Shown: in pieces, positions 1-64,000 of the stretch
How positions within the stretch are numbered: the stretch's first letter is position 1
How the letters are laid out: each line of letters opens with the position of its first letter
Virus record (IMG/VR): IMGVR_UViG_3300017917_003852
Coordinates: 14,425 to 78,424 of that record
DNA length: 64,000 bases
Reading direction: 5' to 3' (one strand)
Source: a virus
The notes under the pieces: generated by a model
Told to the model about the DNA's origin: nothing
Seen by the model: only the letters and a program-made list of their open reading frames with translations
Database searches by the model: none
Position numbers and translations under genes: made by a program

Positions 1-196
1 CGTATAACGTTTCTATTAGAACAAGTTTTCCTTGATCAAACAAATTCGCTTCAAAAGCATCAATTTCGGCAAAATCTTTGTCAAACTCAACTAAATCGTC
101 CCCGGATAAGAATTCACGATATGTGCGTTCGGTTATAAACATATAACTATCGTAGTTTTTATAAACATGAGCTAGACTGCGCCAAACGAATTCCAT
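1..196 (-). CDS. hypothetical protein (runs off window)
   Basis: Open frame MEFVWRSLAHVYKNY... from ATG at 196; AAGGA SD and TATAAATA (223-230) upstream. Confidence 0.6.
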   Translation of the reverse strand, partial: MEFVWRSLAHVYKNYDSYMFITERTYREFLSGDDLVEFDKDFAEIDAFEANLFDQGKLVLIETLY

Positions 197-245
197 AACA
201 AATATCCTTAAAAATTTACTAGTATTTATAAAATATAGCACACTT

Positions 246-276
246 AATAAAAAACAGGGCCCAAAAGCCCTGTTAC
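246..276 (-). terminator. intrinsic terminator of tmRNA coding piece
   Basis: AACAGGGC-TTTTGG-GCCCTGTT hairpin followed by T-run on minus strand. Confidence 0.8.
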
Positions 277-611
277 TATTTTGGGTAATAAGGCATAGTT
301 GCCCCAGAGGTTATGCTGCTAGAGCAAAAACCTCGTCATTAGCTGCGTTTGCAGTTATAGTTTTGCTTCTTTTACGGAGATCGCCTACCGTGTTGTCCAT
401 ATCCTTACTCATTGCCCTGTCGAAACCATGTCAGCCCCGGCAAAAGCATACTGGCAGTTACACATACTTTCTTTTAACTTTCGGTCCTATCCGTACCATT
501 GCTGGCCTCTTGATTTAAACGGTCTATGAAAGTACCAATATACTTTTGGTGGAGCTGGCGGGAGTCGAACCCGCGTCCAGAACACCTTTCATTCAACTTC
601 ATACAACAATA
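250..611 (-). ncRNA. ssrA: circularly permuted (two-piece) tmRNA
   Basis: Minus-strand order: acceptor piece ending GGGTTCGACTCCCGCCAGCTCCACCA (3' end 547), 108-nt intervening segment, then 5' end GGGGCTGA (438). Acceptor stem has G3-U wobble. Resume context ATAACT-GCA; tag ANAANDEVFALAA* at 352-311. Confidence 0.93.
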
Positions 612-617
612 GCTTAT

Positions 618-646
618 ATTATATACTTATTTACAACCAGAGTCAA
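618..646 (-). promoter_or_regulatory. sigma70-type promoter for tmRNA
   Basis: TTGACT-17nt-TATAAT; spacer also contains TAAATA. Confidence 0.85.
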
Positions 647-650
647 TTAA

Positions 651-1247
651 TTAGACAGGATCAGTAAAAACAAGCTCGTTACCGCGCATCATTACGTTCC
701 CTTCGCCTAGATCATTAACTCCGGGCCCGTGGTTAATTAACTCAATAATATTCCATACGGCAACAAGAACTCCGCGATGAGCGCGAGCATATTCAAAGAA
801 AGCAGGATAAGAAGTTTTTAATTTGGAAAAACGTAACTGCATGCCACGGAAGGTTTGTGGCGGCTGTTCTGTGTCGATTGTACATTCGTCGATAAAATAA
901 CCAGCTTCGGTAACTACACGCTCAGCAGGACCAGATAATTCAGCTAGTTTTTCTAAGCGTACTGCTACAACACCAGGAACCACCGGTACAAGTTGGCGGC
1001 TTATGATACGTGGGAAACTAGGGTTATTTTGATTTGCAAAGCAGACACTTAACCAAGCGCGATATGAACTGTCATTCGCATTGAATGTCTTCAAAACATA
1101 ATCTAATTTTGGATGAGCCCATACTGTAGCGAAAGATCCCGACCCTAGCGGACTAAATCCTTGATCGGTTAATACTGTTTTATAATCGTTAGCGGCTAGT
1201 GTTTGCTTAACGCCAACTAATTCTGTTAGTATTTCTTGTATGAGCAT
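651..1247 (-). CDS. protein kinase-like protein with capsid-targeting-like leader
   Basis: LGSGSFATV Gly loop, YVLK, DLGEGN catalytic loop, FTDP. Likely start MLIQEILTE at 1247, 4 nt after TAAATA. Confidence 0.7.
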   Translation of the reverse strand: MLIQEILTELVGVKQTLAANDYKTVLTDQGFSPLGSGSFATVWAHPKLDYVLKTFNANDSSYRAWLSVCFANQNNPSFPRIISRQLVPVVPGVVAVRLEKLAELSGPAERVVTEAGYFIDECTIDTEQPPQTFRGMQLRFSKLKTSYPAFFEYARAHRGVLVAVWNIIELINHGPGVNDLGEGNVMMRGNELVFTDPV

Positions 1248-1289
1248 ACAGTATTTACCTGTTTGGTACCCGGCTGTATGCCCATACAC

Positions 1290-2213
1290 TTAATTAACTT
1301 CAAACAAATTATTATCTAGTGGCTTTGAATCTTTTTTAGTCTTAGCCTTTTTATCAGGATTCCTAATTTCTTCTAATACACCTTGCTCAAATTTGGTATC
1401 GGGTACAGTTTGAACACCGTCAGGTAATTGGGTAGATAACTGTTTATCCTCGGGAGTAACAACCGAATCCTCTGCGCTTTGAATACGCTGTTCGGCAATC
1501 TTAAAGTATTGCTCGGTCATTTCGACCCCGATAAAGTTCCTACCGGTTAGCTTTGCGCTAACTCCGCAACTGCCCGAACCCATTGTAAAGTCTAATACAG
1601 TATCACCGGGATTAGAATAAGTCATAATTAGCCAATTCAATACATTAGTTGGCTTTTGTGTTGGATGCACTGTTTGCTGGGCAGAAAAATTTCTACTAGC
1701 ATGTAGGATACTTTTAGGATAGCGAGTTCCTGAGTTCTCTCCGCCCATAAAAGGCTTGAAACCATATCCGTGGTTGTTAATCCCGTTTCCGTAACCTTTT
1801 TCTTTGTCTTTAGCTTCACGCTTATAAGGGTCGCCTGTTTCCATAATTGGATTGTACGTACCACCCGACTCTTTACTAAAGACCATAATATTCTCATGGA
1901 CTTTTTGCGGACGATACTTGGCCAAACCTGGACTACCGCACTTATTTTTATTCCAAATTAGTTCGTGTCTAAACCAATCAATCTTACTTGCAATCACTAG
2001 ACTAGTAAAAGGCTGACTACCAAAAATAATGATGTTAGCTTTAGGCTTGCAAATACGTTCTAGCTCTTGCCACATCAATTTAAAATCTAGTGTTTGATCC
2101 CACTCAATGGTTGTTGTTCCATACGGAGGATCAACACAAACCATATCCACAGACTTATCTGCAATTTTTTTAAAAGCATCAAAACAGGATTCGTTGTACA
2201 ATTGGATATTCAT
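1290..2213 (-). CDS. beta-class DNA amino-methyltransferase (N6A/N4C)
   Basis: DPPY motif IV, HPTQKP, VLDFTMGSGS motif I. Confidence 0.92.
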   Translation of the reverse strand: MNIQLYNESCFDAFKKIADKSVDMVCVDPPYGTTTIEWDQTLDFKLMWQELERICKPKANIIIFGSQPFTSLVIASKIDWFRHELIWNKNKCGSPGLAKYRPQKVHENIMVFSKESGGTYNPIMETGDPYKREAKDKEKGYGNGINNHGYGFKPFMGGENSGTRYPKSILHASRNFSAQQTVHPTQKPTNVLNWLIMTYSNPGDTVLDFTMGSGSCGVSAKLTGRNFIGVEMTEQYFKIAEQRIQSAEDSVVTPEDKQLSTQLPDGVQTVPDTKFEQGVLEEIRNPDKKAKTKKDSKPLDNNLFEVN

Positions 2214-2221
2214 ACGAGTAT

Positions 2222-2890
2222 TTACTTTTTAATGTTTTTGTTTCTATAATCAATAGCAGTGGTCCATTGTGCGGCTTTGTTAGCCCAACATTTAAATGCA
2301 CCGTCGGTAATAATATTATAAAACACTTCTTCAAATGTTTGAGTGTTAGGTTCAGAATCATGTTCTTTGCTCCACATGATCTGTAAGTTATTAGTAGGGT
2401 TTTTACCCCAATGTGTAATTTGTTTTACACCCCTAACCATAACATGACTAAAATCTTTTTTATCAAGACTTAAGAACCAATAATCTCTAGCAGTTTCTTT
2501 TTTATGCTTAATAACTAGCTCAGCAAATTTTGTGTCACTGATTTTGTTTGTAATTTTAAGTTCTGCGTATTGGGCAGCGGTAAGATCTGTAAGTGCCCAC
2601 AGTAATCCTAGCTTACTAAATGCATTATCCGAACTGCCAATGGATGTTTTGATATTTACAGCGTGGGTGGAACCGTCGTAATCGATTACCTCCATGTCCA
2701 TGAAATTTCTCAGGACACCTTCTTTAATCCTATCTTTAAATTGCGGCTGTTTTTGTAGCCATGCAATAATTTTGTCTTCGTCTTTTTTACTATTAACACG
2801 ACCTTCGCTATTTTCATTTACTGCTTTAAGATTAGATTTCTTAATAGCATCAACGATGTCGTTAAGGATTTTAGGTGCCTTGGGGTTCAT
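2222..2890 (-). CDS. putative type II restriction endonuclease
   Basis: Adjacent to and co-directional with the MTase; D...N-I-K pattern (FMDMEV...AVNIKTS) like a PD-(D/E)xK variant. Confidence 0.5.
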   Translation of the reverse strand: MNPKAPKILNDIVDAIKKSNLKAVNENSEGRVNSKKDEDKIIAWLQKQPQFKDRIKEGVLRNFMDMEVIDYDGSTHAVNIKTSIGSSDNAFSKLGLLWALTDLTAAQYAELKITNKISDTKFAELVIKHKKETARDYWFLSLDKKDFSHVMVRGVKQITHWGKNPTNNLQIMWSKEHDSEPNTQTFEEVFYNIITDGAFKCWANKAAQWTTAIDYRNKNIKK

Positions 2891-2892
2891 TG

Positions 2893-3066
2893 TTACTCCA
2901 CGTCGTAGTCAGCGTTGTCGATTTGCTCTTGCCAAAATGCACGAGCATCTTTTTCATTGTCAAACGATTCAAGAACGTTCATTCCGCCAAGTGGATGTGG
3001 GAACCAAACATGCCATTCTTCGGCGTCTTCGTCGTAAGTGCAATAAAGTTCAACTGGCTCGTTCAT
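2893..3066 (-). CDS. hypothetical protein
   Basis: ORF MNEPVELYCTY... with AAGGA SD. Confidence 0.6.
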   Translation of the reverse strand: MNEPVELYCTYDEDAEEWHVWFPHPLGGMNVLESFDNEKDARAFWQEQIDNADYDVE

Positions 3067-3083
3067 TAACTTTTCCTTTAGTA

Positions 3084-3107
3084 AAAAAGCCCGCCGGAGC
3101 GGGCTTA
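3084..3107 (-). terminator. intrinsic terminator
   Basis: AAGCCCGC-TCCG-GCGGGCTT followed by T-run. Confidence 0.8.
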
Positions 3108-3124
3108 TTCTAGCACGTACCTTA

Positions 3125-3448
3125 TTAGGCAGGCTGTGCAGTTTTTGCACGAGCTTTGATAGCATCCATGCTAGGCTTGGTACCTTTAACCTTAACAGTG
3201 CCAACGGCATTGTACTTAGTATCAGCTGCATCAATTGCAGCAGCGTACTCAGAATTCTTATAAAGATCCGTAGTTTTAAGGTGGGTAACTAGCTCACCCT
3301 TGGTCATTGCACGAGGCAGCTCGACCAAGTTAATATCAGTGTCAGTCTTAGCAAGAATCTTGACACGGGTCATGTCGCCAGCAAAGCGAACCTTGTACTG
3401 GCCTTTAGTTTTAGAAACACCACCAACGTTAAAAGTTTTGTCAGTCAT
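3125..3448 (-). CDS. conserved phage hypothetical protein (basic)
   Basis: ORF MTDKTFNVGGVSK...; GGAG SD; own promoter and terminator. Confidence 0.75.
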   Translation of the reverse strand: MTDKTFNVGGVSKTKGQYKVRFAGDMTRVKILAKTDTDINLVELPRAMTKGELVTHLKTTDLYKNSEYAAAIDAADTKYNAVGTVKVKGTKPSMDAIKARAKTAQPA

Positions 3449-3508
3449 TTGAAACATCTCCACAAGTTTAGTTGAAAAAACTGATTGCCTCATTGCAACC
3501 ATACCACT

Positions 3509-3537
3509 ATTATATTGCCATTTGTCTTAGAGGTCAA
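3509..3537 (-). promoter_or_regulatory. early sigma70-type promoter
   Basis: TTGACC-17-TATAAT. Confidence 0.8.
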
Positions 3538-3691
3538 CCTCTTTTTGGTCGGCAATTTAACCAAAATCATTTACTCAGTTCGGTTGCGGTTTCTTTGGTT
3601 TTAACCACAGCCTTGTCTAGCATACGAGCAATGCCCGTAAAGCCAATCGTTGCTACAATAATACCAAAAATGGTTCCGTATATAAAAGTTC

Positions 3692-4111
3692 TCATCCGGC
3701 ATTCTCCGCTTCAATTGATTCAATTGCTTGGGCAAGATCCGCCCATTTACGTCCTTGGCTATAGATCCAATGGCCGTCGGTCCAAAGATAAAAGTATTCC
3801 GAATCGCTATACCACTGTAGAAACTCTTCGCGGCTATTAAACACCCGCATTTCAACACCGTCTTCGCCGCGATCGCGTCCGTAATACTTGCACCACCCTT
3901 CGGTTTCTTTGTTGTTAAATTCGTGCTTTTCACCGATCTCTGGACCTAGCGAACTAAGATCGCCGTGTGACAGTAGTTGAAAAATCTTGTCAGTCGTTTG
4001 ATAATTCTTGTACAGAATTTCTCCGTTATGTTCAATATAGCCGTCCCAGTGACAATAAATTGCCAGGATCTTGCCGTCTTTTTCCATACCAATTGCTGAA
4101 CGAGTTGCCAT
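3692..4111 (-). CDS. conserved phage hypothetical protein
   Basis: MATRSAIG...IYCHWDGY motif common in phage early genes. Confidence 0.75.
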   Translation of the reverse strand: MATRSAIGMEKDGKILAIYCHWDGYIEHNGEILYKNYQTTDKIFQLLSHGDLSSLGPEIGEKHEFNNKETEGWCKYYGRDRGEDGVEMRVFNSREEFLQWYSDSEYFYLWTDGHWIYSQGRKWADLAQAIESIEAENAG

Positions 4112-4780
4112 TAGTTATCCTTTACGGGGTTGATTAATACATTAAGACGATCTGCACAACGACGAACGTCTTCGCTAAGTTGGCCTCGACCAATCGTTTC
4201 TTCAATTAATCGAGCAACATTGTGAAGTTCAATTACTGCTTCATGTAATTTTTCGTTCATTTTTTGCTTTCGGAAATTTAGCACACCAGATACAACGAGT
4301 TGAGCTTACATCATAAAAGTAAAGTCCGGTATCAGGATATTGGGTACCGCAGCCCGAACACTTGTATGTTAGCATTTCTACCTCATTTTGGTCAATAGGT
4401 CCGTTAAGAGATTCTTGCTGTTTTGGACCAAGTTCGCCAGTAACTGGTTGCGGTTGCATTAGTTATAACCTACCAAATGGTCCTCGGGCTCGAGCATATC
4501 AGCTTCGAGTACAGCATCGTGATAGTTAGTAGCATTTAAAAGAATTACTTGACCTTCGGCAAAGCAAGCCATATAGTTGCCGGTTGCTGAATCTTGTTCT
4601 ACGTTAATAAGAAAGTTAGTCATTCTGCAATCTCCGTGTCGTGATAGAAAAATGCTGCATTAAGATTAGTTTCAAGTACATCAGCCCGTGGCCTATATTC
4701 TTCAACTAGAATGGTAGCCAATTGTTGAAGACTAGCATTAGACAGCATAGCGATTTCGTTAGCAAGAAGTTCAATTTTGG

Positions 4781-4948
4781 TCATAGCTCATCCAAGTTAA
4801 TATCACCAAGTTCTTTGGGTTTGGCTTGAGGCTTGCCCCATGCACTTGCACCTGCGTCTGGGCTACTCTTACCAGCTGGAATTTGTTGAATCTCACCGCC
4901 GTTAGCAAGAAACTCTGCAATGGCCTTTTCGTATTCTTCTTTAGTCAA
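4781..4948 (-). CDS. small protein with SutA-like RNAP-binding motif
   Basis: 55-aa ORF (TTG start, not in ORF track) containing AIAEFLANGGEIQQIP. Confidence 0.45.
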   Translation of the reverse strand: MTKEEYEKAIAEFLANGGEIQQIPAGKSSPDAGASAWGKPQAKPKELGDINLDEL

Positions 4949-5148
4949 TTATGCTCTCCCATAAAAGTCTGCGTCAAGATCGGCTGCGTTATTTGCATAT
5001 TCCTGCGGATCTTCGTCAAAGTCGGATTCTAGAATTTCTAGAACTTGTTTTACACTAAGACCTACTGTGTCGGCGATAGCCTGCAAGGGCATGCCTTGGA
5101 AATCCATTTCGCGGATTTCAATTTCAAGATCCTTAAAGTATCCCATAA

Positions 5149-5373
5149 TTAACCCCAATCTTTCTTGTCACCGTACTGTTCGTTATAGTCATAGCCTGCC
5201 ATATAAGCTTCGTACTCAGCAGAGCCTTCTACAAGAACGACTTTCTCACTTTGGTAAGTGCCACCTACAAAATAATGCGGGCTACGCGGACGGTGGTAAT
5301 AACTATCGGCACTACCACGATCAAAAGCACCACCGTGGCGTGTATCAAACTTGGTTGTATCTACAGTCATCAT
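5149..5373 (-). CDS. conserved phage hypothetical protein
   Basis: RHGGAFDRGSADSYY motif; AAGGAG SD. Confidence 0.7.
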   Translation of the reverse strand: MMTVDTTKFDTRHGGAFDRGSADSYYHRPRSPHYFVGGTYQSEKVVLVEGSAEYEAYMAGYDYNEQYGDKKDWG

Positions 5374-5400
5374 TTTCTCCTTGTTATTCACTATACTGCT

Positions 5401-5429
5401 ATTATAGCAAAATGGGTCTTTTTGGTCAA
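5401..5429 (-). promoter_or_regulatory. early sigma70 promoter, extended -10
   Basis: TTGACC-17-TATAAT with TG extension; 26 bp identical to 9400-9425. Confidence 0.85.
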
Positions 5430-5713
5430 TCACCAGAATCAATTTGATAGCGATCGTTGCAATTTTCGCAAGTATATTCAGTTAAGCAACGACCAACTTT
5501 TTTACTAGAATAGCGATGCCGGCACGGATCTCCGTCTTTATTAAGCGGCACTTCGCCAGTTGGGCGACCGAACATGTATTGCCCGCCGCAGTTAGTACAT
5601 TGGAAAGTATCTGTTTCTCGGTCATAGCCTGCTATGACATTTTTGTATTTGGCATCCCCGGCTGGGACACGGCCCGAACCGTTGCAAACTGGACAAGTAC
5701 CTTTAAGCATCAA
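5426..5713 (-). CDS. Zn-finger protein (DnaJ-like CxxCxGxG)
   Basis: CPVCNGSG, CTNCGG, CENC. Confidence 0.65.
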   Translation of the reverse strand: MMLKGTCPVCNGSGRVPAGDAKYKNVIAGYDRETDTFQCTNCGGQYMFGRPTGEVPLNKDGDPCRHRYSSKKVGRCLTEYTCENCNDRYQIDSGD

Positions 5714-5739
5714 AACTCCTTAACATTCACTATACCAAT

Positions 5740-5797
5740 ATTATAGCAAAATACGGAATTTTGGGCAACCAAAATAAAATGTTGCAAAAAAGCAACA
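5740..5797 (-). promoter_or_regulatory. early promoter plus upstream palindrome
   Basis: TTGCCC-17-TATAAT (5768-5740); TGTTGC-N6-GCAACA at 5780-5797. Confidence 0.8.
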
Positions 5798-5804
5798 AAA
5801 GTTG

Positions 5805-6203
5805 CTAAACATACAACCCTAATTTACGCAACTCTACTACAAAAGCAGGACGCAAATGGGGCTCTACTTCTAGCACATCTTTGCCGCCCATGTCTAATCG
5901 ATCGGCAATATCTTTGGCTTCTTTAAGACCAAGGCGCCTACGGTCGTGCGCCCGTATGCATTTAATAACTGCAACTTTGTTTTGGATAGGGTTTAAGAAA
6001 GGATTCTTTACATGGACCTTATCAGTTTGGTACTTACCAGTTAGCATGGCCATAAACACTTCGCCTTTAAGATCAGGATCAATGGTATCCGCAATAGCAG
6101 TCCAAAGTTCCTGACCTTTTTCTGGCCCGTAGATCTCAGCAACGGTTTGCATGTATGCAATGCTAGCGTCAATGAGCTCTTCCTTGTGTTTTTCTGGTAT
6201 CAT
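5805..6203 (-). CDS. protein with ribosomal bL12 (L7/L12) C-terminal-like domain
   Basis: NKVAVIKCIRA...LGLKEAKDIAD matches the bL12 CTD signature KVxVIKxVR...GLKEAK. Confidence 0.7.
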   Translation of the reverse strand: MIPEKHKEELIDASIAYMQTVAEIYGPEKGQELWTAIADTIDPDLKGEVFMAMLTGKYQTDKVHVKNPFLNPIQNKVAVIKCIRAHDRRRLGLKEAKDIADRLDMGGKDVLEVEPHLRPAFVVELRKLGLYV

Positions 6204-6634
6204 TAGAAATCCAATGTAAATCGACCGGCTGCAATATCTAATAGTATTGCATAACGACTACGAGTACGATAATCGGTTTTAGGCAGATCGTACTCGTAGC
6301 TGTCGGCATAATGCACCTTTCTGACCTTGGTCTTCAAACTTGTAACTTCCCATCTGTTCCAACCATTATCCTCAAAGTTGTATGAGCCAATAACAGTTTT
6401 CAGTTTAAATCTTCGATCAAGATCGTGTTTGGTATCTGCACCAATTGGAATGCAGTTAAAACTACGAACAATTTCCATGTTGGCTAGCTTTTTTTGTTTG
6501 GCTTGCTCACGCTCAATTTTGCCGCCAATGGCCACAAGGTCGCGACCACTTAGACCCATGAGCTGGGCGTAAGCAACAAACTGCTCTAACTGTTCTTTTT
6601 TATCGTCACTGAATCTTTTTAGATCAAAACTCAT
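6203..6634 (-). CDS. hypothetical protein
   Basis: ORF track; likely start MSFDLKRF. Confidence 0.65.
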   Translation of the reverse strand: MSFDLKRFSDDKKEQLEQFVAYAQLMGLSGRDLVAIGGKIEREQAKQKKLANMEIVRSFNCIPIGADTKHDLDRRFKLKTVIGSYNFEDNGWNRWEVTSLKTKVRKVHYADSYEYDLPKTDYRTRSRYAILLDIAAGRFTLDF

Positions 6635-6848
6635 GATAATTCCTATAACCTTTTCGCTTGCTTTGTACAGCAATTTGTTCGAAGTTGGCCCAATCGCAAT
6701 ATGCGTATTCGTTCATATTGGATCTTCCCAACATAATTTCCCATAGGTATCGTTTGTTGTTTTTGGTGACACGAGCCTTGGCGCTAGATTCTAATTTATA
6801 CCAGCCCACTGCTTCTTTTTGTTTCACATTATAAACAACAAAACCCAT
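6624..6848 (-). CDS. hypothetical protein
   Basis: ORF track; packed in the operon. Confidence 0.55.
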   Translation of the reverse strand: MGFVVYNVKQKEAVGWYKLESSAKARVTKNNKRYLWEIMLGRSNMNEYAYCDWANFEQIAVQSKRKGYRNYHEF

Positions 6849-6849
6849 A

Positions 6850-7257
6850 TTATATACTCACCTCAAATTTAAAATCGTCAGGGTCATCCACAAGTTGTGA
6901 TTCCTTAACCTCAGTCCAACGACCATCTATCCTAATTTCTAATTTAATCTTTGTTAGTTCGTTAGCCACAGCACGATCAATTTGATCCATCATTCCTGTT
7001 TTTTTGAGGACTTCAAGTCGGTGCCATTTTTTGAACGTTTCCGTTTCACACATTTTGACAAAGGCGTCTCGTTTGTTTTCCAATTGGTTACGACTAGCTT
7101 CACTATAACCTCTGGCCCCTGAGGCCCTGTGCCGACAATGAACTGCGCTGCTAGTCTTATTTCGCTTCTGCCCACCTGCACCGGTTCCTTTGGTGTATGA
7201 CCAATCACAGTCGTCCTTTGTTACGCTAAACAATAATTGTCTTTTACCGTTTTCCAT
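6850..7257 (-). CDS. RF-1 domain peptidyl-tRNA hydrolase (ArfB/PrfH-like)
   Basis: GTGAGGQKRNKTSSAV GGQ motif followed by SRNQLENK. Confidence 0.85.
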   Translation of the reverse strand: MENGKRQLLFSVTKDDCDWSYTKGTGAGGQKRNKTSSAVHCRHRASGARGYSEASRNQLENKRDAFVKMCETETFKKWHRLEVLKKTGMMDQIDRAVANELTKIKLEIRIDGRWTEVKESQLVDDPDDFKFEVSI

Positions 7258-7505
7258 TATACCCACCTTAATGCAAACTCAATTGCATCACGCTCGTTAA
7301 TAAACTGCCACACAACTTGATAGTCGAACTGATCACAGAAATTTCGGTTAATAATACGATCACGCCACCCACACCGACTGGCTTTTACGCCATGCTTTTC
7401 TTTTAACCAGTCCCACATTTCTACATAATGGTACCAATCTCGTGCAATGGTTGCGATACTGTACCGCCACAGTTTTCGATCTCGTCTTCGTTGTCGGCTG
7501 TTCAT
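7257..7505 (-). CDS. FxLRW-family mini protein
   Basis: Ends WQFINERDAIEFALRWV. Confidence 0.75.
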   Translation of the reverse strand: MNSRQRRRDRKLWRYSIATIARDWYHYVEMWDWLKEKHGVKASRCGWRDRIINRNFCDQFDYQVVWQFINERDAIEFALRWV

Positions 7506-7684
7506 GCCCACCTCAATAAAAATGAGGTTAAATCTTGTTCAGTCTTATACACAATACCAGTGGCATAAACTTCGTAGTTGCCATTTTCATCGCACCAATC
7601 TTGCATTGGATCAATTTGAGCCCAGGAGAGCCAGTCATTAAATCCAATATGGTTATAGCGACGATCAATAGTAAATTTACTCAT
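7502..7684 (-). CDS. FxLRW-family mini protein
   Basis: Ends YKTEQDLTSFLLRWA. Confidence 0.75.
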   Translation of the reverse strand: MSKFTIDRRYNHIGFNDWLSWAQIDPMQDWCDENGNYEVYATGIVYKTEQDLTSFLLRWA

Positions 7685-7902
7685 GCCCATCTCAATGCAA
7701 ACATTGTAGCATCATCTTGATTTTTGAACAACCACGAAGACTTACCAAACGCGGTAATTAACGCCCATTGTTTGTCTTTGTTTGAAGTATATAATCCACC
7801 TTCGCCCAATTGCCTGACACACCAAACTATCATATCCTCAACTTCATGATAGCGATCTCGTTCAAAATGTACCTGAAATGGATGCGTATGATCAACGCTC
7901 AT
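7681..7902 (-). CDS. FxLRW-family mini protein
   Basis: Ends WLFKNQDDATMFALRWA. Confidence 0.75.
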   Translation of the reverse strand: MSVDHTHPFQVHFERDRYHEVEDMIVWCVRQLGEGGLYTSNKDKQWALITAFGKSSWLFKNQDDATMFALRWA

Positions 7903-8117
7903 TACGCCCACTTTAATTGGAATAATACAGCATCTTGTTCGTGTTTAAAATACCATTCGGTTTGTTCCTTTGGGCCATCCAAAAATCCTAGTATATCAAT
8001 ACCTAGCTTGTACCATGCTTCGCCAAAAGGGCCTATGTTTTCTTCGCACCACTCCTGTGCCAATGGCCACTCTGGATTGTTAATTATGATGTGGTACCGC
8101 CACTCTGGATCCATCAT
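7902..8117 (-). CDS. FxLRW-family mini protein
   Basis: Ends WYFKHEQDAVLFQLKWA. Confidence 0.75.
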   Translation of the reverse strand: MMDPEWRYHIIINNPEWPLAQEWCEENIGPFGEAWYKLGIDILGFLDGPKEQTEWYFKHEQDAVLFQLKWA

Positions 8118-8386
8118 GTCTGTTTTTTTAACAAGTCCCAAGCTAATCCATCCCAGGGTTCAAACTCAACATCTATCCACCCAGGGTGGTGCCGCGGTTT
8201 TATTTCCCACCACTCATTTTTGGTATCACGATAAACTGTACGGAACTTGGAGCCATAGTATGATTGAACATATTTTATTACCCGCTCGGCATTGTTTGTA
8301 ATGCTCATAAACGGGCCGCCGAGGTCTTCTAAGAACACTATACCGTGTTCTCGGTCTATGGACAAGACATGCAGTTGTGTTCTCAT
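8114..8386 (-). CDS. conserved phage hypothetical protein
   Basis: SITNNAERV...YRDT motif. Confidence 0.65.
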   Translation of the reverse strand: MRTQLHVLSIDREHGIVFLEDLGGPFMSITNNAERVIKYVQSYYGSKFRTVYRDTKNEWWEIKPRHHPGWIDVEFEPWDGLAWDLLKKQT

Positions 8387-8580
8387 TATTCAATTCCAAA
8401 ATGTTCTGACAGCCATTGCCTTGCTTGAAAACGTGCTATCAATTGATTCTCACCCGGATCTAAAACATTCATACATTCTCGTACAATCAACTCAGCGAAT
8501 TTTTCGTTGTCAAAATGAAGTTGTCCTTCCGGACGCTCGTTCCAGCATTGTTCAGCAAGTAGTTTAATTCTTTCGTTCAT
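8386..8580 (-). CDS. MNERI-family small protein (paralog of 25491-25739)
   Basis: MNERI...IVREC...HFGIE. Confidence 0.7.
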   Translation of the reverse strand: MNERIKLLAEQCWNERPEGQLHFDNEKFAELIVRECMNVLDPGENQLIARFQARQWLSEHFGIE

Positions 8581-8780
8581 TTTGAAAGTACCTTTGCAAG
8601 ATAACTATGGATCTGATCCATTTCTTCCTGTTCAACATAAAAATCGGTCTGTGGATCCCAATACTGTCCGGCTTTAGGATCATAGTATAGCACACGACCA
8701 TCAGCATAAAAGAAAGGACCTTCCAGGCCTTCTCGCGGTTGCCAACGATTGTCACGCTCACCAAGAACAGCATATCCCAT
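8577..8780 (-). CDS. conserved phage hypothetical protein
   Basis: GLEGPF...LYYDPKAGQYWDP. Confidence 0.7.
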   Translation of the reverse strand: MGYAVLGERDNRWQPREGLEGPFFYADGRVLYYDPKAGQYWDPQTDFYVEQEEMDQIHSYLAKVLSK

Positions 8781-9068
8781 GATTATTCCTCTACAATTTG
8801 AGTTTGACGCATATATAGAACAAAGGCAAAAAATACACTGCCTACAATATCAAGCCCATTGTACCTTAGGGCTTGATAACATTCACTATAGGTTGCAATA
8901 CGAGTCATTATTCCACCTCAAATTCTTTATACTTGCGCCATTCCCACTCAGTGGGCTCGACTTCCTCAGACCATACCAGTGCCTTTGCTTCGTCGTCAAA
9001 CACTCTCTCAACATAGTCCCAGAATTCAACACCATTAGTGCAACTTGTAAAACCGATATACACTTTCA

Positions 9069-9368
9069 TCACATTGACCAATACGATTCAGAAGAAGGCG
9101 AGCAGTAGTACGGAGTATCATAACGCTCTTGGAACTTCTGGCCCGACAGCAGGTTGTCGCGAGTCACATAAGTTTCAAATACCTTTGCAACGAATCCAGC
9201 CATTTCAAAATCACGCTGGACGGTAAGGATGTGAGCCTTGGTAGTAGGTGCAAAGTCAATTACTTTTTGGAAACGCAGACCCACTCGGTTACGACCATAA
9301 CGCTCGTCTTTTTTAATACGACGATCGGCTTTGTACAGTTCAACAGTATAAGCGGTAAGCTTGGACAT
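9069..9368 (-). CDS. conserved phage hypothetical protein
   Basis: Ends TPYYCSPSSESYWSM; GGAG SD. Confidence 0.7.
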   Translation of the reverse strand: MSKLTAYTVELYKADRRIKKDERYGRNRVGLRFQKVIDFAPTTKAHILTVQRDFEMAGFVAKVFETYVTRDNLLSGQKFQERYDTPYYCSPSSESYWSM

Positions 9369-9400
9369 TTGGTACGCTCCTAATTAATTACTATAAACAT

Positions 9401-9458
9401 ATTATAGCAAAATGGGTCTTTTTGGACAACCGTTTTATTTGTTGCAATTTTAGCAACA
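9401..9458 (-). promoter_or_regulatory. early promoter plus upstream palindrome
   Basis: TTGTCC-17-TATAAT; TGTTGC-N7-GCAACA at 9440-9458. Confidence 0.8.
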
Positions 9459-9471
9459 AAGTATTAGTTGC

Positions 9472-9759
9472 TTATTCAGCAACAGTTAGCATATTAGCAG
9501 GAACATTCCAAGTGGTAAAACCTTCGCGTACCTTGACATTTTTAATGTTAATTTTAACAACCGCACCTTGGTGGGTACGTCCAGTTTTGGGGTGTGTGAA
9601 TTTAACAACATCACCAAGCATAAGCGAACGTCTTGCATCTTTAGTAACTTGGGCACGGCGATATTTAATAGCCGATGCGATGCTATTCAGCTGTTCGTTA
9701 GTAAAGTTACCAAACATAATTGCTGAATTAACATCCTGAATAGAAAGTTGCGACATCAT
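9472..9759 (-). CDS. SH3/KOW-like small protein
   Basis: LMLGDVVKF...GAVVKINIKNV...WNV. Confidence 0.65.
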   Translation of the reverse strand: MMSQLSIQDVNSAIMFGNFTNEQLNSIASAIKYRRAQVTKDARRSLMLGDVVKFTHPKTGRTHQGAVVKINIKNVKVREGFTTWNVPANMLTVAE

Positions 9760-9786
9760 TAACTCCTAGTTAGTTACAGTTCTAAG

Positions 9787-9834
9787 AGTATAACAAAATG
9801 GGCAATTTAGGTCAAGTGTTGTTTTTATGCAACA
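9787..9834 (-). promoter_or_regulatory. early promoter plus palindrome
   Basis: TTGACC-17-TATACT; TGTTGT-N6-GCAACA at 9817-9834. Confidence 0.75.
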
Positions 9835-10190
9835 TGAAAGATAGGATATACTGCATCACTGCCAGGCATGCCGTTCCATACGGTGCGTACAATAAGAATT
9901 TTATGTTGTTCGTGTAGCAGTTGCACGCCTAGTGCTATATGATTGGTATTGTCATACAACCAAAAGTGCTGTCCTGCACCTAGTAGGCGTATTTTGGCTT
10001 TGGCTCGAGGAATTTTTGGAATAACTTCTTGAATTACAAAATCATCAACTTTGCGTTCGTGTGCTTGATCTAGTAAATGTTCGTCCAAGAATAAGGTATA
10101 GTCGCCAACATCTAGCCTCCCCACTACTTCAGGTCTGCGGCTAAAATATCTTACGGCTGTTTGTTTATTATCAAATTCATGAGAACGCAT
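9825..10190 (-). CDS. leader-bearing protein, possible RelE/DUF4258-like RNase fold
   Basis: MRSHEF leader; HLLDQAHER...LIVRTVW; TAAATA 4 nt upstream. Confidence 0.45.
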   Translation of the reverse strand: MRSHEFDNKQTAVRYFSRRPEVVGRLDVGDYTLFLDEHLLDQAHERKVDDFVIQEVIPKIPRAKAKIRLLGAGQHFWLYDNTNHIALGVQLLHEQHKILIVRTVWNGMPGSDAVYPIFHVA

Positions 10191-10193
10191 CAA

Positions 10194-11093
10194 CTATTTA
10201 GTTTTGTATTCTTCAAGAATTTGTTCAAGATCTTCTTGAGTTACTGTAGGAAAAACAATGTTGTAGAAATGCCATATTTTTTTTAGAAAAATTTTGTTAA
10301 ACCCATGATGAAATTCTGTATCGTATGAATTAATTAAAATATTATTTTTCTTTTCTGTATCTTTAACTAATTTGTCCAGTAGCAATTTAAAATTCTGTTC
10401 TTCAAATTTTAACCTACGTAATGCATGCATTATAAAAGATGTTCGAAAATGTAAAACATCTAATTCATTGATTTTAGCTTTTTTTATAAAATTAGTGAAA
10501 TGTGCTAGATGCTTAGATTCTTCTTTAATAAATTCTTTAAAAATTTGTTTTTTAATTGGATTTTTAGTATATCTATAAAACGACATAAATGAAGTAATCA
10601 AATAACTTTCCCCAGTTACTATGTCAGCTAGAAAACCAAATAAAGTTCCGCGATCCCAATTGCTAAGTTCCGACCTAACAAGTTCTTGACAGGTTGGATT
10701 ATAATAGTCAGGTTGATAATTACCGGGCTTTTCTTCCATTTTGTCAATGATAGCCCCAAATAATTCTCGGTGCCGTAATTCGTCGCTAATAATTACTTCA
10801 AAATTTTCTTTAAAAGATTGTAAGTCGGTAGGAGATAAGTGCTTATAATAATGATCTAACTCTCCGTTGTTTAATCTTTCTAAAATAGAATCATAAAAAA
10901 TCGAAGCAGTACTTTCTCCATTAAAACAAAAAATTAACCAACTATTGTAACATGATTTCTCGAATAGTTTTGAGACAGTTGCTGAACTGAGACTATTAAT
11001 CCCAGGAAATAAGTTCTCATGTAATTCAAAAGGATCTTCGGCAGGAAACTCGCATTGATCTATTAGACCAAAAACACATTCAGTATTAGACAT
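10194..11093 (-). CDS. ferritin-like di-iron protein
   Basis: Paired E...ExxH ligands: GES, DELRH, GES, EESKH. Confidence 0.7.
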   Translation of the reverse strand: MSNTECVFGLIDQCEFPAEDPFELHENLFPGINSLSSATVSKLFEKSCYNSWLIFCFNGESTASIFYDSILERLNNGELDHYYKHLSPTDLQSFKENFEVIISDELRHRELFGAIIDKMEEKPGNYQPDYYNPTCQELVRSELSNWDRGTLFGFLADIVTGESYLITSFMSFYRYTKNPIKKQIFKEFIKEESKHLAHFTNFIKKAKINELDVLHFRTSFIMHALRRLKFEEQNFKLLLDKLVKDTEKKNNILINSYDTEFHHGFNKIFLKKIWHFYNIVFPTVTQEDLEQILEEYKTK

Positions 11094-11101
11094 GTAATTA
11101 C

Positions 11102-11305
11102 TTATTTTTTAGAGCGACCGCTCTTCATATTTGCACACCAATGATACATTTTGGCTCGCTCACCACTGGCATTTTTAGCACGTTGGCGTAAATCAGTAAC
11201 GGATCCCGAACAACTAGCACCAGCACGTTTAACGCGACCAGGACGGCTCTTACCTTTGATCTTACCATCGGCAAAGTTTTCTGTAATAAACTCGTATGCT
11301 CTCAT
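11102..11305 (-). CDS. small basic putative virion internal protein
   Basis: MRAYEFITE leader. Confidence 0.7.
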   Translation of the reverse strand: MRAYEFITENFADGKIKGKSRPGRVKRAGASCSGSVTDLRQRAKNASGERAKMYHWCANMKSGRSKK

Positions 11306-12387
11306 GAGCGTAACCACAATACAAAGGGATCATTTACTACAATAGTTCCATCAGCTCTCTGCATATAATTTCCACCGTGTAAATCTATTGCGAATCCTTG
11401 ATCCCTACCAAACTTTGCAACTGTATGAACAGTATCTAATAAATTTTTAGTATTCACTGGCCCACCTAGATATTTAATAACTTTCTTTACGGTGTATGGA
11501 TCAATTGTGCGTTTAACTTCGTTGTAATATTCTCTGCGAGCCAGATCTTTAAGAGCTTGATTAAAGTCGCCATTGGCCATATGATCTATTGCTAGATCTA
11601 TATAACCGACTAAATGCTTTACTTGATCTGGTAATTCTTTTAAAGGTTCCATTCTAGCTTGAATGTAATTCTTACCACCAAATTGAAAACTTTCAAATCC
11701 TGAAAATTTTGGTAAATGCGGATTATCTGTGTTTGCATTACAGTAATCAATCCAATTTATGAACATACGCTGGTCGGGACTAAAATCTTTATGACCTTTA
11801 CGATAGCCAAATATGATCAATACTTGTCCAGTACCTGGCTCTAAGTATGCTTGTTTGTCGATGCCACTACCTAAGTATTTGTAACCTTTATCCATTAATA
11901 CTTTACGAACACCGCCGTGTATTTCTCCGGCCATTTCATCAATCGTATTCCATGCACCCGTAGATTTATCTAATACCTCAGCATCACCAGTGCGTCCTGC
12001 GGTCCAACGTGGTAATTTTTCTTGTGGAATTCTAACTTGTGCATTAGTTGGAATATCCTTCCAAGGGCGCCCAAAATAACCTTCAGCGTCTCCTTGGCTC
12101 CAATATTTTGTATCTGTGTCCCAAGTAGTTTTTCCAGGATTAGGATTTTTTTCAAAATAACCTGATTTTTTAGCTGCCGCTAACTCTTCTGGACTCATGT
12201 TTCTATATACATGAGTTACATCGTCGGGACTTCCAGGTACTCGACCGCCGAACATTCCGCCCTTGGGTTGATCAATATAATTTTTTACCTTAGGGGCCTG
12301 ACCCGCTGCATAATCAACAGCATCCTTACCTAGTTTCCATAACCAGGACCGTAGTCCGCCTTCATCTAAAAAATCATCTGCTCTCAT
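11302..12387 (-). CDS. leader-bearing fusion: ART-like domain plus kinase-like domain
   Basis: MRADDFLDE; HVYRNMSPEE...YWS; YLGSGIDK, DLHGGNYM, VNDPF. Confidence 0.6.
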   Translation of the reverse strand: MRADDFLDEGGLRSWLWKLGKDAVDYAAGQAPKVKNYIDQPKGGMFGGRVPGSPDDVTHVYRNMSPEELAAAKKSGYFEKNPNPGKTTWDTDTKYWSQGDAEGYFGRPWKDIPTNAQVRIPQEKLPRWTAGRTGDAEVLDKSTGAWNTIDEMAGEIHGGVRKVLMDKGYKYLGSGIDKQAYLEPGTGQVLIIFGYRKGHKDFSPDQRMFINWIDYCNANTDNPHLPKFSGFESFQFGGKNYIQARMEPLKELPDQVKHLVGYIDLAIDHMANGDFNQALKDLARREYYNEVKRTIDPYTVKKVIKYLGGPVNTKNLLDTVHTVAKFGRDQGFAIDLHGGNYMQRADGTIVVNDPFVLWLRS

Positions 12388-15299
12388 CTTGCTGGCACAA
12401 TCGTAAATGGACCGCGATCTCTAACATCGCGAGGTGCAGTAGTGGTCATCCACTGTCTTGCATATTGGTTAGCGTCGCCTTGGTTTGTGGTGTTAATAAA
12501 CGAATACACTTCTTGATCGTTACGATCTAATATTAACCAACGTGCATTACCCGGTGGCAAGCTACCTGTACCTTGTGCTTGATTTACCGGCTCAGCTTCG
12601 ATGTTTCTAATGTAATAACCATTGGCGTCTAATTGCCTACGCACATAGTCCATAGCAGCATTGGAATTCGCTGCTGACACAGTTACATTAGTAGTTCTAC
12701 CATCTGTTCCAGTGTAAGTTACACGATATCGTTCTTGCCCAACACTACCAGCTGGAACCGGTTCTCCTGTTGTTGCTGGTATTGCACGTTGTCTTGCAAG
12801 TTCTGCACTGCTACCGGGAATACCTCTACCCTCTATACGACGCCAACCATAAGTTTCTGTATCATCATCTATACCGCGTCCTGCTAACCAATCAGAATAT
12901 TTTCTCGATGCTTCTTGATCTGTATTGGCAATAAATCTAAACACAGGACGATATGGTACTGTACTACGATCTACGATTTCGTAATTAGCGTCAGAACTTT
13001 GTTCGCCACCAACCGCAGGGAAGTCACGCCCTGCACTAGCAGGTTGGCCACTAAGTAAGTATGCACGATTTTGTTCCATGTCGATGATACGAATATCTTC
13101 GCGAGGAATTCCGCGTCTATTCCTTATATTATCTGCTATAGTTTGAATATAAGTCCATGTGCCTTGCTGCCCAGGAAGTAATACTTCACCGTCGTAATTA
13201 TTAATGATAGAATAAATTGCCGGACCTGGTCTATTGGTGCTGCCGGATTCTCTTGATCGCATCTGTGGGCGAACATAAACAGGATCATCAAATCCTGTTT
13301 GCTCTTGCCATCTTGCAGCATGACGCTCGGCGTCGGCAACCAAATTACCAATACCACTTATAGTATGAACAACTTCATTAGAGTTTCTACTTACTACTTC
13401 CCAAGTGCCGGTAAATTCTTGATCTTGGCTTCTTGGTGTTTGCTGTGTATGTCTTTCTACGCGAATGTCAGCAAATGGCACATAGGAGAATCTACCTGGA
13501 TGTTCCATAGTCGCTATTTGTCGTGCCGCATAGTCTGATGTGGCACGAACTACTACTCCGCGTTCTCTGTCGTGTTCAGGATAAACCAAATAGTCTCGTG
13601 CATTAGAATCTGGCTCATTCGCTTCAATTGACGCAATTTCTAATTCAGTAGCTGGTCGTTGAGGTACTGCACGCCATCCTCGTGTAAATTCTTCCACGGA
13701 TCGTCCTGCAATGTTCAGACTCCACTTTAATATAGCACGAGCTTTAGCTTGTTCGGGACTGGTAGCAATGACTTCGGTACCTTGGCTTTGGTAAGGCGAG
13801 TCTGGAGAACCAAACACCATCCAAACAAATGGTACATCTAAGTTTGCATCGCCTTGTTGTTTTCCAATTTGTCGCTTCTGCTGAATTTGTCGAACAAAAC
13901 TCTTTAGTGCTTGCTTAGGCAATTCACCAGCTGCATATTTGGCAAAGTATTGAATACTATCATCTTCTTTGCCTTGTGTTAAAGTCTTATATAACTTTTT
14001 GTAATATTCTTGTTTATATTCTTCGGGCTTGGTAGCAACATCTAATGCCACCACAGCTCGCAATAGTGTGTTCTTAACATTACCTATACTGCCGCTACCG
14101 CTCATCCAGTCTCCGCCCGGACCTCGGAATTCAATCCACTTGTCACGATTATTAATACTGGTAAATTTCTCTGTTGATCCGGTGTGTAGTATTTTGCTGG
14201 CTAATTGATTAAGACCACCTTGGAACTGTCTCATCATTTCTTCAACACGATCTGGATTGTTTCGTGCTTGCAACACAATTTTCTTTAGCGCAGATTTACA
14301 GTAAGTATTACCTTCACGACCAAATTGTTCAAGAACGTAATTGTCGCCTAAGAACATGGCCAACTTTACATAATCAAGATTCTGTTGATTAGGAACGCTA
14401 ACATTCATATGTAAGCCGGTGCTGTCATTAGTATAAGCACCTACTCTATTAGCCCACTTTATCACCTTATCTATATCCGACAGCATTTCGGGAACGGTCA
14501 ATGGAGGACTAACGAACTCTAAGCCAGACTCACCATCGTCACCGTGTAAGCTACCATCAGGTTCTACTACATAATGCCCAGGTCGTCTTGTGGCACCATG
14601 ATAGCTAGATGCAGAATTCACCGGACGATCTATTGCATTACTAAAATCATCAGCTATGTCATCGATGCTAGTTCCACCGCCACCATAATAGTCTGGCTCG
14701 GTCCAATATGGCCATTCTAGATCATATTCGTTAGCAAAGCTTGACATATATTCTATGTCTTCCTCTTCTAGATATTCTACAAATCGATCGTCGGCTTCGT
14801 CATTAAATTCATCTAATAGCTGCTCGCGAATATCGTCTTCGTGTTCGTCGATGTATGCTCGAAGAGCGATTTCATATTCTTCAGTGGTGTCGTAATCGCC
14901 TTCACTTACATATTCTGTGGCAATTTCCAGTGCTCGCTCATTCCCAGAGTCAGAATCCATCCACTCGTTGAACTTTTCATCCATCCAGCCCCAGAAGTTT
15001 TCATTGAGTTCATCAATTTTTCTTTGGATCACCCCGGTGCTGCTGCCCATCGAGCCGCCACGGAAGAAACTAATGACATCTCTCGCCCACCCGGGTCCAG
15101 TAGGAAAACTCTCATCATACTCGTAGTCAGGTTCAGATTCAAACTCATCTTCTTCATCACCAAAATAATTCGGAACAATCAATTCAAATTCCATGCCTAC
15201 TCGAGCATCAATATTTGCTGCCATTTTTGTTAAATTAGTTGGGCTCATATTAAGCTCAAATAATTCATCTTCACTTAAATTAAATTCGCGATATCTCAT
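12384..15299 (-). CDS. putative amidoligase (COOH-NH2 ligase) with C-terminal repeats
   Basis: GMEFE, EPDGSL, GLEFVSPPL, STGLHMNVS, IEFRGPG; MRYREFNLSE leader. Confidence 0.8.
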   Translation of the reverse strand: MRYREFNLSEDELFELNMSPTNLTKMAANIDARVGMEFELIVPNYFGDEEDEFESEPDYEYDESFPTGPGWARDVISFFRGGSMGSSTGVIQRKIDELNENFWGWMDEKFNEWMDSDSGNERALEIATEYVSEGDYDTTEEYEIALRAYIDEHEDDIREQLLDEFNDEADDRFVEYLEEEDIEYMSSFANEYDLEWPYWTEPDYYGGGGTSIDDIADDFSNAIDRPVNSASSYHGATRRPGHYVVEPDGSLHGDDGESGLEFVSPPLTVPEMLSDIDKVIKWANRVGAYTNDSTGLHMNVSVPNQQNLDYVKLAMFLGDNYVLEQFGREGNTYCKSALKKIVLQARNNPDRVEEMMRQFQGGLNQLASKILHTGSTEKFTSINNRDKWIEFRGPGGDWMSGSGSIGNVKNTLLRAVVALDVATKPEEYKQEYYKKLYKTLTQGKEDDSIQYFAKYAAGELPKQALKSFVRQIQQKRQIGKQQGDANLDVPFVWMVFGSPDSPYQSQGTEVIATSPEQAKARAILKWSLNIAGRSVEEFTRGWRAVPQRPATELEIASIEANEPDSNARDYLVYPEHDRERGVVVRATSDYAARQIATMEHPGRFSYVPFADIRVERHTQQTPRSQDQEFTGTWEVVSRNSNEVVHTISGIGNLVADAERHAARWQEQTGFDDPVYVRPQMRSRESGSTNRPGPAIYSIINNYDGEVLLPGQQGTWTYIQTIADNIRNRRGIPREDIRIIDMEQNRAYLLSGQPASAGRDFPAVGGEQSSDANYEIVDRSTVPYRPVFRFIANTDQEASRKYSDWLAGRGIDDDTETYGWRRIEGRGIPGSSAELARQRAIPATTGEPVPAGSVGQERYRVTYTGTDGRTTNVTVSAANSNAAMDYVRRQLDANGYYIRNIEAEPVNQAQGTGSLPPGNARWLILDRNDQEVYSFINTTNQGDANQYARQWMTTTAPRDVRDRGPFTIVPAR

Positions 15300-16654
15300 T
15301 CTATAATCTCTGGATGTTCTTTGCCGTATAATTTCATCAGGTAGCCGGCTACGGCATCGGCTTCTTGTTCTATAGGTGATCCCGGATAACTTTGGTCACC
15401 ATGCACACGACGATCCTCGTGTTGCTTACGATGTGTTAATTCATGTGCCACGGTACGCATTATGTCAATCATGTTTCTGTTACCAGTGTAAATCCACATG
15501 ATATCTTCTGCATCGTCATAGTATCCAGTACGATGTTGATCTGGTCCTTCCTTAGCATCCTGGAATCTAATTTGAGGAAGTTCTTGTTTAATCTTTAATT
15601 TTTTTACGCACCAGTGAATAAAGTCACGTAATTGTTCTTCATGATCACGGAATGTGCTTTCTGTTAAATTATCAGCACGAGTGAATGTATCTACTATTTT
15701 ATAATGCTTGGGTCCTACTAATTCAAAGTCATACTTGTCATCGTCATCTATATTAAAAGGACGAAGAAAATGCTTTGTCTTACGCTTAATTGCTAACGCA
15801 CCGTTAGGAGTAAATCCTGTTTGCTCGAGGTCTGCACGATAAACTCTACCCATCGCACCAATTACCGCTAAATCAACTTTATAACCTTGCTTCAACAATC
15901 TATCAGTAATGGTAACAATCTGGCTGATTCCTTCACCATCATCACCATCCCGGTCGTCTAAGAATTCATTAACCTGTGTTTCCGCCACACCTTGCTCACC
16001 GTGACGAATACTACCGTCCTTCATCAACTTTAAGTTGAGATTGTATTGTTTATTGTCGTGCTTGACTTTGTTCATACGACCTGCTTTGAAGCCTTTGGCA
16101 AAGTATTGTTTATACATTCCATCGTGTTGGGTGTGCCAATAGTTTATCTTCATAGCTCGTTCTAATGTTGCACCATCAGCAAGACTTACGCCTTTAGTGA
16201 AACCATCCTCTTGTGCCATCTTGGCAATTTCTGGACTAAATCCTTCATCGTCATCATCACCGTTGAGTCCATCTGGAGCGAATTCGTTTAACTGTGCATT
16301 GAAAATTAACTCCGCAAGTCTAAGAGCATTGTCTCTAGTTTTTGGAATAGCTACACCGGCTTTGCGGCCTCTGCCGAATCCTTGTTCATAATCAAGCAAA
16401 TGAATATTAACAGTAGGGTATTCACCTTGACGACCAACTACACTGTAAAGCATTGCACCATTGCGAGATTTGTCTTTTGGTTCAAACTTCACACTAACTT
16501 GTTCAGGTTTTTCTCTATCCTGTCTTGTATATCCACGACCTAAATATTGCTCTATAATATCAGCAAATTCAGTTAGTGGAAAAGAGTCAGGATCGTCTCT
16601 GCCACTATCACCGTTGGTGTCTAAAAATTCCCTTAAAAAATCACTTGCTCGCAT
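15296..16654 (-). CDS. modular putative virion protein with C-terminal zincin metallopeptidase
   Basis: MRASDFLRE leader; RTVAHELTH...EQEAD. Confidence 0.7.
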   Translation of the reverse strand: MRASDFLREFLDTNGDSGRDDPDSFPLTEFADIIEQYLGRGYTRQDREKPEQVSVKFEPKDKSRNGAMLYSVVGRQGEYPTVNIHLLDYEQGFGRGRKAGVAIPKTRDNALRLAELIFNAQLNEFAPDGLNGDDDDEGFSPEIAKMAQEDGFTKGVSLADGATLERAMKINYWHTQHDGMYKQYFAKGFKAGRMNKVKHDNKQYNLNLKLMKDGSIRHGEQGVAETQVNEFLDDRDGDDGEGISQIVTITDRLLKQGYKVDLAVIGAMGRVYRADLEQTGFTPNGALAIKRKTKHFLRPFNIDDDDKYDFELVGPKHYKIVDTFTRADNLTESTFRDHEEQLRDFIHWCVKKLKIKQELPQIRFQDAKEGPDQHRTGYYDDAEDIMWIYTGNRNMIDIMRTVAHELTHRKQHEDRRVHGDQSYPGSPIEQEADAVAGYLMKLYGKEHPEIIE

Positions 16655-17531
16655 TTCTTTTTGCCTTTTCTTGGTCGTCTTGACCTTTTAAGTATTTGTT
16701 AAATTGATTTGCTATAAATTCATTTTTTTTACGTTCTGCATCGGTAACTGTATCAGCAGCCATCCTAGCACTACTCATTACACCAGATCTAATCGCTGGA
16801 TCTAGCGCAGCGGTTCTCAATGATTTATCTGTTAAACGATCTAGAATACTAGTAAAGCTTGGTTGTCCTCTTGGTATTTTAGTAGGAACCTGGGCGCCAA
16901 CATTTCCTCCAATGTCAGAAATAGGTCGCGGACTCATTGAGTAACCTCTATTTACAAACTTATTAGACAAATCAGCATATTTGCTACTAGCTTGTCTATA
17001 AGCAGCCGGTCCGCCAAATTGCTGTATTTCTTTATCTATATTGCTATAGCTAGGAGGTTCCATTCCGTATTCTTTTCTAAAGGCTTTAGCAGCATGAAAC
17101 TTTGCTGTTCCTTCTTCGCGACCGATATTTTTAGCAGTTAAAGGATTATATGGATGTGGCTTATTAGCAAGATCGTATCCTATATCTTTAATTTTACCAA
17201 CAGTATCTTTAGCAAGTTCCGGTGCAACTGTAGCTGATTTTGCTGCTGCATCTGCTGCTGTTCTTGTACCTACATTCCTTGCTAATCCTGTAACACCTTG
17301 AACTACTTTTTTACCTAAACCAGCAAAAGGAAATAAAATATCTTCGGGACTGATTAAGGGTGCTTCTAATCCAGGCTCGATAGGCCAACCTCGTTCATCT
17401 CTAGGTAACGTAACATTTTTACCGCGGTTTTCCGCCGATGGCACATACCCTTGTGGCATCCAGTCCTTTTGTAACTCTTTTCTTGCAGCCTCTACATCGT
17501 CGGCTTCATTTATAAATTCATGAGCTCGCAT
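16641..17531 (-). CDS. putative virion internal protein
   Basis: MRAHEFINE leader (start 17531). Confidence 0.65.
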   Translation of the reverse strand: MRAHEFINEADDVEAARKELQKDWMPQGYVPSAENRGKNVTLPRDERGWPIEPGLEAPLISPEDILFPFAGLGKKVVQGVTGLARNVGTRTAADAAAKSATVAPELAKDTVGKIKDIGYDLANKPHPYNPLTAKNIGREEGTAKFHAAKAFRKEYGMEPPSYSNIDKEIQQFGGPAAYRQASSKYADLSNKFVNRGYSMSPRPISDIGGNVGAQVPTKIPRGQPSFTSILDRLTDKSLRTAALDPAIRSGVMSSARMAADTVTDAERKKNEFIANQFNKYLKGQDDQEKAKRNASK

Positions 17532-18171
17532 TGTCTTTATCCTGTGGCCCGGCAATCATCTTGCCGTAGTCTTTACTCTGTATATTCTGTGGTTCGTGCT
17601 CACGCTGTCCTTTTAATATTTCAAAAGCTCGACGTAATCCACGGGCCACCGTATCTAGGCCATTTTCATCTGCTTGATACTTAATACCAATACCTCCCGA
17701 TTGTTCCCATTCGGTAATTACAGTATTACGATCATCAACTAGTATATTCGGCGTGCCGTCGGCTTGTTTAGCGTATTTTCCCTTGCGGGGAGTAATAATA
17801 ATTTTATTAGGCTGTGGATCTAGGTTTTCAGCAATCCAAGCACGTTTCATTGCTTCGCTGTTTTTGTGATCACCACGTAATGGGCTAGAGCAAATATTGT
17901 AAGATCCAAATACTTGTACGGCCATTGCTACTAATCTATCAGCTGATGCAAATTTAGGCAGTCTATAGAAGAAATCTGTACCAACCATTTGTTGTATAAC
18001 GGGCTCACGCTTTTCTGGTGGAATAGCGTGATAATCGTATCTTCCTTGTGTGTTAGGTGGTACTCCAGCTAATTTTGCATATTCTGCAAAGAAATCAGCT
18101 AATACACCGTCCATATCTAAGAATATTTCTGGACGTCCGTGAGATTGTTGTTCTAGTTCAAATAAGCGCAT
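17518..18171 (-). CDS. HAD 5'(3')-deoxyribonucleotidase family
   Basis: IFLDMDGVLADF, CSSP, K...ILVDD; MRLFELE leader. Confidence 0.85.
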   Translation of the reverse strand: MRLFELEQQSHGRPEIFLDMDGVLADFFAEYAKLAGVPPNTQGRYDYHAIPPEKREPVIQQMVGTDFFYRLPKFASADRLVAMAVQVFGSYNICSSPLRGDHKNSEAMKRAWIAENLDPQPNKIIITPRKGKYAKQADGTPNILVDDRNTVITEWEQSGGIGIKYQADENGLDTVARGLRRAFEILKGQREHEPQNIQSKDYGKMIAGPQDKDNASS

Positions 18172-18175
18172 TTTG

Positions 18176-18181
18176 TATTTA
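18176..18181 (-). promoter_or_regulatory. late-type promoter TAAATA (leaderless operon start)
   Basis: CAATAAATA-CAAA-ATG; same geometry at 1252, 2219, 10195, 51246, 53502. Confidence 0.7.
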
Positions 18182-18185
18182 TTGA

Positions 18186-19043
18186 TTAAAAGAAATGGAC
18201 TGCTTTTACAAATTGTCTTGTTTCAAGATCTTTTAGTATATCACCTGTGTAATCTAAATCAGCTACTGGTATGCTACCTATAGTCTGAGATAAATCCTGC
18301 CAACTATATCCTAGTGAATTAAAAAACTCATGATGTTTATTGTAATATACTTTTAGATTTTGCTCTAAACTAACTTGCTCATCGTTATAAAATTTTACTA
18401 CAAAATCAGCTGAATAATGACAAAAAGGTTGAAACGCTTCGGGTTGAATATAGGAATCGTTGTCTAACATTAAATCGTACAATGTTTTACCAATCTCTGC
18501 ATAGTTAATATACACTGATCCAAATTTAATTTGGGATTCAAAATATTGGTAATCATTGCTATCAAGTACTTCTGTTTTTGGTAATCCAAAGTAAGTAACT
18601 ACGTGTCTGGGATGTGCGCCTCGAGCTACACTTTCGCAACGATGTACTAGTAAATTTAGATCGCATAAATGTTTTTTAAATTCTGAGTTAGGGTCTTTTT
18701 TATCTAGTAGTCCATGTTCGATTTCAAATATATGATGTAAGCGATTTAGGGTGTCTTGCTCCGTTGCTGATTCTAAACGGTAATCAATTTTAATCCACTG
18801 ATTTAATTTTACTATTAGATTGTTAATATCGTTTAGAGCTCGGTTGGTTTGTTGTTCTACAGTACCAAATCCGTAAAATCTAGCAGGATCATCAATTGGA
18901 TATCCTAGATGTTGTGCTAGCTCAACTCTTTGTATCCATTTTTTAGTAATAGGCGTATTGCGTAATGAATAATCTACTACTATTTGATCGCTGTGTTCGT
19001 GAGGATTTGCATAGATAATTTGTAATTTTTTATATTTTAACAT
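18186..19043 (-). CDS. hypothetical protein
   Basis: 285-aa ORF with LNRLHHIFE and LNLLVHRCE (possible metal ligands). Confidence 0.7.
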   Translation of the reverse strand: MLKYKKLQIIYANPHEHSDQIVVDYSLRNTPITKKWIQRVELAQHLGYPIDDPARFYGFGTVEQQTNRALNDINNLIVKLNQWIKIDYRLESATEQDTLNRLHHIFEIEHGLLDKKDPNSEFKKHLCDLNLLVHRCESVARGAHPRHVVTYFGLPKTEVLDSNDYQYFESQIKFGSVYINYAEIGKTLYDLMLDNDSYIQPEAFQPFCHYSADFVVKFYNDEQVSLEQNLKVYYNKHHEFFNSLGYSWQDLSQTIGSIPVADLDYTGDILKDLETRQFVKAVHFF

Positions 19044-19516
19044 TTATTAAAATCTTGATGTCTAAACCAACGACGTTGCCCAAAGCTAGTTTTTAATGTA
19101 AGTCCGTAATATGCAAATTCTTCGCGCCAAGCAAAAAAACTAGGCCCGTGTCCGCCGCTATTTTCTGGCACTCCGTAATCCCAACGATGTACATCCCATT
19201 GATATTGATGTACCATTTCGTGTGCTAGGGTATTCATAAACCATTGCGGGCAAAACCATTTGTTGTTTAATCGTATGCGTACCCAACTACCATTCCAAAC
19301 ATGACGTTTTTCCCACTGACAGTAACCCCAACATTTTTGTGTCTGCCCGAGTTCTATTATTGGCCTACGTAGCTGATTTTCAAATACATAGCGATTGATT
19401 ATTTTATACGCATATATTGCGTCATCGTATGTAGGTCTAAATAGTTTTCGTCTTTGATAAGTTAAACTAGGAAGCTCAGCTTCCATAATTGATCTAATAG
19501 GATTGGGTCTTGCCAT
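19037..19516 (-). CDS. SprT-like zinc metalloprotease
   Basis: TLAHEMVHQY and GHGPSF. Confidence 0.85.
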   Translation of the reverse strand: MARPNPIRSIMEAELPSLTYQRRKLFRPTYDDAIYAYKIINRYVFENQLRRPIIELGQTQKCWGYCQWEKRHVWNGSWVRIRLNNKWFCPQWFMNTLAHEMVHQYQWDVHRWDYGVPENSGGHGPSFFAWREEFAYYGLTLKTSFGQRRWFRHQDFNKC

Positions 19517-19519
19517 AAG

Positions 19520-19560
19520 AACACCCCCGGACAAAGTATTTAAACTTGTGCGGGGGTGTT
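19520..19560 (-). promoter_or_regulatory. SD-sequestering hairpin with late promoter in the loop
   Basis: 10-bp perfect inverted repeat AACACCCCCG/CGGGGGTGTT; TAAATA at 19537-19542; 3' arm ends 3 nt before the ATG. Confidence 0.7.
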
Positions 19561-19575
19561 TAACAGAAGTTTTAA

Positions 19576-20133
19576 TTATCGCTTAGTATCCAACTCTTTA
19601 AGCAATTTTTCACCTTCAATTTCGTTACTACGAGCTAGTGCTTGACGATCCTTACGATCCTTTAGGGGATTTTCGTCAATTGGCAATACTATCTTTACAT
19701 ACGTTTGAAAGTATTGTCCATTAGGCACCGTTTCTCTTTTAACAGAAACACCCGTAATATCTACCCGATCGCAAAAGCTACGAATAGCAGTTTTCATATT
19801 TGTAGTAGAATTTTTACCTTCTTGTGTTCGATAAGTTTTACTAACCTTATCAACTTGACCACCGGCGGTATCACAAATTTTACCCTTAGCTAGTTCAATC
19901 GCTAGGTCCTCAGACGTTTGCATGTCGTCGCTTTGGGCTGTGGCCATTGCACATGCAATAGCAGTCGTTGCAGTACAATCTTCTTTGTACCAAGAAGGTT
20001 GGCTCTTTACCGCAGTTTTAACTGCTTCGACGTTACGTTCGTGACGTTCTTCAGCCGCTTTAATAGCCGGATCTTTAGTGCTACTACATGCAGACAACAT
20101 TACTGCTAGAATTACCGGAATTACCTTATACAT
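19576..20133 (-). CDS. lipoprotein (LPP20-like)
   Basis: Lipobox LSAC; PSWY followed by A..A.S.D...A...AK. Confidence 0.7.
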   Translation of the reverse strand: MYKVIPVILAVMLSACSSTKDPAIKAAEERHERNVEAVKTAVKSQPSWYKEDCTATTAIACAMATAQSDDMQTSEDLAIELAKGKICDTAGGQVDKVSKTYRTQEGKNSTTNMKTAIRSFCDRVDITGVSVKRETVPNGQYFQTYVKIVLPIDENPLKDRKDRQALARSNEIEGEKLLKELDTKR

Positions 20134-20144
20134 AATTTACCTCT

Positions 20145-20261
20145 TTATTTAGAAATCGTATTACCCAAACTGGTCAAGTCCTTGCCAAGACCACCCACAA
20201 GTCCGCCAACTGTACCACAGCCAGTGAGACTAACTACTACTGCAAAAATTAAAGCTTTCAT
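20145..20261 (-). CDS. entericidin-like small lipoprotein
   Basis: MKALIFAVVVSLTGCGTVGGLVGGLGKDL (38 aa, not in ORF track). Confidence 0.6.
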   Translation of the reverse strand: MKALIFAVVVSLTGCGTVGGLVGGLGKDLTSLGNTISK

Positions 20262-20288
20262 AATGTACATAGTTTATTACCTTTTTGA

Positions 20289-20882
20289 TTATTTGTCAAT
20301 ACGGCTTTGTTCCCATTTTTTCCAAATGGTCCAATTACGCCCAGTCTGACAAACATAACCTTTGTACTGTACAGCTACGCCAGACGGACGAATTTCATTT
20401 TCAATAAAAATACTACATACCAAATTTTGGTTATCAATTGGATATACATATCTAATCGAACCATCGGCATTTACATATTTTGGATCTATAGTAAGATCAC
20501 TCAAATTAACTTGTTGGCCCACACGAACGGTAGTTATCTGTTTCTTAGCGGTATCACAAACGGTTTCGACGTTTTGTTGCACACTTACATCATATTCGGG
20601 TGTATTAGATAGTAACCAAGTACTAGCAGCATCTCGAGCTGCCATACAGGATCGAACTGCGGTATTGCCCTCTCCATATTTTTCAGCCCAAGTCCAAGTG
20701 CGATCAACTAACACACGGAACGAGTATGTGCATCGGAATCGATTTTTATCCACTTGCACATATGACTCACGTTGATTGTCAATAGGCAAGCCACCTACGC
20801 TAAGAATTTCTTTACGTTGGAAACACTCGCCACTAGCTGCGGTAGCTGTTACTAACAATAAACTGGCAATTAATTTCTGCAT
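20289..20882 (-). CDS. secreted Cys-containing protein
   Basis: N-terminal signal peptide, six Cys. Confidence 0.65.
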   Translation of the reverse strand: MQKLIASLLLVTATAASGECFQRKEILSVGGLPIDNQRESYVQVDKNRFRCTYSFRVLVDRTWTWAEKYGEGNTAVRSCMAARDAASTWLLSNTPEYDVSVQQNVETVCDTAKKQITTVRVGQQVNLSDLTIDPKYVNADGSIRYVYPIDNQNLVCSIFIENEIRPSGVAVQYKGYVCQTGRNWTIWKKWEQSRIDK

Positions 20883-21190
20883 GTTTTATATCTATCGTAT
20901 TCGGCCATGCGTTGCACTGAGCTACGGCGACCTTCGTCTATGTTTCTACGTTCTTGGTAAGTTCCATCATTAACCGATGCCAAAAACCCAAACACACTGC
21001 GAATCATAAAGAAATTAACAATTTCATCACGCTCGCTCACACGCTGACTTTCTAAAAAATCCTTTTGGCTCTTATCCGAACAATTAATTTGGTAATGATT
21101 AAGATCTTGTGTAGTTATCCTAGACTCTGTGGTCATAACAGAACATCCAGACAAAGACATAACAATTAACGCGATGGCTTGGAGCCGCAT
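20870..21190 (-). CDS. lipoprotein
   Basis: Lipobox LSGC. Confidence 0.65.
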   Translation of the reverse strand: MRLQAIALIVMSLSGCSVMTTESRITTQDLNHYQINCSDKSQKDFLESQRVSERDEIVNFFMIRSVFGFLASVNDGTYQERRNIDEGRRSSVQRMAEYDRYKTCRN

Positions 21191-21435
21191 AATTCGTCCG
21201 ATTCAAGTAACTTCTGGTTTATAATTCCGTTCTTTTCTCTAGCTACCGGATCCCATTCAAAACTTGCTTCGTCAATAAGCGTTAAGGTTTTCCATAGCAA
21301 GTTACGTTCCACCCCTTTATTAGTGCAACTAACTTGCCATTTATTTAGAGTAGCATTAGATGCCGGACGCTCAGTGGGCGGCAACAAGGCGCACCCACTG
21401 AGTATAACCGGAATTAAAAGACTGATCCTTTTCAT
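21166..21435 (-). CDS. lipoprotein
   Basis: Lipobox LSGC. Confidence 0.65.
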   Translation of the reverse strand: MKRISLLIPVILSGCALLPPTERPASNATLNKWQVSCTNKGVERNLLWKTLTLIDEASFEWDPVAREKNGIINQKLLESDELCGSKPSR

Positions 21436-21598
21436 CTTTTTTTGCTAGGAACTGCGGCAGATTTAAAAGCGGCCATTGCTTCAACATCGCTACAGCCAGC
21501 ATTACGCTGGATATATTTCACCGCGTCACGGGTGTTAAGTTGAAGGATGAAAATTGCCTCGTCGGCGAATTTTTGTGCTCGGGTCATGCTTGTTTCCT

Positions 21599-22006
21599 TT
21601 ACCATGAGGAGTTGTAAAAAACTTTAAGTCCAGTAAAAATTTCGGCTCGCGCCTTACGTATAAATTCTAGATCCTGCTCGCGATAGTAATCATCGCTAGG
21701 ATCACCAAAAAAGAAACCTGTAGTATGCGGAAGCACACCATTTTTTATATCCGCTTCTAGAGCATCAAGGTCCTCCCAAGTAAGTTCAAGTTCAATACCA
21801 TTAAACATTGGATCTGTAGTTGGATCAGTATTTTTACTGCGCCAAAGTTGTTCCATCCAACCATGGAGGTTAGGATGTTTGCGCCAATACGCAATTTCTA
21901 CAGTCGGATCGGCTACATTTTTATTACCTTTTTCGTAATACTCTTCATAATACTCATCTTTAGCATTACGTTTAGCCGCAGCGTAAGCATACATATCCAA
22001 ACCCAT
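21599..22006 (-). CDS. conserved phage hypothetical protein
   Basis: MGLDMY...EIAYWRKHPNLHGWM...GFFFG. Confidence 0.75.
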   Translation of the reverse strand: MGLDMYAYAAAKRNAKDEYYEEYYEKGNKNVADPTVEIAYWRKHPNLHGWMEQLWRSKNTDPTTDPMFNGIELELTWEDLDALEADIKNGVLPHTTGFFFGDPSDDYYREQDLEFIRKARAEIFTGLKVFYNSSW

Positions 22007-22034
22007 GATATCTCCTATAAATTACAATAAAACA

Positions 22035-22063
22035 ATTATAGTTAAAAACTGATTTTTGGTCAA
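22035..22063 (-). promoter_or_regulatory. early sigma70 promoter
   Basis: TTGACC-17-TATAAT. Confidence 0.8.
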
Positions 22064-22338
22064 TCGTTTTTTGGAAGCTTAACTACAGTTAATTTGTTAC
22101 TATTGGTTTTAAATTTTGGTTTAGGTTTAGATGGTGTAAATTCTTTGCTTACATAATATTCGCAAAGGCGATGACGACACAATGTAGGAATGTCTTCGAA
22201 ACCGGGTTCAAGGATAAATTGGTAAGGACTACGACCCCACGTGGAGAATTTTAGAAAATTATAGTAGGCCTTACGATGTTCTTTAATTGTTGAATCAAAT
22301 ACTGTGGGCGGACGGCAATTTAATAGCAAGTTATTCAT
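22060..22338 (-). CDS. conserved phage hypothetical protein
   Basis: RPPTVFD...HRKAY...WGRSPYQFILE. Confidence 0.65.
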   Translation of the reverse strand: MNNLLLNCRPPTVFDSTIKEHRKAYYNFLKFSTWGRSPYQFILEPGFEDIPTLCRHRLCEYYVSKEFTPSKPKPKFKTNSNKLTVVKLPKND

Positions 22339-22370
22339 TGTCAATTCCTCTATAGATTTAACAAGTGTAT

Positions 22371-22431
22371 ATACTAGCATAAGAAAAAAGCCCTGTCAAG
22401 CAGGGCTTTTTAGTGTTGTATTTTTACAACA
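22371..22431 (-). promoter_or_regulatory. terminator hairpin overlapping a promoter, plus palindrome
   Basis: AAAAGCCCTG/CAGGGCTTTT hairpin containing TTGACA-17-TAGTAT; TGTTGT-N6-ACAACA at 22414-22431. Confidence 0.7.
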
Positions 22432-22435
22432 ATGT

Positions 22436-22654
22436 TTATTTTTTAGCAACAGGTTGCTTAGGGAAAAAAGCAGTTGCTGATTCAGCAACAGTTTTTGCTA
22501 AGTCAAAACTGGTGTTATAAACAGTTTTGGTAAAAGTTGCATTTGCATCAACTAGGGTTTCTAGGCTAGCACGTACATCTTCATTTGGAACATGGATCAA
22601 AACTGATTTGGTTGTCTTTACTGCGTTATCAACTACTGTATCTACTGTAAACAT
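22436..22654 (-). CDS. phasin-like amphipathic protein
   Basis: Ala/Thr-rich helical 72-aa protein; AAGGAG SD; PhaR-like palindrome upstream. Confidence 0.45.
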   Translation of the reverse strand: MFTVDTVVDNAVKTTKSVLIHVPNEDVRASLETLVDANATFTKTVYNTSFDLAKTVAESATAFFPKQPVAKK

Positions 22655-22699
22655 TTGAATCTCCTTAAAAGTAATGTTCAATGATTATACTATATTTAC

Positions 22700-22716
22700 A
22701 TGTTGCGGTGCAACAT
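22700..22716. promoter_or_regulatory. PhaR-box-like palindrome
   Basis: ATGTTGC-GGT-GCAACAT overlapping the -35 of a TTGCAC-18-TATAAT promoter. Confidence 0.55.
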
Positions 22717-22798
22717 TTAATCTACCCATATAATGATTTTATTTGTCCGTTTTTAATGGCTAAATATTTTACAACATATTTCAAGGAGATGTTTAAAA

Positions 22799-23107
22799 AT
22801 GGAATTTCTAATTCTTATTATTGCAGTTATTGCTGTACTTGGTTGGTTTATTTGGAAGGATCGGAAATTTGAAGATTCCAGTTCTCATCCGTTAGATGGC
22901 GCTACCAAAAATGCAGTTGTTGAGACTCTTGACGTTAATAAGGACGGCAAAGTTGATCTTAAAGATGCTGTAGCCGCTGCTGAAGTAGTAGTTGAAAAAA
23001 CAAAAAAGACTGCTACCAAAGCCAAGGAAGTTGCTAAGAAAACTGTAGCTAAGGCCAAAGCTAAGGCTCCTGCTAAGAAGACCACTGCAAAAAAATCAGC
23101 TAAATGA
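22799..23107 (+). CDS. membrane-anchored protein with EF-hand-like loop and Lys/Ala histone-like tail
   Basis: N-terminal TM; DVNKDGKVDLKD; AKAKAKAPAKKTTAKK. Confidence 0.75.
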   Translation: MEFLILIIAVIAVLGWFIWKDRKFEDSSSHPLDGATKNAVVETLDVNKDGKVDLKDAVAAAEVVVEKTKKTATKAKEVAKKTVAKAKAKAPAKKTTAKKSAK

Positions 23108-24228
23108 TAGAAATATTGCCACTGACTAATGTCAGTGTTTATACCGATACTGGCGTTAGTTCGTGGCATTTCTTTCAACTCAATGACTATAAGTATAGAT
23201 TTTATTCTAAAGATTTATACAACAACGTCGAAGAATTTTTATCTACTAATACCGATCTAAAACTTGCTGGGTTCCATGTGCCATTTCCAGCTAACCGCGA
23301 TTGGCTTGATCGGTTTGATCGAGTTTATAATCATGTTGCACACACCTTTATATTCTGTTCAGAATTACACGAATCAACAGTAAATCAACTAATAGCATTA
23401 GATAAACCAAATGTATCTATATACATTTGCGGGCGTATTCGACATCGTTTCCAACATGCCCGTGTGCATCTTTGGATGGACTGGTTTATTACTACTAGTC
23501 ATTTTTATAAAAACATACGCCCGGATCTACTAGGACAAAAATTACATAACAACAATAAAGAAAAATATTTTGATGTTCTACTAGGTTGTGCTAGAACACA
23601 TAGAGATTTTGTATATTCTGTAGTCAATGATAAAAACTTAAATGATAAAGTGATAATGAGTTATCACAAATCAGCTAATCAAGATTTAAAGAATACTTCG
23701 TTTGTATTTGAGACTGAGGGATTAGAATTCGAAGAGACTAGAACCTATCAGCACACTATCGATCCTGTGGTGTATTATGGTAAAGGTATGTCTTTAAGTC
23801 AAGTTATACCAATAACTGTATATAATCAAACTCATTACTCAATAGTAGCAGAAACTAACTTTAGTAATGATTACAATTTTTATACCGAAAAAATAGTTAA
23901 GCCGATACTTGCTGGAAGACTGTTTATTGCCATTGCTGGGCAAGGATATTTAGAATTCTTACGCGAACTTGGTTTTCGTACTTTTAGTAATGTAATAGAT
24001 GAATCATATGATCTTGAGCCCGATAATCTAAAAAGATGGGCTATGGCGATGAATCAGGTTGAACTATTATGTTCTATGGATGCCGACAAAGTTGCTGAAG
24101 AGATTAAAGAAATAGTTAGCCATAACCAGCAACTTATGTTAAAGACTGACTGGTATGGCCAACTAGCACGTGATTTTATTCTTGAATTGGATTCATTCTT
24201 AGGGCCTGCTCATATAATTGCCGGCTAG
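23104..24228 (+). CDS. putative glycosyltransferase-like protein (paralog 1)
   Basis: SIVAET...FYTEKIVKP...GFRTF...DESYD, shared with 37649 and 58725. Confidence 0.55.
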   Translation: MIEILPLTNVSVYTDTGVSSWHFFQLNDYKYRFYSKDLYNNVEEFLSTNTDLKLAGFHVPFPANRDWLDRFDRVYNHVAHTFIFCSELHESTVNQLIALDKPNVSIYICGRIRHRFQHARVHLWMDWFITTSHFYKNIRPDLLGQKLHNNNKEKYFDVLLGCARTHRDFVYSVVNDKNLNDKVIMSYHKSANQDLKNTSFVFETEGLEFEETRTYQHTIDPVVYYGKGMSLSQVIPITVYNQTHYSIVAETNFSNDYNFYTEKIVKPILAGRLFIAIAGQGYLEFLRELGFRTFSNVIDESYDLEPDNLKRWAMAMNQVELLCSMDADKVAEEIKEIVSHNQQLMLKTDWYGQLARDFILELDSFLGPAHIIAG

Positions 24229-25213
24229 CCAAATTTTTAGCTTTGCTTTCGCACATAATATCAAATTGATCGCGGAAGCTGAGTGCCCATTCATTCACAG
24301 AAGTATTCCAATAAAAGTTAGAGTGTGCTCTAAGTTTTTGTCTGTTGTGGCCTTCAGTTAGTAATGTTGCAAAATCAGGCTGTACAAAGTCTGGGTGCCC
24401 AACCAAGCAATCTTCGCGACTAACAGAGTAATGCATAGTAGGCCTAACACCACGCCAGCTATCCACCACCATTTGTACCCTATCATCGGTGGGCGATATA
24501 TACTCTCCACCGCTTTTGATCCAATGGTGATGAATGTCCATAACGATAGGCAAGATATCGCTAAGAGTAAGACATTCGTTGAGTCCATAGCCTATTTCTT
24601 CGTTTTCGATGGTAATGGTATTTCTTGCTTCTGGGGATAACCTCGTGTATGCACTGCGGATACCTTGGGGACCGAGCTTACCCGCGATGTGGACGTTGAT
24701 CTTAAAGTCCTGGAAGGATCGGCCATAGCCCATCCAAGCGGCCATTGTAGCATGATATTCAAACTCCTCTATACTTTTATTTACAACGTCAGGGCGATCA
24801 CTCGCCAAGACAGTAAACTGACCGGGATGGAAGCTAAGACGAGTCCCACTGTCCATAGCCAATCGTCCCACTTCATTGAAGTGCGTTTCACAATACCGTC
24901 GTACATCTGCTTGCTGCCAATAATAAGACCAACTAGGCTCAGTATAGCAAGGCAATATATCGCTGCTAAGACGCACCATTCTAAGATCTGGCTCAAGATT
25001 TCCTACCCTTTCTACAAGCTTACGAGTTGCTTCAATATTCTGGACCATGAGGTCCCATAGTTTTTGTTCGGCCACATCACGCTTTTGCCTGTTGAGCCAT
25101 GCAACAGTAGTGGCGCCAGTGTTGTATTTTTTCGCATCGTCCTTTGGTCCAATGCCATCAACTTGAGTTTCATTGTCGATCCATTTGCATGCAAAACCAA
25201 TTCGTTTAATCAT
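24176..25213 (-). CDS. uvdE: UV damage endonuclease
   Basis: IGFAC, RLSSD, RLSFHPGQF, INVH, IENEE, DIHHH, MHYS, RAHS, ESKAK. Confidence 0.92.
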   Translation of the reverse strand: MIKRIGFACKWIDNETQVDGIGPKDDAKKYNTGATTVAWLNRQKRDVAEQKLWDLMVQNIEATRKLVERVGNLEPDLRMVRLSSDILPCYTEPSWSYYWQQADVRRYCETHFNEVGRLAMDSGTRLSFHPGQFTVLASDRPDVVNKSIEEFEYHATMAAWMGYGRSFQDFKINVHIAGKLGPQGIRSAYTRLSPEARNTITIENEEIGYGLNECLTLSDILPIVMDIHHHWIKSGGEYISPTDDRVQMVVDSWRGVRPTMHYSVSREDCLVGHPDFVQPDFATLLTEGHNRQKLRAHSNFYWNTSVNEWALSFRDQFDIMCESKAKNLASRQLYEQALRMNPIQE

Positions 25214-25491
25214 TGTTTTAATTTACCTTCTCTTACTGTTTCTCGTTTTGTAAATTGTCTTGCTATAAATTCGTCGGCTAGTTGTTCAGTATCAAATGTT
25301 TCTTCTAACAGCCAATTGCAACTAGAGCAATCTAGGCTTTCGTATTGGAAATATACTTCGTATTTTTCTTCACCTAGAGTATTTGTCACTCGAACAATCT
25401 TATATGCCTTACCGGCACCTCTCCAAGTAAGTGCAGCAAACACAATTATTATAGCAGGAATAGATAAAAAATACACTAGATCCATTAACAT
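25210..25491 (-). CDS. membrane-anchored hypothetical protein
   Basis: N-terminal TM; ORF track. Confidence 0.55.
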   Translation of the reverse strand: MLMDLVYFLSIPAIIIVFAALTWRGAGKAYKIVRVTNTLGEEKYEVYFQYESLDCSSCNWLLEETFDTEQLADEFIARQFTKRETVREGKLKQ

Positions 25492-25739
25492 TATTCTATC
25501 CCAAAATGTTGTTTTATTTTTTTGATTTTATGATCAAGTAGTTCTAAGCCATCAACACCGCCAAGATACCCTTGTGCCCACACTTCATGCTCTTCAGTAG
25601 GCTGCACAACTGCTATACATTCTTGCACAACTAATCGAGCTAGTTCTTCGTTATAAACTTCTATCCAGCGAGGCACATCCAAACCCGACGGAACTTTTTG
25701 CTTGGCGGCTGCTGCTAATTCTTGTATTCGCTCGTTCAT
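25491..25739 (-). CDS. MNERI-family small protein
   Basis: MNERI...VVQEC...HFGIE. Confidence 0.7.
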   Translation of the reverse strand: MNERIQELAAAAKQKVPSGLDVPRWIEVYNEELARLVVQECIAVVQPTEEHEVWAQGYLGGVDGLELLDHKIKKIKQHFGIE

Positions 25740-26447
25740 GCGTTCTTTAAAATATACATAGTTAAATCAACTGCATCGAGTCTAACAGTTTCGTAAGGAT
25801 ATTTACGATAATCTGCATCGTTCCATTTGCGGCGGCGAGTATCTAAACTTTGTATGCTTAACATTTTTGGATTAAGTTTAGTAATCTTACCAATCATTAA
25901 TCCATTATGATCCGGAAATGCTACTGCATCTCCAACGACAAGGGCTCTACCTAGTTTGTCTTGATGTTCGTAAATCATGATATTGCGCTGCCTAGTCCAG
26001 TAGGGCAGTTGTTTTGTATGCAAACATATCCCATTGCACCTTCTAATAGCAACCCGCATTTTGGACATTTGTTTGACACTTGGGTAGTTACTTCAGGAAC
26101 ATCCTGCCAGTCTGACCATTGATAATTTGCAGTTCTTAACATATCTTCATTTGACCAGTTTAGTCCTGCACGAATGGTAACATCGTATTTCTGACGATAT
26201 TGTAGTCTGCGACTGTTATCGTTATTCACTAGCCAACGCATTTCGATCATTTATTCTGCTCCGCTTGTTGAAAACATTCTAAACAAAGTACATAGGTTCT
26301 AGGGCCACCCATGCCGCTAACAATTCGATTACATTGACTACAACCAATTACTGCGGCAGTATAAATGTAACCTTCTTTTAGTTCTTCAATAGGTCGCCAG
26401 TTACCCGAGTGTGTTCGTTCCCAACCTATAATGTTTGTATCATCCAT
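25736..26447 (-). other. three small early hypothetical ORFs (SH3-like; two Zn-ribbon proteins)
   Basis: DKLGRALVVGDAVAF; CPKCG...C; CSQC...CLEC. Confidence 0.55.
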
Positions 26448-26478
26448 AGTATAATAATAGCAGTTAATTGATTAAATG

Positions 26479-26811
26479 TCAATTCCACATTAAGGCAATA
26501 TGACTAGCATAAATGGCATGTTTCGCTCTCATCCGGATAGTTAGACGTCCGTTTTGTTCGCCGGTTTCGATATTTCTTCCGTGCCATGCTAATTGCCAAT
26601 CCCAATCCCAACCTTGGCGTCCGATCCATTGTTCTAAAAATGGACGGTAATGATCATTTGGGTCTGCGGATTCGAACCCTATCCAAACAGCTCCACCTAA
26701 GTCTGCCCATCGGGGATCATTATGATCTACTACTATTTCGCCTGAAGGCCATTTTACATCTATTTCAATGTAATCAACTAACCACCAATATAATTTTTTA
26801 AAGATGCTCAC
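26479..26811 (-). CDS. divergent FxLRW-family-like protein
   Basis: FLEQWIG...WDW...ASHIALMWN. Confidence 0.5.
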   Translation of the reverse strand: MSIFKKLYWWLVDYIEIDVKWPSGEIVVDHNDPRWADLGGAVWIGFESADPNDHYRPFLEQWIGRQGWDWDWQLAWHGRNIETGEQNGRLTIRMRAKHAIYASHIALMWN

Positions 26812-27010
26812 GGTACGGATAAACCTTTCTTACACGATAATTATGACAATGAGAACAATAACGAGTTTGGATATATTTGTCTGTATTTTTATTAACTTGA
26901 TATGGCTTACACCACCGTGTCCAAGAATGCCAACCAAAGTTGCACCAAAAACTAGTTACTAGTGGTTCTTCATCCTTTAATATCCTAGCTGTATTTTCAA
27001 CTTCGTTCAT
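26798..27010 (-). CDS. small Zn-binding phage protein
   Basis: WCNFGWHSW...RYCSHC. Confidence 0.6.
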   Translation of the reverse strand: MNEVENTARILKDEEPLVTSFWCNFGWHSWTRWCKPYQVNKNTDKYIQTRYCSHCHNYRVRKVYPYREHL

Positions 27011-27240
27011 TTTACCCCAAATTTTAAAGCAAATAGTATAGCAGGTTCTTCCCACTCAAATTGAAAAATATCGTAAGTTCGTTGATGCACACTTCCCCAT
27101 TCTACATGAAAACGACGAAAGTGTTTTCCTTCAGTATTATAGTTTAAACACCAGTTATACATTTCTTCTGTGCATTTTGGCACACGAATTCTATACCTAA
27201 AATACGGACGATGCCCACCTTCGCAATGAAAGTATTCCAT
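27007..27240 (-). CDS. FxLRW-family mini protein
   Basis: EMYNWC...FQFEWEEPAILFALKFG. Confidence 0.7.
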   Translation of the reverse strand: MEYFHCEGGHRPYFRYRIRVPKCTEEMYNWCLNYNTEGKHFRRFHVEWGSVHQRTYDIFQFEWEEPAILFALKFGVK

Positions 27241-27617
27241 TAGTAATTGTACTCAAACGTACCCCAACCTAGTAAGGTTCTAGGTGTGTTTTTTCGAGCT
27301 TGTATCCACATGTAACCATCTTTGTCGTATTCGCTAAACCAATCTACATAACTTTTGTTGTAAAGAATATCTTGCATTTCCCAAAGATAATTTTTTGGAT
27401 ACTGATAACATGGATCGTCTCCTTTGTATCGACGCCGCATCGGCAATTTTTGCGATGGGTGTTCTGATAGTACCATCAAAAGATGCTCTTGTTCTAACTC
27501 CTTAAGGGTAATAGGAACGAAGTTTGCCTTATGATACAAACTAGGCAAAGCTCGATCGACCACTTTGTTGTAATCGTATTCTCGAATAATAACTCTGCGT
27601 CGTAATTGTTTCTTCAT
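27240..27617 (-). CDS. hypothetical protein
   Basis: ORF track; ATGA-coupled. Confidence 0.6.
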   Translation of the reverse strand: MKKQLRRRVIIREYDYNKVVDRALPSLYHKANFVPITLKELEQEHLLMVLSEHPSQKLPMRRRYKGDDPCYQYPKNYLWEMQDILYNKSYVDWFSEYDKDGYMWIQARKNTPRTLLGWGTFEYNY

Positions 27618-27862
27618 GCAAACCTCAGTGCAAATTTTACAGCAATTTGTGAATCATCAAACCAAAATATATTGCCCGTCCATGAATAACGATTAGGATG
27701 ATTTTTACTAAGCCAACCGTGTATTTCGCCCCATTTCATATAGTTGGCGTGTATTGGAATATAGCCGGCACGCTCAAACTGTTCGCAGTGAGTTTCATGT
27801 ACCACAGGAGAACCGTCGAGCTGTGTCCGAATAAATGTTCTAATCGGTATTAACTCACTCAC
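27614..27862 (-). CDS. FxLRW-family mini protein
   Basis: FWFDDSQIAVKFALRFA. Confidence 0.75.
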   Translation of the reverse strand: MSELIPIRTFIRTQLDGSPVVHETHCEQFERAGYIPIHANYMKWGEIHGWLSKNHPNRYSWTGNIFWFDDSQIAVKFALRFA

Positions 27863-28119
27863 GCAAACCTCAGTGCAAATTCTGTAGCAGCCTTTTCGTC
27901 TCGAAAGACAAACATAGTATCTGTAGTTTCTAAATCCTCTACATCACCTACAATCCATTGATTATAATAGCACCAGTCGTCACCGTTAAGCCAGTGGTTA
28001 ATCGATCCTTCTCGACCGCCATAACGAGCACTGCCTTGTCCGGCATTTGCTGCTAGCCAAGATTCAATTTCCGCCTTTTTATCTCGCATTGTGTTGAAAG
28101 GTACTTTAACTTTGTTCAT
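27859..28119 (-). CDS. FxLRW-family mini protein
   Basis: FVFRDEKAATEFALRFA. Confidence 0.75.
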   Translation of the reverse strand: MNKVKVPFNTMRDKKAEIESWLAANAGQGSARYGGREGSINHWLNGDDWCYYNQWIVGDVEDLETTDTMFVFRDEKAATEFALRFA

Positions 28120-28372
28120 TGCCTGCCCATCTTAATAAGAATAATGCTTTTTGTTTCTTATTACTAAAATAAAAAGTTTTATTATAGTATCCCCACTCAT
28201 CTTCCATGACTTCATCTAACCATTTGCAGCGTTGGACAATATCGTCATTATATAATAAAGTATCATACATCTCATACGATTCCGGATATTGCAGTTCTAG
28301 CAGCAAAGTTTGGTCCATGGCATCAGCTAGTTCCTTTGCTACTCGATTTACATATTCTTCTGCTATGTCCAT
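28106..28372 (-). CDS. FxLRW-family mini protein
   Basis: FYFSNKKQKALFLLRWA. Confidence 0.75.
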   Translation of the reverse strand: MDIAEEYVNRVAKELADAMDQTLLLELQYPESYEMYDTLLYNDDIVQRCKWLDEVMEDEWGYYNKTFYFSNKKQKALFLLRWAGNEQS

Positions 28373-28617
28373 TATGCCCACCTCAATAAAAACCAAGCGA
28401 ATTTCTCTTCATTAACAACTCTATAATCTTCGATAGTTATTAACCTCGCGTCCATTTCTATTTCTATACCATACTCATCTAGTATGCGATGCAATTGTGC
28501 GTCATATCTTGGACTGCCGGTGATTACTCGTGCTTGCCCGGTAATGGGCCAAGATCGGTGCTGCCCTTCTTCGTTCCATTCTCTACTTAGAATTTTCTGT
28601 AGTTCGCCGGGTGTCAT
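28372..28617 (-). CDS. FxLRW-family mini protein
   Basis: VVNEEKFAWFLLRWA. Confidence 0.75.
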   Translation of the reverse strand: MTPGELQKILSREWNEEGQHRSWPITGQARVITGSPRYDAQLHRILDEYGIEIEMDARLITIEDYRVVNEEKFAWFLLRWA

Positions 28618-28823
28618 GCCCACCTCAATGCAAAATGTACAGCATCTTCTCTATTTTCAAATTGAATAAATTTGTCAGTAGTCCAACCAGGATTGTGAAA
28701 ATACATACCTGTGCAATTCTCTTCTAACCACCGATCAACTAACCAATCCTTGTAACTGCGACGAAATCGGCTTTGGATATTATCGTAATCGTATTTGGCA
28801 TATACTACTGTGTGTAAAGGCAT
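28614..28823 (-). CDS. FxLRW-family mini protein
   Basis: IQFENREDAVHFALRWA. Confidence 0.75.
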   Translation of the reverse strand: MPLHTVVYAKYDYDNIQSRFRRSYKDWLVDRWLEENCTGMYFHNPGWTTDKFIQFENREDAVHFALRWA

Positions 28824-29020
28824 TATCCGCCCCACCTAAGCATAAAGAATGTAGCATCCTCTTGACGCTTGAACACAAAGTAAAGACCGTTGTTGCGCCA
28901 ATTGCCACTTTTAAAATTCTCGTAGCAAAATCTCTGCAACCTTTCGGATTGCCCCCAAGCATCTACTTCAGGAAGCATACGAAATTGATGCGGCCAATAT
29001 TTTTTATTATAGGTTTGCAT
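28823..29020 (-). CDS. FxLRW-family mini protein
   Basis: FVFKRQEDATFFMLRWGG. Confidence 0.75.
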   Translation of the reverse strand: MQTYNKKYWPHQFRMLPEVDAWGQSERLQRFCYENFKSGNWRNNGLYFVFKRQEDATFFMLRWGG

Positions 29021-29291
29021 AGTCTGCGGTTAATGCATTTAAAATAACTTGATTGCGTTCAGCTTGCCAACTTTTAAGCCAAGGAGTACGATCACATTCC
29101 TCAATGTGTTTTAAAATTTGAGTGCGGCTACTAGATTCAATTGCTTCATGTAATCCAATCATCATAACTGGTTGTCGCCAACGATATACTACTATACACA
29201 TTTTGTCATCGGGATGCAAGTTCCATGCCCACTCATAAGGGTAATCACCATCAAGATCTGGAATATCACTTAAATGTTTAAATTTCGTCAT
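29007..29291 (-). CDS. hypothetical protein
   Basis: ORF track. Confidence 0.55.
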   Translation of the reverse strand: MTKFKHLSDIPDLDGDYPYEWAWNLHPDDKMCIVVYRWRQPVMMIGLHEAIESSSRTQILKHIEECDRTPWLKSWQAERNQVILNALTADYANL

Positions 29292-29673
29292 AATAATCCT
29301 CTACCACAACCCAACCTAACTTTTGAAAGTCTTCTCTAATCTCATCAGTAATAACACTTTCTGCTACATACTTTCTTAGATCAAATCCTTGCGCTAGTGC
29401 TGCTTCGTAGTCAATTTCTTCTGGATTGCCGCGAATACCCGAACAATACCAATTCATGTAATCACCTTCGCACCGAATGTCGGCAACTACGCCACCGGCA
29501 TAGCGCCAAGTACAGGACCATATAGCATCTTTAAGTATAGGCACGACTTCCATTTTTTGGAATGCATTATTGCATAGTGCGGCATAAAGATTTTGTGAGT
29601 ATGCGTCACTGGCACGTACTTTATCCACAAACCACTTTGCGTCTTTCATGTCTCGTTCTAAATTGTAATCCAT
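29278..29673 (-). CDS. conserved phage hypothetical protein
   Basis: YSQNLYAALCNN...WSCTWRYAGG...DYMNWYCSG. Confidence 0.7.
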   Translation of the reverse strand: MDYNLERDMKDAKWFVDKVRASDAYSQNLYAALCNNAFQKMEVVPILKDAIWSCTWRYAGGVVADIRCEGDYMNWYCSGIRGNPEEIDYEAALAQGFDLRKYVAESVITDEIREDFQKLGWVVVEDYYDEI

Positions 29674-29867
29674 TATTGTCCTTCCCATTTTAACTGAAAT
29701 AACATTGCATCCTGTTCGTTGGTGAATTCAAACTCGTATCGAAGATACCAATCTTCATCCGCAAGTTCGCTTTCATATACTAGCCAACAAACAAAACTAG
29801 GGCAATTTTCTCTTGCCCAAGTTGAGAGTTCAATCTCGTCGATGTCAAATAATACTACTATTGCCAT
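29673..29867 (-). CDS. FxLRW-family mini protein
   Basis: FEFTNEQDAMLFQLKWE. Confidence 0.75.
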   Translation of the reverse strand: MAIVVLFDIDEIELSTWARENCPSFVCWLVYESELADEDWYLRYEFEFTNEQDAMLFQLKWEGQ

Positions 29868-30094
29868 TTTAGTAAAAAATTACTAGCGTCTGCTTCGTTT
29901 TCTATAACTACCACCATACCTTGTTGATGTTTCCGTCCGTTAGGCAAGCACTGATCCATCCATGCATATATTTCTGGCTCATTGTCCGTCCACCAACGAA
30001 AGTCAGTGATGATTATGTAATAATATGGCATCTCTTCATCAAACGGACCGGTGGCGATAAATCTGCCTTTGTCGTCTGGAAACACTACGCTCAC
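29858..30094 (-). CDS. FxLRW-family mini protein
   Basis: IENEADASNFLLKWQ. Confidence 0.75.
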   Translation of the reverse strand: MSVVFPDDKGRFIATGPFDEEMPYYYIIITDFRWWTDNEPEIYAWMDQCLPNGRKHQQGMVVVIENEADASNFLLKWQ

Positions 30095-30535
30095 TGTTTT
30101 TGTTCCTTTTCTTTAGGTGCTTTTACTGCACAAATGGCAACAAAGCCTTTGCCATCCCATTCTTTACGAGCATCCATACACGCTTGATAATCGGGATATT
30201 CTTTTTTGTAAATGAATTTTATTTGTGGTGGCGGATCAGTCCAAAGTTGCACAACCAATATCCAAGGCATTAAGTCTAACATATCAGTTCCTTAATATTT
30301 CAAAAGTCCATTTAGCACTATCGGGATCTACTTCAAACCATAATTGATTACTTTCGTCTAGCCATACAGTAAAACCTTTACTGGTAAAAAAATCTACAGC
30401 AATTTGTTTAAATCGTTGATCATCGTAGTCAGGAATAGTTTTAGCTTCTTTTTGAATAGCATGTAGTTCATTGGTATAATAATTTAGAATATGAGCGTGA
30501 AACCATTCGGGTGCGTATCTAAAAGAGAATTGCAT
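30091..30535 (-). other. two small hypothetical ORFs (30091-30282; 30284-30535)
   Basis: ORF track; the second is a possible distant FxLRW relative (ends WTFEILRN). Confidence 0.55.
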
Positions 30536-30536
30536 T

Positions 30537-30761
30537 TCAACTCCACCTTAACAAAAAAGTCATCATTTCTTCTTCAGTATCAAACTGCCAAAGATCGAAA
30601 CTCATACGACGCCCACAATTATGTTCTTGGCACCACTCTTGTGCGGGCATTAACATGTGCTCACGCAAGCCAGTTGGTGTTACTGCACCATGTTCGTGAG
30701 CTAATTGTACTCTTAACCAATAACCTTGAGGGCGAGGCCAAGACTCCCATACTAATTTCAT
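30537..30761 (-). CDS. FxLRW-family mini protein
   Basis: AQEWCQE...WQFDTEEEMMTFLLRWS. Confidence 0.75.
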   Translation of the reverse strand: MKLVWESWPRPQGYWLRVQLAHEHGAVTPTGLREHMLMPAQEWCQEHNCGRRMSFDLWQFDTEEEMMTFLLRWS

Positions 30762-31108
30762 GTTATTTTTATTCTGTCAGTATTGGCTCTATTGCTATAC
30801 ACTTTATAACCGCGCTCTCGCATTAGATCTGCTGCTGCCTGAGGACTGTCATCGAACATTAGTTCGAGATCCTCTTTAGTAATATCATTGCTGCAATCGA
30901 TGGCGTACAGTTCATAATGCCGCTGACTATTAACTCTGGCCCTTAGTAGCATTTGTTGAAGCATACCATTCATTGGATTGCGAACAGGCTCTTCGTCATT
31001 GAGAATCCTAAAAGTATTTTCTGCGTCCCAGTGTTCATACTGAGTGATAGGAATAATGCTTTCTAGTCCTTCTTCACACCAATAAACAAGATATGCGTTA
31101 GTAGTCAT
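30758..31108 (-). CDS. conserved phage hypothetical protein
   Basis: WCEEGLE...LRARVNSQRHYELY. Confidence 0.65.
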   Translation of the reverse strand: MTTNAYLVYWCEEGLESIIPITQYEHWDAENTFRILNDEEPVRNPMNGMLQQMLLRARVNSQRHYELYAIDCSNDITKEDLELMFDDSPQAAADLMRERGYKVYSNRANTDRIKIT

Positions 31109-31332
31109 AGATATTTTATTTGAAAAAATGTTGCTCGAGCCGGATCGTCAAAGTCTAATCTAATATCAGTTGCACGTTGATTATATTCATCGTAACAAAA
31201 ATGTGTTCTAACTGTAAAACCCAATTCTCTTTTTAAACGCCAGGTTATTAAAAAAATTTTATCGCCGTGCTCGTTCTCAATGCGTTGGCGCAAAGTTTTC
31301 CATTCTGGTTTGCTAAAGATCAAAGTGGTCAT
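31105..31332 (-). CDS. FxLRW-family-like mini protein
   Basis: LDFDDPARATFFQIKYL. Confidence 0.65.
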   Translation of the reverse strand: MTTLIFSKPEWKTLRQRIENEHGDKIFLITWRLKRELGFTVRTHFCYDEYNQRATDIRLDFDDPARATFFQIKYL

Positions 31333-31337
31333 ACTGC

Positions 31338-31366
31338 ATTATAGCAGTATATTTAGATTAGGTCAA
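31338..31366 (-). promoter_or_regulatory. early sigma70 promoter heading mini-gene array B (leaderless first gene)
   Basis: TTGACC-17-TATAAT with TG extension; ATG 5 nt after the -10. Confidence 0.8.
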
Positions 31367-31710
31367 GCTATCCAGCCTTGTCCGGTTATCTGATGATACC
31401 AGGGATAAAACGGTCCGACTACAATAAACTGCCAATCGCTAGTTATCCATGCGGTCGCCGGATTGGCAAGATGTTGGTACTTGGGTAGCACTTCGTGCCC
31501 GTTTATTGTTATTTTTGCAACTTCTACTGCACCGTTGCTAATCTTACAACTAAAGTTTAACCCTTCTAGTAAATCAAAATACATTGTTGATTTTACCGGC
31601 TGATTATTCACTGTAAAATGATATTTTGGATTATGGTGCTCAACTAAATGAATCTTTACTTCAATTTGATTAGCTGTATCAATATCCGTAATGTCTAAGA
31701 AATTTTTCAT
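31363..31710 (-). CDS. hypothetical protein
   Basis: ORF overlapping the radical SAM 3' end. Confidence 0.6.
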   Translation of the reverse strand: MKNFLDITDIDTANQIEVKIHLVEHHNPKYHFTVNNQPVKSTMYFDLLEGLNFSCKISNGAVEVAKITINGHEVLPKYQHLANPATAWITSDWQFIVVGPFYPWYHQITGQGWIA

Positions 31711-32989
31711 ATCTTGGTGCATAATCTAAAATGGAATTTCCCCGCAGGGATTCAAACGCTTTTAAAAAGGATATTAAATTGTATCTTAATTCCTCGACAT
31801 TTTTTGGTACGTTATAGTCGCAAATAAATTGATAGTAATCTAGTATAATGTTTGCAGTAGCCTGGTCAATTTGATTAGTTTGTCTGACATTAACTAAATT
31901 TTCTTTAGTAAGTCGATATTTTTTAATTAATGTTTGTAATTTTTCTTTAATCTCTTGACGTATGTCTTCGGGCATTATTTCCATGCGAAGCCACTCGGGT
32001 CTATACAGTATATTACAACTTTCTGATATTACTTTATTGTTAATCATAAACTCAAATAATTTATCTAATTCGTATATAGAAAAAATATTAGGTGTAATTC
32101 GTAAAGAAATAACTAGTCCGGAATTCTCTTTTCTTAGTTGTAAAAAATTATCTATGTTCGACAGTATTTCTGTAATTTGTCCAGGCCAGCGTATATAATC
32201 GTTAATAGGATCTACAGATTCTATACTAATACCTAAATGAAATTGTTCAAAATGTCCTATTAGATTATGGATTCGTTGATTATATATTGTGCCATTTGTT
32301 GTGGTGCCAACAATTATATCTTTAGCTAAATCATGCTCAATTAATTTTTCACAGATAGTATAAAATGCTTCTTCGTATAATGTTTCTCCTCCTAAGAAAT
32401 GTATATAACGAAGATTAGGAATTTCTTTTAGTTCTTCAATGAATTGATTTATTAATGTTTGGTCCTTAGTCCAAGATTCAATTTTTTCAGGTTTCAAAAA
32501 TAATTTAGAATTTATTTTGTGTAGCTTATGAAATTCTTGTTCTAGTTTGCTGCTTGCTTCGGGTCTGCACATTATACAAGCACTATTACATGTATTACCT
32601 AGTTCAACTTGTAATTCAACTGGCGCTAAATTTGCTTCACCGTTATTATTAAAACTATATTCAAAGTTTTTGTAATGCGGACTGCTTCTAAAAGTTTTTA
32701 GAAAGTCATTTGTATCAACAGCACTTTTATTAAGTTGTCTCATACGTCCGTTTAACTTACCAAAACTTTCTTCATAATAACAAATGGAACAATGATTAGG
32801 TTCTTCGCCGGCCAATAACTGTTGGCGAAGAATTTTCATCTGATCGCTGTTGTAATATTGCATTATCGATTGATTACTAAACGAATGGAGCCGTTGTGGA
32901 TTTTTAGCCCAACTACATGACTCAAAACTTCCGTCGTAGGTAAGTCTCACGTGGAACCACGGACTAGAACAAAAAGTTTTTTCAAACAT
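31679..32989 (-). CDS. radical SAM protein with N-terminal twitch/SPASM-like Cys cluster
   Basis: CNSACIMC (CxxxCxxC), FLGGE, TTNGT; N-terminal FCSSPW...CSIC. Confidence 0.9.
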   Translation of the reverse strand: MFEKTFCSSPWFHVRLTYDGSFESCSWAKNPQRLHSFSNQSIMQYYNSDQMKILRQQLLAGEEPNHCSICYYEESFGKLNGRMRQLNKSAVDTNDFLKTFRSSPHYKNFEYSFNNNGEANLAPVELQVELGNTCNSACIMCRPEASSKLEQEFHKLHKINSKLFLKPEKIESWTKDQTLINQFIEELKEIPNLRYIHFLGGETLYEEAFYTICEKLIEHDLAKDIIVGTTTNGTIYNQRIHNLIGHFEQFHLGISIESVDPINDYIRWPGQITEILSNIDNFLQLRKENSGLVISLRITPNIFSIYELDKLFEFMINNKVISESCNILYRPEWLRMEIMPEDIRQEIKEKLQTLIKKYRLTKENLVNVRQTNQIDQATANIILDYYQFICDYNVPKNVEELRYNLISFLKAFESLRGNSILDYAPRYEKFLRHYGY

Positions 32990-34257
32990 TAATCAATAAT
33001 TCCGAAGTTGGCCCAGTTAGATGCACCAAGACACACCCAACCCATTGGGCCTCCAGGATTTGGATTTGTGTTCCAAACTACATGTCCGCGTTGGCTTACA
33101 TAATTTGGTGGTTCAGCAGCAGAGGTAAATTTCATTGTTCCAATTCGTAAATCATTTATAGTTGCCGAGCCATCAGTATCTAAAGTTATATTTTCTTTGT
33201 TGTTAGATGTTAAAATTAACTTTTGATTTCTTGGAGTTCCAAAATTGCCAACGCCGGCTGATTTCTTGTTGGCCACAATTTCAACTTCTTGATCCCAAAT
33301 TGACAATGCTGCACTAGGTTCAATGGTGTTAATACCGACACGTTTTGGTGTTACATATAAAGTTTCTGCTAACAAAGATTCACCGCTTACTTGCAATTCT
33401 TTAAGCACACCAAGATGCTGTAAATTACTGCTTATTATAGTGGATCCAAGTTTATTGTCGGTGATTACGTCTGCACCGTTTAACTTAATCTTAGTAAGAT
33501 CTAAACCGTCAGTTTTGATTTTATCAAATACCAATGAACTAAAACTGTCAAACAATCCTCTGTTCATATTTGACAATGCCGAGGTAGTAGTTTCTTTGAT
33601 TAAGTTTGTATAAAATACACATTCTCGATCTACTTCGCCGTTAATTGACAAATTACCGTTGATTGACACTAATCCTTCAACTGTAAGATCTTTTGTTAGT
33701 AAGTTGTTTTCAATAACAGTAGCATCATCGAGTATTGTTAAGGCTACACCAGTTGATCGATCATCAATACCGGTACTGCTAAAATTCTCTATTAGTCCGC
33801 CTTTAATATTATCGCCACTAATAATTAAATCATTTAATTTTATTGCCGCAGGATTGATACTATTGTCAGGGAATGTAATCTCTCTGATACGATCCACTAT
33901 TAATGTAGCAGTAGCATCATTGACTGCTTGATTTAAATTAAACTTAGCTAATCGTTCTGATACAGTTTTGTTAATTAACTCCACAGTAGAAGTTTGGGCT
34001 TCAGTGATAGTTTCATTAATTCTATCTGTGATGCGTTTTTCTAATTTCTTACTATCAATTGTGTATTGTGCAGCTTTTTTGTCTAATGCTGCATTGGCAG
34101 CATTTTGTACGTGCGTATTGTAATCAAAAGATTCTAAGCGAGAGTTGATACTATCTAATATTAGTTTATCAACTTGAGTTGATACATTGACGGTAATCTC
34201 GCTTACTATTTGATCGACTATTTTGCTTATGTGTTCGTTAAGATCCATTATTATCAA
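32989..34257 (-). CDS. putative structural/fibre-like protein
   Basis: Helical N-terminus; RVGINTIEPSAAL; C-terminal GHVVWN...GWVC. Confidence 0.55.
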   Translation of the reverse strand: MIIMDLNEHISKIVDQIVSEITVNVSTQVDKLILDSINSRLESFDYNTHVQNAANAALDKKAAQYTIDSKKLEKRITDRINETITEAQTSTVELINKTVSERLAKFNLNQAVNDATATLIVDRIREITFPDNSINPAAIKLNDLIISGDNIKGGLIENFSSTGIDDRSTGVALTILDDATVIENNLLTKDLTVEGLVSINGNLSINGEVDRECVFYTNLIKETTTSALSNMNRGLFDSFSSLVFDKIKTDGLDLTKIKLNGADVITDNKLGSTIISSNLQHLGVLKELQVSGESLLAETLYVTPKRVGINTIEPSAALSIWDQEVEIVANKKSAGVGNFGTPRNQKLILTSNNKENITLDTDGSATINDLRIGTMKFTSAAEPPNYVSQRGHVVWNTNPNPGGPMGWVCLGASNWANFGIID

Positions 34258-34978
34258 ATTGAATACTAATTACGTGCTCGTAATTTTTCTTGATTAAACT
34301 TTTATACATTAAATTCTTATGCACACTAAAACCAACGCCGCCAGCATCTGCACTAAATTTTGCTAGTTGTTTAAAAAACATAGCCCTTCTATCAAATGGG
34401 CCTACATTTACTAACTGATCGTTGGTTATTTCGAATACTTTTGTTACCCACTTATTTCTATCTTGAAGATTATAATCGTGAAATTCTAAAAATACAGAAT
34501 TTTGGTTTGTGCTGCGTATTAGTGCAGGAACGGAAAATTCTTTATCTTTAAAGTCTTGATTTTTGTAATCCTTACAAGTAGTTATCAAATATTCTTTAGT
34601 AAGATTACAAATTTCTACTACTCGATTTTTTTGATCCGAATCAGAATCTGCAAAGGTAAAATACTCATCCAATGCAACTACTACATCAAATGATTTTTGA
34701 TACTGTTCAAAGTTCTTTTTATCAATATAATTATATTTTATATTAAGTTCGTCTAATAGCTTTCTTGCATCGTTGCTTATTTTGGTAACTGATACATTTT
34801 TACAATTGGTCGCAAGTATAGCCGGACTGAAGCCCACAAACAAAATAGAATTAGGAGAAAAATTGTGGAATTCTGCTACTCCATCAATTATTTCTTTTTT
34901 GCGTTTAACTATATCAGCTGGTTTTTGATGTGATTTAAATGCTCTAAACAAACAATCCGTGTAACTTTCAAAGCTCAT
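34238..34978 (-). CDS. SAM-methyltransferase-like fold protein
   Basis: SILFVG...FDVVVALDEYF. Confidence 0.4.
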   Translation of the reverse strand: MSFESYTDCLFRAFKSHQKPADIVKRKKEIIDGVAEFHNFSPNSILFVGFSPAILATNCKNVSVTKISNDARKLLDELNIKYNYIDKKNFEQYQKSFDVVVALDEYFTFADSDSDQKNRVVEICNLTKEYLITTCKDYKNQDFKDKEFSVPALIRSTNQNSVFLEFHDYNLQDRNKWVTKVFEITNDQLVNVGPFDRRAMFFKQLAKFSADAGGVGFSVHKNLMYKSLIKKNYEHVISIQFDNNGS

Positions 34979-35012
34979 GATGCCCTTTAATTTTTTATTA
35001 TCGTGTAGTTAT

Positions 35013-35930
35013 TTATTGAGTTTGACGTATTAAATCAAGTGTAACACAGTGAAAACCGCCGCCTAATGTTCTACTATGCCTTAATTCTAACGGTATAACT
35101 GTAAAATTGTAATTTTCTAATATATTCATTAACTTGTGTTGATGTTTATCAATGATAACAGTATAAGGATCTACAACTAACATGTTTAGAGCTATCCATT
35201 TACTAGCATATGGATACTTGTAAAAATCTTGTGCTACTACGTCATCAACCCAAATAATTTCCCAGTTATGAAAAACATTGGGTAAATTATCCATATTGAC
35301 TCTGCTAGCATTTACCATTACTAGACCTTCGCGTAATGGTACAATAGTACTATCAATATGAACTCCAGAATAGAAATTACAAACTTCTACTTTAACATCC
35401 GGAAATTTATGTTGTAACCATTTTGCTGCACTGCGATTACCACTGGCACTTTCTAAGTATAACATAGTATCATTAAGACGTAAAACATTTGCGGCATCTA
35501 AAATCATACCTTCGTTTCTTGGCATGCGATGCACAGTATCGGCGCGAAATATTACATCGTCTAATCCCTCTATTTCCATGTCTCTACAAGGATACATCAT
35601 AGCAGGATCCACAATTGTGTCGCCATAAATTAGTAATCGATCTCTTGGGCAATATCCATACATACCACCATGCTCTTGATAATTAATTGCTCGAGGTCTA
35701 TGTACTGTTGCTCCAAATTGTTCTAGGGTGTCAGCTAATATATCAAGATCCTCGTTAGCTTCGTCAATGATCCAGTCCGGAACTGGGCCGCTAGGTACTG
35801 GAGTTTCTGTCCATGTAGTTTTTTCACTTTCTTTTGCAAATACCGGATCGTCACTAGGCCAATTAGCAAAGTCTGCTCGACCAACTACTACTTCGACTAA
35901 CGTATCCCATTCATTATAACTGTGTATCAT
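35013..35930 (-). CDS. amidinotransferase (glycine/inosamine-phosphate type)
   Basis: SYNEWDTLVEVVVG, CPRD, DAAN, HIDST, LGGGFHCVTLD. Confidence 0.92.
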   Translation of the reverse strand: MIHSYNEWDTLVEVVVGRADFANWPSDDPVFAKESEKTTWTETPVPSGPVPDWIIDEANEDLDILADTLEQFGATVHRPRAINYQEHGGMYGYCPRDRLLIYGDTIVDPAMMYPCRDMEIEGLDDVIFRADTVHRMPRNEGMILDAANVLRLNDTMLYLESASGNRSAAKWLQHKFPDVKVEVCNFYSGVHIDSTIVPLREGLVMVNASRVNMDNLPNVFHNWEIIWVDDVVAQDFYKYPYASKWIALNMLVVDPYTVIIDKHQHKLMNILENYNFTVIPLELRHSRTLGGGFHCVTLDLIRQTQ

Positions 35931-36442
35931 ACATGCCCAGTGATTTGTAAAGTATAACGAGGCTCAAATCCCATGTTATATGCTCCGTGGGGAGCATCCC
36001 ATGGCCATACTAATGTAAAGCCTGCCTTCCATTCTGAGTAGCCGGTGCCTTGACACTCTGCAAAGTGCCCGGGCTTGCGATCTTCGAGAAATATAACTGC
36101 TCGCCTAATAGAACTTTCTTTTCCTTTTAAGTTAAAGAGCTCAATATATTTGCGATATGTATCAATATGTTCAGGTAAGCTACTACCAGGATCCATGCGA
36201 TAATATGATGTACCAACGTCTTTCCAATGCTCATATCTTTCAAAAAAATCAATAAATCTTTTATTCCATGTAGGTTGTGTATTACGCATGTCGCACATCC
36301 AACCACCAAAAGGTCCCCGGAATCCTGCATCTTCCCAATCTATTTCTGTTGTAGGATCATTGAATTTTTCTTTAATGTAATTGAGATTTTTAAATTCGTC
36401 GTCCCAAAATTTTTCTAAGTTAAATGATTCGTGTGTTGCCAT
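35927..36442 (-). CDS. cupin/2OG-Fe(II) oxygenase-like protein
   Basis: PEHIDTY (HxD) and distal PHGAYN...RYTLQITG. Confidence 0.75.
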   Translation of the reverse strand: MATHESFNLEKFWDDEFKNLNYIKEKFNDPTTEIDWEDAGFRGPFGGWMCDMRNTQPTWNKRFIDFFERYEHWKDVGTSYYRMDPGSSLPEHIDTYRKYIELFNLKGKESSIRRAVIFLEDRKPGHFAECQGTGYSEWKAGFTLVWPWDAPHGAYNMGFEPRYTLQITGHV

Positions 36443-37646
36443 AGTATATTACCTCATACTCCTTACTTGTTTTGTATTGTCTCCATGGATCTACAATAAC
36501 ACTCCCTGGTTCTAGATCCACGTATAATTCTTGTTCTTTCTCCTTGCCGGTATAACCGTAAGTGATATTTCTGTTATGCGCCAAGAATGCAATTACCGGC
36601 ATTCCATCAAACGGTGGTTGATCACCAGTTAGTGGATCAATGTAAAAATATTTTGCTTGTATTTCATCTAGGTAGTGCCCTATTAATAAACTATAACTAC
36701 CGTCGCAATAATCAACATCGGGCTTATAGGCTTTGCCCATAATAAAGATAGGAAGATTTTTTTGTATTTGAATTCGTTTAAGATATCTTGCTAGGTTCTT
36801 TGCTTGTTGCTCTCTAGCATGCATTACAGTATCAAAGATATCATAGCCTAGATTTAAGTTTTCTGCTAACCAACGTAATGCAATGTTATCTCTTGGATGA
36901 CATGGGCCGGCATCACCCATGCCTGCAGTCATGTATTTTGAACTCATAATACGTGTAGTACTCTTGGCTAATGCATCTGTAACTACATCTACATTAATAT
37001 TACCGTTCTTCATTGCAACATCTTGAATCATATTTACTAGACCAACCTTAGTACTAATAAAAGTATTATAGAAAATTTTAATAGATTCTGCTTCGTCCCA
37101 TGTACCTACAACATAGCGAGGATCATTTTGCATCAATGGTTGATAAAAATCTATTAGCAGTTTTGCATCACCAGTTTCGCTACCATCTTCAGTGCCAATG
37201 ATAACCATTTCAGGATTGACCATATCCCACTCTACACTTCCCATTGCAATAAGATAAGGGTTGTAAATGAAACGTGCATTAGTAATACATGGCCTAAGTT
37301 CTCTTCTAACTGTTCCTGGGAGTACTGTAGAAATAAGGACAACTAATTGTTCAGGGCCGACCCAGGCATCAATTTGACTTAGTACTTCTTTTACTATTGT
37401 ATAATCAAAATCTTTATTAGGCAAATGTGTAATGGGTTTTGATCCATCGTAGTCGGGATCATGCGGAGTTTGTACGGCCACAAAAATAATATCCTTTCCA
37501 ACAACTGCGCCACGAAGATTGTCGGATATTTTAATCACCCCACTGGATTTTGGGTAAATATCATAGCCGGTGACTTCATAATGCGTTGCCATTACTTCTG
37601 CACACGGCAACCCCAATTTACCAATTCCTATAAACCCAACTTGCAT
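36420..37646 (-). CDS. ugd: UDP-glucose/GDP-mannose 6-dehydrogenase
   Basis: GIGKLG, VQTP, STVLPGT, ESIKIFYN, GDAGPCHPRD, AYKP. Confidence 0.88.
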   Translation of the reverse strand: MQVGFIGIGKLGLPCAEVMATHYEVTGYDIYPKSSGVIKISDNLRGAVVGKDIIFVAVQTPHDPDYDGSKPITHLPNKDFDYTIVKEVLSQIDAWVGPEQLVVLISTVLPGTVRRELRPCITNARFIYNPYLIAMGSVEWDMVNPEMVIIGTEDGSETGDAKLLIDFYQPLMQNDPRYVVGTWDEAESIKIFYNTFISTKVGLVNMIQDVAMKNGNINVDVVTDALAKSTTRIMSSKYMTAGMGDAGPCHPRDNIALRWLAENLNLGYDIFDTVMHAREQQAKNLARYLKRIQIQKNLPIFIMGKAYKPDVDYCDGSYSLLIGHYLDEIQAKYFYIDPLTGDQPPFDGMPVIAFLAHNRNITYGYTGKEKEQELYVDLEPGSVIVDPWRQYKTSKEYEVIYYGNTRII

Positions 37647-37648
37647 AT

Positions 37649-38902
37649 ATGTTCTCCATTGAAAAATTTATTAATGTAATACATGAACAATTACTTAGAC
37701 CTTTGCTTATACAATCCTACGGATTTGATCCTTCTTATTCAACAAAGATTGAGGATTTACGTTTCTTATTTTATCCCCCATACTGTAAAGCAAATGCCGG
37801 TAGATTAGCAGGAAGATGCACTTGGTGGCATGAGGAACCTTTAAACAACGAAGATCTAACTAAATTACAATATTACGATATAATACTTCCTCCAGATCAT
37901 CAACTATTAGATTATGCTGCAATAATAGCAAATATTTCTCCAGAATCACCTTCACAACCCCCGTGCTATACTCTAATGCACGAATGCAATTTTCATTTAT
38001 TTGCAAATTCCGAGATCAGTCTATTGAAGAAAAAATTTCTTCAAGAATATCGAGCAAATGACTGGTATTTTTTCTATCATGGATTTGTTGCGTTAGATTG
38101 GTTTCATAACTACAAATATTTGAATTTTTCGCATTACAAGATTAACAAAGTATTTATTTGTTTAAATCATTTGCTCAGTAATAATCGTAGCTACAGACTA
38201 AATCTATTGTCTCATATAAAATCTAAAAAAATAGAACAATTTGGTTACGTTTCTGCACCGTTACTATCCAAAGATGTTATAAAAAACGAAATTTTAGATG
38301 AAAATTCTCGGTTGAGTATTGTTGCAAAAAAACATATTTTAAATCACTTGGTACATTCTGCAGATCCGATGGTATTAGATTCTATTGACTACAAAAAAGC
38401 CAGTGCTGATATATGTCATGATTATATACATTCAGCTATGTGGAATGTAGTAACTGAAACTAATTTTTACGATGATAAATTGCATTTAACAGAAAAAATA
38501 TTCAAGCCCATAGTGACACGGCGTCCATTTATTTTAGTTTCTGCTCCGGGCAACTTGGCTTATTTGAGAAGTTATGGATTCAAAACATTTAGTGATTATA
38601 TAGACGAAAGTTACGATGATGAACAAGACCCTGATAAGAGAATTGAAATGATAACCAGAGAGTTAGAAAAACTGTGTCAATTATCGCATACTGAATTAAT
38701 GGATATGTTTGATAAAATGCAAGACATATTAGAATTCAACCACCAACATTTCTATGGAAAGTTTAAAGAAATAATTGTAAACGAACTAGTGGATAATTTT
38801 GAAGGTTGCGCTAAAAAATATAATTTGCATTTGTCGGACTGGCGCCAGGTACCTACACATTTAATTAATTTTGAAAAAGTAAAGAAACTATTATTGTCCT
38901 AA
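37649..38902 (+). CDS. putative glycosyltransferase-like protein (paralog 2)
   Basis: NVVTET...LTEKIFKP...RPF...GFKTF...DESYD. Confidence 0.55.
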   Translation: MFSIEKFINVIHEQLLRPLLIQSYGFDPSYSTKIEDLRFLFYPPYCKANAGRLAGRCTWWHEEPLNNEDLTKLQYYDIILPPDHQLLDYAAIIANISPESPSQPPCYTLMHECNFHLFANSEISLLKKKFLQEYRANDWYFFYHGFVALDWFHNYKYLNFSHYKINKVFICLNHLLSNNRSYRLNLLSHIKSKKIEQFGYVSAPLLSKDVIKNEILDENSRLSIVAKKHILNHLVHSADPMVLDSIDYKKASADICHDYIHSAMWNVVTETNFYDDKLHLTEKIFKPIVTRRPFILVSAPGNLAYLRSYGFKTFSDYIDESYDDEQDPDKRIEMITRELEKLCQLSHTELMDMFDKMQDILEFNHQHFYGKFKEIIVNELVDNFEGCAKKYNLHLSDWRQVPTHLINFEKVKKLLLS

Positions 38903-39633
38903 GATTTAGAAATAGTATCTAGTATTAATGTTTCCATATCATGTATTCTAGTTCTCGTAGTTTTGCTGTTTAAAACTACAAATAACTTTTTCTGCCCTTT
39001 TATGTAGGCGCTCATAACAAGACATCCGCCACTTAATCTAACATAACCAGTCTTGCTAACAATAACGTTGTATTTTGCAACCAATGGATTTGTATTATTA
39101 AACTTTAATTTTCTTTTTTTCTTTACCAATTGAATTATACTTTGATTACTAGCATTAACAATTGCCGGATATTTTTCTGCTGCTAATAATAATTTTATTA
39201 AATCATTTCCATTACTTACATTTCGATTGTCTAGCCCAGTACTGTCATAGAATTGAGTATTGTTCATTCCGAGAACTCGAGCTTTATGATTCATGTCGGA
39301 AATACATGCTTCATATCCGCGGCGATAAATTTTGCATAGCATATTAGCAGCATCATTGTCACTACGTACAATTGCAAGATCAATTAATTGTTGTCTAGTA
39401 AGTGTTAATCCTCTAAACTTTTTAAATTTTGTTTGTTCAATTAGAGATTCATTGCTATCTAATATTACCATCACAGTCATTAGTTTAGTTATACTAGCAA
39501 TCGGTTGAACTGCATCTACATTGTGTTGTTCAATAATAGATCCATTTTCATCAGCAATGGCCCATGCTTTAGCATCAATATTAACTGAATGCACCAGGGC
39601 AGGAAATAATAATAGCAAGAACAATAATTTCAT
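38899..39633 (-). CDS. D-alanyl-D-alanine carboxy/endopeptidase (peptidase S11)
   Basis: Signal peptide; SITK (SxxK), SDN (SxN), KTG. Confidence 0.92.
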   Translation of the reverse strand: MKLLFLLLLFPALVHSVNIDAKAWAIADENGSIIEQHNVDAVQPIASITKLMTVMVILDSNESLIEQTKFKKFRGLTLTRQQLIDLAIVRSDNDAANMLCKIYRRGYEACISDMNHKARVLGMNNTQFYDSTGLDNRNVSNGNDLIKLLLAAEKYPAIVNASNQSIIQLVKKKRKLKFNNTNPLVAKYNVIVSKTGYVRLSGGCLVMSAYIKGQKKLFVVLNSKTTRTRIHDMETLILDTISKS

Positions 39634-39650
39634 TACTATACTTAGTAAGA

Positions 39651-40487
39651 TTAAATTACTTCAAAATCCCAATATCCTTTGTAAAGAGTATTGCATGGAT
39701 TTTCTTTGTTTGGAAGATCTGGATTCCAGAATATGCGTATTGGCTGACTGCAATCTTCTATAAACAATCGCGGTGGATACTGCCAATTTTGTGTAGATGA
39801 TTGATTAAGGTAAAGGTAATCTTTTTTAAATCCAATTTTATTAACAAATACTATTGTTGCTGATTCTAGATCTTTAATAGTTAATTTATTTTCTATATTA
39901 GATAAACACGTACCAGGAGTTACAGAAATAAAATCTTCAATGATTAAATCTGGTTTAACGCTTATTTCAGATATTACGTTATAAAAATTTGTAGGCAAAT
40001 TAGAACAGTTGTTAAGAACATTATCAATATCGTGCAATTTATTATCTTTATATATATGCAAATCTACTGACAATTCATCTGGTATTGAAATATAGTCCGA
40101 AGCAAAAATTTTGTTAGCTTGCTGCCAAATTTTTAATTGCAATTGATCAAACATTGCTGGGCCAACTTGTTCTGAAATTAGAACCTCAACATTGTTTAAT
40201 GTGATGTTTTCAAAATTATCATTGATACAAGTTATTTTATCTTTATATCCTAGTTTGGATAATATGTGTTTTCCTATAATACTTGCTTCTTTAGAAATTT
40301 CTATTAAGTATCCGTGCTTGGCGCCGGCTTCTAATGCATAAGCAGATAAAATTCCCGTCCCTGACCCAATATCAGCAAATAACTTATTCTGGACTTCATT
40401 ATGAATGTGTTTTTGAAACCATGCATTTCTAAGGGAATCATTGAGCATGCCCTTATATTGAGTAATTACTCTTTTTGACAAAATCAT
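39651..40487 (-). CDS. PRMT-like SAM-dependent methyltransferase
   Basis: MLNDSLRN, ADIGSGTGILS, VLISE. Confidence 0.75.
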   Translation of the reverse strand: MILSKRVITQYKGMLNDSLRNAWFQKHIHNEVQNKLFADIGSGTGILSAYALEAGAKHGYLIEISKEASIIGKHILSKLGYKDKITCINDNFENITLNNVEVLISEQVGPAMFDQLQLKIWQQANKIFASDYISIPDELSVDLHIYKDNKLHDIDNVLNNCSNLPTNFYNVISEISVKPDLIIEDFISVTPGTCLSNIENKLTIKDLESATIVFVNKIGFKKDYLYLNQSSTQNWQYPPRLFIEDCSQPIRIFWNPDLPNKENPCNTLYKGYWDFEVI

Positions 40488-40603
40488 ATGTTATATTACA
40501 TTAAAAATCTTAGAATGTCTAGCTGTAATCGGTAATTACGTTTGCAACTTCTTCAATATGTAAATTCAATTTTTTTGCAATCTGAACTATCGAAAACCCT
40601 TGC

Positions 40604-40795
40604 CTATGAAGATCTAGTATCAGTCTGATTATGCTTGAGTTTATGGTTGTCAATTATTTTCTCCACGATATCATTTGGATATCGTAATCGTAGGCATATA
40701 TCTTCAATAGAATAATTGTGATCAAAATGCATACGTATCACTAAATCTATGTTTGCCTTAAAACTATATTTAACGTTGCTCTTGCTCACAATCAA
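40604..40795 (-). CDS. small HTH-like protein
   Basis: YSIEDICLRLRYPNDIVEKII. Confidence 0.4.
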   Translation of the reverse strand: MIVSKSNVKYSFKANIDLVIRMHFDHNYSIEDICLRLRYPNDIVEKIIDNHKLKHNQTDTRSS

Positions 40796-41555
40796 CCCAT
40801 TTTAAATTATTGTAATGTTGATATGGCCAAGTTCCTTTTGGTATCAAACAATTCCCTAGTTCTGGATAATTATCAATTCTAATTTGCACAATTGCCCAGG
40901 ATAACCATATTAAATATGAGATTGCAATTACGCAAATTGACCAGCAGGTGATACGATATTTTAATATTTTACGTTTCCTAGCATCGACTTTCTTTTTTAT
41001 CGCGTCTCGTTGCATTTCTGCAGCAATGGCTCCGGCTTGTTCTTTACCTACTACTTTCATCATTGCTTCTACTTCTGTCCATAATGCACCTAATTCAGGA
41101 GGGCTTTGATAGACCATAATCTCGCGCAATTCTGCGCCCATTGCGTCTAATTGCTTTTTGAGCAATACTCGTTGTAAAGCACGTTTGCCCAGACTGTCTT
41201 CGCCGTGATATACTTCTGTTTTACTTCTGCGTTCTTCTTCTGCGAATACTGCATTGCATTTATAAAGATTGTCAAAATATACGCCTAGCTGTTGGCCAAT
41301 TTCTGTATAGATATTAGTAGTGTCGCCAGATTGTTTGTTTAAGTCAATGATACGATTGCGTTCAGTGACATATTGATTTTTTTCTGCTATTGTGGGTTGA
41401 TGGTCTTTGAACTTATTATGGAATTGGTCATCAAGATCCTTGAGTACATCTTTAATGTCCCCAGCGGCTCCTTTGATATCCTTGTAAAGCTTACATCCCT
41501 CTTTAACAAGTTTAACAGCTCCATTTGCAAGAGCAAACAGCGTCAATGGATCCAA
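40770..41555 (-). CDS. coiled-coil membrane protein
   Basis: Helical body with C-terminal TM. Confidence 0.7.
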   Translation of the reverse strand: MDPLTLFALANGAVKLVKEGCKLYKDIKGAAGDIKDVLKDLDDQFHNKFKDHQPTIAEKNQYVTERNRIIDLNKQSGDTTNIYTEIGQQLGVYFDNLYKCNAVFAEEERRSKTEVYHGEDSLGKRALQRVLLKKQLDAMGAELREIMVYQSPPELGALWTEVEAMMKVVGKEQAGAIAAEMQRDAIKKKVDARKRKILKYRITCWSICVIAISYLIWLSWAIVQIRIDNYPELGNCLIPKGTWPYQHYNNLKWVDCEQEQR

Positions 41556-41685
41556 CGTTCGACTCCATTAAATGCTGCTATAATTTTTAAGCAAAAAATA
41601 AAGCCTGTCACGGCCTTGGTCCTTTATGTTTATTATAATCGAAGACCAAAAATAATTGACTTATAGATATTTACAACAAAGTCAA

Positions 41686-41706
41686 TAAAAAAGCCCTTTA
41701 CGGGCT
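41686..41706 (-). terminator. intrinsic terminator
   Basis: AGCCC-GTAAA-GGGCT followed by T-run. Confidence 0.65.
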
Positions 41707-41714
41707 GGTTTAAC

Positions 41715-41792
41715 CTACATTCTATGTGGTGGTGTTACTGGTGTAGGTTGTGGTGGATTCTTGGGTGGTCTATGTGCAAACCAATATAACAT
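41715..41792 (-). CDS. 25-aa proline-rich peptide
   Basis: MLYWFAHRPPKNPPQPTPVTPPHRM; AAGGAG SD; flanked by hairpins. Confidence 0.65.
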   Translation of the reverse strand: MLYWFAHRPPKNPPQPTPVTPPHRM

Positions 41793-41808
41793 TGCTATGC
41801 TCCTTAAT

Positions 41809-41834
41809 AAAAATCCTGCTTTTAAAGCAGGATT
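41809..41834 (-). terminator. hairpin/terminator after desaturase
   Basis: AATCCTGCTTT/AAAGCAGGATT inverted repeat. Confidence 0.6.
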
Positions 41835-42552
41835 AACTTCTTGTTGTATGTGCTAGTCTAGTCCATAATAATAACTGTATAAAAATTGCGCCTGGGTCGA
41901 TCTCATACCATTTAGCCCTAAAAGACCAGTGACTAGATTTTGCATGATGGTTATTGTGCAGCTCTTCTCCAAACAATATTAATGCCCACGGAATAATATT
42001 TCTGGAATTATCTTTTGTATCAAAATTTCTATTACCAATGTAATGACTAAACACGACGTGAATTCTCTCGGCCATTAAATGTGGCCATAATACCACAATA
42101 GACCAAATTATAAATCCAGCCAGCGGACTAGTTACAGATAAAATAAACAATAATAAAATTACTTTTCCTAAGTACGAATGCTTTAAATAAAATTCTTCTA
42201 ATCTAGTAATTACTAAGTCCTTGGAGTTTAATTCGATAATACTGTCCAACTTGGGCCCAAGATCTTTTTTTATGTGATAAAAAGCACCGTTGATTAGTAT
42301 CGGAATTATTCCTTTGAATAAAGGACTATGCGGATCATTATGAGTATCGGCTGTATGATGATGATAACGATGTATTCCTACCCACAACTTTGGTGGAAAC
42401 GGAGTTAAAATCCAAAGAGCAATTCTAAAAAAATGATTTAAAAAAGGATGCAGTTTTACACTCCTGTGAGTTAAAACTCTATGGAGATATACTGTAACTG
42501 CGAAATTGCTTATTGATAATAATGTTAAAAGTATGGTTAAGTTAAGCAACAT
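41833..42552 (-). CDS. membrane fatty-acid (acyl-CoA delta-9-like) desaturase
   Basis: His boxes HRVLTH, HRYHH, GEELHNNHH; DPHSP. Confidence 0.9.
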   Translation of the reverse strand: MLLNLTILLTLLSISNFAVTVYLHRVLTHRSVKLHPFLNHFFRIALWILTPFPPKLWVGIHRYHHHTADTHNDPHSPLFKGIIPILINGAFYHIKKDLGPKLDSIIELNSKDLVITRLEEFYLKHSYLGKVILLLFILSVTSPLAGFIIWSIVVLWPHLMAERIHVVFSHYIGNRNFDTKDNSRNIIPWALILFGEELHNNHHAKSSHWSFRAKWYEIDPGAIFIQLLLWTRLAHTTRS

Positions 42553-42894
42553 TTACTTGTATAATATTCGAGTCCCAAGCCCAGTGCCTTGTTTTAAAGG
42601 ACTTTGATCTGGTATATAGATCTTATCCCCGACTCCTAACATACAGTATTCGTTAGTTTGCAAATCATGTATAAACCAACTAGTTGTTTGAGTTTCAAAA
42701 TTAGCATATACTAAATTAACAGTTTGTTCATCGGGTGCTCGTGTAGCCATAATCAGCTTTTCACCATATTTTTCCATAGTAGCTTCTACATCTTCGTAGC
42801 TACCACACATAAAACGAATCTGTCGTGATCTAGGGTCAGCATTAGCTGCCAGAGCTATTGTGGCCAGTAAGATGGCAGCTAATAAGTTTTTCAT
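42553..42894 (-). CDS. secreted hypothetical protein
   Basis: Signal peptide; two Cys. Confidence 0.6.
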   Translation of the reverse strand: MKNLLAAILLATIALAANADPRSRQIRFMCGSYEDVEATMEKYGEKLIMATRAPDEQTVNLVYANFETQTTSWFIHDLQTNEYCMLGVGDKIYIPDQSPLKQGTGLGTRILYK

Positions 42895-42905
42895 ATAAGT
42901 ATATA

Positions 42906-43538
42906 TCACTTATTTGCTAGTGGATTATCTAATGCTTTTTTAATTTTATCATCTAGCTCACGACGTAGTTGTTTAATTTCAGCTTCGTTTTCGCGTTGCA
43001 TTTGACGTACCGCTTGATCTACTGCTCGCTGCAATTCCTTGTTTTGAGTACTAGTATCTTTTTCTAACTGTCTAGTAATCTTATCTACATCTGCTTTAGT
43101 ATCGCGTACATCCTTACGTGCGTCCTGCACAGACTTATCAGTTTCACGCTGATTTGCTTTGCTGTCACGCTCTACACCTTCAACAACACCTTCTAGACGA
43201 CGGATATCGCTCTTAAGATCGTTTTTGATATCTTGTGTATATTGCACAGACTTTTCAGAATTCTGCATAGTAACTTCCATTTTCTTGTTTAGTTCAGACA
43301 AGTCTGGCGCTACGTACTCAGCAATCTTTTTCTTCATTCCCATGTAATCTTTATACACTTCAAACGCACCATAAAGTCCGCCTAGTGTAGATGATACAAT
43401 AGTAGCCGCTACCATTAGTTTAGCAGGAGTAAATTCGTAGCCACCAATACTGATAACAGTATCTTTACTGGCATACTTTTTCATTGCTGCTTCGGCTTCG
43501 TCAATTTTAGCATTAACATCTTTAATTTCTTCGCTCAT
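42906..43538 (-). CDS. TM-anchored coiled-coil protein
   Basis: TM followed by long heptad region ending KALDNPL. Confidence 0.7.
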   Translation of the reverse strand: MSEEIKDVNAKIDEAEAAMKKYASKDTVISIGGYEFTPAKLMVAATIVSSTLGGLYGAFEVYKDYMGMKKKIAEYVAPDLSELNKKMEVTMQNSEKSVQYTQDIKNDLKSDIRRLEGVVEGVERDSKANQRETDKSVQDARKDVRDTKADVDKITRQLEKDTSTQNKELQRAVDQAVRQMQRENEAEIKQLRRELDDKIKKALDNPLANK

Positions 43539-43539
43539 T

Positions 43540-45807
43540 TTAATTTCCTAAGTTATATTGTGAATCAACCATTTGTTGATGGACACGGTCGCTGCCCCCA
43601 AATAATCCTCGACCTGACGGTGAATCAACAGTGCGTTGATTATTATAAATTGAATATGGTTTATACCCTGCGGCATCGGGTAATATAAATCGATTATAAT
43701 TATCAAATCCCGGCGTATAACCCATTGCTTGAATAACTACATTCTGTACTTCTACTTGTGCTGCCATATCTGCTGCTTTACCCATTTCATTGGCCAAGTC
43801 TTTACCTTTTTCTACTGCTTCTTTTTTAGCTGCCTCGCGGCGCTGTTCTGCTATTTGTTCTCTAGTTGTAGTAGGTCTTGTTGGACGAATGCCATCGTCG
43901 GGTGCTTTGACAGTTGTAGTAGTTTCTGTTTTTTTAGTTTCTTTTGTAGTAGTTTCTTGATTGACCGCAGTAGTAGTTGGTGCTGGAGCAGTTAATTTAA
44001 CTGCTGCTGCCGGACTTGCTTCATTTGTAGTAGCAGTGCTCTTGGTTGTTACCACACTATTAACTACTGGATCTGATACTGTTGGTGCTGCTTGTGCCAC
44101 CGGATCACTAGTTGTTTGTGCCACTACTATAGTAGTTGTTGATTCGGTTACTGTAGTTGTAGTAGAACCAACATTTAAAATATTTTTCTTAGCATAAGCC
44201 TCGGCATAGTTAGGACATTGTTTGCTGTACAGTCCATCAAGACTACAATCATAAGCAAATTGATATCCTGGGCAATATGTAGCATATAAAGGACTTGCTG
44301 CACAACTAGCTGTTGCAGTTTGATATGCCGGGCAATATGAATGTGACAATGGGTCTGCGTTACACTCTGTTGCTGCATTTGCATAGCCAGGGCAGTACGA
44401 ACCGTATAATGGGTTTGAACTACATTCTGTTGTTGCAGTTTGATATGCCGGGCAGTATGAATATGTTAATGGATTTGAATTGCATTCAGACAATGCTGTA
44501 CTGTACCCCGAACATGCTGTACTATATAATGGATTTAAACTACACTGATAAGTTAAATATGCTGCGGCATATCCTGGACACGCAGGATCTGACAGTTGAT
44601 TTGCATTACATTGTTGAGTAAATATGGCTGCGGCATATCCTGGACAATTAGGACTATATAGCGCACTAATTGAACATTGTTGAGTAAAGTATGCTTGCTC
44701 ATATCCAGGGCAACTTGGACTAGATAATGGATTTACGGTACAAGGATCTGGTGTATAAACAGCGGTACTATACATATTTGTAATACTAGCGGAACCAGAT
44801 GTCCATGGATTCATACTAAACGTTCCTAGTGTGCTCATTGGCACTGATGAACTTAATCTATATTCTTTAGAATATGTTCCGCTGGTTCCGTTATTGCCAC
44901 CATTGTGTGTTTGATTATCTGTGTAAATTGTTGTTCCGGAACTGTTTGTTAGTGATGTATGAACACCGGCGTCAGAATAATTATAACCAGTTAAGCAAAA
45001 CCCAAATATGTCAAAGAAGGAACAGGTTCTTCCAGCAACATTATAATTGTAGCCATAGTTGAAACCATGTATAGTTGCACCAGCGCCGGCTAATGCTAGT
45101 GCAGAATTGATTGCATAGGCCTGGGGGCCTGTAGTGCCGGATAAAAGATTTTCACTAATACTTACGGTATTATAGTTTGCACAGGTTGGATTATATGCAG
45201 GATTTGAATAACAAGGATCTACAGTATAACGTAGTCCTATACTAACGTTACGAATTTCTGGTCCAAAATATCCTGCCCAGAAGCCGCCGTCTTTCCCGCT
45301 AAATTGTACAGTTAAGTTTCCAAAATCGCTTACCGGTCCAGGATTAGCATAATTTATAATACCACTAAATGTAGTCCAGTCAATTTTAGTACTGTAAATC
45401 CAACTGTCAGTTCTACGTATTGTGCTGTTATTGGCGGCATAGGTATTAACTGTTGCAGTTAGTGTGTCGATACCACCTTGTCGATTATCACCATTCATGT
45501 TACGAATATCCCATGAATAGCTATAACCTTGAACGGTGATTCCTGCACCAGCATTCTGTAACGCTTGATTTATAGCGAATGTCTGTGCTACTGTTGCTTG
45601 TCCATAACTAAAGTGAATAGTGTTAGTGGATGGGTCATAAAGCGGTTGTGGTCCGCCTGGCATGTATCCTGGTGGCAGCGGCCCTGTAGTGGCACCAGTC
45701 CAGGTATGTGTAGTACCTGACGTTATTTGGTTAGGTGTCGTTTCTACAGTCTGAGCGCCTACTGAAATAAACAACCCCAACAATAAAATTGTTAGGATTT
45801 TTTTCAT
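43540..45807 (-). CDS. secreted protein with tandem Cys-rich repeats and Thr-rich stalk
   Basis: Signal peptide; about 10 repeats of C-x-x-[ND]-P-L-x4-C-P-G-Y; T/A/P-rich linker. Confidence 0.8.
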   Translation of the reverse strand: MKKILTILLLGLFISVGAQTVETTPNQITSGTTHTWTGATTGPLPPGYMPGGPQPLYDPSTNTIHFSYGQATVAQTFAINQALQNAGAGITVQGYSYSWDIRNMNGDNRQGGIDTLTATVNTYAANNSTIRRTDSWIYSTKIDWTTFSGIINYANPGPVSDFGNLTVQFSGKDGGFWAGYFGPEIRNVSIGLRYTVDPCYSNPAYNPTCANYNTVSISENLLSGTTGPQAYAINSALALAGAGATIHGFNYGYNYNVAGRTCSFFDIFGFCLTGYNYSDAGVHTSLTNSSGTTIYTDNQTHNGGNNGTSGTYSKEYRLSSSVPMSTLGTFSMNPWTSGSASITNMYSTAVYTPDPCTVNPLSSPSCPGYEQAYFTQQCSISALYSPNCPGYAAAIFTQQCNANQLSDPACPGYAAAYLTYQCSLNPLYSTACSGYSTALSECNSNPLTYSYCPAYQTATTECSSNPLYGSYCPGYANAATECNADPLSHSYCPAYQTATASCAASPLYATYCPGYQFAYDCSLDGLYSKQCPNYAEAYAKKNILNVGSTTTTVTESTTTIVVAQTTSDPVAQAAPTVSDPVVNSVVTTKSTATTNEASPAAAVKLTAPAPTTTAVNQETTTKETKKTETTTTVKAPDDGIRPTRPTTTREQIAEQRREAAKKEAVEKGKDLANEMGKAADMAAQVEVQNVVIQAMGYTPGFDNYNRFILPDAAGYKPYSIYNNQRTVDSPSGRGLFGGSDRVHQQMVDSQYNLGN

Positions 45808-46268
45808 TAGTCTTTGCTCTTAACTTTTTGTGGTGCTCGACTAGGATTAGCGTCCCAAATTTCTCTTGCTGCTTCACCGATCTTACCATCTACTGGACAA
45901 GGTGTGCCGGCGTTCATCATTGCTGTAAATACACGCTCATCTTGACACATTACCGCGACCGCAGCAACTTTCATGCCCATGTCAAATAGTGTTTTTGATA
46001 ATTTTAAACGTTCGCAGTTCTTATCTACAAATGTGCTACCAATGGAAACACCTAATATTTGTGTTTGTACTGCGCCGCTTGCTGCTACAGCACAAAGATC
46101 ATTGTTTAGAGTGGTAATAGCAGGTGCCACGGCTGTTGGCGGTGGCGATTTAACTGTAGTGGTGGTTGTAGATTCTGTGGTACTACGAGATGTAGAATCT
46201 GTGATAATAGGATCAACTGCATAAGCAGTAGATGCTACTAAACTAAGGGTTACTAATAACTTTTTCAT
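45807..46268 (-). CDS. secreted Cys-containing protein
   Basis: Signal peptide; DKNCERLKLS...AGTPCP. Confidence 0.75.
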   Translation of the reverse strand: MKKLLVTLSLVASTAYAVDPIITDSTSRSTTESTTTTTVKSPPPTAVAPAITTLNNDLCAVAASGAVQTQILGVSIGSTFVDKNCERLKLSKTLFDMGMKVAAVAVMCQDERVFTAMMNAGTPCPVDGKIGEAAREIWDANPSRAPQKVKSKD

Positions 46269-46383
46269 TTTTGCTCCTGGACTTTATAGCCTCTTTTTGT
46301 GGGAGCCTAAAATTGAAAATATATTTTTGAATAGGCAAAAGCTCCTTTATCTTATTTAAGGAACTTTTGAAAAAAATTAACGG

Positions 46384-46701
46384 CTAATTATTTTGTTCTA
46401 GAGCAAATCTTGAGCAAACAATATCATAAAACTCATCTAGATTACCACCAAATTTACCTTTAAGATATTCGGCTAGATCATTGCATAGTTTTTCGTTTTT
46501 ATCTTTATTAGCCTGTACAAATTCATTGTGTAACTTTTTCCAGTGATTTAACATCGTAATTTCCGTTAGCGGAATTTCCTCTGTTGGAACTACACAAAAT
46601 GTTTCTAGTATTTTATCTTCAACAATATGCGGTTCTAGTTCCAGTACCACATACTTTTCAGATAATTCCTCAGCTATTTGTCTTGAAAATATAATATCCA
46701 T
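46384..46701 (-). CDS. hypothetical protein
   Basis: ORF track. Confidence 0.6.
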   Translation of the reverse strand: MDIIFSRQIAEELSEKYVVLELEPHIVEDKILETFCVVPTEEIPLTEITMLNHWKKLHNEFVQANKDKNEKLCNDLAEYLKGKFGGNLDEFYDIVCSRFALEQNN

Positions 46702-47258
46702 TATTTGTTTGCGCTTTCGTAGGTACGTTTCTTAATTCCTGCATCTGCATATATTTGCTGTACTGCACGAGCTTGATAATAGCAGTCTATTAATGCATTG
46801 TGAGCACCGTGCCTATCTTTCTTTCTAGGATCACCATGAACTCCAAAAAGAGTACGGCTATCTCTAATTTGCCAGAACTGCCATGGAGTAGGACGTCCTA
46901 CTTGTCTATACAAGTCCTCTAATATAACAATGTCAAAAGCAGGTCCTTGACACCAAATATTATCGACACCAACTAAGAAGCGATTAAGATCATCGAGCAT
47001 TGTGTTGAGGCTAACTCTACCTTCGGTGCCCATTGCTTCTTCACGCACTTCTTCTGTTTGAGTCCCCCACCATGCCACAGTCTCATCTTGTACGTGACGG
47101 TCCATAGCTAACTGTTCATCTACATCAGGTTTAAGATATAAACCGTTTTCTGTATTAACATCAACGTCCCACGGACTGAACTTTACAGCGCCAAGTGTAA
47201 GGATAACTGACCACGGACGAGTGCTTAGTGTTTCAAGATCTAGCATGGCATCCATCAT
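46701..47258 (-). CDS. DEDDh 3'-5' exonuclease (Rv2179c-like)
   Basis: MLDLETL, FDIVIL, RDSRT, HNALIDC. Confidence 0.88.
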   Translation of the reverse strand: MMDAMLDLETLSTRPWSVILTLGAVKFSPWDVDVNTENGLYLKPDVDEQLAMDRHVQDETVAWWGTQTEEVREEAMGTEGRVSLNTMLDDLNRFLVGVDNIWCQGPAFDIVILEDLYRQVGRPTPWQFWQIRDSRTLFGVHGDPRKKDRHGAHNALIDCYYQARAVQQIYADAGIKKRTYESANK

Positions 47259-47731
47259 TGACCCCTTAGTGCTTTATCGGCTTCACTTGCTGCTACACGC
47301 TTACGCAGGCTACTAGAACTAAACGAATGATCTCTTCCATTGAATACTATTTGAATGCCGCGATTATAACATTCCACATCACCAGTGAATGGTTTATCTG
47401 CATATTCTACACCTAGTATTCTAACATCCAAAGGAAGAATTAAAAGTAAGTCTATAAGATCTTGCTCGGTCTGGTATACAACCACCTCATCAACATAACG
47501 GCACGCCGCGAGTTGTATTTGCCTTTCAACGATTGACTGTACAGGTTTATTTTTAGTGTCTGGGCGGTCAATCGTGGGATCAGTTTGTAGCCCGGCAATA
47601 AGATAGTCGCAATGATTCTTAGCCTCGGCCAGCATAGCAACATGTCCCGCATGGAGCATGTCGAAGGTTGAAAAAGTAATCCCAATCTTAAGTCCTTTGT
47701 CCTTAAGTTCTCGAATATGATTGAATATCAT
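47255..47731 (-). CDS. cytidylyltransferase (TagD-like)
   Basis: TFDMLHAGH, VDEVV, RDHSFSSS. Confidence 0.9.
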   Translation of the reverse strand: MIFNHIRELKDKGLKIGITFSTFDMLHAGHVAMLAEAKNHCDYLIAGLQTDPTIDRPDTKNKPVQSIVERQIQLAACRYVDEVVVYQTEQDLIDLLLILPLDVRILGVEYADKPFTGDVECYNRGIQIVFNGRDHSFSSSSLRKRVAASEADKALRGQ

Positions 47732-48042
47732 TATTTTACAGGTTCTAATTTAATGCTTAAAGGAAAACCATTTGTTCTTGCTAATAGTGTAGCTTCAACA
47801 CCTTTTTGTTCAGCAATTTCATATGGTAAAGTTTTTACAATACTGCTACCATCTTCGTGAATTTTCTTTGTTAGTTCAACCGCAGTATTTTCATCATGAT
47901 GAAAAATTACTTTTAAACTTTCAATAACGAATTCCATTGTGGTTACGTTATCATTCATGTAGATTACATTAAACAAACTTGGTGGTTCGATAGTATGTTT
48001 AACAGCAACTTTGGGTTTGTTGATAGTTTCAGTTTTGCTCAT
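47731..48042 (-). CDS. clpS: ATP-dependent Clp protease adaptor ClpS
   Basis: VIYMNDNVTTMEFV...IHEDG...EIAEQK...FPL. Confidence 0.92.
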   Translation of the reverse strand: MSKTETINKPKVAVKHTIEPPSLFNVIYMNDNVTTMEFVIESLKVIFHHDENTAVELTKKIHEDGSSIVKTLPYEIAEQKGVEATLLARTNGFPLSIKLEPVK

Positions 48043-48057
48043 GTTATTGTCTAATTA

Positions 48058-48083
48058 AGTGGAGGGAAAGAACCCCTCCACTG
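48058..48083 (-). terminator. hairpin downstream of hsp20
   Basis: AGTGGAGGG/CCCTCCACT inverted repeat. Confidence 0.55.
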
Positions 48084-48096
48084 TCGCTACATTATA

Positions 48097-48549
48097 TTAC
48101 TTAGCGAAGGTAATTGCAATCTTCTTGGGCTTTTGTTCTTCAGGAACAATATGCTCAAGGCTAATTGCAAGGATGCCATTGATAACAGTGGCGCCTTTTA
48201 CTTCAACGTTTTCATTTAATGTAAATGAGCGATTAAAAGTTCGGGCACTAATACCGCGATGGATATATTCCTGCTCGTCTTTTACTTTACGCTCGCCCTT
48301 GATGTATAAGACATTGTCCTTGCGTTCAATGTCTAATTCATCTTCCCCAAAGCCTGCAACGGCAACTTGAATAGCCCAGTTGTTTTCATCAACTTTGATA
48401 ATGTTATAGGGAGGATAGTTTTCTGCTTTTGCGCTATTGGCCCATGTGCGGCCTAGCTCATCGAATAGTCGATCAAAGCCGATCGCGTGACGATGAATTT
48501 GTGCAGATAGTTGTGGAAGGTCAAGGGTGTTGATACTGAATTGTGTCAT
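48097..48549 (-). CDS. small heat shock protein (IbpA/Hsp20)
   Basis: IGFDRLF, YPPYNI, AVAGF, YIHRGIS, GILAI. Confidence 0.95.
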   Translation of the reverse strand: MTQFSINTLDLPQLSAQIHRHAIGFDRLFDELGRTWANSAKAENYPPYNIIKVDENNWAIQVAVAGFGEDELDIERKDNVLYIKGERKVKDEQEYIHRGISARTFNRSFTLNENVEVKGATVINGILAISLEHIVPEEQKPKKIAITFAK

Positions 48550-48638
48550 AATTTTCTCCTTTCAAATAAGCAAGTATGACTATGTAGCCCTATCGGCGCT
48601 ACATATATATTTATACACGATTTCTCGTGTTTTTGCAA
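48550..48638 (-). promoter_or_regulatory. hsp20 promoter and ROSE-like RNA thermometer leader
   Basis: TTGCAA-17-TATAAA overlapping TATAAATA; 5' hairpin ATGTAGC/GCTACAT; CTTGCTT pairing with SD AAGGAG. Confidence 0.65.
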
Positions 48639-48881
48639 CTATTTTGGATTCTTAAATTCAAATCTGTGTGATGCATAAGAATGTGGTTCCCAAGTTAATG
48701 CAAATTGTGTATATTCTTTATCGTTATTAAGGCACAACCGAAATGTATATTTGTGTATTTTGGTTCGATATTTAATATCGTATTTTTCAGCCCAAGCTTC
48801 AATATCTTTTTTAATTAACTGAAGAGCATGCTGTGCAGACATTCCGCCTGCACCCATTGGCAAGCGAAATTCAATATACAT
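48639..48881 (-). CDS. orphan FxLRW-family-like protein
   Basis: DIEAWAEKY...LNNDKEYTQFALTW. Confidence 0.55.
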   Translation of the reverse strand: MYIEFRLPMGAGGMSAQHALQLIKKDIEAWAEKYDIKYRTKIHKYTFRLCLNNDKEYTQFALTWEPHSYASHRFEFKNPK

Positions 48882-49117
48882 TAGAATAGTTTTTTAGGTA
48901 GCTGTTCAGCTGATAGCTTTTTCTGCCAGCGACGCTTGGCTGCAGATTTTGCTTTCTTGCGAGCAGTTGTAGGTTTTTCGTAAAATTCGCGCTCGCGCAA
49001 TTCCTGCAAAAGTCCGCTATCGCTTACTTTCTTTTTAAATTTACGCAAAGCTTTTTCTACGTTATCATTTACTACTAGGACTTTATTTCCGGTTACTTTA
49101 TTAAATTTATCGAACAT
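48881..49117 (-). CDS. rpsU: ribosomal protein bS21
   Basis: NVEKALRKFKKKV...GLLQELREREFYEKPT. Confidence 0.92.
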   Translation of the reverse strand: MFDKFNKVTGNKVLVVNDNVEKALRKFKKKVSDSGLLQELREREFYEKPTTARKKAKSAAKRRWQKKLSAEQLPKKLF

Positions 49118-49120
49118 GAT

Positions 49121-49480
49121 TTATTTATTTTGTTGATGGTATCTAAGTGCAAAATATTGATATACATTTTCTACTTTGATAGCGTTTGTTAAAAAGTTCT
49201 CCGGACCAAAGTAGTATGTTTTTTCTAATGTACATAACTGATCTATCACTGGATCTCGTTGTGCAACATTTACAACTACAGCATCGCTTAATTCTACAGC
49301 ACGATTAAGCCAATCTGTATCGTTCATCTCGGAGCGATACAAATAAATGTTAAACTGATCGTCACTTCCTTTACACATTCGAGCTAATAGCTCAACTTCA
49401 TCGACAGTAGCATTAACTACTGTAACTGTGTGAAATGGATCCTCAACAAAGTCTGGAGGAGTAATAAAATTACTATACAT
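49121..49480 (-). CDS. hypothetical protein
   Basis: ORF track. Confidence 0.6.
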   Translation of the reverse strand: MYSNFITPPDFVEDPFHTVTVVNATVDEVELLARMCKGSDDQFNIYLYRSEMNDTDWLNRAVELSDAVVVNVAQRDPVIDQLCTLEKTYYFGPENFLTNAIKVENVYQYFALRYHQQNK

Positions 49481-51239
49481 TTTTATTCTTTAAAATTTCT
49501 TCGATTTGTTGTTCAACTTGTGCTTGCTCGGCATCGCTTAGATCCTCAATTTCGTATTCTCCAGCTTCAAGCTTTTGGATTAGATGCTGTATATATGCTT
49601 GATTGTAAGTATAGCTGTCTGTGGTATTTTTATCCACTTCGATCCACTTTGCGCCATTCCATTTAAACAAACGATCTGGCAAGTAATCAGTTCTAATAAA
49701 CATATCGCCCTTCATAGGATTATCTGGGAACTTTTCCCCAAATCCACATTGACTAGCATTGTCTAATGTTTCATTGTCGGCTTGTATTGCCATGCTAGGG
49801 TATAGTTTATTAAACGCATCTAAATTATAAACTTTGCCTTTATAACGCACAGCGTAATCAGCGCCGCGGCGAACTGGTGTATTAAATTCATCTACAGGAG
49901 GTGGTTGCGGTACCTCTTCCTCTGCTGACTTTGCTTCCATATCAACAGCCGCAACATTAGGGTTTTCTTCCTCTGCGTGTTGATGTTCATCAATCACTCG
50001 TTGTGCCCAGGTTTCTTCTCCTTCTAACACAGGAATATCTAGGTCAGGTTGTTCAGGCTCAATCTCAGCAATCTTTTCATTAGCTTCGTCAGCTAATCTT
50101 GCTTGCTCATCGGCATCTAAGCCTCGTGCAATTAGTCGCGAACGTTGAAAAAACTCTTCCGATTCTGGGTCGTTGTTATTCTTCCAACCATCGACAACAT
50201 CACAATCATGATTTGGACAATAAGGACCTATTCCGGGTGCGTTAGTTAGTGCAGTTCCACACTTAGGACAATTTAGGTTCTCTTCAAATAAATGGCTAGT
50301 AGCTACCGTTTCTCCTGTTGGTAGTTCCTCTGCAGAGGTTTCTTTTACAGCCGCTAGTTGCTCATCAGTTAATGGTCCATTGTCAGCTTCATATTGAGGT
50401 GGCGACTCTGCCGTTGCTCCATCAGTCGCGGCAACTACCGGAGCAGTTTTTTCTTCCTCATCATGAACCCAACCACCCGTTCCCGACCTAGCCCATTCAA
50501 ACTGTTTGTTAGCAGCAAGAATTAGGGTTAGGGCAAGCGGATCAAAAACAACAACAATAAGAATAATAACCCAGCGTACAGCACGCTCAAGAATATTTTG
50601 GTCAGGATTGTCCCCGTATATAAGAGCAGCAATATATTTGATAGGTCCAACTTCGGCCTCGATCTTTCTAGCTTCTGCAGCAAGCGGTGCTCGCTCGGCT
50701 TGTAATTGTTGAATAGTTTTTTGACTCTTTGCGATTTCTGCGTTTAGCCCAGCTCGTTCTTTGGCTTGATTCTTACGGATGCTTACGGCTCGCTCAGCGC
50801 CACGCTCAGTATCACTGCGTCCAAGCATCTGATCTACTTGTGCATTCATTTGCTCAAGTGCCTTTTTTGCTTGTGCTATATTTTCTCGTTCGGTGGCGAT
50901 CTTCTCATCATAGATAGCAACTCGACTTGTTGCATCCCCGGTTACCAAACTTTGGTCTGAGTGTGCTTTGGATAAGAAACCAAAGATACCCATGCTAGTT
51001 AATAGCATTAGGAATACAATGGCCGGAATAAGATATGTTTTAAACGCCCAGCCGGCTCTGCGCCAATTGTTATGTAACCAAACAGTGGCAACAATTTTAC
51101 CAGCTTCCAGTGCGCCGCCCATTATAATAACAGGGACGACTGCGGCACTGAAAATAGCAGTAAGGCCAGCAACCGAATACCAAGCGGCAATGGCCGAAAT
51201 AGTGACGGCAATTGCCATCATTAATGAACCGAATATCAT
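49473..51239 (-). CDS. multi-TM coiled-coil protein with Zn ribbon and acidic tail
   Basis: Several TMs, coiled coil, CPKCG...CPNHDC. Confidence 0.75.
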   Translation of the reverse strand: MIFGSLMMAIAVTISAIAAWYSVAGLTAIFSAAVVPVIIMGGALEAGKIVATVWLHNNWRRAGWAFKTYLIPAIVFLMLLTSMGIFGFLSKAHSDQSLVTGDATSRVAIYDEKIATERENIAQAKKALEQMNAQVDQMLGRSDTERGAERAVSIRKNQAKERAGLNAEIAKSQKTIQQLQAERAPLAAEARKIEAEVGPIKYIAALIYGDNPDQNILERAVRWVIILIVVVFDPLALTLILAANKQFEWARSGTGGWVHDEEEKTAPVVAATDGATAESPPQYEADNGPLTDEQLAAVKETSAEELPTGETVATSHLFEENLNCPKCGTALTNAPGIGPYCPNHDCDVVDGWKNNNDPESEEFFQRSRLIARGLDADEQARLADEANEKIAEIEPEQPDLDIPVLEGEETWAQRVIDEHQHAEEENPNVAAVDMEAKSAEEEVPQPPPVDEFNTPVRRGADYAVRYKGKVYNLDAFNKLYPSMAIQADNETLDNASQCGFGEKFPDNPMKGDMFIRTDYLPDRLFKWNGAKWIEVDKNTTDSYTYNQAYIQHLIQKLEAGEYEIEDLSDAEQAQVEQQIEEILKNKNV

Positions 51240-51245
51240 AGTCAG

Positions 51246-51295
51246 TATTTATAGAATTGTATGGTCAGTATATTATACTATGAGAAGTCTGTCAA
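51246..51295 (-). promoter_or_regulatory. tandem sigma70 and late promoters
   Basis: TTGACA-17-TATACT (51295-51267); TATAAATA ending 6 nt before the ATG. Confidence 0.7.
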
Positions 51296-51304
51296 CTGTT
51301 TTGG

Positions 51305-52954
51305 TTAATCTTCAGACCAAACCAAGGCCGCAGTGGCCTGTGTAATAGAGTTAGTGCTTCTCACAGCTATACTGACCCAACTGCCCGGAGGAATGGTTAT
51401 GCGATAGGCACTTAAATCGATATTGATGGTTCCGTTGATAGCAAGTAGCCCAGTGTAAATTGGTGTATCAACTGCGGTGTTAAATGTACCAGTATTGGTT
51501 GCATGAACTTCATTACACGAAGGAATATTAAAGTATGTATAATTGGTGCTAAAGGAGGTTGGTTCAAAAAACAAATAGACTGCTGCAGGATCTGTACTTT
51601 GTACCGACACACTCAAACTTTTAAGTATAGCTTCTTTAGCATTGATAACATAATTGCCATTATTGGCACCTGCTAGTCCATTGGTAACCACACTATTTTT
51701 AATTGTCATCATGTGGTGTGTGACATTTTGTGTTAATCCGCTTTTTGATGTAAACCACGAACGAGTTAATTCGTTTAGGTGAATAGTACCTTCTACTGCG
51801 CCGTACATGCTGGCGCCTTTAACAGTTATGTTAGATGTATTAGTAGTGTTTGTGGCGGTATAAGCAATCTTAAAACTGGGGTTGTCTATATGCGGTTTCA
51901 AATACTGATTGACATAATGTTCTCTATGAACATATACCATTGTACCCGATGCTTGATCTTCAACGGCATAACTGATTACCCCTGCACCTAGCCAGCGCAT
52001 GGCAATTTGATAAACATTTAGTTTAGTAGGATCTATAGTCATACCGCTGGGGTTTGTGGTAATGGTATTGCTACCATCCATTTTGTCAATGTTCCAATCA
52101 GATTGGTAAGTCCAATTGTCTGTTTGTGCTACCCCTGCTTGTACAACAGTAAATGTCGCAGTGGCATTACCAGTGCTGGTAAAACTAAATGTTCCGTTCA
52201 TTGGGCCCAGGCTGGGCGCTAGCCATAACATAGCACCGTCGGTTTGCTGGAATAACCAACCGCCATATCCACCTACACGATTGGTTATTGCTACCACTGC
52301 TTGATCGGTAGTACCTGCAGTTAGTGCAACAGTATAAGCAACTCCATTTAGTGTAATAGTGGCAGTTTGGCTGGCGTTGGGTGCTGTACCCACGGTCATT
52401 AATAAGATTGTGGCTTTGCCGCCGGTTGATCTCACAATACCAAACTTGTCACCGTCATAACCAAAGCTTACACGATTTTCTTGATTAGCTAGTCCAGCAA
52501 ATTGTCTGCTACCGGCTACGCCCTGTGTAAACATTGCAGTAAATCTTGACACGATGCCTTGCCCAGGGCGATAACGTAGGAATCTTTTACTACGCAGCAC
52601 ACCATAACCACCTTGTGTAGTACCCGATGACGCTTGAAACATGCCATTGACTGACCCGGCCACTGATCCTGTACCATTTGTATAAGTTTGTATAACGTCA
52701 GTTGTAGTGCCGTAAATACCATCCAATTGAATAACTGCTGTTGGACTGATTGCTAGCGGTTCGCCAAACGCTGATACTTGTCCGGCGATAGTTGGACCTG
52801 ATAGTTTAGCAGCGACCCGAATCTGCGGCTTACCAGCAAGATCGTACTCCATGGCGCGATGGAGATCAAGTAAGTTAGTTTCCTGTGGATGCTCGTAGTT
52901 AGTAGTGTTTAAACGACGGTCGCCGCGGCCTTGTGGTGGTGGTGTGTATGACAT
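51305..52954 (-). CDS. putative virion structural protein
   Basis: 549 aa, Thr/Gly/Asn-rich and beta-rich; late region. Confidence 0.65.
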   Translation of the reverse strand: MSYTPPPQGRGDRRLNTTNYEHPQETNLLDLHRAMEYDLAGKPQIRVAAKLSGPTIAGQVSAFGEPLAISPTAVIQLDGIYGTTTDVIQTYTNGTGSVAGSVNGMFQASSGTTQGGYGVLRSKRFLRYRPGQGIVSRFTAMFTQGVAGSRQFAGLANQENRVSFGYDGDKFGIVRSTGGKATILLMTVGTAPNASQTATITLNGVAYTVALTAGTTDQAVVAITNRVGGYGGWLFQQTDGAMLWLAPSLGPMNGTFSFTSTGNATATFTVVQAGVAQTDNWTYQSDWNIDKMDGSNTITTNPSGMTIDPTKLNVYQIAMRWLGAGVISYAVEDQASGTMVYVHREHYVNQYLKPHIDNPSFKIAYTATNTTNTSNITVKGASMYGAVEGTIHLNELTRSWFTSKSGLTQNVTHHMMTIKNSVVTNGLAGANNGNYVINAKEAILKSLSVSVQSTDPAAVYLFFEPTSFSTNYTYFNIPSCNEVHATNTGTFNTAVDTPIYTGLLAINGTINIDLSAYRITIPPGSWVSIAVRSTNSITQATAALVWSED

Positions 52955-52957
52955 TGA

Positions 52958-53191
52958 TTATGCCCAAGGTCTTTTTTGTTGTAATCCGCCTGTGTTGGGA
53001 TTATCTACTAGAGCGCCAGTATTACTAGAAGCATTGTATCTAGTTGGTAGTTGTGTGGCATCAGCGGTAGTGTCTGCATATCTACCAGGTTGAATTGAAT
53101 TACGATTAGCGCGGTCTGTGCCTGCTAATGCTAGTTTAGCATCTTGACGATCTCTTTTTAATGCTAACTGTGCGATTCCATTTGCTGACAT
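52958..53191 (-). CDS. small conserved late protein
   Basis: MSANGIA...RQDAKLALA...LQQKRPW. Confidence 0.65.
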   Translation of the reverse strand: MSANGIAQLALKRDRQDAKLALAGTDRANRNSIQPGRYADTTADATQLPTRYNASSNTGALVDNPNTGGLQQKRPWA

Positions 53192-53193
53192 AA

Positions 53194-53496
53194 TTATTTC
53201 CTTGCTTGCCAATCTGGGAACATACTAATACTATCTGCTCTGATATCTGCTGGGTTTTTACTGTAGTGTACATCGTCGCCCGCCGGAAATGCTGCGCCCA
53301 CAGGTGCTATAATTGTGTTAGGCTCGTTAGCAAACTCGGGTTCTTCTACATTTAGAATACCAGCTAGACGCTGCATGTCCATAATTTGCTCTTGGGGTTC
53401 AACTTCTACTGCAATAGCCATAACAGGCTCTGCTGCTGGCTCTTCTGCATGGTCTATAATATCTAATACGCTGCGTATAATATCGGTGATCTTCAT
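53194..53496 (-). CDS. putative head-associated protein
   Basis: MKITDII leader, MQRLAGI motif; TAAATA 5 nt upstream. Confidence 0.6.
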   Translation of the reverse strand: MKITDIIRSVLDIIDHAEEPAAEPVMAIAVEVEPQEQIMDMQRLAGILNVEEPEFANEPNTIIAPVGAAFPAGDDVHYSKNPADIRADSISMFPDWQARK

Positions 53497-53560
53497 AAGA
53501 GTATTTAGTCAAAAAGAAGCCCGCTGTTGCGGGCCAAATACTTCTTAAGGAGCGTACTAA

Positions 53561-54298
53561 CTACTGCACTATATAATTTTCTAGTTCAAAGTAACTGTTA
53601 CCCCGGGCAATACTAGCTTCAATGCTTTCTTCCCAATCAGTTTCTGCTGTTGCTTCAAAACGACGATTCGCAGCATCTTCAATTAAATCAATTAATGTAA
53701 GCAAGCCTTGTGCATACTGTTCGTCCTCTTCAGTTTCTACAGAAGCGGCAAGCTCGCCTACATGCTCGCGCATGAAATCAATGACTGCTTCCATTTGTAG
53801 CAAATCTAGGTCGCCAATTGATAGTTTATCGTTGAGAATATCATCTACAAGTTTTTCAGTTGCGTTCATTTTGACTTTATGTAATTAATAACTTCGTTAG
53901 CTTCAGGAAAACCCGCATACTCTTTTGCTAGTACTACATCTTCAATCATTTCCATTTGCATGGTATGCAATTCTTCAAGTGTCTTATTAATGATTTGACG
54001 CTTGCGGTTTAGACCGCTGTATGCATACCGAACTTCTTTTTGTGCTCGATTAAACACATTACTAAAATCTTTTGGTTCCATTGCAGTCTCCTTAGTCTGG
54101 TGTTATACCGGGATCAATGTCTCGCCCTTCAAAATGAGCTTGACTTACGCAAACACGGTTTTTCTTAAATTGATTAATGCCCGATAACTTAACAGCCATG
54201 CAAGATTGTTTAGTTGCAAACGGCCCTAGCTCAATTTTATCTACAAATTTACCACTGGTAGTGTGCAACATAATAATTAAGATCCAGCCACCGGTCAT
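53561..54298 (-). other. three small hypothetical ORFs (53561-53869, 53866-54081, 54092-54298)
   Basis: ORF track; SD motifs. Confidence 0.55.
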
Positions 54299-54445
54299 TT
54301 AAACCTCCTGGTTACGATGTTTAGGATTACGTTTGAACTGCCGTTTGTTTTCAACCGTACGGGCACGGAACGGACTATCGCGTTCAAACAGCACACGATG
54401 TGCTCTGGTCTTTTGTTGGTACGGTATTTTTACAAGTTTTTTCAT
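54299..54445 (-). CDS. ArfA-like small basic protein
   Basis: 48-aa ORF not in track: RAHRVLFERDSPFRARTVENKRQFKRNPKHRN. Confidence 0.45.
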   Translation of the reverse strand: MKKLVKIPYQQKTRAHRVLFERDSPFRARTVENKRQFKRNPKHRNQEV

Positions 54446-54447
54446 GA

Positions 54448-54834
54448 TTACATATTTACTGCTTGTTGATTAATAACAAATCGATACATAGCTTCGCATT
54501 CGCGGGTAAAATCCCCACCTACATCCATGCTAACATATTCTCGAGTTTGCATGCCTTGCTCGCTGTAGTCCAGATCGTCTAGTGCCCGATCACTGAAACC
54601 CAAGGTCGCCATGCATGCCTTAAACGACTTCATCCATCCTTTGTCTGTATAAATCAAACCCTCAGTAGGAACATCCCAGTCTGCGGAATCAAAGTAAGCA
54701 CGAAGTTCGCCAAAGCCATCTTCTTCGTCTAGGTAAGCCAGACGAATGCGATTAATAGTTACAAACTTCTCAGCACCACTCCAGTAACCGGTGCCGTTAG
54801 TCTGGGTACGGAAATTAACAGTTTGATCAAACAT
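54448..54834 (-). CDS. conserved phage hypothetical protein
   Basis: GELRAYF...GLIYTD...YSEQGMQ. Confidence 0.7.
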   Translation of the reverse strand: MFDQTVNFRTQTNGTGYWSGAEKFVTINRIRLAYLDEEDGFGELRAYFDSADWDVPTEGLIYTDKGWMKSFKACMATLGFSDRALDDLDYSEQGMQTREYVSMDVGGDFTRECEAMYRFVINQQAVNM

Positions 54835-55615
54835 TTATTGACTTTTCCTTTAAAAGGATAAACATATATTCTTTTGGATTTATCGGGTTACCATAACTAT
54901 CGTGCGCTACCTTGACGTAACAATTAGAACAGTAGTAGCCCGAAATTCCATGATAGTCGCTTAACCACCATCCAGTATTGCGTTCAGTGACTATGCCACA
55001 GCATGTACAGGGTAGTTTTGCCTTAGACAACTTCACGCTGATTCTAGTTCAAGAATTTGTACCATAATCTTACGACGCTGCTCGTCAATTCTAGCATTAG
55101 TATCTTCGTCGAAGCAACCTGCTTGCTCATCAAGCATAACCAGTTCTTCGTAAAGGCAATCAATAACGGTCTTATCCATTATTCACCTCCAAACATTTTA
55201 CGACTAAGAGCATCAAGGAATTCTACCAACAGTACCTCACGCTCGGCTTCGGTAAGTTCAGGATGCGCTTCTCTCGCCGCAGCCCTTAACTCTTCGTAAA
55301 TGACCCGACCAACATTGCGGGCTGGAATAACGGTTGTCATTATTTGCTCTCCCGATCCATAATATAAGTGAAAAGAACAAACTTGGCACGGTTGAGCAAT
55401 TGGCGCTGATCTTCAATGACATTGAAGTCAGGCTGTTCATAAGCCATCATTTCTTGTGCATCCGACATCATGCCAGCAACAACCATGGCAGGACCAGAAA
55501 ACTTAAAAGTGATGCTGGATTCGACTGCTTCACGCATTTGGGCTTCAGTGCAACCGTACATACGAACTTCACGCTTTTCTTGCTCGGTAAGACGATCGAA
55601 AATTGCTGTAGTCAT
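54827..55615 (-). other. small early hypothetical ORFs (54827-55036 Zn finger, two ~50-aa ORFs, 55340-55615)
   Basis: Coupled ORFs downstream of the promoter at 55648. Confidence 0.55.
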
Positions 55616-55619
55616 TTGT

Positions 55620-55704
55620 TACGCTCCTTATTAATTACTATACCAATATTATAGCAAAATGGGGAATTATGGACAACCAAAAAAAGTGTTGCTTTTTAGC
55701 TATG
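55620..55704 (-). promoter_or_regulatory. early promoter cassette
   Basis: TTGTCC-17-TATAAT (55676-55648); near-identical to 9373-9416 and 5729-5752. Confidence 0.85.
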
Positions 55705-55787
55705 ATGATCGCCATCTTTGTGAGCGAAATAACCCCAAATAAAAAGTATTACAAAAATAGCAACAATCCAGTACATAGTATTACCTC

Positions 55788-56018
55788 TTAAGTTAGCAAT
55801 TTAACAACTAAACCCACAGTATAGATTAGTAGTAAAGTTGCATTAATTGTAATTAAACTCCACTCGCGCCATTTAATTGCAACAATGAGCCAAAGCAAAG
55901 CGCCTAAATTGAGCAGGGCAGGACCTGCAGGGTAAATGTTAATACTTGTGCAAATGGCTCCAACAATAGTTACTAAAGTTGCAAGCCATTTAAGATAAAA
56001 TGTTGTGTCCTTTTTCAT
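55788..56018 (-). CDS. small 3-TM membrane protein
   Basis: Hydrophobic; leaderless after TTGCCC-17-TATACT (56053-56025). Confidence 0.7.
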   Translation of the reverse strand: MKKDTTFYLKWLATLVTIVGAICTSINIYPAGPALLNLGALLWLIVAIKWREWSLITINATLLLIYTVGLVVKLLT

Positions 56019-56057
56019 GCTCTTAGTATAGCAAAAAGGATCTTTTTGGGCAACCGC

Positions 56058-56282
56058 TTAATGCAGGGTTATGTCTTCGTTAAATTGTTGTAAATCAATG
56101 ACGCCTAATATTTTCATTATTTTGGCAATGTTCTTAGGTGGTTTGTCAGGAACGAATTCGGGAATAAACGCAAACTTTAAATTACCATCTGCGTCAAAGA
56201 CGAATCCATAGTCTTCTTCCCCGATTTCGTCTTCTATGCTATACGCTAGTTCTTCGATTTCTATCTCGGCTCGTTTGGTCAT
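56058..56282 (-). CDS. acidic hypothetical protein
   Basis: AGGAGG SD; TAAATA upstream. Confidence 0.6.
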   Translation of the reverse strand: MTKRAEIEIEELAYSIEDEIGEEDYGFVFDADGNLKFAFIPEFVPDKPPKNIAKIMKILGVIDLQQFNEDITLH

Positions 56283-56313
56283 CGTAGCCTCCTGTTCTAC
56301 AAGTATTTATGGA

Positions 56314-56682
56314 TTACTTAAACAGTATAAGAGCCATAAGAGTAGCTTGAATTACGAATCCTAATCCGATCGTTACAATGTTTAACAGATCCTTGAGTAT
56401 AACTGCTCGACCAAAAAGCAACACCAAACCCAACCACATAAACAATACAACATCTACACTAGGAGTAGTATCTGTAAGTCCGGTTAGCAGGGCAAGCAAA
56501 GTAGGAATGGTAGCAGCATGTAATGCAATAGCTGCTAGCCAGCCCATAGTCTCTGCAGAGATTTTACTAAAGTGGGTAGAAAAGAATTCTACCACACTTT
56601 GTTTTACGCGATCAAAATCAATCTTATTTGAAATTTCCATTTTTACACTTTTCGATTTGGTTGTTGAAGTTAAAATTGGCAT
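56314..56682 (-). CDS. 3-TM membrane protein (SemiSWEET/PQ-loop-like)
   Basis: ETMGWLAAIALHAATIP. Confidence 0.45.
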   Translation of the reverse strand: MPILTSTTKSKSVKMEISNKIDFDRVKQSVVEFFSTHFSKISAETMGWLAAIALHAATIPTLLALLTGLTDTTPSVDVVLFMWLGLVLLFGRAVILKDLLNIVTIGLGFVIQATLMALILFK

Positions 56683-56694
56683 CGTATATCCTGC

Positions 56695-57249
56695 TTAACT
56701 ACCATAAAAAATATGGCGTCCAATCTTGGTAATAGGTTTTTTGCCCCATCCTGGTTGAACGTAGTCGGCATGATAATACATTGCATTTTTGAGACTAGGA
56801 AGTCTGAAACCTTCTAGCAATACTTTTTTAGCAACTTCGGCACTTTCGTTGTAAAGCGGTTGATAAACTGGCTTCACTCTATGAGTACCGTCACAGTACC
56901 AAGAAAACTGACAAACTACTTTTGAGTAGATAACATTTTTCTGATACACTACAGCACAAATGTCATTTGGAAATTGACCACTGGCTGCACGATTGATTGT
57001 AACTTGAGCCACAGCAACTTTTCCTTCAAATGGTTCGCTGGCAGCTTCCCAATAAATGTTCTGCGTAAGGCAACGTAATTGGCGAGATCTCTCTGCACCA
57101 CTTACTGGTTGTACGGCAGTCATATGAGCCTGTTCGGCCTTGAGTGACTCAAATTTGTTTTTGGTGACCTCTACCAAGGTGTATGTGGCCAACCACATAC
57201 CAAAAACGATCGATACAAATTTTGCAATGTTCGGCAAATATTGTCTCAT
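56695..57249 (-). CDS. SleB-like cell wall hydrolase (Hydrolase_2)
   Basis: CLTQNIYWEA, VAQVTINR, CQFSW, YYHADYV, IGRHIFY. Confidence 0.92.
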   Translation of the reverse strand: MRQYLPNIAKFVSIVFGMWLATYTLVEVTKNKFESLKAEQAHMTAVQPVSGAERSRQLRCLTQNIYWEAASEPFEGKVAVAQVTINRAASGQFPNDICAVVYQKNVIYSKVVCQFSWYCDGTHRVKPVYQPLYNESAEVAKKVLLEGFRLPSLKNAMYYHADYVQPGWGKKPITKIGRHIFYGS

Positions 57250-57336
57250 CTTTTTTCCTCCTTCTTTAAGGTTGTAGTTTTATATAACTTCATAATTTTC
57301 GAGAAAACAACTGCTATAACCCCATAATAATGGTAC

Positions 57337-57365
57337 ATTATAGCATTTTTTATGGTTTTTTACAA
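57337..57365 (-). promoter_or_regulatory. sigma70-type promoter
   Basis: TTGTAA-17-TATAAT with TG extension. Confidence 0.6.
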
Positions 57366-57390
57366 GTAATCTGGGTAGTTTATGGTTGGG

Positions 57391-57687
57391 TCATCCGGCA
57401 ATGACATCCGGGCTTCCACCTGCTACAGCGTCACCACAATCGATGGCATCACCAATCCTTGCCACTGCCAAACCATTGACAAAGAAGGTCGAGCTACCTC
57501 CAGATTGAGAACCACCGTGGGTTTCTGGGATACTAGGACAAGTGTGCGGCGGCCATGCATCCGACACACGAACGACACCTTCGCCGTTTATAAACACATC
57601 GGAACTGCCATTTGGAGTGTTTGGTCTTGGCTCCCAACATCCATGGCCGCTGCTTGGATCTACATTAGTTCTAGTAACCGGTGGCAT
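57391..57687 (-). CDS. PAAR-domain baseplate spike tip protein
   Basis: GSSDVFING...VARIGDAIDCG...GSPDV. Confidence 0.9.
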   Translation of the reverse strand: MPPVTRTNVDPSSGHGCWEPRPNTPNGSSDVFINGEGVVRVSDAWPPHTCPSIPETHGGSQSGGSSTFFVNGLAVARIGDAIDCGDAVAGGSPDVIAG

Positions 57688-58142
57688 TAGTATTTTCCTT
57701 GAGCAACATATTGGACCAAATAATTTTGTCCGGGTGTATAACTAGTATTATTTATAGTTTGGGTAACAGTATAAGGAGTGCCATTTACTGTAACTGTATA
57801 TGTTGCAGTTACCGTCCCGCCATTAGCAGCCAAATATTCTGATATGAAATTATAATCGGCTGTTATATCTTTAAACCTACTTGCAGTCTGAACGGCTTTA
57901 TTTGAATCTTCGTAAGTTATTGACTTATCAAAATTATCATTATACCTACCGGTAACTGTAATTATAGTGTTGCCGTTTGCACCCGATGGACTTCCAACTG
58001 TGATTACTACGTTTCCTAATGCTGAGCATGTAGCGGTTACTGAGGTAATTGCAGGATCACCTATATTTGTATTAGCTGTTATTGTAAGATTAAGATCAAC
58101 ATCTTCCTCAACAGCACTAAATGATCCCGGAGTTACAAACAT
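57687..58142 (-). CDS. putative baseplate/structural protein
   Basis: Thr-rich beta protein coupled to PAAR. Confidence 0.5.
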   Translation of the reverse strand: MFVTPGSFSAVEEDVDLNLTITANTNIGDPAITSVTATCSALGNVVITVGSPSGANGNTIITVTGRYNDNFDKSITYEDSNKAVQTASRFKDITADYNFISEYLAANGGTVTATYTVTVNGTPYTVTQTINNTSYTPGQNYLVQYVAQGKY

Positions 58143-58453
58143 TAGGTAATAATACTTCCTCTAGTCACAGGCTCAATACCAGTAGTGGTTTTAATGTAAT
58201 GTTTTTGCATAGCATCGATACTAGGAGCATGCATAATAACATGCTCTTTCTGTAACACCACACTAGCATCTGCGTCGGCTGTAAATAAACTTTGAATAAG
58301 ACCCATACCTTGCGGACTAGGCATTACTGTACATGGCTTAGCAACTTCAAATCCATTGGGACCGGAATCGATGATTCTTGCAATTATTTCGTCTCCGGTT
58401 ACTAATTTGAAACTAATAATATCGCCTTCTTGATAACCTTTTGATACTAACAT
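58142..58453 (-). CDS. Sm-like fold protein
   Basis: ISFKLVTGDEIIAR. Confidence 0.6.
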   Translation of the reverse strand: MLVSKGYQEGDIISFKLVTGDEIIARIIDSGPNGFEVAKPCTVMPSPQGMGLIQSLFTADADASVVLQKEHVIMHAPSIDAMQKHYIKTTTGIEPVTRGSIIT

Positions 58454-58695
58454 TATTGTTTTACCTTTTCGAAAAATTCATTTGATTGTTTTGTTAAACC
58501 ATCAAATCCTCCAGGAATCAATTCATATCCGTGAAAAATTTGTGGCACACTTCTAAGGCCTTTATCTACTAACATCTGCCTCGATTCTGGATCGTTCTCG
58601 ATGTTAATTTCGTTAAAAGGAACCCCTTTACCTTCAAGTAGTTGTTTGGCCCTTACGCAAAAAGGGCAATTGTTTTTAGAATAAATTGTAAGCAT
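58453..58695 (-). CDS. glutaredoxin
   Basis: CPFC, SVPQIF, GGF. Confidence 0.95.
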   Translation of the reverse strand: MLTIYSKNNCPFCVRAKQLLEGKGVPFNEINIENDPESRQMLVDKGLRSVPQIFHGYELIPGGFDGLTKQSNEFFEKVKQ

Positions 58696-58724
58696 AGTAT
58701 TTTATTATAGTTGGTAATTTATAT

Positions 58725-59864
58725 TTAATCAAGTTTGTGTTGCTCGGGTATTTTGTCTAATATCATTTGATGCACTTGGTTTCTTATGTTTTTTCTATAT
58801 TGGTACAAATGATTGTAATTGTGTATTCGTGCTTGTTCTGTTTCTTTCATAACTGTCACTGGATCTAATTGGCTTAGTTTTTCAACTTGATCAAAGGCTA
58901 ACTTTAATCGCAGACTAATATCCGAACAATCGTCATACGATTCATCAATGACATTGTCAAAAGTTTTAAATCCTAGCTCGCGTAAAAATTTTAAAGTATG
59001 TCTAGGACCAAACAGTACAAATAATCGTTGTCCTAGCAATAATTTAGCAGTTTTTTCTGTTATAAAAAATGGCCCAGGATCTCCGTATTTTTGTGGATCT
59101 GTGTGCGTGAATAATGTTTCACAACAAATACTATAATATGTTCGGTTGTAAATTTCCCAAGGAGTAATTTCGCTTATATCTCTACGAATTGTAGTAGATA
59201 CTTCCCACGAATTGTCTAAATTAGGAGATACATACGGCCATACTAAATTATTTTTTATAAGCTCACACGTATCGTTATTCAATGTCCATTCGGGTTCAAT
59301 TTGATCAAACCCAAATTCTTTTCTATATGTAACGATTGATTTGTTTAACAAATCTTGATTTAAATTAAACCTTGACATCACATACGATCTATGTGGTCTT
59401 CCTGCTCCTAATAATGCTTCAAATAAAAAAGGCCTTTTTTCTTCGTGTGTTCCGCGATATTCATTTAATCTTAAATGCTGAAATATCCACCACGGACGAT
59501 AAACAAAATCAGGACTGTCAAGCTTATCGTGAATTCCACCAACAGCGACAAGATAGTTTTGTATGCCAGATTTATTAATACATTTTTCTAGTATAATTTT
59601 TGAATCAAAATATTCAATGTCAGACAAAATAACTAAATCAAATTTTGACCAGTCAATTGAGCATAATGTTTCGTTGTACGAATATACTCCTTGTTGATTA
59701 AACATTGCCGGAATGGCAGCAATTTTATACGGCTGACTTAAACATTCTTCTATATTGTTAGTTGTTTGAAAAGCAGGGTAATTGTCACCTTGCCAGTCTG
59801 ACATTGAATCGACCGTTGAATACGGTGGCAAGAGAGTAAAGATTTTGTACTTAAATTGTTTCAT
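58725..59864 (-). CDS. putative glycosyltransferase-like protein (paralog 3)
   Basis: SICCET...FITEKTAK...GFKTF...DESYD. Confidence 0.55.
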   Translation of the reverse strand: MKQFKYKIFTLLPPYSTVDSMSDWQGDNYPAFQTTNNIEECLSQPYKIAAIPAMFNQQGVYSYNETLCSIDWSKFDLVILSDIEYFDSKIILEKCINKSGIQNYLVAVGGIHDKLDSPDFVYRPWWIFQHLRLNEYRGTHEEKRPFLFEALLGAGRPHRSYVMSRFNLNQDLLNKSIVTYRKEFGFDQIEPEWTLNNDTCELIKNNLVWPYVSPNLDNSWEVSTTIRRDISEITPWEIYNRTYYSICCETLFTHTDPQKYGDPGPFFITEKTAKLLLGQRLFVLFGPRHTLKFLRELGFKTFDNVIDESYDDCSDISLRLKLAFDQVEKLSQLDPVTVMKETEQARIHNYNHLYQYRKNIRNQVHQMILDKIPEQHKLD

Positions 59865-60706
59865 ATACGACTAGCAATATCGCGGCGTATTTCTTCAAAA
59901 TTAATTACAGTATTTGTATGGAATTCGAATAAAATACTATCGTCTAATCTTGGGCAAGCATCAACATAGCAATTGTAATCAACAGAATTAAGTTTTTCTT
60001 TGATTTCATTGAGATGTCGTATTTCGCATCTACGCTGAATAGTTCTATCAATTGCTCTTTTTGTTAATGCATAGTTTCCTAGCAACTCGTACTCGCTAAA
60101 CCATATTAGATTAGTTTCTGTTTCTCTATGGCAACTGTCAATTATTGCATCAAGAAAATGCTTACTATGTCTGTTCTCTAAATCCTGTCGCATAGTTACC
60201 CAATCTTCTTTAAGAAAAGGCAAGAATTCAGAAATAAAACAATCAGTTGTTTGTCTTGGTATGCCTAGACTATCCTCAATAACCGAGTAATAACCTGGAC
60301 TGTGTGTGGTATCGGGCAACACAAAATAGTTAGGTGTTGTTCCATTAAAACACTTATACGGCTGTATAGCAAATGTATCAGGATCTTGTATTAAGATAGA
60401 TTCATCATTGAAATAGTCTAAGCAAGCAATTTTCAATGCTTGCTGTCTTAACCATGTTCCACGGTAGTCACCAGGTTGATCCCAGTTTAATATTTCCGGA
60501 TAAGCATCAATTAATTCTTGATCATTAACATAGATAAACTTACTTGGGTCAGCTACATATTTCCTAAGAGTTTCATTGTAGTGCTTTTCAGCAATATTGC
60601 TTACAATATAAGTTTTATCAATGCCTTCTAGGAAATGATCAAATTGAAAGGACATGATAGCATGTCCCATTCTGTAACCGCCAACAAATACGGCCCTTGC
60701 AGTCAA
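59861..60706 (-). CDS. GT-A-like nucleotide-sugar transferase-related protein
   Basis: WLRQQALK...IQDPDT (DxD)...FSEYELLG. Confidence 0.55.
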
Positions 60707-61830
60707 AGGCTGAATCCCTTGAACGTGTTAGAATCCACGTCTTGTTTGGTACCACCAATTACATAACTACTAATCTCTGTTTCTTGTGGAGCCACTTGTA
60801 CTTCTGCGCCAGCAATCCATTTAGCAGTCCAAGGCAACGGATTACTACCCGGTTTCATTCCACAATTTAAACCAACCGCGGTCATGCGCTTACAAGTTAG
60901 CCAATCAACATACTGACTTAATAATTGTTCGTTCAGGCCGATCATCGAACCATCTTTAAACAAATATTTTGCCCAAGCCTTTTCCTGAGCGGCCGCCGAT
61001 AAAAACATTTGCTCACATTCTACACGAGTAGCTTCTTTAATAGAAGCGTAGTCAGGATCGTCTTGAGGCAGAAGTTTTAATAATGTTTGGGTACTACCTA
61101 AATGAACGTTTTCATCTCGAGCAATCAATTTAATAATTTTAGCATTGCCTTCCATCTTCTTTAATTCTGCAAATGCCCAAGAACAAGCAAAACTCACATA
61201 AAAACGAATACCTTCGAGAGCATTAACATTATTCAAACAAAGCCATAATTTTTTCTTTAACTCATAACGATCAACGGTAATTTTTTTGCCATTAACCGTA
61301 TGTGTTCCATACCCTAGTAGATTATAATACTGTACTGTTTCAATAAGATCGTCGTAGTATTTGCTAATATCTTTAGCGCAATCTACAATTTCTTTTATAT
61401 CAGTAAGTTCATCAAATATAATACTAGGGTCGCTATAAACATTACGGATAATGTGAGTATAGCTACGGCTGTGAATAGTCTCATTAAAGGACCAGGTTTG
61501 AATCCAAGTTTCGAGCTCAGGAATAGTAGCGATGGAAAGAAAAGCAAGATTGGGACTACGACCTTGAACACTATCCAAAAGGATTTGTCGCTTAAGATTA
61601 CTTGTGAAAATATGCTGTTCATGTTCTGTTAGTTCCTTGAAGTCTTTTGCATCTCGAAGTACATCTACTTCTTCTGGGCGCCAAAAGAAGCCTAATTGTT
61701 TATCTGTTAATTTATCAAATTGTCTATATTTTAATACATCATATCTCTGAATAGGTTGTGTGCCTGATTCATCTAAGAATGCTAATGCTTCGGTATGTTT
61801 ATTTTTATTGTTAATGTTAAAGACGCTCAC
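60703..61830 (-). CDS. nrdB: ribonucleotide reductase class Ia beta subunit
   Basis: [39 protein letters not shown]; likely GTG start at 61830. Confidence 0.97.
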
Positions 61831-61831
61831 T

Positions 61832-62275
61832 TTATTCTCCAGTTGCATAAGTTTTTTCAAAGATATCTTTTTTTACTACACCGTAATCGTTAGGACCATG
61901 CCTGACAATATAGTCATTGCCTGCTGTATAGTTTAACACTTCTCCCCAGCTTGTTGCAACCGATCCGTTGTGATCTGCCAACTTGGCTAATTTTATTATT
62001 TTTTTAGGATAACAAATACCGTCACCAGCGTCATCTTTTAACTCTCGAAATTTTTCTGGGGGTATAGGATATTGTTCGCCCTTGGGACCTGTAAGGATAT
62101 AATAACCTCGTTTATAATTAACAGGCCCCTCAAGAGTTTGTATAACGCCATCTTCTTGAGCAATTTCATACCGTTCAGGATTTGGTTTTTTGTATGTTTG
62201 AAAAGAACCTTTTTGAAACCATTCATCTGTGATTCCTGCGTCTTCAAACAAGCTAATATATTTTCTTAATGTCAT
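61832..62275 (-). CDS. PGDYG-like protein with leader peptide
   Basis: QTLEG...GPKGEQYP...IFEKTY; [12 protein letters not shown]-terminus. Confidence 0.6.
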
Positions 62276-63039
62276 TGTTTGTCTCGTATAAAAGGTTTAG
62301 CATGTATCTGCCATTCTGGATCAAACGGCACACCTGGTTCTAAACCTATTGCTGTCCTACGTAAATCTATCAAAAATACTAATCGATATTCATTGGTGTA
62401 GTTATGGGCACTGTGTATTAATTGATTATTAAATCCCCAAATATCGCTCCAATCGATTATTTCACCAAGGCATTCAAAAAATATATCACCTTCAGGAACA
62501 ATTAGTGGAATATGAATTCTTAAAAATTCCCCATCGCGATTTTCGGGTCCGGTATGCCTATGAATAACACTATTTGGATCAATTACACTATATGCCGCTA
62601 TTGCTACATCATTCCCAAATTCTTGTACTAACCCACATGCAGTTGGATATTTTTCAACAAACAAAGGATCCGACGGTAATATATCGTAGCCTACATTTTT
62701 ATGTTGATACTTGAAAGCTAACGATCTCCATGCTCTCAAATCTTTTTCGGCATTACTACGAACTATTTCTCCTATATCGGATCCAGCAAGTTCGTGGCGA
62801 TTCTCAAATACGCCCGGCAGTTGTTTTGCTTTTACTGCTTCTTCTAGTGATCGGTGCCCTTTTAAAAAATCTCTAATTAACTTATTTCTAAAAGTCATTA
62901 GATAATCTGATACAGGTGCAAACTCATGACGTCTCCAGAATCGTTGAGGCGCACCGGGTGTTTTGTAATCATATAGCTCCTGACTTTGCATATCAGGAGC
63001 AGTAATAGGCGAAACATCCCAAAAGTTCTTATTTGTCAT
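62272..63039 (-). CDS. aspartyl/asparaginyl beta-hydroxylase-like 2OG oxygenase
   Basis: IHRHTG, LRIHIPL, HSAHN...RLVFLID. Confidence 0.85.
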   Translation of the reverse strand: MTNKNFWDVSPITAPDMQSQELYDYKTPGAPQRFWRRHEFAPVSDYLMTFRNKLIRDFLKGHRSLEEAVKAKQLPGVFENRHELAGSDIGEIVRSNAEKDLRAWRSLAFKYQHKNVGYDILPSDPLFVEKYPTACGLVQEFGNDVAIAAYSVIDPNSVIHRHTGPENRDGEFLRIHIPLIVPEGDIFFECLGEIIDWSDIWGFNNQLIHSAHNYTNEYRLVFLIDLRRTAIGLEPGVPFDPEWQIHAKPFIRDKQ

Positions 63040-63048
63040 TGATATCTC

Positions 63049-64000
63049 TTAGATTACACAACTATCGCAGTCTTCTTGACTTTGATAATCTTGTTCTGTT
63101 TCAACTGGTTTTGACTCGACTAACTTATCTACATTAATTTCGCCTTGGCCATCAAAAGTATTAAAGTAATATAATTGCTTTAATCCATATTTGTAGCACA
63201 TTAACAGATGCTGTAGCATTTCCGACATAGGAATCTTTTCATCATCATAATACTGTGGGTTATAGCTCGTATTAACACTGATACCTTGGTCAATATATTT
63301 TTGTAGTACTGCACAAAGTTTTAGATAACCCTCAGGGCTAACTTGATCCCAAAGTAGTTCGTATTTGTTCTTTAAACGTCGATATTCAGGAACAACTTGA
63401 CGCAATGCGCCGTGTTTGCTTTGCTTAACTGACACATATGAGCGTGGTGGCTCAATTCCGTTGGTAGCGTTGCTGATCTGTGCAGAAGTTTCCGCTGGCA
63501 TTAGTGCCATTAGTGTAGCGTTACGCTGACCTGTACGTTGAATTTGTTCGCGTAGTGATTGCCAAGGCATACGCTCTTGGTAGGGCACTAATTCATCCAC
63601 GTCTTGTTTTCTTGTATCAATTGGTAACTGTCCTCGCGCACTTTTTAGATCTTTCCAACGTGTGCAAGCACCTTGTTCTTCTGCGAGATCTGCAGAAGCC
63701 TTAATCAAATAATATGACCAGGCTTCTGCATACTCGTCAACTAAAGCGAGAGCTTTAGGATCACTATAACTAACATCGTTCTTAGCTAGGAAGTAGGCAA
63801 AATTGATAATACCAACCCCAATTGGCCTAAATTCTTCTGTAGCTAGTCTTGCTGCAAGGATTGGATAGTTCTGATAAGATAACAGAGCGTCCAATCCGCG
63901 AACTGCCAACTTACACATCTTCTCGAAGTCATGTGGGCTTTTTACATTGCCCCAATTGATCGCTGATAAAGTACACAGGGCGATCCTACCATCCTCGTCG
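63049..64000 (-). CDS. nrdA: ribonucleotide reductase class Ia alpha subunit (C-terminal part)
   Basis: IALCTLSAIN, MPAETS, TNGIEP, KQLYY, C-terminal CDSC; frame open to the window edge. Confidence 0.97.
   Translation of the reverse strand, partial: DEDGRIALCTLSAINWGNVKSPHDFEKMCKLAVRGLDALLSYQNYPILAARLATEEFRPIGVGIINFAYFLAKNDVSYSDPKALALVDEYAEAWSYYLIKASADLAEEQGACTRWKDLKSARGQLPIDTRKQDVDELVPYQERMPWQSLREQIQRTGQRNATLMALMPAETSAQISNATNGIEPPRSYVSVKQSKHGALRQVVPEYRRLKNKYELLWDQVSPEGYLKLCAVLQKYIDQGISVNTSYNPQYYDDEKIPMSEMLQHLLMCYKYGLKQLYYFNTFDGQGEINVDKLVESKPVETEQDYQSQEDCDSCVI

Follow-up and report, generated by a model that had tools for sequence, protein, structure and literature searches.

Why should neighbouring small genes of a phage end on nearly the same few codons, and why should these codons run straight into the start of the following gene? 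This question was raised by a cluster of genes in the window, i.e., the whole 64-kb stretch of DNA that was analysed, which comprises bases 14425-78424 of a linear viral contig of 78.4 kb. The contig has a GC content of 38%, and about 140 of its 146 called genes are located on the minus strand. CheckV estimated its completeness at about 20%, and therefore, the phage genome is probably near 400 kb in size. The weak matches of a giant protein with an amidoligase domain to Agrobacterium phage Atu_ph07 and Ralstonia phage RsoM2USA would fit the view that the contig is a fragment of a jumbo phage. Among GenBank phages, neither positions 6800-8400 of the window (megablast) nor a member of the gene family described below (tblastn) had a match.

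A listing of the open reading frames together with an iterated HMM identified 14 clear paralogues in the window, all of them on the minus strand and 62-96 aa long. Four are arranged head-to-tail in array 1, which occupies exactly the range 7257-8117 that had been delimited in a sequence-only reading of this DNA. The other ten are found between 27007 and 30761, in the array 2 region. The pairwise identity of the paralogues is only 21-37%. They have in common a central W-[CL]-x-E-N helix and a C-terminal block, F-x-F-x-N-E-x-D-A-x-x-F-x-L-[R/K]-[W/F], and all 14 end with F-x-L-[R/K]-[W/F]-x-stop; beyond the block, nine members have one further residue and five have two to six. The anatomy of array 1 and its surroundings was directly apparent from the DNA:

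9401..9429, minus strand: promoter-like site, TTGTCC-17-TATAAT with TG, heading the array 1 operon (consensus match only)
7902..8117, minus strand: family member 1 of array 1; tail L-K-W-A, spelled TTA AAG TGG GCG TAA; next start in TAATG; ATGA overlap of its own start with the non-family gene upstream
7681..7902, minus strand: family member of array 1; tail L-R-W-A, spelled TTG AGA TGG GCA TGA; next start in ATGA
7502..7684, minus strand: family member of array 1; tail spelled TTG AGG TGG GCA TGA; next start in ATGA
7257..7505, minus strand: last member of array 1; tail spelled TTA AGG TGG GTA TAA; TAATG fusion to the non-family RF-1 domain gene
6850..7257, minus strand: RF-1 (GGQ) domain gene, not a member of the family; its start is preceded by the Shine-Dalgarno (SD) motif in the family tail at 7257

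The array 2 region is larger and more varied:

31338..31366, minus strand: promoter-like site, TTGACC-17-TATAAT with TG, 11/12, heading the array 2 operon (consensus match only)
30537..30761, minus strand: first clear member of array 2; tail spelled TTA AGG TGG AGT TGA; the next ATG, of a non-family gene, lies at 30535, 1 nt past the stop
29858..30094, minus strand: family member; tail L-K-W-Q, spelled CTA AAA TGG CAA TAG; next ATG inside AAATGG; no SD motif
29673..29867, minus strand: family member; tail L-K-W-E-G-Q; a non-family gene follows at TAATG, with GAAGGA upstream
28823..29020, minus strand: family member; tail spelled CTT AGG TGG GGC GGA TAA; next start in TAATG
28614..28823, minus strand: family member, basis of the AlphaFold2 model; tail spelled TTG AGG TGG GCA TGA; next start in ATGA
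28372..28617, minus strand: family member; tail spelled TTG AGG TGG GCA TAA; next start in TAATG
28106..28372, minus strand: family member; tail five codons longer, R-W-A-G-N-E-Q-S, with AGA for Arg; next ATG 13 nt before the stop and 14 nt downstream of the Arg codon's first base
27859..28119, minus strand: family member, L-R-F-A variant; tail spelled CTG AGG TTT GCG TGA; next start in GTGA
27614..27862, minus strand: family member, L-R-F-A variant; tail spelled CTG AGG TTT GCA TGA; joined as ATGA to a non-family gene of 125 aa (27240-27617)
27007..27240, minus strand: divergent member; tail L-K-F-G-V-K; ATGA overlap with the next open reading frame; weak SD motif

Promoters or terminators of the individual units are absent, and a single strong promoter-like site is found at the head of each operon.

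Direct reading of the tails agreed with the earlier description of L-R-[W/F] ends that use AGG and are fused to the next start. The Arg of the tail motif is encoded by AGG in 8 of 10 cases and by AGA in the other two (7681 and 28106); four tails contain Lys instead of Arg, encoded three times by AAA and once by AAG. The codon bias was clear: AGG accounts for 7.4% of the Arg codons in the 78-kb contig versus 8/10 at the motif (binomial p=3.5e-8), and elsewhere in the same 14 genes it was found at just 4 of 62 Arg codons (Fisher p=1.7e-6). The next start is joined to the tail in all 14 cases, as ATGA in five, TAATG in five, GTGA in one, and as a near variant in three. In the near variants, the start lies 1 nt past the stop, inside AAATGG, or 13 nt before the stop of a lengthened tail. 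A frameshift or fusion reading of the ATGA junctions was rejected by inspection, because there is no slippery site and each unit has its own start.

Tight junctions of the ATGA and TAATG type are common in this phage genome regardless of the family; the 139 same-strand neighbour pairs include 68 with a spacing of -20 to +5 and 42 with ATGA or TAATG. The family tails differ from the other tight junctions in the SD motif. A 4-nt SD core is present in just 25 of the 55 non-family tight tails, and the mean predicted SD pairing is -5.85 kcal/mol after family tails versus -3.78 kcal/mol at these other 55 junctions (p=0.004). The family genes that are located behind a non-family gene mostly have poor SD motifs (0.2, -1.5, and -2.2 kcal/mol among five), and therefore, the SD motif is a property of the family's tail. 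Four tails in the window, with Lys or AGA, have a weak SD motif or none and are still fused.

The tails also contain exact repeats, all of which turned out to be as claimed before: 7504-7522 is identical to 28374-28392, 27618-27636 is identical to 27863-27881, and 7681-7701 matches 28614-28634 at 20 of 21 positions. The two 19-bp junction repeats are among only 11 maximal exact repeats of at least 17 bp in 64 kb. In a simulation that kept the peptide of each tail and drew the codons from family-wide preferences, a mean of 1.23 near-identical tail pairs was obtained, compared with the 3 observed pairs (P=0.11). On this basis, the exact 19-bp repeats were rejected as a sign of recent recombination or gene conversion. 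Convergent constraint explains them without recombination; the shared codons do not stem from shared descent, because the paralogues are so dissimilar.

How far does the family extend beyond this phage? A profile of the 14 members was searched against 1.84 billion representatives (E <= 1e-3) and retrieved 2113 clusters at the 50% identity level, nearly all of them viral. Among the best 150 of the 2113 matches, the proteins are 51-151 aa long, and in most, the profile match reaches the last residue or comes within a few residues of it. In these best 150, the ending is L-R-W in 114 and L-K-W in 29, with one further residue in 104. Searches of Pfam-A and PHROGs v4 with ten tested window members and 94 diverse members yielded no match at E <= 1e-3, and the matches in the ESM Atlas were exclusively viral "hypothetical protein" clusters. 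Together, these searches point to a very large, uncatalogued phage family whose proteins measure 60-95 aa.

For a comparative analysis, either degenerate peptide patterns or the unrelated RF-1 gene served as seeds for fetching 122 loci from collections of viruses and metagenomes. The family HMM detected 613 members on 71 of the 122 loci. Their strand was always that of the seed match, and as many as 27 were packed into 12 kb. Clustering at 60% identity resulted in a non-redundant set of 358 members. The lone match in a bacterial genome (L123) is a 6.4-kb contig with 17 chained family genes in a Bacteroidetes metagenome-assembled genome. Bacteroidetes hardly use SD motifs. The assignment of a host from this match was rejected, and the contig is most likely a mis-binned phage fragment.

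The relatives showed the generality of the tail spelling. Their junction consensus is TTG AGG TGG nCA TGA, in which GAGGTG sits 5 nt ahead of the overlapping ATG. In the 358 non-redundant members, AGG was found at 195 of 280 Arg codons of the motif, compared with a background of 7.3%. G is the third base of the Leu codon in 79%, A is the third base of the last codon in 165/200, and TGA is the stop codon in 149/200. The next start lies at -1 to +5 in 299 of the 358 members, and the junction types are ATGA (208), TAATG (42), and GTGA (17).

The dependence of this spelling on the context was equally evident. AGG was used in 185/242 tails with a fused next start (-1 to +5) versus 10/38 tails without one (p=3e-9), and in 188/249 tails (76%) with a start 8-15 nt past the Arg codon versus 7/31 (23%) of the others (p=1e-8). 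The Lys tails behave alike, with AAG in 25/57 fused versus 2/21 non-fused cases. The switch can occur within one locus; in L003, four non-fused tails use CGA or CGT, whereas the fused tails use AGG. In longer tails with AGG, the start is found 10-13 nt after the Arg codon, well before the stop; the start follows the SD motif and not the stop. The window member at 28106, which has AGA for Arg, is laid out alike, with 14 nt from the Arg codon to the start.

The sequence-only reading had proposed that every unit provides for the initiation of translation of any gene behind it. The comparative support for this proposal is strong, as the spelling is family-wide and tied to the distance of the start. 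It covers any type of following gene, as AGG is used to the same extent before family genes (111/144, 77%) and before non-family genes (71/93, 76%). Because the use of AGG depends on the start distance and is equal before both types of genes, these comparisons strongly support the view that the synonymous sites of the motif are adjusted so that GAGGTG(G) is placed 5 nt ahead of the next ATG, for translational coupling.

Coupling at stop and start codons that overlap (ATGA, TAATG) with an intragenic SD motif is an established principle (Huber et al. 2019, PMC6728339; review PMC12548453). When the intragenic SD motif was removed from five overlapping gene pairs of E. coli, reinitiation was cut by 60-90% in three and abolished in a fourth, and coupling is possible without an SD motif in some gene pairs (PMC6728339). 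We suggest that the arrays work in a similar way. In units that are directly followed by a gene, the five last codons read TTG AGG TGG nCA TGA. With this spelling, GAGGTG and an additional G.U pair would form a 6-7-bp SD helix, placed 5 nt ahead of the ATG overlapping the stop. On ending unit n, a ribosome would be held and would restart on unit n+1. Such termination-reinitiation coupling is the most likely mechanism by which we infer the motif to drive initiation; alternatively or additionally, a 30S subunit may bind the junction de novo. Each unit would thereby bring an initiation signal for any gene placed behind it, whether it belongs to the family or not. The conserved junction of 15-25 nt might also serve as a short homology for the deletion, duplication, and exchange of units, a part of the proposal that we regard as about equally likely to be right or wrong. 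As a whole, the data are very probably best explained by two operon-embedded arrays whose tail motif doubles as the ribosome binding site (RBS) of the next gene. A phage-encoded tRNA-Arg(CCU) for the decoding of AGG was not found on the contig, which has only a tmRNA and an amber-suppressor tRNA.

The role of the tail in the protein was approached by structure prediction. An AlphaFold2 model of the member at 28614..28823, built on an alignment of 94 sequences, had a mean pLDDT of 83 and the order beta-alpha-beta-beta-alpha, and a ferredoxin-like fold of this type is predicted for the family proteins. The motif is located at the end of the last helix, which ends with D-A-x-x-F-x-L-[R/K]-[W/F], usually plus one residue, and W68 is conserved in more than 90% of the 94 diverse members. 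Foldseek against the PDB gave a best E value of 0.25 (KH-like), and a wide VIA-align search gave only generic ferredoxin-like, ACT, or RRM-like resemblances with Z <= 5.7. No function was deduced from these resemblances. From the position in the operons, the sigma-70-like promoters, and the expansion of the family, the proteins look as if they might be early host-interaction factors. The peptide motif is itself under selection, as it is kept with CGN, AGA, or AAA when nothing follows closely.

This last point bears on the possibility that L-R-W is a by-product of selection for a nucleotide RBS, the amino acids simply following from GAGGTGG. The strongest nucleotide conservation of the genes does lie exactly at the tail, and the only codon for Trp forms part of the SD motif. 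However, the non-SD codons with which the motif is kept in the absence of a following start are as diverse as CGA, CGT, CGG, AGA, and AAA, and the replacements of Arg by Lys and of Trp by Phe or Tyr are conservative for the protein but harm the SD motif. In addition, the motif ends a confidently modelled helix after the conserved D-A-x-x-F, and W68 is highly conserved. We regard a by-product as quite improbable. Still less credence can be given to the idea that AGG and the identity of the junctions reflect recent common descent or gene conversion of the paralogues rather than selection for an SD motif. The neighbours at 27614 and 27859 share the rare CTG AGG TTT and are probably tandem duplicates, as this idea would predict, but the paralogues at large are 21-37% identical and their nucleotide identity collapses just outside the tail. 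Moreover, the bias recurs in 71 loci, and the codon choice switches with the context inside a locus, as exemplified by the non-fused CGA and CGT tails of L003.

The SD-like sequence could also act on the upstream gene, by a pause before termination, a frameshift, or readthrough. Ribosome pausing has been proposed for SD-like sequences inside open reading frames, and the +1 frameshift of prfB is stimulated by an SD-like element; in addition to these precedents, a gene with an RF-1 domain is located just downstream of array 1. Yet GCA TGA contains no slippery site, the bias is governed by where the next start lies and not by where the stop lies, and 45 related loci showed no consistent linkage of the RF-1 gene with the family. 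An action on the upstream gene is therefore, in our estimation, very unlikely, and a tail that serves as the RBS of the next gene remains the preferred reading.

The sequence-only reading had gone one step further and proposed that the conserved junction offers microhomology for the expansion and shuffling of the arrays without an integrase. Breakpoints were compared between pairs of loci with at least 85% nucleotide identity. In the array regions, five phage pairs yielded 14 indel or replacement events with 28 breakpoints. As had been anticipated, the breakpoints between near-identical phages sit at the junction: 25 of the 28 are at most 25 nt away from the 3' end of a gene, which is a family tail there, compared with a null expectation of 10-19%. 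The controls were regions that lack the family; there, 14 of 26 breakpoints are at most 25 nt away from gene ends (null 7-12%), with microhomologies of 4-12 bp. The difference between the arrays and the controls is significant (p=0.006).

Three events are clean indels of one unit with an in-register crossover inside a tract of 17-39 bp common to both flanking junctions. L003 contains an extra gene in comparison to L004 (L003 3007-3213) that has TTGAGATGGGCATGAAA on both flanks, and L004 has a single copy of TTGAGATGGGCATGAAA, with the crossover inside. L004 also bears a recent duplication of one unit. L122 contains 217 bp more than L113; the aligned blocks on either side share an overlap of 39 bp, with the crossover located in the junction motif. 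In the third case, L019 contains 425 bp more than L018, and the tail in L018 is an in-register hybrid of two diverged tails. In the window itself, the RF-1 gene shows nucleotide homology to seven related contigs that sets in at 7244-7265, i.e., at the junction, and extends to 6849, i.e., to the stop; therefore, the RF-1 gene behaves as a mosaic unit that is joined at the junction. The idea that the RF-1 gene is specifically linked to the family was rejected, as the upstream neighbours in 45 loci are varied and include few family tails.

The proposal of integrase-free shuffling thus stood in part. The junction breakpoints, the three in-register indels, and the lack of a match to PF00589 (tyrosine integrase) on the 78-kb contig, which represents only about 20% of the genome, are in its favour. 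On the other side, this evidence is correlative, control breakpoints are also found at gene ends, and the 19-bp repeats are not in excess. The junction is a plausible, if unproven, site of recombination. The breakpoints would fit a selection filter as well, because in coupled, overlapping chains, only events from junction to junction keep the neighbours intact. A filter of this kind plus ordinary mosaicism at gene boundaries might account for all breakpoints, and the conservation would then be due wholly to the protein tail and the RBS. It agrees with the control regions, where breakpoints near gene ends and short microhomologies occur without the family, and with the repeats in the window, which the simulation reproduced often enough (P=0.11). 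Furthermore, gene boundaries in the arrays almost always consist of a family tail, which makes boundary and tail inseparable. However, the enrichment is stronger in the arrays (25/28 versus 14/26, p=0.006), and in-register indels of one unit inside tracts of 17-39 bp are the signature of repeat-mediated deletion and duplication. We consider the selection filter to be a serious possibility that falls somewhat short of an even chance. The same guarded assessment applies to the fullest version of the shuffling proposal, in which the L-R-W tail is a portable "plug" that both expresses a gene inserted behind it and supplies in-register homology for adding, deleting, and swapping units.

The arrays can be compared with three known systems. 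They share with classical termination-reinitiation coupling the co-directional genes with 4- or 1-nt overlaps, and the SD motif that is located at a normal spacing within the final codons of the upstream gene and shapes the codon choice there. In contrast to the individual gene pairs of that system, the SD motif is here written into the C-terminal motif of a family with thousands of members, every copy carries the portable signal, and the codon choice toggles with the context. The second system is the promoter-early stem-loops (PeSL) of T4-type phages, which mediate the shuffling of modules in hyperplastic regions (Arbiol et al. 2010, PMC2839356; PMC4122927). In both cases, each small non-essential gene is bordered by a short, conserved signal for expression, and this signal coincides with breakpoints of insertions, deletions, and replacements between close relatives, without a site-specific recombinase; in the arrays, the junction consensus TTGAGGTGGnCATGA is found at nearly every gene boundary. 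The signal of the arrays differs in that it is translational (SD motif and start) instead of a promoter and terminator stem-loop, and in that it lies inside the coding sequence and is shorter, with about 15-25 nt. Integron cassettes are similarly promoterless single-gene units, lined up in one orientation after a shared promoter, and whole units are gained or lost. In the arrays, however, no attC-type site was seen, no integrase was found on the contig, the units are homologous to one another, and the joining element is a coding tail that would act as an RBS. There is no room for a separate attC site because the genes overlap by 1-4 nt.

Taken together, translational coupling, codon choice shaped by a downstream SD motif, and regulatory motifs as points of shuffling are known principles. 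What is new is the form that they take here: in a huge, uncatalogued protein family of jumbo phages, the shared peptide motif doubles as a portable RBS. As a natural example of dual coding, it is exceptionally clean and backed by strong statistics, with a peptide motif and an RBS in the same 9-15 nucleotides, and the synonymous codons switch on or off according to the presence of a following gene. The results provide a start-site rule for gene callers in such arrays, and the motif could be a ready-made modular coupling element for synthetic operons. The family, with its 2113 clusters, can fill most of a 12-kb region. If the junction guides recombination, it would explain how hypervariable arrays of early genes in jumbo phages are built and reshuffled without a dedicated recombinase. 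Should the tail indeed be a portable plug, the arrays would constitute an integrase-free cassette system that rapidly diversifies sets of small host-interaction proteins.

Array 1, the four minus-strand family genes at 7257-8117, directly precedes a gene for an RF-1/GGQ-domain protein. Homologues of this protein are encoded on 45 viral contigs, and the borders of the gene are the exact limits of DNA-level similarity, so it moves as a single-gene mosaic unit. An exact repeat of 17-26 bp (TATTATAGCAAAATGGG...) has several intergenic copies in the window, and the copy at about 9400 belongs to a promoter-like site at the head of the array 1 operon. The minus-strand reading of the repeat (...TTTTGCTATAATA) is an extended -10 box, and the repeat is probably the early-promoter consensus of the phage.

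Features in the window and, for the tRNA, on the full 78.4-kb contig (G000:C1):
220-639, minus strand, tmRNA called by ARAGORN, asterisk-flagged
6850-7266, minus strand, RF-1/GGQ-domain protein of 138 aa (PF00472, E=3e-11, peptidyl-tRNA hydrolase type)
12384-15299, minus strand, Amidoligase_2-domain protein of 971 aa (PF12224)
31105-31332, 26479-26811 and 48639-48881, minus strand, candidate very divergent family relatives
43540-45807, 755-aa ORF with internal direct repeats
5400-5425, 9400-9425, 55647-55663 and 5729-5752/55637-55660, exact matches (17-26 bp) of the promoter-like repeat
G000:C1:9625-9700, outside the window, CUA tRNA (ARAGORN)

The tag peptide of the tmRNA is ANAANDEVFALAA. 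The CUA tRNA, an amber suppressor labelled Pyl by ARAGORN, is the sole tRNA on the contig; a tRNA-Arg(CCU) for AGG codons was not found on this contig fragment. Among GenBank phages, the Amidoligase_2 protein has relatives only in the jumbo phages Atu_ph07 and RsoM2USA, where they are annotated as hypothetical proteins (30% identity across about 250 aa). Exact direct repeats of 24 bp (44311-44334/44431-44454) and 20 bp (44561-44580/44627-44646) suggest that the product of the 755-aa ORF is internally repetitive.

The 6.4-kb contig DLXM01000070.1 (L123:1-5316) is made up of 17 family genes in unbroken succession, with junctions fused as in other family arrays. Its placement in the Bacteroidetes MAG UBA11400 is probably a binning error for a piece of phage DNA and should not be used for host assignment. 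Two phages that are about 94% identical (L003:1-12198 and L004:1-12198) are separated by at least five unit-level events within 12 kb.

The three candidate relatives, with the tails F-F-Q-I-K-Y-L and I-A-L-M-W-N and an internal F-A-L-T-W, were sub-threshold in the family HMM (E ~1), and possibly represent far-diverged members. In L003, the L-[R/K]-W motif terminates about 27 of the 36 ORFs, more than the HMM detected, and thus profile searches under-count the family.

Follow-up and report, generated by a model that had tools for sequence, protein, structure and literature searches.

A portable N-terminal leader on a gene array of an uncultured giant phage resembles the T4 capsid targeting sequence

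Results

A run of genes with a common N-terminal leader

The window analysed here (64,000 nt) belongs to a 78-kb contig, a 20% complete fragment from an uncultured giant phage that is a distant relative of T4. On the minus strand of the window, a run of genes with a similar N-terminal leader extends from position 18171 down to 9825, downstream of a T4-type late-promoter motif (Table 1). Five of the products carry the leader in its strict form (MRAHEFINE, MRASDFLRE, MRYREFNLSE, MRADDFLDE and MRAYEFITE), and two more in the same run have looser forms (MRLFELE and MRSHEFD). An earlier note on this DNA had listed these N-termini and described the genes as overlap-coupled behind one TAAATA, with separate TAAATA motifs for the genes of the 121-aa and 198-aa proteins. 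All of the N-termini were found where it had placed them, and from 18171 to 11102 the gene junctions are overlaps of 14, 14, 4, 4 and 4 nt. The nucleotidase gene and the two genes with their own motifs have the TAAATA 4 nt 5' of the ATG.

The run contains one gene without the leader, which encodes a ferritin/rubrerythrin-like protein. Its GC content is 0.289 versus 0.39-0.44 in its neighbours, and it looks like an insertion of low GC into the array, standing outside the tagged set.

Table 1. Leader-bearing genes, leader variants and promoter-like motifs in the window
Feature	Position	Strand	Basis or remark
5'(3')-deoxyribonucleotidase, 217 aa, MRLFELEQQ	17518..18171	-	phrog_2643, E 7.8e-21
Basic protein, 296 aa, pI 9.4, MRAHEFINE	16641..17531	-	sequence
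452-aa protein, MRASDFLRE, C-terminal HExxH zincin-like domain (about 316-452)	15296..16654	-	
971-aa protein, MRYREFNLSE, Amidoligase_2 (209-397), long C-terminal half	12384..15299	-	PF12224, E 1.7e-10
361-aa protein, MRADDFLDE, C-terminal protein-kinase-like domain (about 156-356)	11302..12387	-	phrog_15752, 3.6e-8
Very basic protein, 67 aa, pI 10.6, MRAYEFITE	11102..11305	-	sequence
Ferritin/rubrerythrin-like gene, 299 aa, without leader	10194..11093	-	PF02915, 6.4e-6
121-aa protein, MRSHEFDNK, weakly RelE/BECR-like fold	9825..10190	-	AF2 pLDDT 87
Kinase-like protein, 198 aa, MLIQEILTE	651..1247	-	phrog_15752, 4.6e-10; PSSM score 15.6
Acidic protein, 100 aa, MKITDIIRS, own TAAATA at -11 (possible variant)	53194..53496	-	relative's homologue
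TAAATA late-promoter-like motif	18176..18181	-	4 nt upstream of array's first ATG
Second TAAATA	10195..10200	-	overlaps stop codon of inserted gene; 4 nt before ATG of 9825..10190
TAAATA of 198-aa gene	1252..1257	-	own motif of 651..1247

Conservation of the leader

The regular expression MRxx[ED][FL]x(1-3)E matches five times in the 78-kb contig versus a mean of 0.15 in shuffled sequences, and 5/5 matches are at gene starts and within the array. When internal Met residues of the contig were scored with a PSSM derived from the leaders, none scored above -0.5. A scan of IMG/VR with the leader pattern gave at least 120 matches versus 0 for the reversed pattern.

The consensus of the leader is M-R-A-x-E/D-F-I/L-x-E. 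Its logo was calculated from 120 homologues that had been fetched by the kinase body and not by the leader; 106 of them carry the leader, followed by 55 distinct post-leader sequences. The conservation is M 91%, R 93%, A 91%, x, E/D 100%, F 93%, I/L 77%, x, E 91%, where position 7 is I in 44%, L in 33% and V in 7% of the leaders and position 9 is E in 91% and D in 9%. Past position 9 the information content drops from 3.9 to about 1 bit, i.e. the conservation ends exactly at the Glu of the predicted cleavage site, residue 9. Every leader starts at the start codon. In 11% of the leaders position 10 is a Met (e.g. MRAHDFTAE followed by MAGEIHGG), so that the leader stands ahead of a native start. 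The conserved residues are encoded by GCA (69), GCC (32), GCT (27) and GCG (9) for Ala, GAA (83) and GAG (55) for Glu, and ATC (43), ATA (40) and ATT (28) for Ile. Such free synonymous variation points to selection that acts on the peptide.

The site (L/I)-x-E is present in five genes of the array and in the 198-aa kinase-like protein, is absent from MRSHEFDNK, and occurs in MRLFELE only as L-F-E at residues 3-5. Genomes contain 4-6 copies of the strict leader; with variants counted, the one array described here has up to 6-8. A loose form of the motif is not diagnostic: MNIFEML is the start of T4 lysozyme, which is not known as a head protein.

Leader-bearing proteins of the window

Homologues of the deoxyribonucleotidase exist in two forms, a core-only form that starts with MKKPEVYLDMDGV and an extended form with 14-20 extra residues at the N-terminus (MRIQELITE, MRFRDLINE or MRANEFIIE). 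Going by these extensions, MRLFELE is a divergent variant of the leader. In one relative (L004) the nucleotidase starts with MRASEF and is fused to the domain of the 121-aa protein and a basic tail. This tail is homologous to the 67-aa protein of the array, which itself groups with basic, leader-bearing proteins of relatives. The other basic protein (296 aa) had no match in Pfam, PHROG or PDB, and its Atlas model is of low confidence.

The zincin-like domain of the 452-aa protein is suggested by weak matches to zincin families (DUF3920 at 2.7e-4, M78 and MPTase-PolyVal), and its HExxH motif is kept in 10/10 leader-bearing homologues. Its middle domain (122-231) recurs within a 714-aa protein of a complete related genome, G001, and residues 126-327 are missing from a close relative. 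The leader of the 971-aa protein, MRYREFNLSE, is a ten-residue form ending in L-S-E, and the G001 orthologue (39% identity) has the canonical start MRALDFILE.

In the AF2 model of the 361-aa protein, the C-terminal domain has a pLDDT of 80-94, and its top Foldseek matches in the PDB are all kinases or APH (E about 2e-4). Based on this model, the C-terminal half has a protein-kinase-like fold. In the alignment of the kinase-like proteins, a DLHxGN...ND motif is kept. The leader of the 198-aa protein, MLIQEILTE, is a variant ending in L-T-E, and the protein clusters with leader-bearing kinases of relatives. Contrary to the earlier note, the protein bodies are not unrelated throughout: the kinase-like domain that forms the C-terminal half of the 361-aa protein is a paralogue of the 198-aa protein. 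The ART-like assignment for the 361-aa protein found no support: its N-terminal half has no Pfam match up to E = 1, and residues 10-150 have a pLDDT below 50.

The start of the 121-aa protein, MRSHEFDNK, is kept as MR[SA]H[ED]F[DA]NK in 16 homologue clusters, and the I-x-E half is absent from 16/16. By this pattern, it is a stable variant that keeps the first half of the leader, F included. In a PDB-wide structural search, the best three matches of its model were RelE toxins, with Z-scores of only 5.2-5.3, and CdiA-CT, ParE, HigB and T4 RegB ranked lower. The Foldseek match was weak (E about 0.07), and the lead from Atlas, DUF4258, scored 0.86.

A further variant of the leader is possible in the acidic 100-aa protein (MKITDIIRS), whose homology to a protein of a relative, starting with MRATDFIRG, begins at residue 1 (E 9e-16). 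The gene at 61832-62275, which had been put forward as a looser match, does not fit the leader and has a low PSSM score; it is next to the RNR small subunit in a block of nucleotide-metabolism genes, and its membership is not supported.

Cargo of the leader in related phages

After removal of the leader, the proteins of 80 IMG/VR loci fall into about 25 clusters. The tagged proteins of relatives include kinase, ADP-ribosyltransferase, GNAT, HicA, zincin and amidoligase proteins and cell-wall hydrolases (GH19 and SLT). A genuine leader-bearing ADP-ribosyltransferase is found in a relative (L088:6640-7242, ADPrib_exo_Tox, 9.5e-13), and relatives also have fusions, such as a zincin-amidoligase protein of 1595 aa. 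Homologues without the tag also exist, namely a zincin of cyanophage S-SRM01 and the core-only nucleotidases. Where close relatives differ, whole genes are swapped at the junctions with the leader. In some of the tagged GH19/SLT hydrolases the leader is followed immediately by a Tat signal. The tagged hydrolases would be odd head cargo and could just as well be lysis proteins that are exported late. Among the cultured phages in the searched collection, none has these cargo proteins, and no strict leader gene was found in the five cultured relatives examined.

Head genes and late promoters

No head genes, prohead protease included, were found on the 78-kb contig, a 20%-complete fragment; the protease of this phage is deduced from its relatives. 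A Peptidase_S77 protein (T4 gp21 family) is encoded by 7/7 large related contigs that bear the leader. These phages form a clade with genomes of about 340-350 kb, and the cultured phages with the most similar protease are PA5oct, Phosso and Atu_ph07. In G001, a T4-like block consists of the portal, a core protein, the protease and a scaffold-like coiled-coil gene, and the T4 core genes of this genome include gp23, gp20 and gp17. In PA5oct, the sole leader-like N-terminus, MKINDIITE, belongs to gp333, a head-module protein that is flagged ESI-MS/MS in the record and is homologous to a head-module protein of G001.

In G001, 41/459 genes have a TAAATA located -12 to -10 from the ATG versus about 1 expected, and the first gene of the head module is one of the 41. 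Homologues of the gp55-like late sigma factor are present in relatives, and GATAAATACTAT is found ahead of their leader operons. Late expression of the array together with the head genes is predicted from these promoter motifs.

Discussion

The function of the leader

The most likely explanation is that M-R-A-x-(E/D)-F-(I/L)-x-E acts as a T4-type capsid targeting sequence, and that the tagged proteins are made late, packed into the head, cleaved and injected. What is directly observed is the leader with its statistics, its resemblance to the T4 tag, its portability and its late-promoter context, together with the protease, scaffold and sigma genes in relatives. The proposal of the earlier note that the leader is capsid-targeting-like agrees with every test that could be made at the sequence level: the T4 core, the gp21 site, the portability, and the protease and late promoters of relatives.

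The leader might instead be a propeptide or recognition tag for another late process, the proteins remaining unpackaged and acting in the producing cell; for example, toxic enzymes could be held inactive until cut by a phage or host protease, or the leader could dock to a chaperone or unfoldase. The HicA-like, RelE-like, kinase, ART and zincin proteins are potentially toxic to the producing cell, cell-wall hydrolases with a Tat signal would suit late lysis, and packaging is itself a prediction. However, the leader matches the T4 targeting core, a matching protease accompanies it in all the large relatives, T4 handles toxic cargo by packaging, and the one similar N-terminus of PA5oct belongs to a virion protein of the head module. 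We consider this explanation unlikely.

It is less probable still that the shared start is kept by a constraint on DNA or translation, either as the initiation region of nearly leaderless late mRNAs or as a recombination site for gene swaps. In this clade, late genes often lack a Shine-Dalgarno sequence and have a promoter that is only 4-6 nt away from the ATG, the 27 nt of the leader are rather uniform (ATGAGAGCA...GAATTTAT...GAA), and the gene swaps between close relatives occur at its junctions. Nevertheless, the conserved residues use all of their synonymous codons, codons 4 and 8 are wholly free, most late genes with the same promoter have no leader, and a Shine-Dalgarno-like sequence precedes 57/140 leader genes. 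Recombination at the leader is compatible with targeting and does not substitute for it. As for a recognition sequence of a radical-SAM/SPASM maturase, the window does carry such a gene (31679-32989), G001 has 13 paralogues, a radical-SAM gene is present in 12/91 leader loci, and two small Cys-rich leader peptides adjoin one. However, this co-occurrence of 13% is close to the roughly 8% estimated by chance for loci of this size and a genome with a 20-kb cluster. The G001 cluster (56-76 kb) is separated from all leader genes by 26 kb or more, and the enzyme of the window lies among apparent sugar-metabolism genes (as judged by their N-termini only). Such substrates typically show a pattern of Cys, Ser or Thr, which the leader lacks. 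This role is very improbable.

If the leader is indeed a capsid targeting sequence, the array would be transcribed late from T4-like TAAATA promoters by means of the gp55-like sigma. The leader would then dock each protein on the scaffolding core during prohead assembly, and the gp21-type prohead protease would cut after the final Glu (I/L being P3 and E being P1), freeing the mature protein inside the head. At the next infection the cargo would exit with the DNA and act on the host before phage genes are expressed. We infer docking, cleavage, packaging, ejection and the targets from the genes. It is probable that the tagged enzymes are carried in the particle and enter the host along with the DNA. 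The predicted cargo of this phage would comprise the deoxyribonucleotidase, the zincin-like peptidase, the amidoligase, two kinase-like proteins, the small RelE-like protein and the basic proteins, to which relatives would add ADP-ribosyltransferase, GNAT and HicA domains. Proteins of these types would be expected in an injected set for host takeover or anti-defence.

Comparison with known systems

In T4, the tag likewise sits on unrelated late proteins, and small basic proteins and an ADP-ribosyltransferase are among the cargo in both systems; the packaged T4 ADP-ribosyltransferase is Alt. The N-terminus of T4 IPII and IPIII is MKTYQEFIAE, with which the leader shares the E-F-I-x-E core. Residues 4 and 7 of the T4 tag are those used for targeting, its processing involves residues 8 and 10, and gp21 cleaves after L/I-x-E (PMC9026906). 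The leader ends in this same (L/I)-x-E motif, and the targeting aromatic residue (T4 F7) is matched by its conserved F. The lineage also has a protease of the gp21 type, a scaffold resembling gp22 and late promoters of the TATAAATA type. However, the leader has nine residues and not ten, M-R-A replaces M-K-T-Y, and the cargo consists mostly of enzymes and two-domain fusions (kinase, GNAT, HicA, zincin, amidoligase, nucleotidase) and not of small inhibitors. The lineage is an uncultured clade, and the tagging system is predicted from its genes.

In phiKZ, 201phi2-1 and SPN3US, many head-loaded proteins are trimmed after Glu by a distant gp21 homologue (PMC9026906). These are also giant phages with head-loaded, Glu-trimmed proteins, which in our case are a prediction. 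In contrast, their sites are S/A-x-E, their propeptides are longer and have no shared portable nine-residue tag, and they belong to an unrelated lineage with RNA polymerases in the virion. The polyvalent proteins that Iyer, Aravind and co-workers described in phages and conjugative elements (cited in PMC7824862) contain domains that are co-delivered with DNA. The domain vocabulary is similar (kinase, zincin peptidase, ART and GNAT), with weak Pfam matches, below threshold, to Kinase-PolyVal and MPTase-PolyVal. However, the domains described here mostly come from individual genes with an address tag on each product, and not as parts of one giant polypeptide.

The Dar proteins of phage P1 are antirestriction proteins that reside inside the head and are injected. 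Their loading is ordered and protein-dependent, and it depends on N-terminal regions. P1 is not known to use a short shared leader or a T4-type protease motif. The role that we propose for the tagged proteins would be similar: anti-defence proteins inside the head, loaded by way of their N-termini and injected.

A leader-tagged gene array

The 78-kb IMG/VR contig to which the window belongs has a completeness rating of 20%. The earlier note described six consecutive, overlap-coupled genes behind a single TAAATA site, and the motif, the gene starts and the overlaps were all found. The starts of the five genes that follow the 217-aa deoxyribonucleotidase gene overlap the preceding stops by 14, 14, 4, 4 and 4 nt. 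The genes beginning MRSHEFD and MLIQEILTE each have a TAAATA of their own, as had been claimed, and both the nucleotidase and the amidoligase assignments hold. The product of 61832-62275, a looser candidate, was rejected as a member of the set.

Features of the leader array and of a related gene in the window
Feature	Position	Strand	Remarks
TAAATA motif	18176-18181	-	4 nt 5' of the ATG of the 217-aa gene
217-aa deoxyribonucleotidase	first array gene	-	MRLFELEQQ; phrog_2643, 7.8e-21
296-aa protein	array	-	MRAHEFINE; basic; no fold match
452-aa protein	array	-	MRASDFLRE; C-terminal HExxH zincin-like domain
971-aa protein	array	-	MRYREFNLSE; Amidoligase_2, 1.7e-10
361-aa protein	array	-	MRADDFLDE; C-terminal kinase-like domain
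67-aa protein	array	-	MRAYEFITE; very basic, pI 10.6
299-aa ferritin/rubrerythrin-like gene	10194-11093	-	after the 67-aa gene; without leader
Second TAAATA	10195-10200	-	overlaps the stop codon of the 299-aa gene; followed by the 121-aa gene
121-aa gene	9825-10190	-	MRSHEFDNK
Sigma-70-like promoter	9815-9787	-	begins the next unit after the 121-aa gene
198-aa kinase-like gene	651-1247	-	MLIQEILTE; own TAAATA at 1252-1257

The 299-aa gene looks inserted, as its GC content is 0.289 versus 0.39-0.44 in its neighbours. In G001, a complete relative, a gene that looks Dps-like at its N-terminus (194429-194869) lies just upstream of that phage's own leader operon. Elsewhere in the window, a 100-aa acidic protein (53194-53496) starts MKITDIIRS behind its own TAAATA, and its homologue in a relative starts MRATDFIRG; two genes matching virion-structural PHROGs (49473-51239 and 51305-52954) are close by.

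Strength and extent of the leader motif

The observation of a leader array was confirmed. The strict motif occurs five times in the contig, every time at a gene start in the array, compared to 0.15 times in shuffled sequences. The scan with a leader profile that had been proposed gave the same picture, with the PSSM setting the array starts apart from all other gene starts and internal methionines of this contig and the complete relative.

The logo of the leader was derived from the best 120 homologues of the 361-aa protein, which were retrieved via their bodies rather than their starts. The motif begins 106 of these 120 proteins, with 55 different sequences behind it, and reads, in percent, M91 R93 A91 x (E/D)100 F93 (I/L)77 x E91. 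After position 9 the information content falls from ~3.9 to ~1 bit. Residue 10 is a Met in 11% of the homologues, and there the kinase module's own start, MAGEIHGG, directly follows the leader. One homologue lacks the leader entirely.

A second, looser leader class, M-x-[LI]-x-E-[LM], with examples in MRLFELE, MDLKELD and MKLFEMF of a G001 head-module protein, was not relied on, since the start of T4 lysozyme, MNIFEML, makes clear that chance alone can yield matches this short.

The cargo and its reshuffling

The nucleotidase homologues exist in two forms, one consisting of the core only and starting MKKPEVYLDMDGV, the other carrying a 14-20-residue extension that ranges from canonical leaders (MRANEFIIE, MRIQELITE) to the MRLFELEQQ of the window. 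A cyanophage homologue of the zincin has no leader and is located among replication genes. In a 93%-identical relative the gene order differs and the 452-aa protein is devoid of its middle domain. In another relative, an MRASEF start opens a single ORF (L004:11295-12626:+) that runs through the nucleotidase and the RelE-like domain of the 121-aa protein into a basic tail, and a 1595-aa ORF at the same locus (L004:4108-8895:+) fuses the zincin with the amidoligase. Such fusions link the cargo into a single functional guild. Database homologues also include nucleotidase-DUF3920 fusions.

Among the architectures are proteins in which the kinase module follows the leader directly and others in which a HicA, DUF6934 or GNAT domain stands between the two. 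Pfam matches of leader cargo include ADPrib_exo_Tox (9.5e-13), GNAT, GH19 and, behind a Tat signal, LysM with SLT; Kinase-PolyVal is among the weak ones. HExxH is invariant in 10 zincin cargos. The 361-aa protein had been called ART-like/kinase. Its kinase-like domain is well modelled and its top PDB matches are all kinase or APH folds. For the N-terminal domain, which modelled poorly (pLDDT below 50 for residues 10-150), no ART match was found, and an ART identity is not supported. The model of the 121-aa protein (pLDDT 87) matches RelE toxins best (Z of 5.2-5.3), a resemblance that is only suggestive. PDB sequence searches with the 361-, 121- and 296-aa proteins returned chance-level matches only, and nothing usable came from an Atlas search with the 296-aa protein.

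In the C-terminal half of the 971-aa protein (12384-13860), about seven divergent beta-beta-alpha units of 40-50 residues can be discerned by eye, with the pattern ...YxV...V.F.A.[ST]..EA...A..W; self-BLAST detects no repeats there. Residues 122-231 of the 452-aa protein (15962-16291) are 73-92% identical over many related contigs. This region, a mobile domain, sits inside a 714-aa protein in G001, where an HxGH-type motif at the N-terminus suggests a cytidylyltransferase-like enzyme.

In four genes of relatives (L109:413-1297:+, L057:2992-3612:+, L108:6261-6890:- and L004:10678-11295:+), a Tat signal, (D/I)(L/D)xRRGFL..., stands directly behind the leader, and in one of them LysM and SLT transglycosylase domains come next. 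The leader-Tat arrangement could be a two-step address (the head, then the periplasm of the next host) or could mark a late exported lysin.

Relatives, head genes and late-promoter motifs

Among the relatives found via the 452-aa protein is G001, whose 352-kb contig has a completeness rating of 100%. G001 shares gp23, gp20, gp17, gp18 and replication genes with T4. It encodes a Peptidase_S77 (T4 gp21) protease (E 9e-28), which lies inside a T4-like block together with a portal, a small protein, an acidic core protein and a coiled-coil scaffold. Among cultured phages, this protease comes closest (53-61% identity) to those of Sinorhizobium phage Phosso, Pseudomonas phage PA5oct, a Vibrio jumbo phage and Atu_ph07. 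All five further large leader-bearing contigs have a Peptidase_S77 protease. Capsid targeting draws support from a cultured relative: the sole leader-like start of PA5oct, MKINDIITE, belongs to gp333, a head-module protein that carries an ESI-MS/MS mark in its record and is homologous to a G001 head-module protein.

In G001, 41 of the 459 genes have a TAAATA that begins 10-12 nt ahead of the ATG, against ~1 expected, and the first head-module gene is among them; in the window's contig, 8 of the 142 genes have one. GATAAATACTAT is found upstream of the G001 leader operons, and all three complete relatives tested have T4 gp55 homologues. This T4-like late-promoter motif, (A)TAAATA, keeps a constant spacing of 4-6 nt to the ATG, and such genes mostly have no Shine-Dalgarno sequence. 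Hence, unlike in T4, leaderless or nearly leaderless late mRNAs are implied.

A degenerate DNA pattern for MRAxEFITE was found in at least 120 IMG/VR stretches and the reversed pattern in none. The first 80 of these loci contain 140 leader ORFs in ~25 body clusters, which bears out the claim that one leader is shared by differing bodies. Each complete genome carries 4-6 strict leader genes, and the reversed control none. The commonest leader-bearing family, a ~125-aa protein, accounts for 78 of 133 complete ORFs and occurs in most of L055-L134 (another example is L020:7342-8108:+, G001 102342-103108). Two copies in tandem are usual, and the protein ends in a conserved tail, SP(I/V)KPFKGYKK, whose AAAGGA codons also serve as the following gene's ribosome-binding site.

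The strict leader DNA pattern is absent from PA5oct, Vibrio phage 2.275.O, 121Q, CBB and Atu_ph07. Neither a near-identity search with the array DNA nor tblastn with the kinase module and the ~125-aa family matched cultured phages. As a result, no published virion proteome is directly applicable.

Interpretation of the leader

Capsid targeting is the best explanation for the leader and, judging from the sequences, probably the correct one. A purely translational or DNA-level constraint on the shared start is contradicted by the synonymous codons, which are free at the conserved leader residues, so the peptide is what selection acts on. A role as a radical-SAM recognition tag is not supported either, since in G001 no leader gene comes within 26 kb of the 13 paralogues of this enzyme, which is present in only 12 of 91 leader loci. 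Less probably than capsid targeting, the leader could be a propeptide with a non-packaging role.

The 13 radical-SAM/SPASM paralogues form one 20-kb cluster (56-76 kb) in G001, and the window has a single radical-SAM/SPASM gene at 31679-32989. Two relatives have small leader-bearing peptides that are rich in Cys and 71-74 aa long (L126:7435-7650:- and L083:2778-3002:+); the one in L126 lies immediately upstream of a radical-SAM/SPASM enzyme.

If the leader does target capsids, it could provide a small, transferable tag by which foreign proteins might be brought into large phage heads. We give an even chance to the broader view that in a widespread ~350-kb uncultured clade the T4 capsid targeting sequence has become a nine-residue address label of general use, which recombination puts on any gene. 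The whole injected set (kinases, ART, GNAT, RelE/HicA-type RNases, zincins, amidoligase, nucleotidase) would then be readable from sequence alone, and some cargo would bear a second address, the Tat signal immediately after the predicted cleavage site, which would carry the injected protein on into the periplasm of the new host.

Provided the tag works as it does for T4, sequence alone is enough to recognize proteins that enter the cell before the phage genome and act first in host takeover and counter-defence; such proteins normally come to light only when the virions of cultured phages are analysed by proteomics. The tag marks hundreds of proteins of uncultured giant phages and would single out pre-made kinases, acetyltransferases, ADP-ribosyltransferases, RNase-like toxins and peptidases as tools delivered by injection.

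Comparison with T4

IPII and IPIII of T4 start MKTYQEFIAE; the leader, shorter by one residue, keeps its E-F-I-x-E aligned with that of T4. Cleavage by gp21 follows L/I-x-E, and residues 4 and 7 of the T4 tag serve targeting while 8 and 10 serve processing (PMC9026906). MRSHEFDNK, constant over 16 homologue clusters, keeps the targeting half only, and by T4 rules the protein would load uncut. Similar starts in T4 itself are those of gp24 (MAKINELLRE), Alt (MELITELFDE) and gp61.1 (MKTFKEFIKE). The latter, annotated as hypothetical (NC_000866 18966-19130), comes very near the IPII/IPIII targeting sequence. The capsid-targeting principle is already known from T4 (PMC3012670, PMC9026906); what stands out in this clade is how large the leader set is and how rich in enzymes its cargo.

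What the first reader, a model, noticed from the sequence alone, without database searches (positions are those of the whole stretch)
26479..31366. Large expansion of a divergent mini-protein family (F-x-L-[RK]-W) in early arrays
Seen: about 11-13 genes here, 4 at 7257-8117 and 1 at 48639 encode mostly 60-90-aa proteins. They share a central W-[CL]-x-E-N-like helix and a C-terminal F-x-F-x-x-E-x-D-A-x-x-F-x-L-[RK]-W, with hypervariable sequence elsewhere. Both arrays lie downstream of strong sigma70-type early promoters (31338 and 9401) and are translationally coupled. Inference: a diversified small-scaffold repertoire with a constant docking helix and variable surface, such as anti-defence binders or adaptors to one common partner. 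I recognise no described function for it.
Basis: partly seen in the sequence, partly recalled or inferred. Interest (0 to 1): 0.85.

Follow-up and report, generated by a model that had tools for sequence, protein, structure and literature searches.

The report
Expanded small-protein family in jumbo phages
A fragment of an uncultured giant phage carries 15 old, very different copies of one unnamed small protein domain in two tightly packed gene rows, and related giant phages carry up to 21 copies; the family is real, but its function is unknown.

Summary
Fifteen minus-strand genes of 60-96 aa (11 at 27007-31332, 4 at 7257-8141) form one family. Leave-one-out HMMs recover 13 of 15; two are marginal. 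The ORF at 48639 is not established as a member.

The window belongs to a 78-kb IMG/VR phage fragment, about 20% of a roughly 390-kb genome. It encodes a betaproteobacterial-type tmRNA.

The family matches nothing in Pfam, PHROGs, NCBIfam or PDB. A profile search still finds 355 protein clusters, all unnamed or called hypothetical. Related jumbo-phage contigs hold arrays of 5-21 copies. Distant scattered copies occur in the cultured phages PA5oct and Atu_ph07.

Two AlphaFold models, built from different alignments, give a small beta-alpha-beta-beta-alpha sandwich with no convincing structural neighbour.

The paralogues are ancient. Members usually match another genome better than their own, the two close orthologue pairs tested show purifying selection, and array size differs between relatives.

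The conserved positions are mostly aromatic or aliphatic, so they look like a fold core rather than a docking helix. The L-R-W end also carries the next gene's ribosome-binding site.

Best reading: host-polymerase-transcribed, translationally coupled host-interaction proteins. An anti-defence role is untested. This scan noted the same stretch before, on this genome only.

The parts
31338..31366 (-). Sigma70-like promoter TTGACC-17-TGcTATAAT. The ATG of the first array gene follows the -10 element after only 5 nt, which suggests a leaderless transcript.
   Evidence: The syntenic site in relative L019 (8398-8427) has the same layout.
31105..31332 (-). Divergent subfamily member (ends ...TFFQIKYL), first gene of array B.
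   Evidence: Deep profile E 0.007; leave-one-out E 0.12. The AF2 model built from 5 orthologues only has pLDDT 82 and topology beta-alpha-alpha-beta-beta-alpha. Orthologues occur in G010, G002, G003 and G007.
30537..30761 (-). Family member (ends ...TFLLRWS).
   Evidence: Leave-one-out E 1e-4; profile E 9e-9. ATGA overlap with the upstream gene.
29858..30094 (-). Family member (ends ...NFLLKWQ).
   Evidence: 74% identical orthologue in G010.
29673..29867 (-). Family member (ends ...LFQLKWEGQ).
   Evidence: 58% identical orthologue in G010.
28823..29020 (-). Family member (ends ...FFMLRWGG).
   Evidence: 62% identical orthologue in G010.
28614..28835 (-). Family member. The likely start is ATG 28823, a TAATG overlap. 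This is the protein modelled in the first structure prediction.
   Evidence: Leave-one-out E 8e-9. AF2 pLDDT 74, topology beta-alpha-beta-beta-alpha. Start analysis.
28372..28623 (-). Marginal family member (ends ...WFLLRWA). The likely start is ATG 28617.
   Evidence: Leave-one-out E 2.4. The deep profile gives E 0.06 for the C-terminal motif only.
28106..28396 (-). Family member (...LFLLRWAGNEQS). The likely start is ATG 28372.
27859..28119 (-). Family member (ends ...EFALRFA).
   Evidence: 64% identical orthologue in G010.
27614..27862 (-). Family member (ends ...KFALRFA).
27007..27240 (-). Family member (...LFALKFGVK), the last member of array B.
7902..8141 (-). Family member, first of array A. 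The likely start is ATG 8117.
   Evidence: Leave-one-out E 1e-10. 91% identical orthologue in L001. The Atlas record starts at residue 9.
7681..7911 (-). Family member. The likely start is ATG 7902.
   Evidence: 86% identical orthologue in L001 with dN/dS 0.14.
7502..7690 (-). Family member. The likely start is ATG 7684. Absent from the close relative L001.
7257..7511 (-). Family member. The likely start is ATG 7505. Absent from the close relative L001.
9401..9429 (-). Sigma70-like promoter TTGTCC-17-TGcTATAAT, 1.3 kb upstream of array A. It has a normal leader with an AGGAG site.
48639..48881 (-). Possible remote relative only (...YTQFALTWEP...). It is not counted as a member.
   Evidence: No profile hit at E <= 0.1. 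hhalign probability 25% over 19 columns.

Best explanation
These genes are an ancient multigene family encoding one small stand-alone domain of about 65 residues with topology beta-alpha-beta-beta-alpha. A core of three Trp, three Phe, one Leu and one Cys is kept. The N-terminal segment and the loop after helix 1 differ freely in sequence, length and charge.

The genes sit in tandem rows behind near-consensus sigma70 promoters. They are therefore most likely transcribed by the host RNA polymerase soon after infection, as polycistronic RNA. Translation passes from gene to gene through overlapping stop and start codons. In most junctions the AGG-TGG codons of the L-R-W end also serve as the Shine-Dalgarno site of the next gene.

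Each paralogue is kept under purifying selection, and relatives hold different subsets of them. The most likely role is a set of small binding proteins, each with its own target in the infected cell. That target could belong to host takeover, to counter-defence, or to modulation of host or phage machinery.

Shown: the family, its spread, its copy numbers, its age, the coupling and the codon bias. Predicted: the fold. Inferred: early timing. Speculative: the binding role.
For: - Family membership: leave-one-out HMMs and 15 deep-profile hits in the contig.
- Spread: 355 clusters at E <= 1e-3 among 1.84 billion representatives. Nearest Atlas clusters are 96-100% viral.
- Arrays elsewhere: 21 copies in a complete 344-kb genome, 15 in a 317-kb contig, and 5-7 in smaller fragments.
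- Shared lineage marker: beta-type tmRNA above the Rfam cut-off in 4 of 5 of these records.
- Fold: two AF2 models from different alignments, pLDDT 74 and 82.
- Core-like conservation.
- Variable charge: pI 4.05-10.0.
- Age: 68 of 72 members have their best hit in another genome; median 67 bits against 28 bits within the genome.
- Selection: dN/dS of 0.02 and 0.14, against 0.03-0.23 for flanking genes.
- Copy-number differences at syntenic loci: 11 against 6, and 4 against 2.
- Promoters before arrays in three genomes.
- Stop/start overlaps.
- Codon bias: AGG at 8 of 10 motif arginines against 6.9% genome-wide, P = 2e-8.
Against: - 'Early' therefore rests on promoter consensus matches only.
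- The distant homologues in PA5oct (EST35_0247, _0274, _0275) lie among DNA-metabolism genes. They lie outside the terminal-repeat region that the PA5oct paper calls early (PMC7318152).
- No target, partner or fused domain gives a functional hint.
- Strong purifying selection and ancient paralogy fit a stable phage-internal role as well as they fit host antagonism.
- The fold models have middling confidence, and no structural neighbour rises above background.
Confidence: 0.45

Rival explanations
1. Phage-internal accessory subunits or adaptors. The domain docks onto the phage's own replication, nucleotide-metabolism, translation or proteolysis machinery. The paralogues serve different phage enzymes rather than attacking host targets.
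For: - Distant members in PA5oct and Atu_ph07 are scattered next to RNR, thymidylate synthase, a DNA polymerase III subunit, ClpP, MazG, RNA ligase and a phosphatase.
- The two close orthologue pairs are under purifying selection as strong as their neighbours.
- The paralogues are ancient and individually conserved.
Against: - Copy content differs between close relatives, 4 against 2 and 11 against 6. That is unusual for essential subunits.
- In this lineage the genes are grouped behind sigma70 promoters among ORFans, not beside enzymes.
Confidence: 0.17
2. One reading: anti-defence binders or adaptors that use the invariant C-terminal helix to dock on one common partner and present variable surfaces.
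For: - A nearly invariant R/K (97%) sits in the C-terminal helix between core residues.
- Sequence and charge vary widely elsewhere.
- The position behind early-type promoters.
Against: - The conserved helix residues are mostly hydrophobic and fit a buried face.
- Part of the R-W conservation is explained by ribosome-binding-site use.
- No candidate common partner was found.
- No anti-defence family match is known to me, and none was testable here.
Confidence: 0.12
3. Small nucleic-acid-binding or ligand-binding regulators with a KH-, RRM-, ACT- or eIF1-like two-layer fold. They would act on RNA or translation in a phage that already carries tmRNA, bS21, an RF-1-domain protein and ClpS.
For: - Both models draw weak hits to KH, RRM and ACT domains. 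One also draws EF-G domain IV and eIF1 hits. Z ranges from 3.6 to 5.6, and Foldseek E from 0.6 to 2.5.
- The 31105-31332 model has the order beta-alpha-alpha-beta-beta-alpha, the same order as a type I KH domain.
- Translation-related genes lie in the window.
Against: - All structural scores lie in the range the tool calls background (Z under 8).
- There is no GXXG loop between two helices.
- The members are not uniformly basic; median pI is 5.8.
- The profile search against PDB found nothing better than E 0.28.
Confidence: 0.1
4. The repeated gene end is kept mainly at the DNA level, as a ribosome-binding site and recombination cassette junction, and the proteins have little function.
For: - AGG codon bias at the motif.
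- The only DNA-level repeats in the arrays are the 19-31-nt gene ends.
Against: - Conserved W36, W51 and F59 lie far from the gene end.
- Lys (AAA/AAG) replaces Arg in 26% of members, which removes the Shine-Dalgarno match.
- dN/dS is far below 1.
- The motif is also kept in scattered single copies in PA5oct and Atu_ph07.
Confidence: 0.03

Closest known systems
Hypothetical proteins of cultured jumbo phages: Pseudomonas phage PA5oct EST35_0275 (QCG76156.1), EST35_0274 and EST35_0247; Agrobacterium phage Atu_ph07 AUZ95037.1 and AUZ95034.1
   Same: The same domain by profile. hhalign gives 96% probability (E 5e-9) for EST35_0275 and 87% (E 4e-6) for AUZ95037. The W-C-x-E-N and F-x-F...[DE]-A-x-x-F-x-L motifs are present.
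   Different: They occur as 3-5 scattered copies among DNA-metabolism genes, not in arrays of 15-21. The terminal R-W is often lost. They are equally uncharacterised, so they add no function.
Host-takeover module of Bacillus phage SPO1 and the clustered small early genes of T4 and T5 (from my general knowledge, not tested here)
   Same: Rows of many small genes behind strong host-type promoters, tightly packed, mostly ORFans, and thought to redirect the host.
   Different: As far as I know, those modules consist of unrelated genes. Here one domain family supplies 11 of 19 genes in the row, and it recurs across distant genomes.
Multigene families of large eukaryotic DNA viruses, such as ASFV MGF110/360/505 and poxvirus ankyrin or Bcl-2-like families (from my general knowledge)
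   Same: One scaffold in many diverged tandem paralogues, with copy content differing between strains. Used for host interaction.
   Different: A different domain and a different virus realm. No recent duplicates are seen here except one 52%-identical pair in G006, so there is no sign of an active 'accordion'.
Small two-layer alpha/beta domains (KH, RRM, ACT, ferredoxin-like dimers, MzrA, T4 Arn)
   Same: The general arrangement of a three-stranded sheet packed by two helices. Z is 3.6-5.6 over 52-71 residues.
   Different: Scores lie within background. There is no sequence signal and none of those families' signature motifs.

Membership tests
The W-C-x-E-N ... F-x-L-[RK]-W family itself (unnamed) | A significant match to a profile built without the tested sequence | tested here: met
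   13 of 15 window genes score E 1e-3 to 1e-10 in leave-one-out tests. 28372-28623 and 31105-31332 are marginal. 48639-48881 fails.
The W-C-x-E-N ... F-x-L-[RK]-W family itself (unnamed) | A shared fold among divergent members | tested here: met
   Two AF2 models from different alignments give beta-alpha-beta-beta-alpha (pLDDT 74) and beta-alpha-alpha-beta-beta-alpha (pLDDT 82). These are predictions only, and no direct superposition tool was available.
Any curated protein family (Pfam-A, PHROGs v4, NCBIfam) | An HMM match at or near the curated threshold | tested here: not met
   No consistent family for the 15 window members or for 134 relatives. Only isolated chance hits, one or two members each.
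KH domain (type I) | Topology beta-alpha-alpha-beta-beta-alpha with a GXXG loop between helices 1 and 2 | tested here: inconclusive
   One model has this element order, and KH chains appear at Z 3.7-5.0, which is within background. No GXXG loop is conserved in the alignment.
DNA-mimic anti-restriction proteins (Arn, Ocr type) | A uniformly and strongly acidic surface | tested here: not met
   pI runs from 4.05 to 10.0; 19 of 91 members are basic. T4 Arn matches only at Z 4.7.
Known anti-defence families (anti-CRISPR, anti-restriction, anti-CBASS and similar) | Homology to a characterised inhibitor, or inhibition shown in an assay | not testable with these tools
   No anti-defence profile library is on hand. 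The PDB profile search gave nothing.
Early (host-RNAP-transcribed) phage genes | Transcription in the first minutes of infection from host-type promoters | tested here: inconclusive
   Near-consensus sigma70 sites precede arrays in three genomes. No expression data could be obtained.

The most novel reading that the evidence does not exclude
The arrays are a phage-encoded repertoire of 15-21 single-scaffold binders. Each would neutralise or redirect a different host factor, defence systems included. This would be a bacterial-virus counterpart of the immune-evasion multigene families of large eukaryotic DNA viruses. The dual-use L-R-W/Shine-Dalgarno gene end would let any member be inserted into or removed from the row while staying translationally coupled.
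Probability: 0.2. Interest if true: 0.8.

Novelty: new variant of a known kind. Interest (0 to 1): 0.52.

Why it matters
Jumbo phages are full of ORFans, and few of these can be grouped. Here one unnamed domain accounts for 15-21 genes per genome in a group of uncultured phages of about 320-390 kb. Those phages probably infect Betaproteobacteria. The domain also reaches the cultured phages PA5oct and Atu_ph07.

That reach makes the family experimentally approachable. The PA5oct and Atu_ph07 genes can be deleted, expressed and pulled down in standard hosts. If the members prove to be target-specific binders, the family would give a ready set of natural small scaffolds and a new source of host-takeover or counter-defence proteins. 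It also deserves a Pfam or PHROG entry.

Tried and rejected
- DNA searches (megablast, blastn) and tblastn of four members against GenBank phages found nothing.
- The family profile found nothing in Pelagibacter phage Mosig, XacN1, SCTP-2, two huge uncultured phages (LR756508, LR756501) or BcepSauron.
- A search for fused forms longer than 168 aa found nothing; this is weak evidence.
- Structure searches gave no clear match. Foldseek against PDB had no hit at E <= 1e-3. VIA-align reached best Z 5.6 and 5.5. BFVD returned only uncharacterised phage proteins.
- Relatives cannot be drawn for a virus record.
- The PA5oct paper does not name gp247, gp274 or gp275, and no supplementary files are held.
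- Literature searches found no description of the family.
- I considered and rejected 26479-26811, 30284-30535 and 49121-49480 as members.
- I did not run a complex prediction, because no specific binding claim is made.


Full report
**What is there**

ORF listing shows a run of small minus-strand genes. Their products end in F-x-L-[RK]-[WF] and carry a central W-[CL]-x-E-N. Eleven lie between 27007 and 31332, and four lie between 7257 and 8141.

I tested each of the 15 with leave-one-out profiles: an HMM built from the other 14 and scored against all 545 ORFs of the contig. Thirteen are recovered at E 1e-3 to 1e-10, and no unrelated ORF scores better than E 0.016.

Two members are marginal. 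For 28372-28623 only the C-terminal motif matches. 31105-31332 belongs to a divergent subfamily.

It gives no profile hit at E <= 0.1, and hhalign gives 25% probability over 19 columns. ORFs 26479-26811 and 30284-30535 inside the stated interval are unrelated.

**Setting**

The window is the last 64 kb of a 78.4-kb IMG/VR virus record that CheckV rates 20% complete. The whole genome would therefore be near 390 kb.

The window also encodes:
- virion proteins, an RNR small subunit and a UvdE endonuclease;
- ClpS, Hsp20, ribosomal protein bS21 and an RF-1-domain protein;
- a permuted tmRNA of the betaproteobacterial type, RF01850 at 144.8 bits.

The nearest cultured phages are very distant.

**Is the family known?**

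None of the 15 members, and none of 134 relatives, matches a consistent Pfam, PHROG or NCBIfam family. A profile search of PDB sequences gives nothing better than E 0.28.

A profile search of 1.84 billion cluster representatives nevertheless finds 355 clusters at E <= 1e-3. Nearly all are 50-120 aa, and a few are two-domain tandems. Every source name is 'hypothetical protein' or blank. The nearest Atlas clusters are 96-100% viral. No form fused to another domain was found.

**Copies per genome**

| Record | Size and status | Copies | Position |
|---|---|---|---|
| G000 (this contig) | 78 kb, 20% complete | 15 | two arrays |
| G004 | 344 kb, complete, terminal repeats | 21 | 18 in one row at 5.5-13.9 kb |
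| G006 | 317 kb, 89% complete | 15 | mostly 0.6-5.7 kb |
| Smaller fragments | 8-159 kb | 1-7 each | tandem where several are present |

G004, G006 and G012 also carry a beta-type tmRNA above the Rfam cut-off. The expansion therefore marks a group of jumbo phages with probably betaproteobacterial hosts.

The same profile finds 3 scattered copies in Pseudomonas phage PA5oct and 5 in Agrobacterium phage Atu_ph07. hhalign gives 96% and 87% probability for the best of each. All are annotated as hypothetical. Six other large phages gave no hit.

**Fold**

AlphaFold2 on 28614-28835 with the 134-sequence alignment gives strand 8-11, helix 28-40 (holding W-x-E-E-N), strands 45-47 and 56-59, and helix 62-72. 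Confidence is pLDDT 74 and pTM 0.61.

A second model, for the divergent 31105-31332, used only five of its own orthologues. It gives the same order with one extra helix, at pLDDT 82. So the refutation test 'members do not share a fold' is not met, within the limits of prediction.

Structure searches return only generic two-layer alpha/beta domains (KH, RRM, ACT, EF-G domain IV, eIF1, MzrA, T4 Arn). Their scores are Z 3.6-5.6 or Foldseek E above 0.5, which the tool calls background. Uncharacterised phage proteins also appear.

**Which positions are conserved?**

In the 134-sequence alignment the near-invariant positions are W36, C37 (76%), W51, F57, F59, D64, A65, F68, L70, R/K71 and W72. All but D64 and R/K71 are aromatic or aliphatic.

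I read this as the hydrophobic core of a 65-residue domain plus a helix cap, not as a docking surface. This is an inference, because I could not inspect coordinates.

Outside these positions the paralogues share 18-40% identity. Across 91 members pI ranges from 4.05 to 10.0.

**Age and selection**

For 68 of 72 members in seven genomes, the best match lies in another genome. The median score is 67 bits there, against 28 bits within the same genome. The paralogues therefore pre-date the split of these phages and are kept as orthologues.

Against the close relative L001, the two shared members give dN/dS of 0.02 and 0.14. Flanking genes give 0.03-0.23. dS is near 1, so these values are rough.

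Against the syntenic contig G010, family orthologues are 27-74% identical and flanking genes 41-85%.

Gene content still varies. The syntenic row has 6 members in 2.3 kb in G010 against 11 in 6.1 kb here. L001 has 2 members where the window has 4. Only one recent-looking duplicate, 52% identical, was seen. DNA-level repeats are limited to the 19-31-nt gene ends.

**Expression signals**

A near-consensus sigma70 site (TTGACC-17-TGcTATAAT) ends 5 nt before the ATG of the first gene of array B. The orthologous site in G010 has the same layout. G004 has an 11-of-12 site just before its first member. The site at 9429-9401 lies 1.3 kb upstream of array A.

Within the rows, stop and start codons overlap as ATGA, TAATG or GTGA. 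The 'MGM', 'MGV' and 'MGR' N-termini in the ORF list are GTG-extension artefacts.

The motif arginine is AGG in 8 of 10 cases, against 6.9% of arginine codons in 38 long ORFs (binomial P = 2e-8). This yields GAGGTGG 5-10 nt before the next start.

Protein-level selection is still primary, for three reasons:
- Lys replaces Arg in 26% of members.
- The other conserved positions lie far from the gene end.
- Scattered single copies in PA5oct and Atu_ph07 keep the motif.

**Interpretation**

The data support an ancient, individually conserved multigene family built on one small scaffold. It is packed into coupled rows behind host-type promoters, and its membership varies between relatives.

I consider a set of small binding proteins with different targets in the infected cell the most likely role (confidence 0.45). 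Anti-defence is one possible subset of that role.

Three points weigh against it. There is no expression or interaction evidence. The PA5oct homologues lie outside the region that paper calls early (PMC7318152). Strong purifying selection fits a phage-internal accessory role about as well.

**Novelty**

The domain is undescribed, and the size of the expansion is unusual for phages. The general phenomenon of clustered small early genes and viral multigene families is familiar. I rate it a new variant of a known kind, of moderate interest. Its practical value is that cultured homologues exist for testing.

Noticed in passing
window 31338-31366, 26454-26482 and 3509-3537 (minus strand); also two sites upstream of the window, and L019 8398-8427: Several near-consensus sigma70 sites (TTGAC[AC]-17-TATAAT, often with an extended -10) are followed after only 5-7 nt by the ATG of an ORF: 31332, 26447 and 3502. 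This suggests leaderless early mRNAs. Other promoters (22063, 9429, 5429) have normal leaders with GGAG sites. The layout is conserved at the syntenic site in a relative with about 60% protein identity.
   Followed up: partly
window 250-660 (minus strand): A permuted two-piece tmRNA of the betaproteobacterial type (RF01850 at 144.8 bits, RF04321 at 149.3 bits), with tag ANAANDEVFALAA. The same type occurs in three other jumbo-phage records that carry the family. This points to betaproteobacterial hosts.
   Followed up: partly
window 47731-49117 and 6850-7266: A phage-encoded ClpS adaptor (47731-48042), Hsp20 (48097-48549) and ribosomal protein bS21 (48881-49117). An RF-1-domain GGQ protein (6850-7266) sits directly after array A. 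That gene and two family members are absent at the syntenic site of the close relative L001.
   Followed up: partly
window 7257-8141 and 27614-28835: The L-R-W codons (TTG AGG TGG) double as the Shine-Dalgarno site of the next gene. AGG is used at 8 of 10 motif arginines against 6.9% genome-wide (P = 2e-8). The longest-ORF calls therefore start 2-4 codons too early, at a GTG inside the upstream gene's end.
   Followed up: yes
window 26247-27055, 27240-27617, 29007-29688, 30091-30535 and 30758-31108: The other small genes interleaved with array B are ORFans with no Pfam or PHROG match. Several have homologues next to the arrays of other genomes: 29278-29688 in G002, 27240-27617 in G003 and 30758-31108 in G010. 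The rows therefore share more than the one family.
   Followed up: partly
window 12384-15299 and 31679-32989: A 971-aa protein with an Amidoligase_2 domain, and a radical SAM/SPASM protein next to a UDP-glucose dehydrogenase-like gene (36420-37646). These are auxiliary enzymes of unknown role.
   Followed up: no
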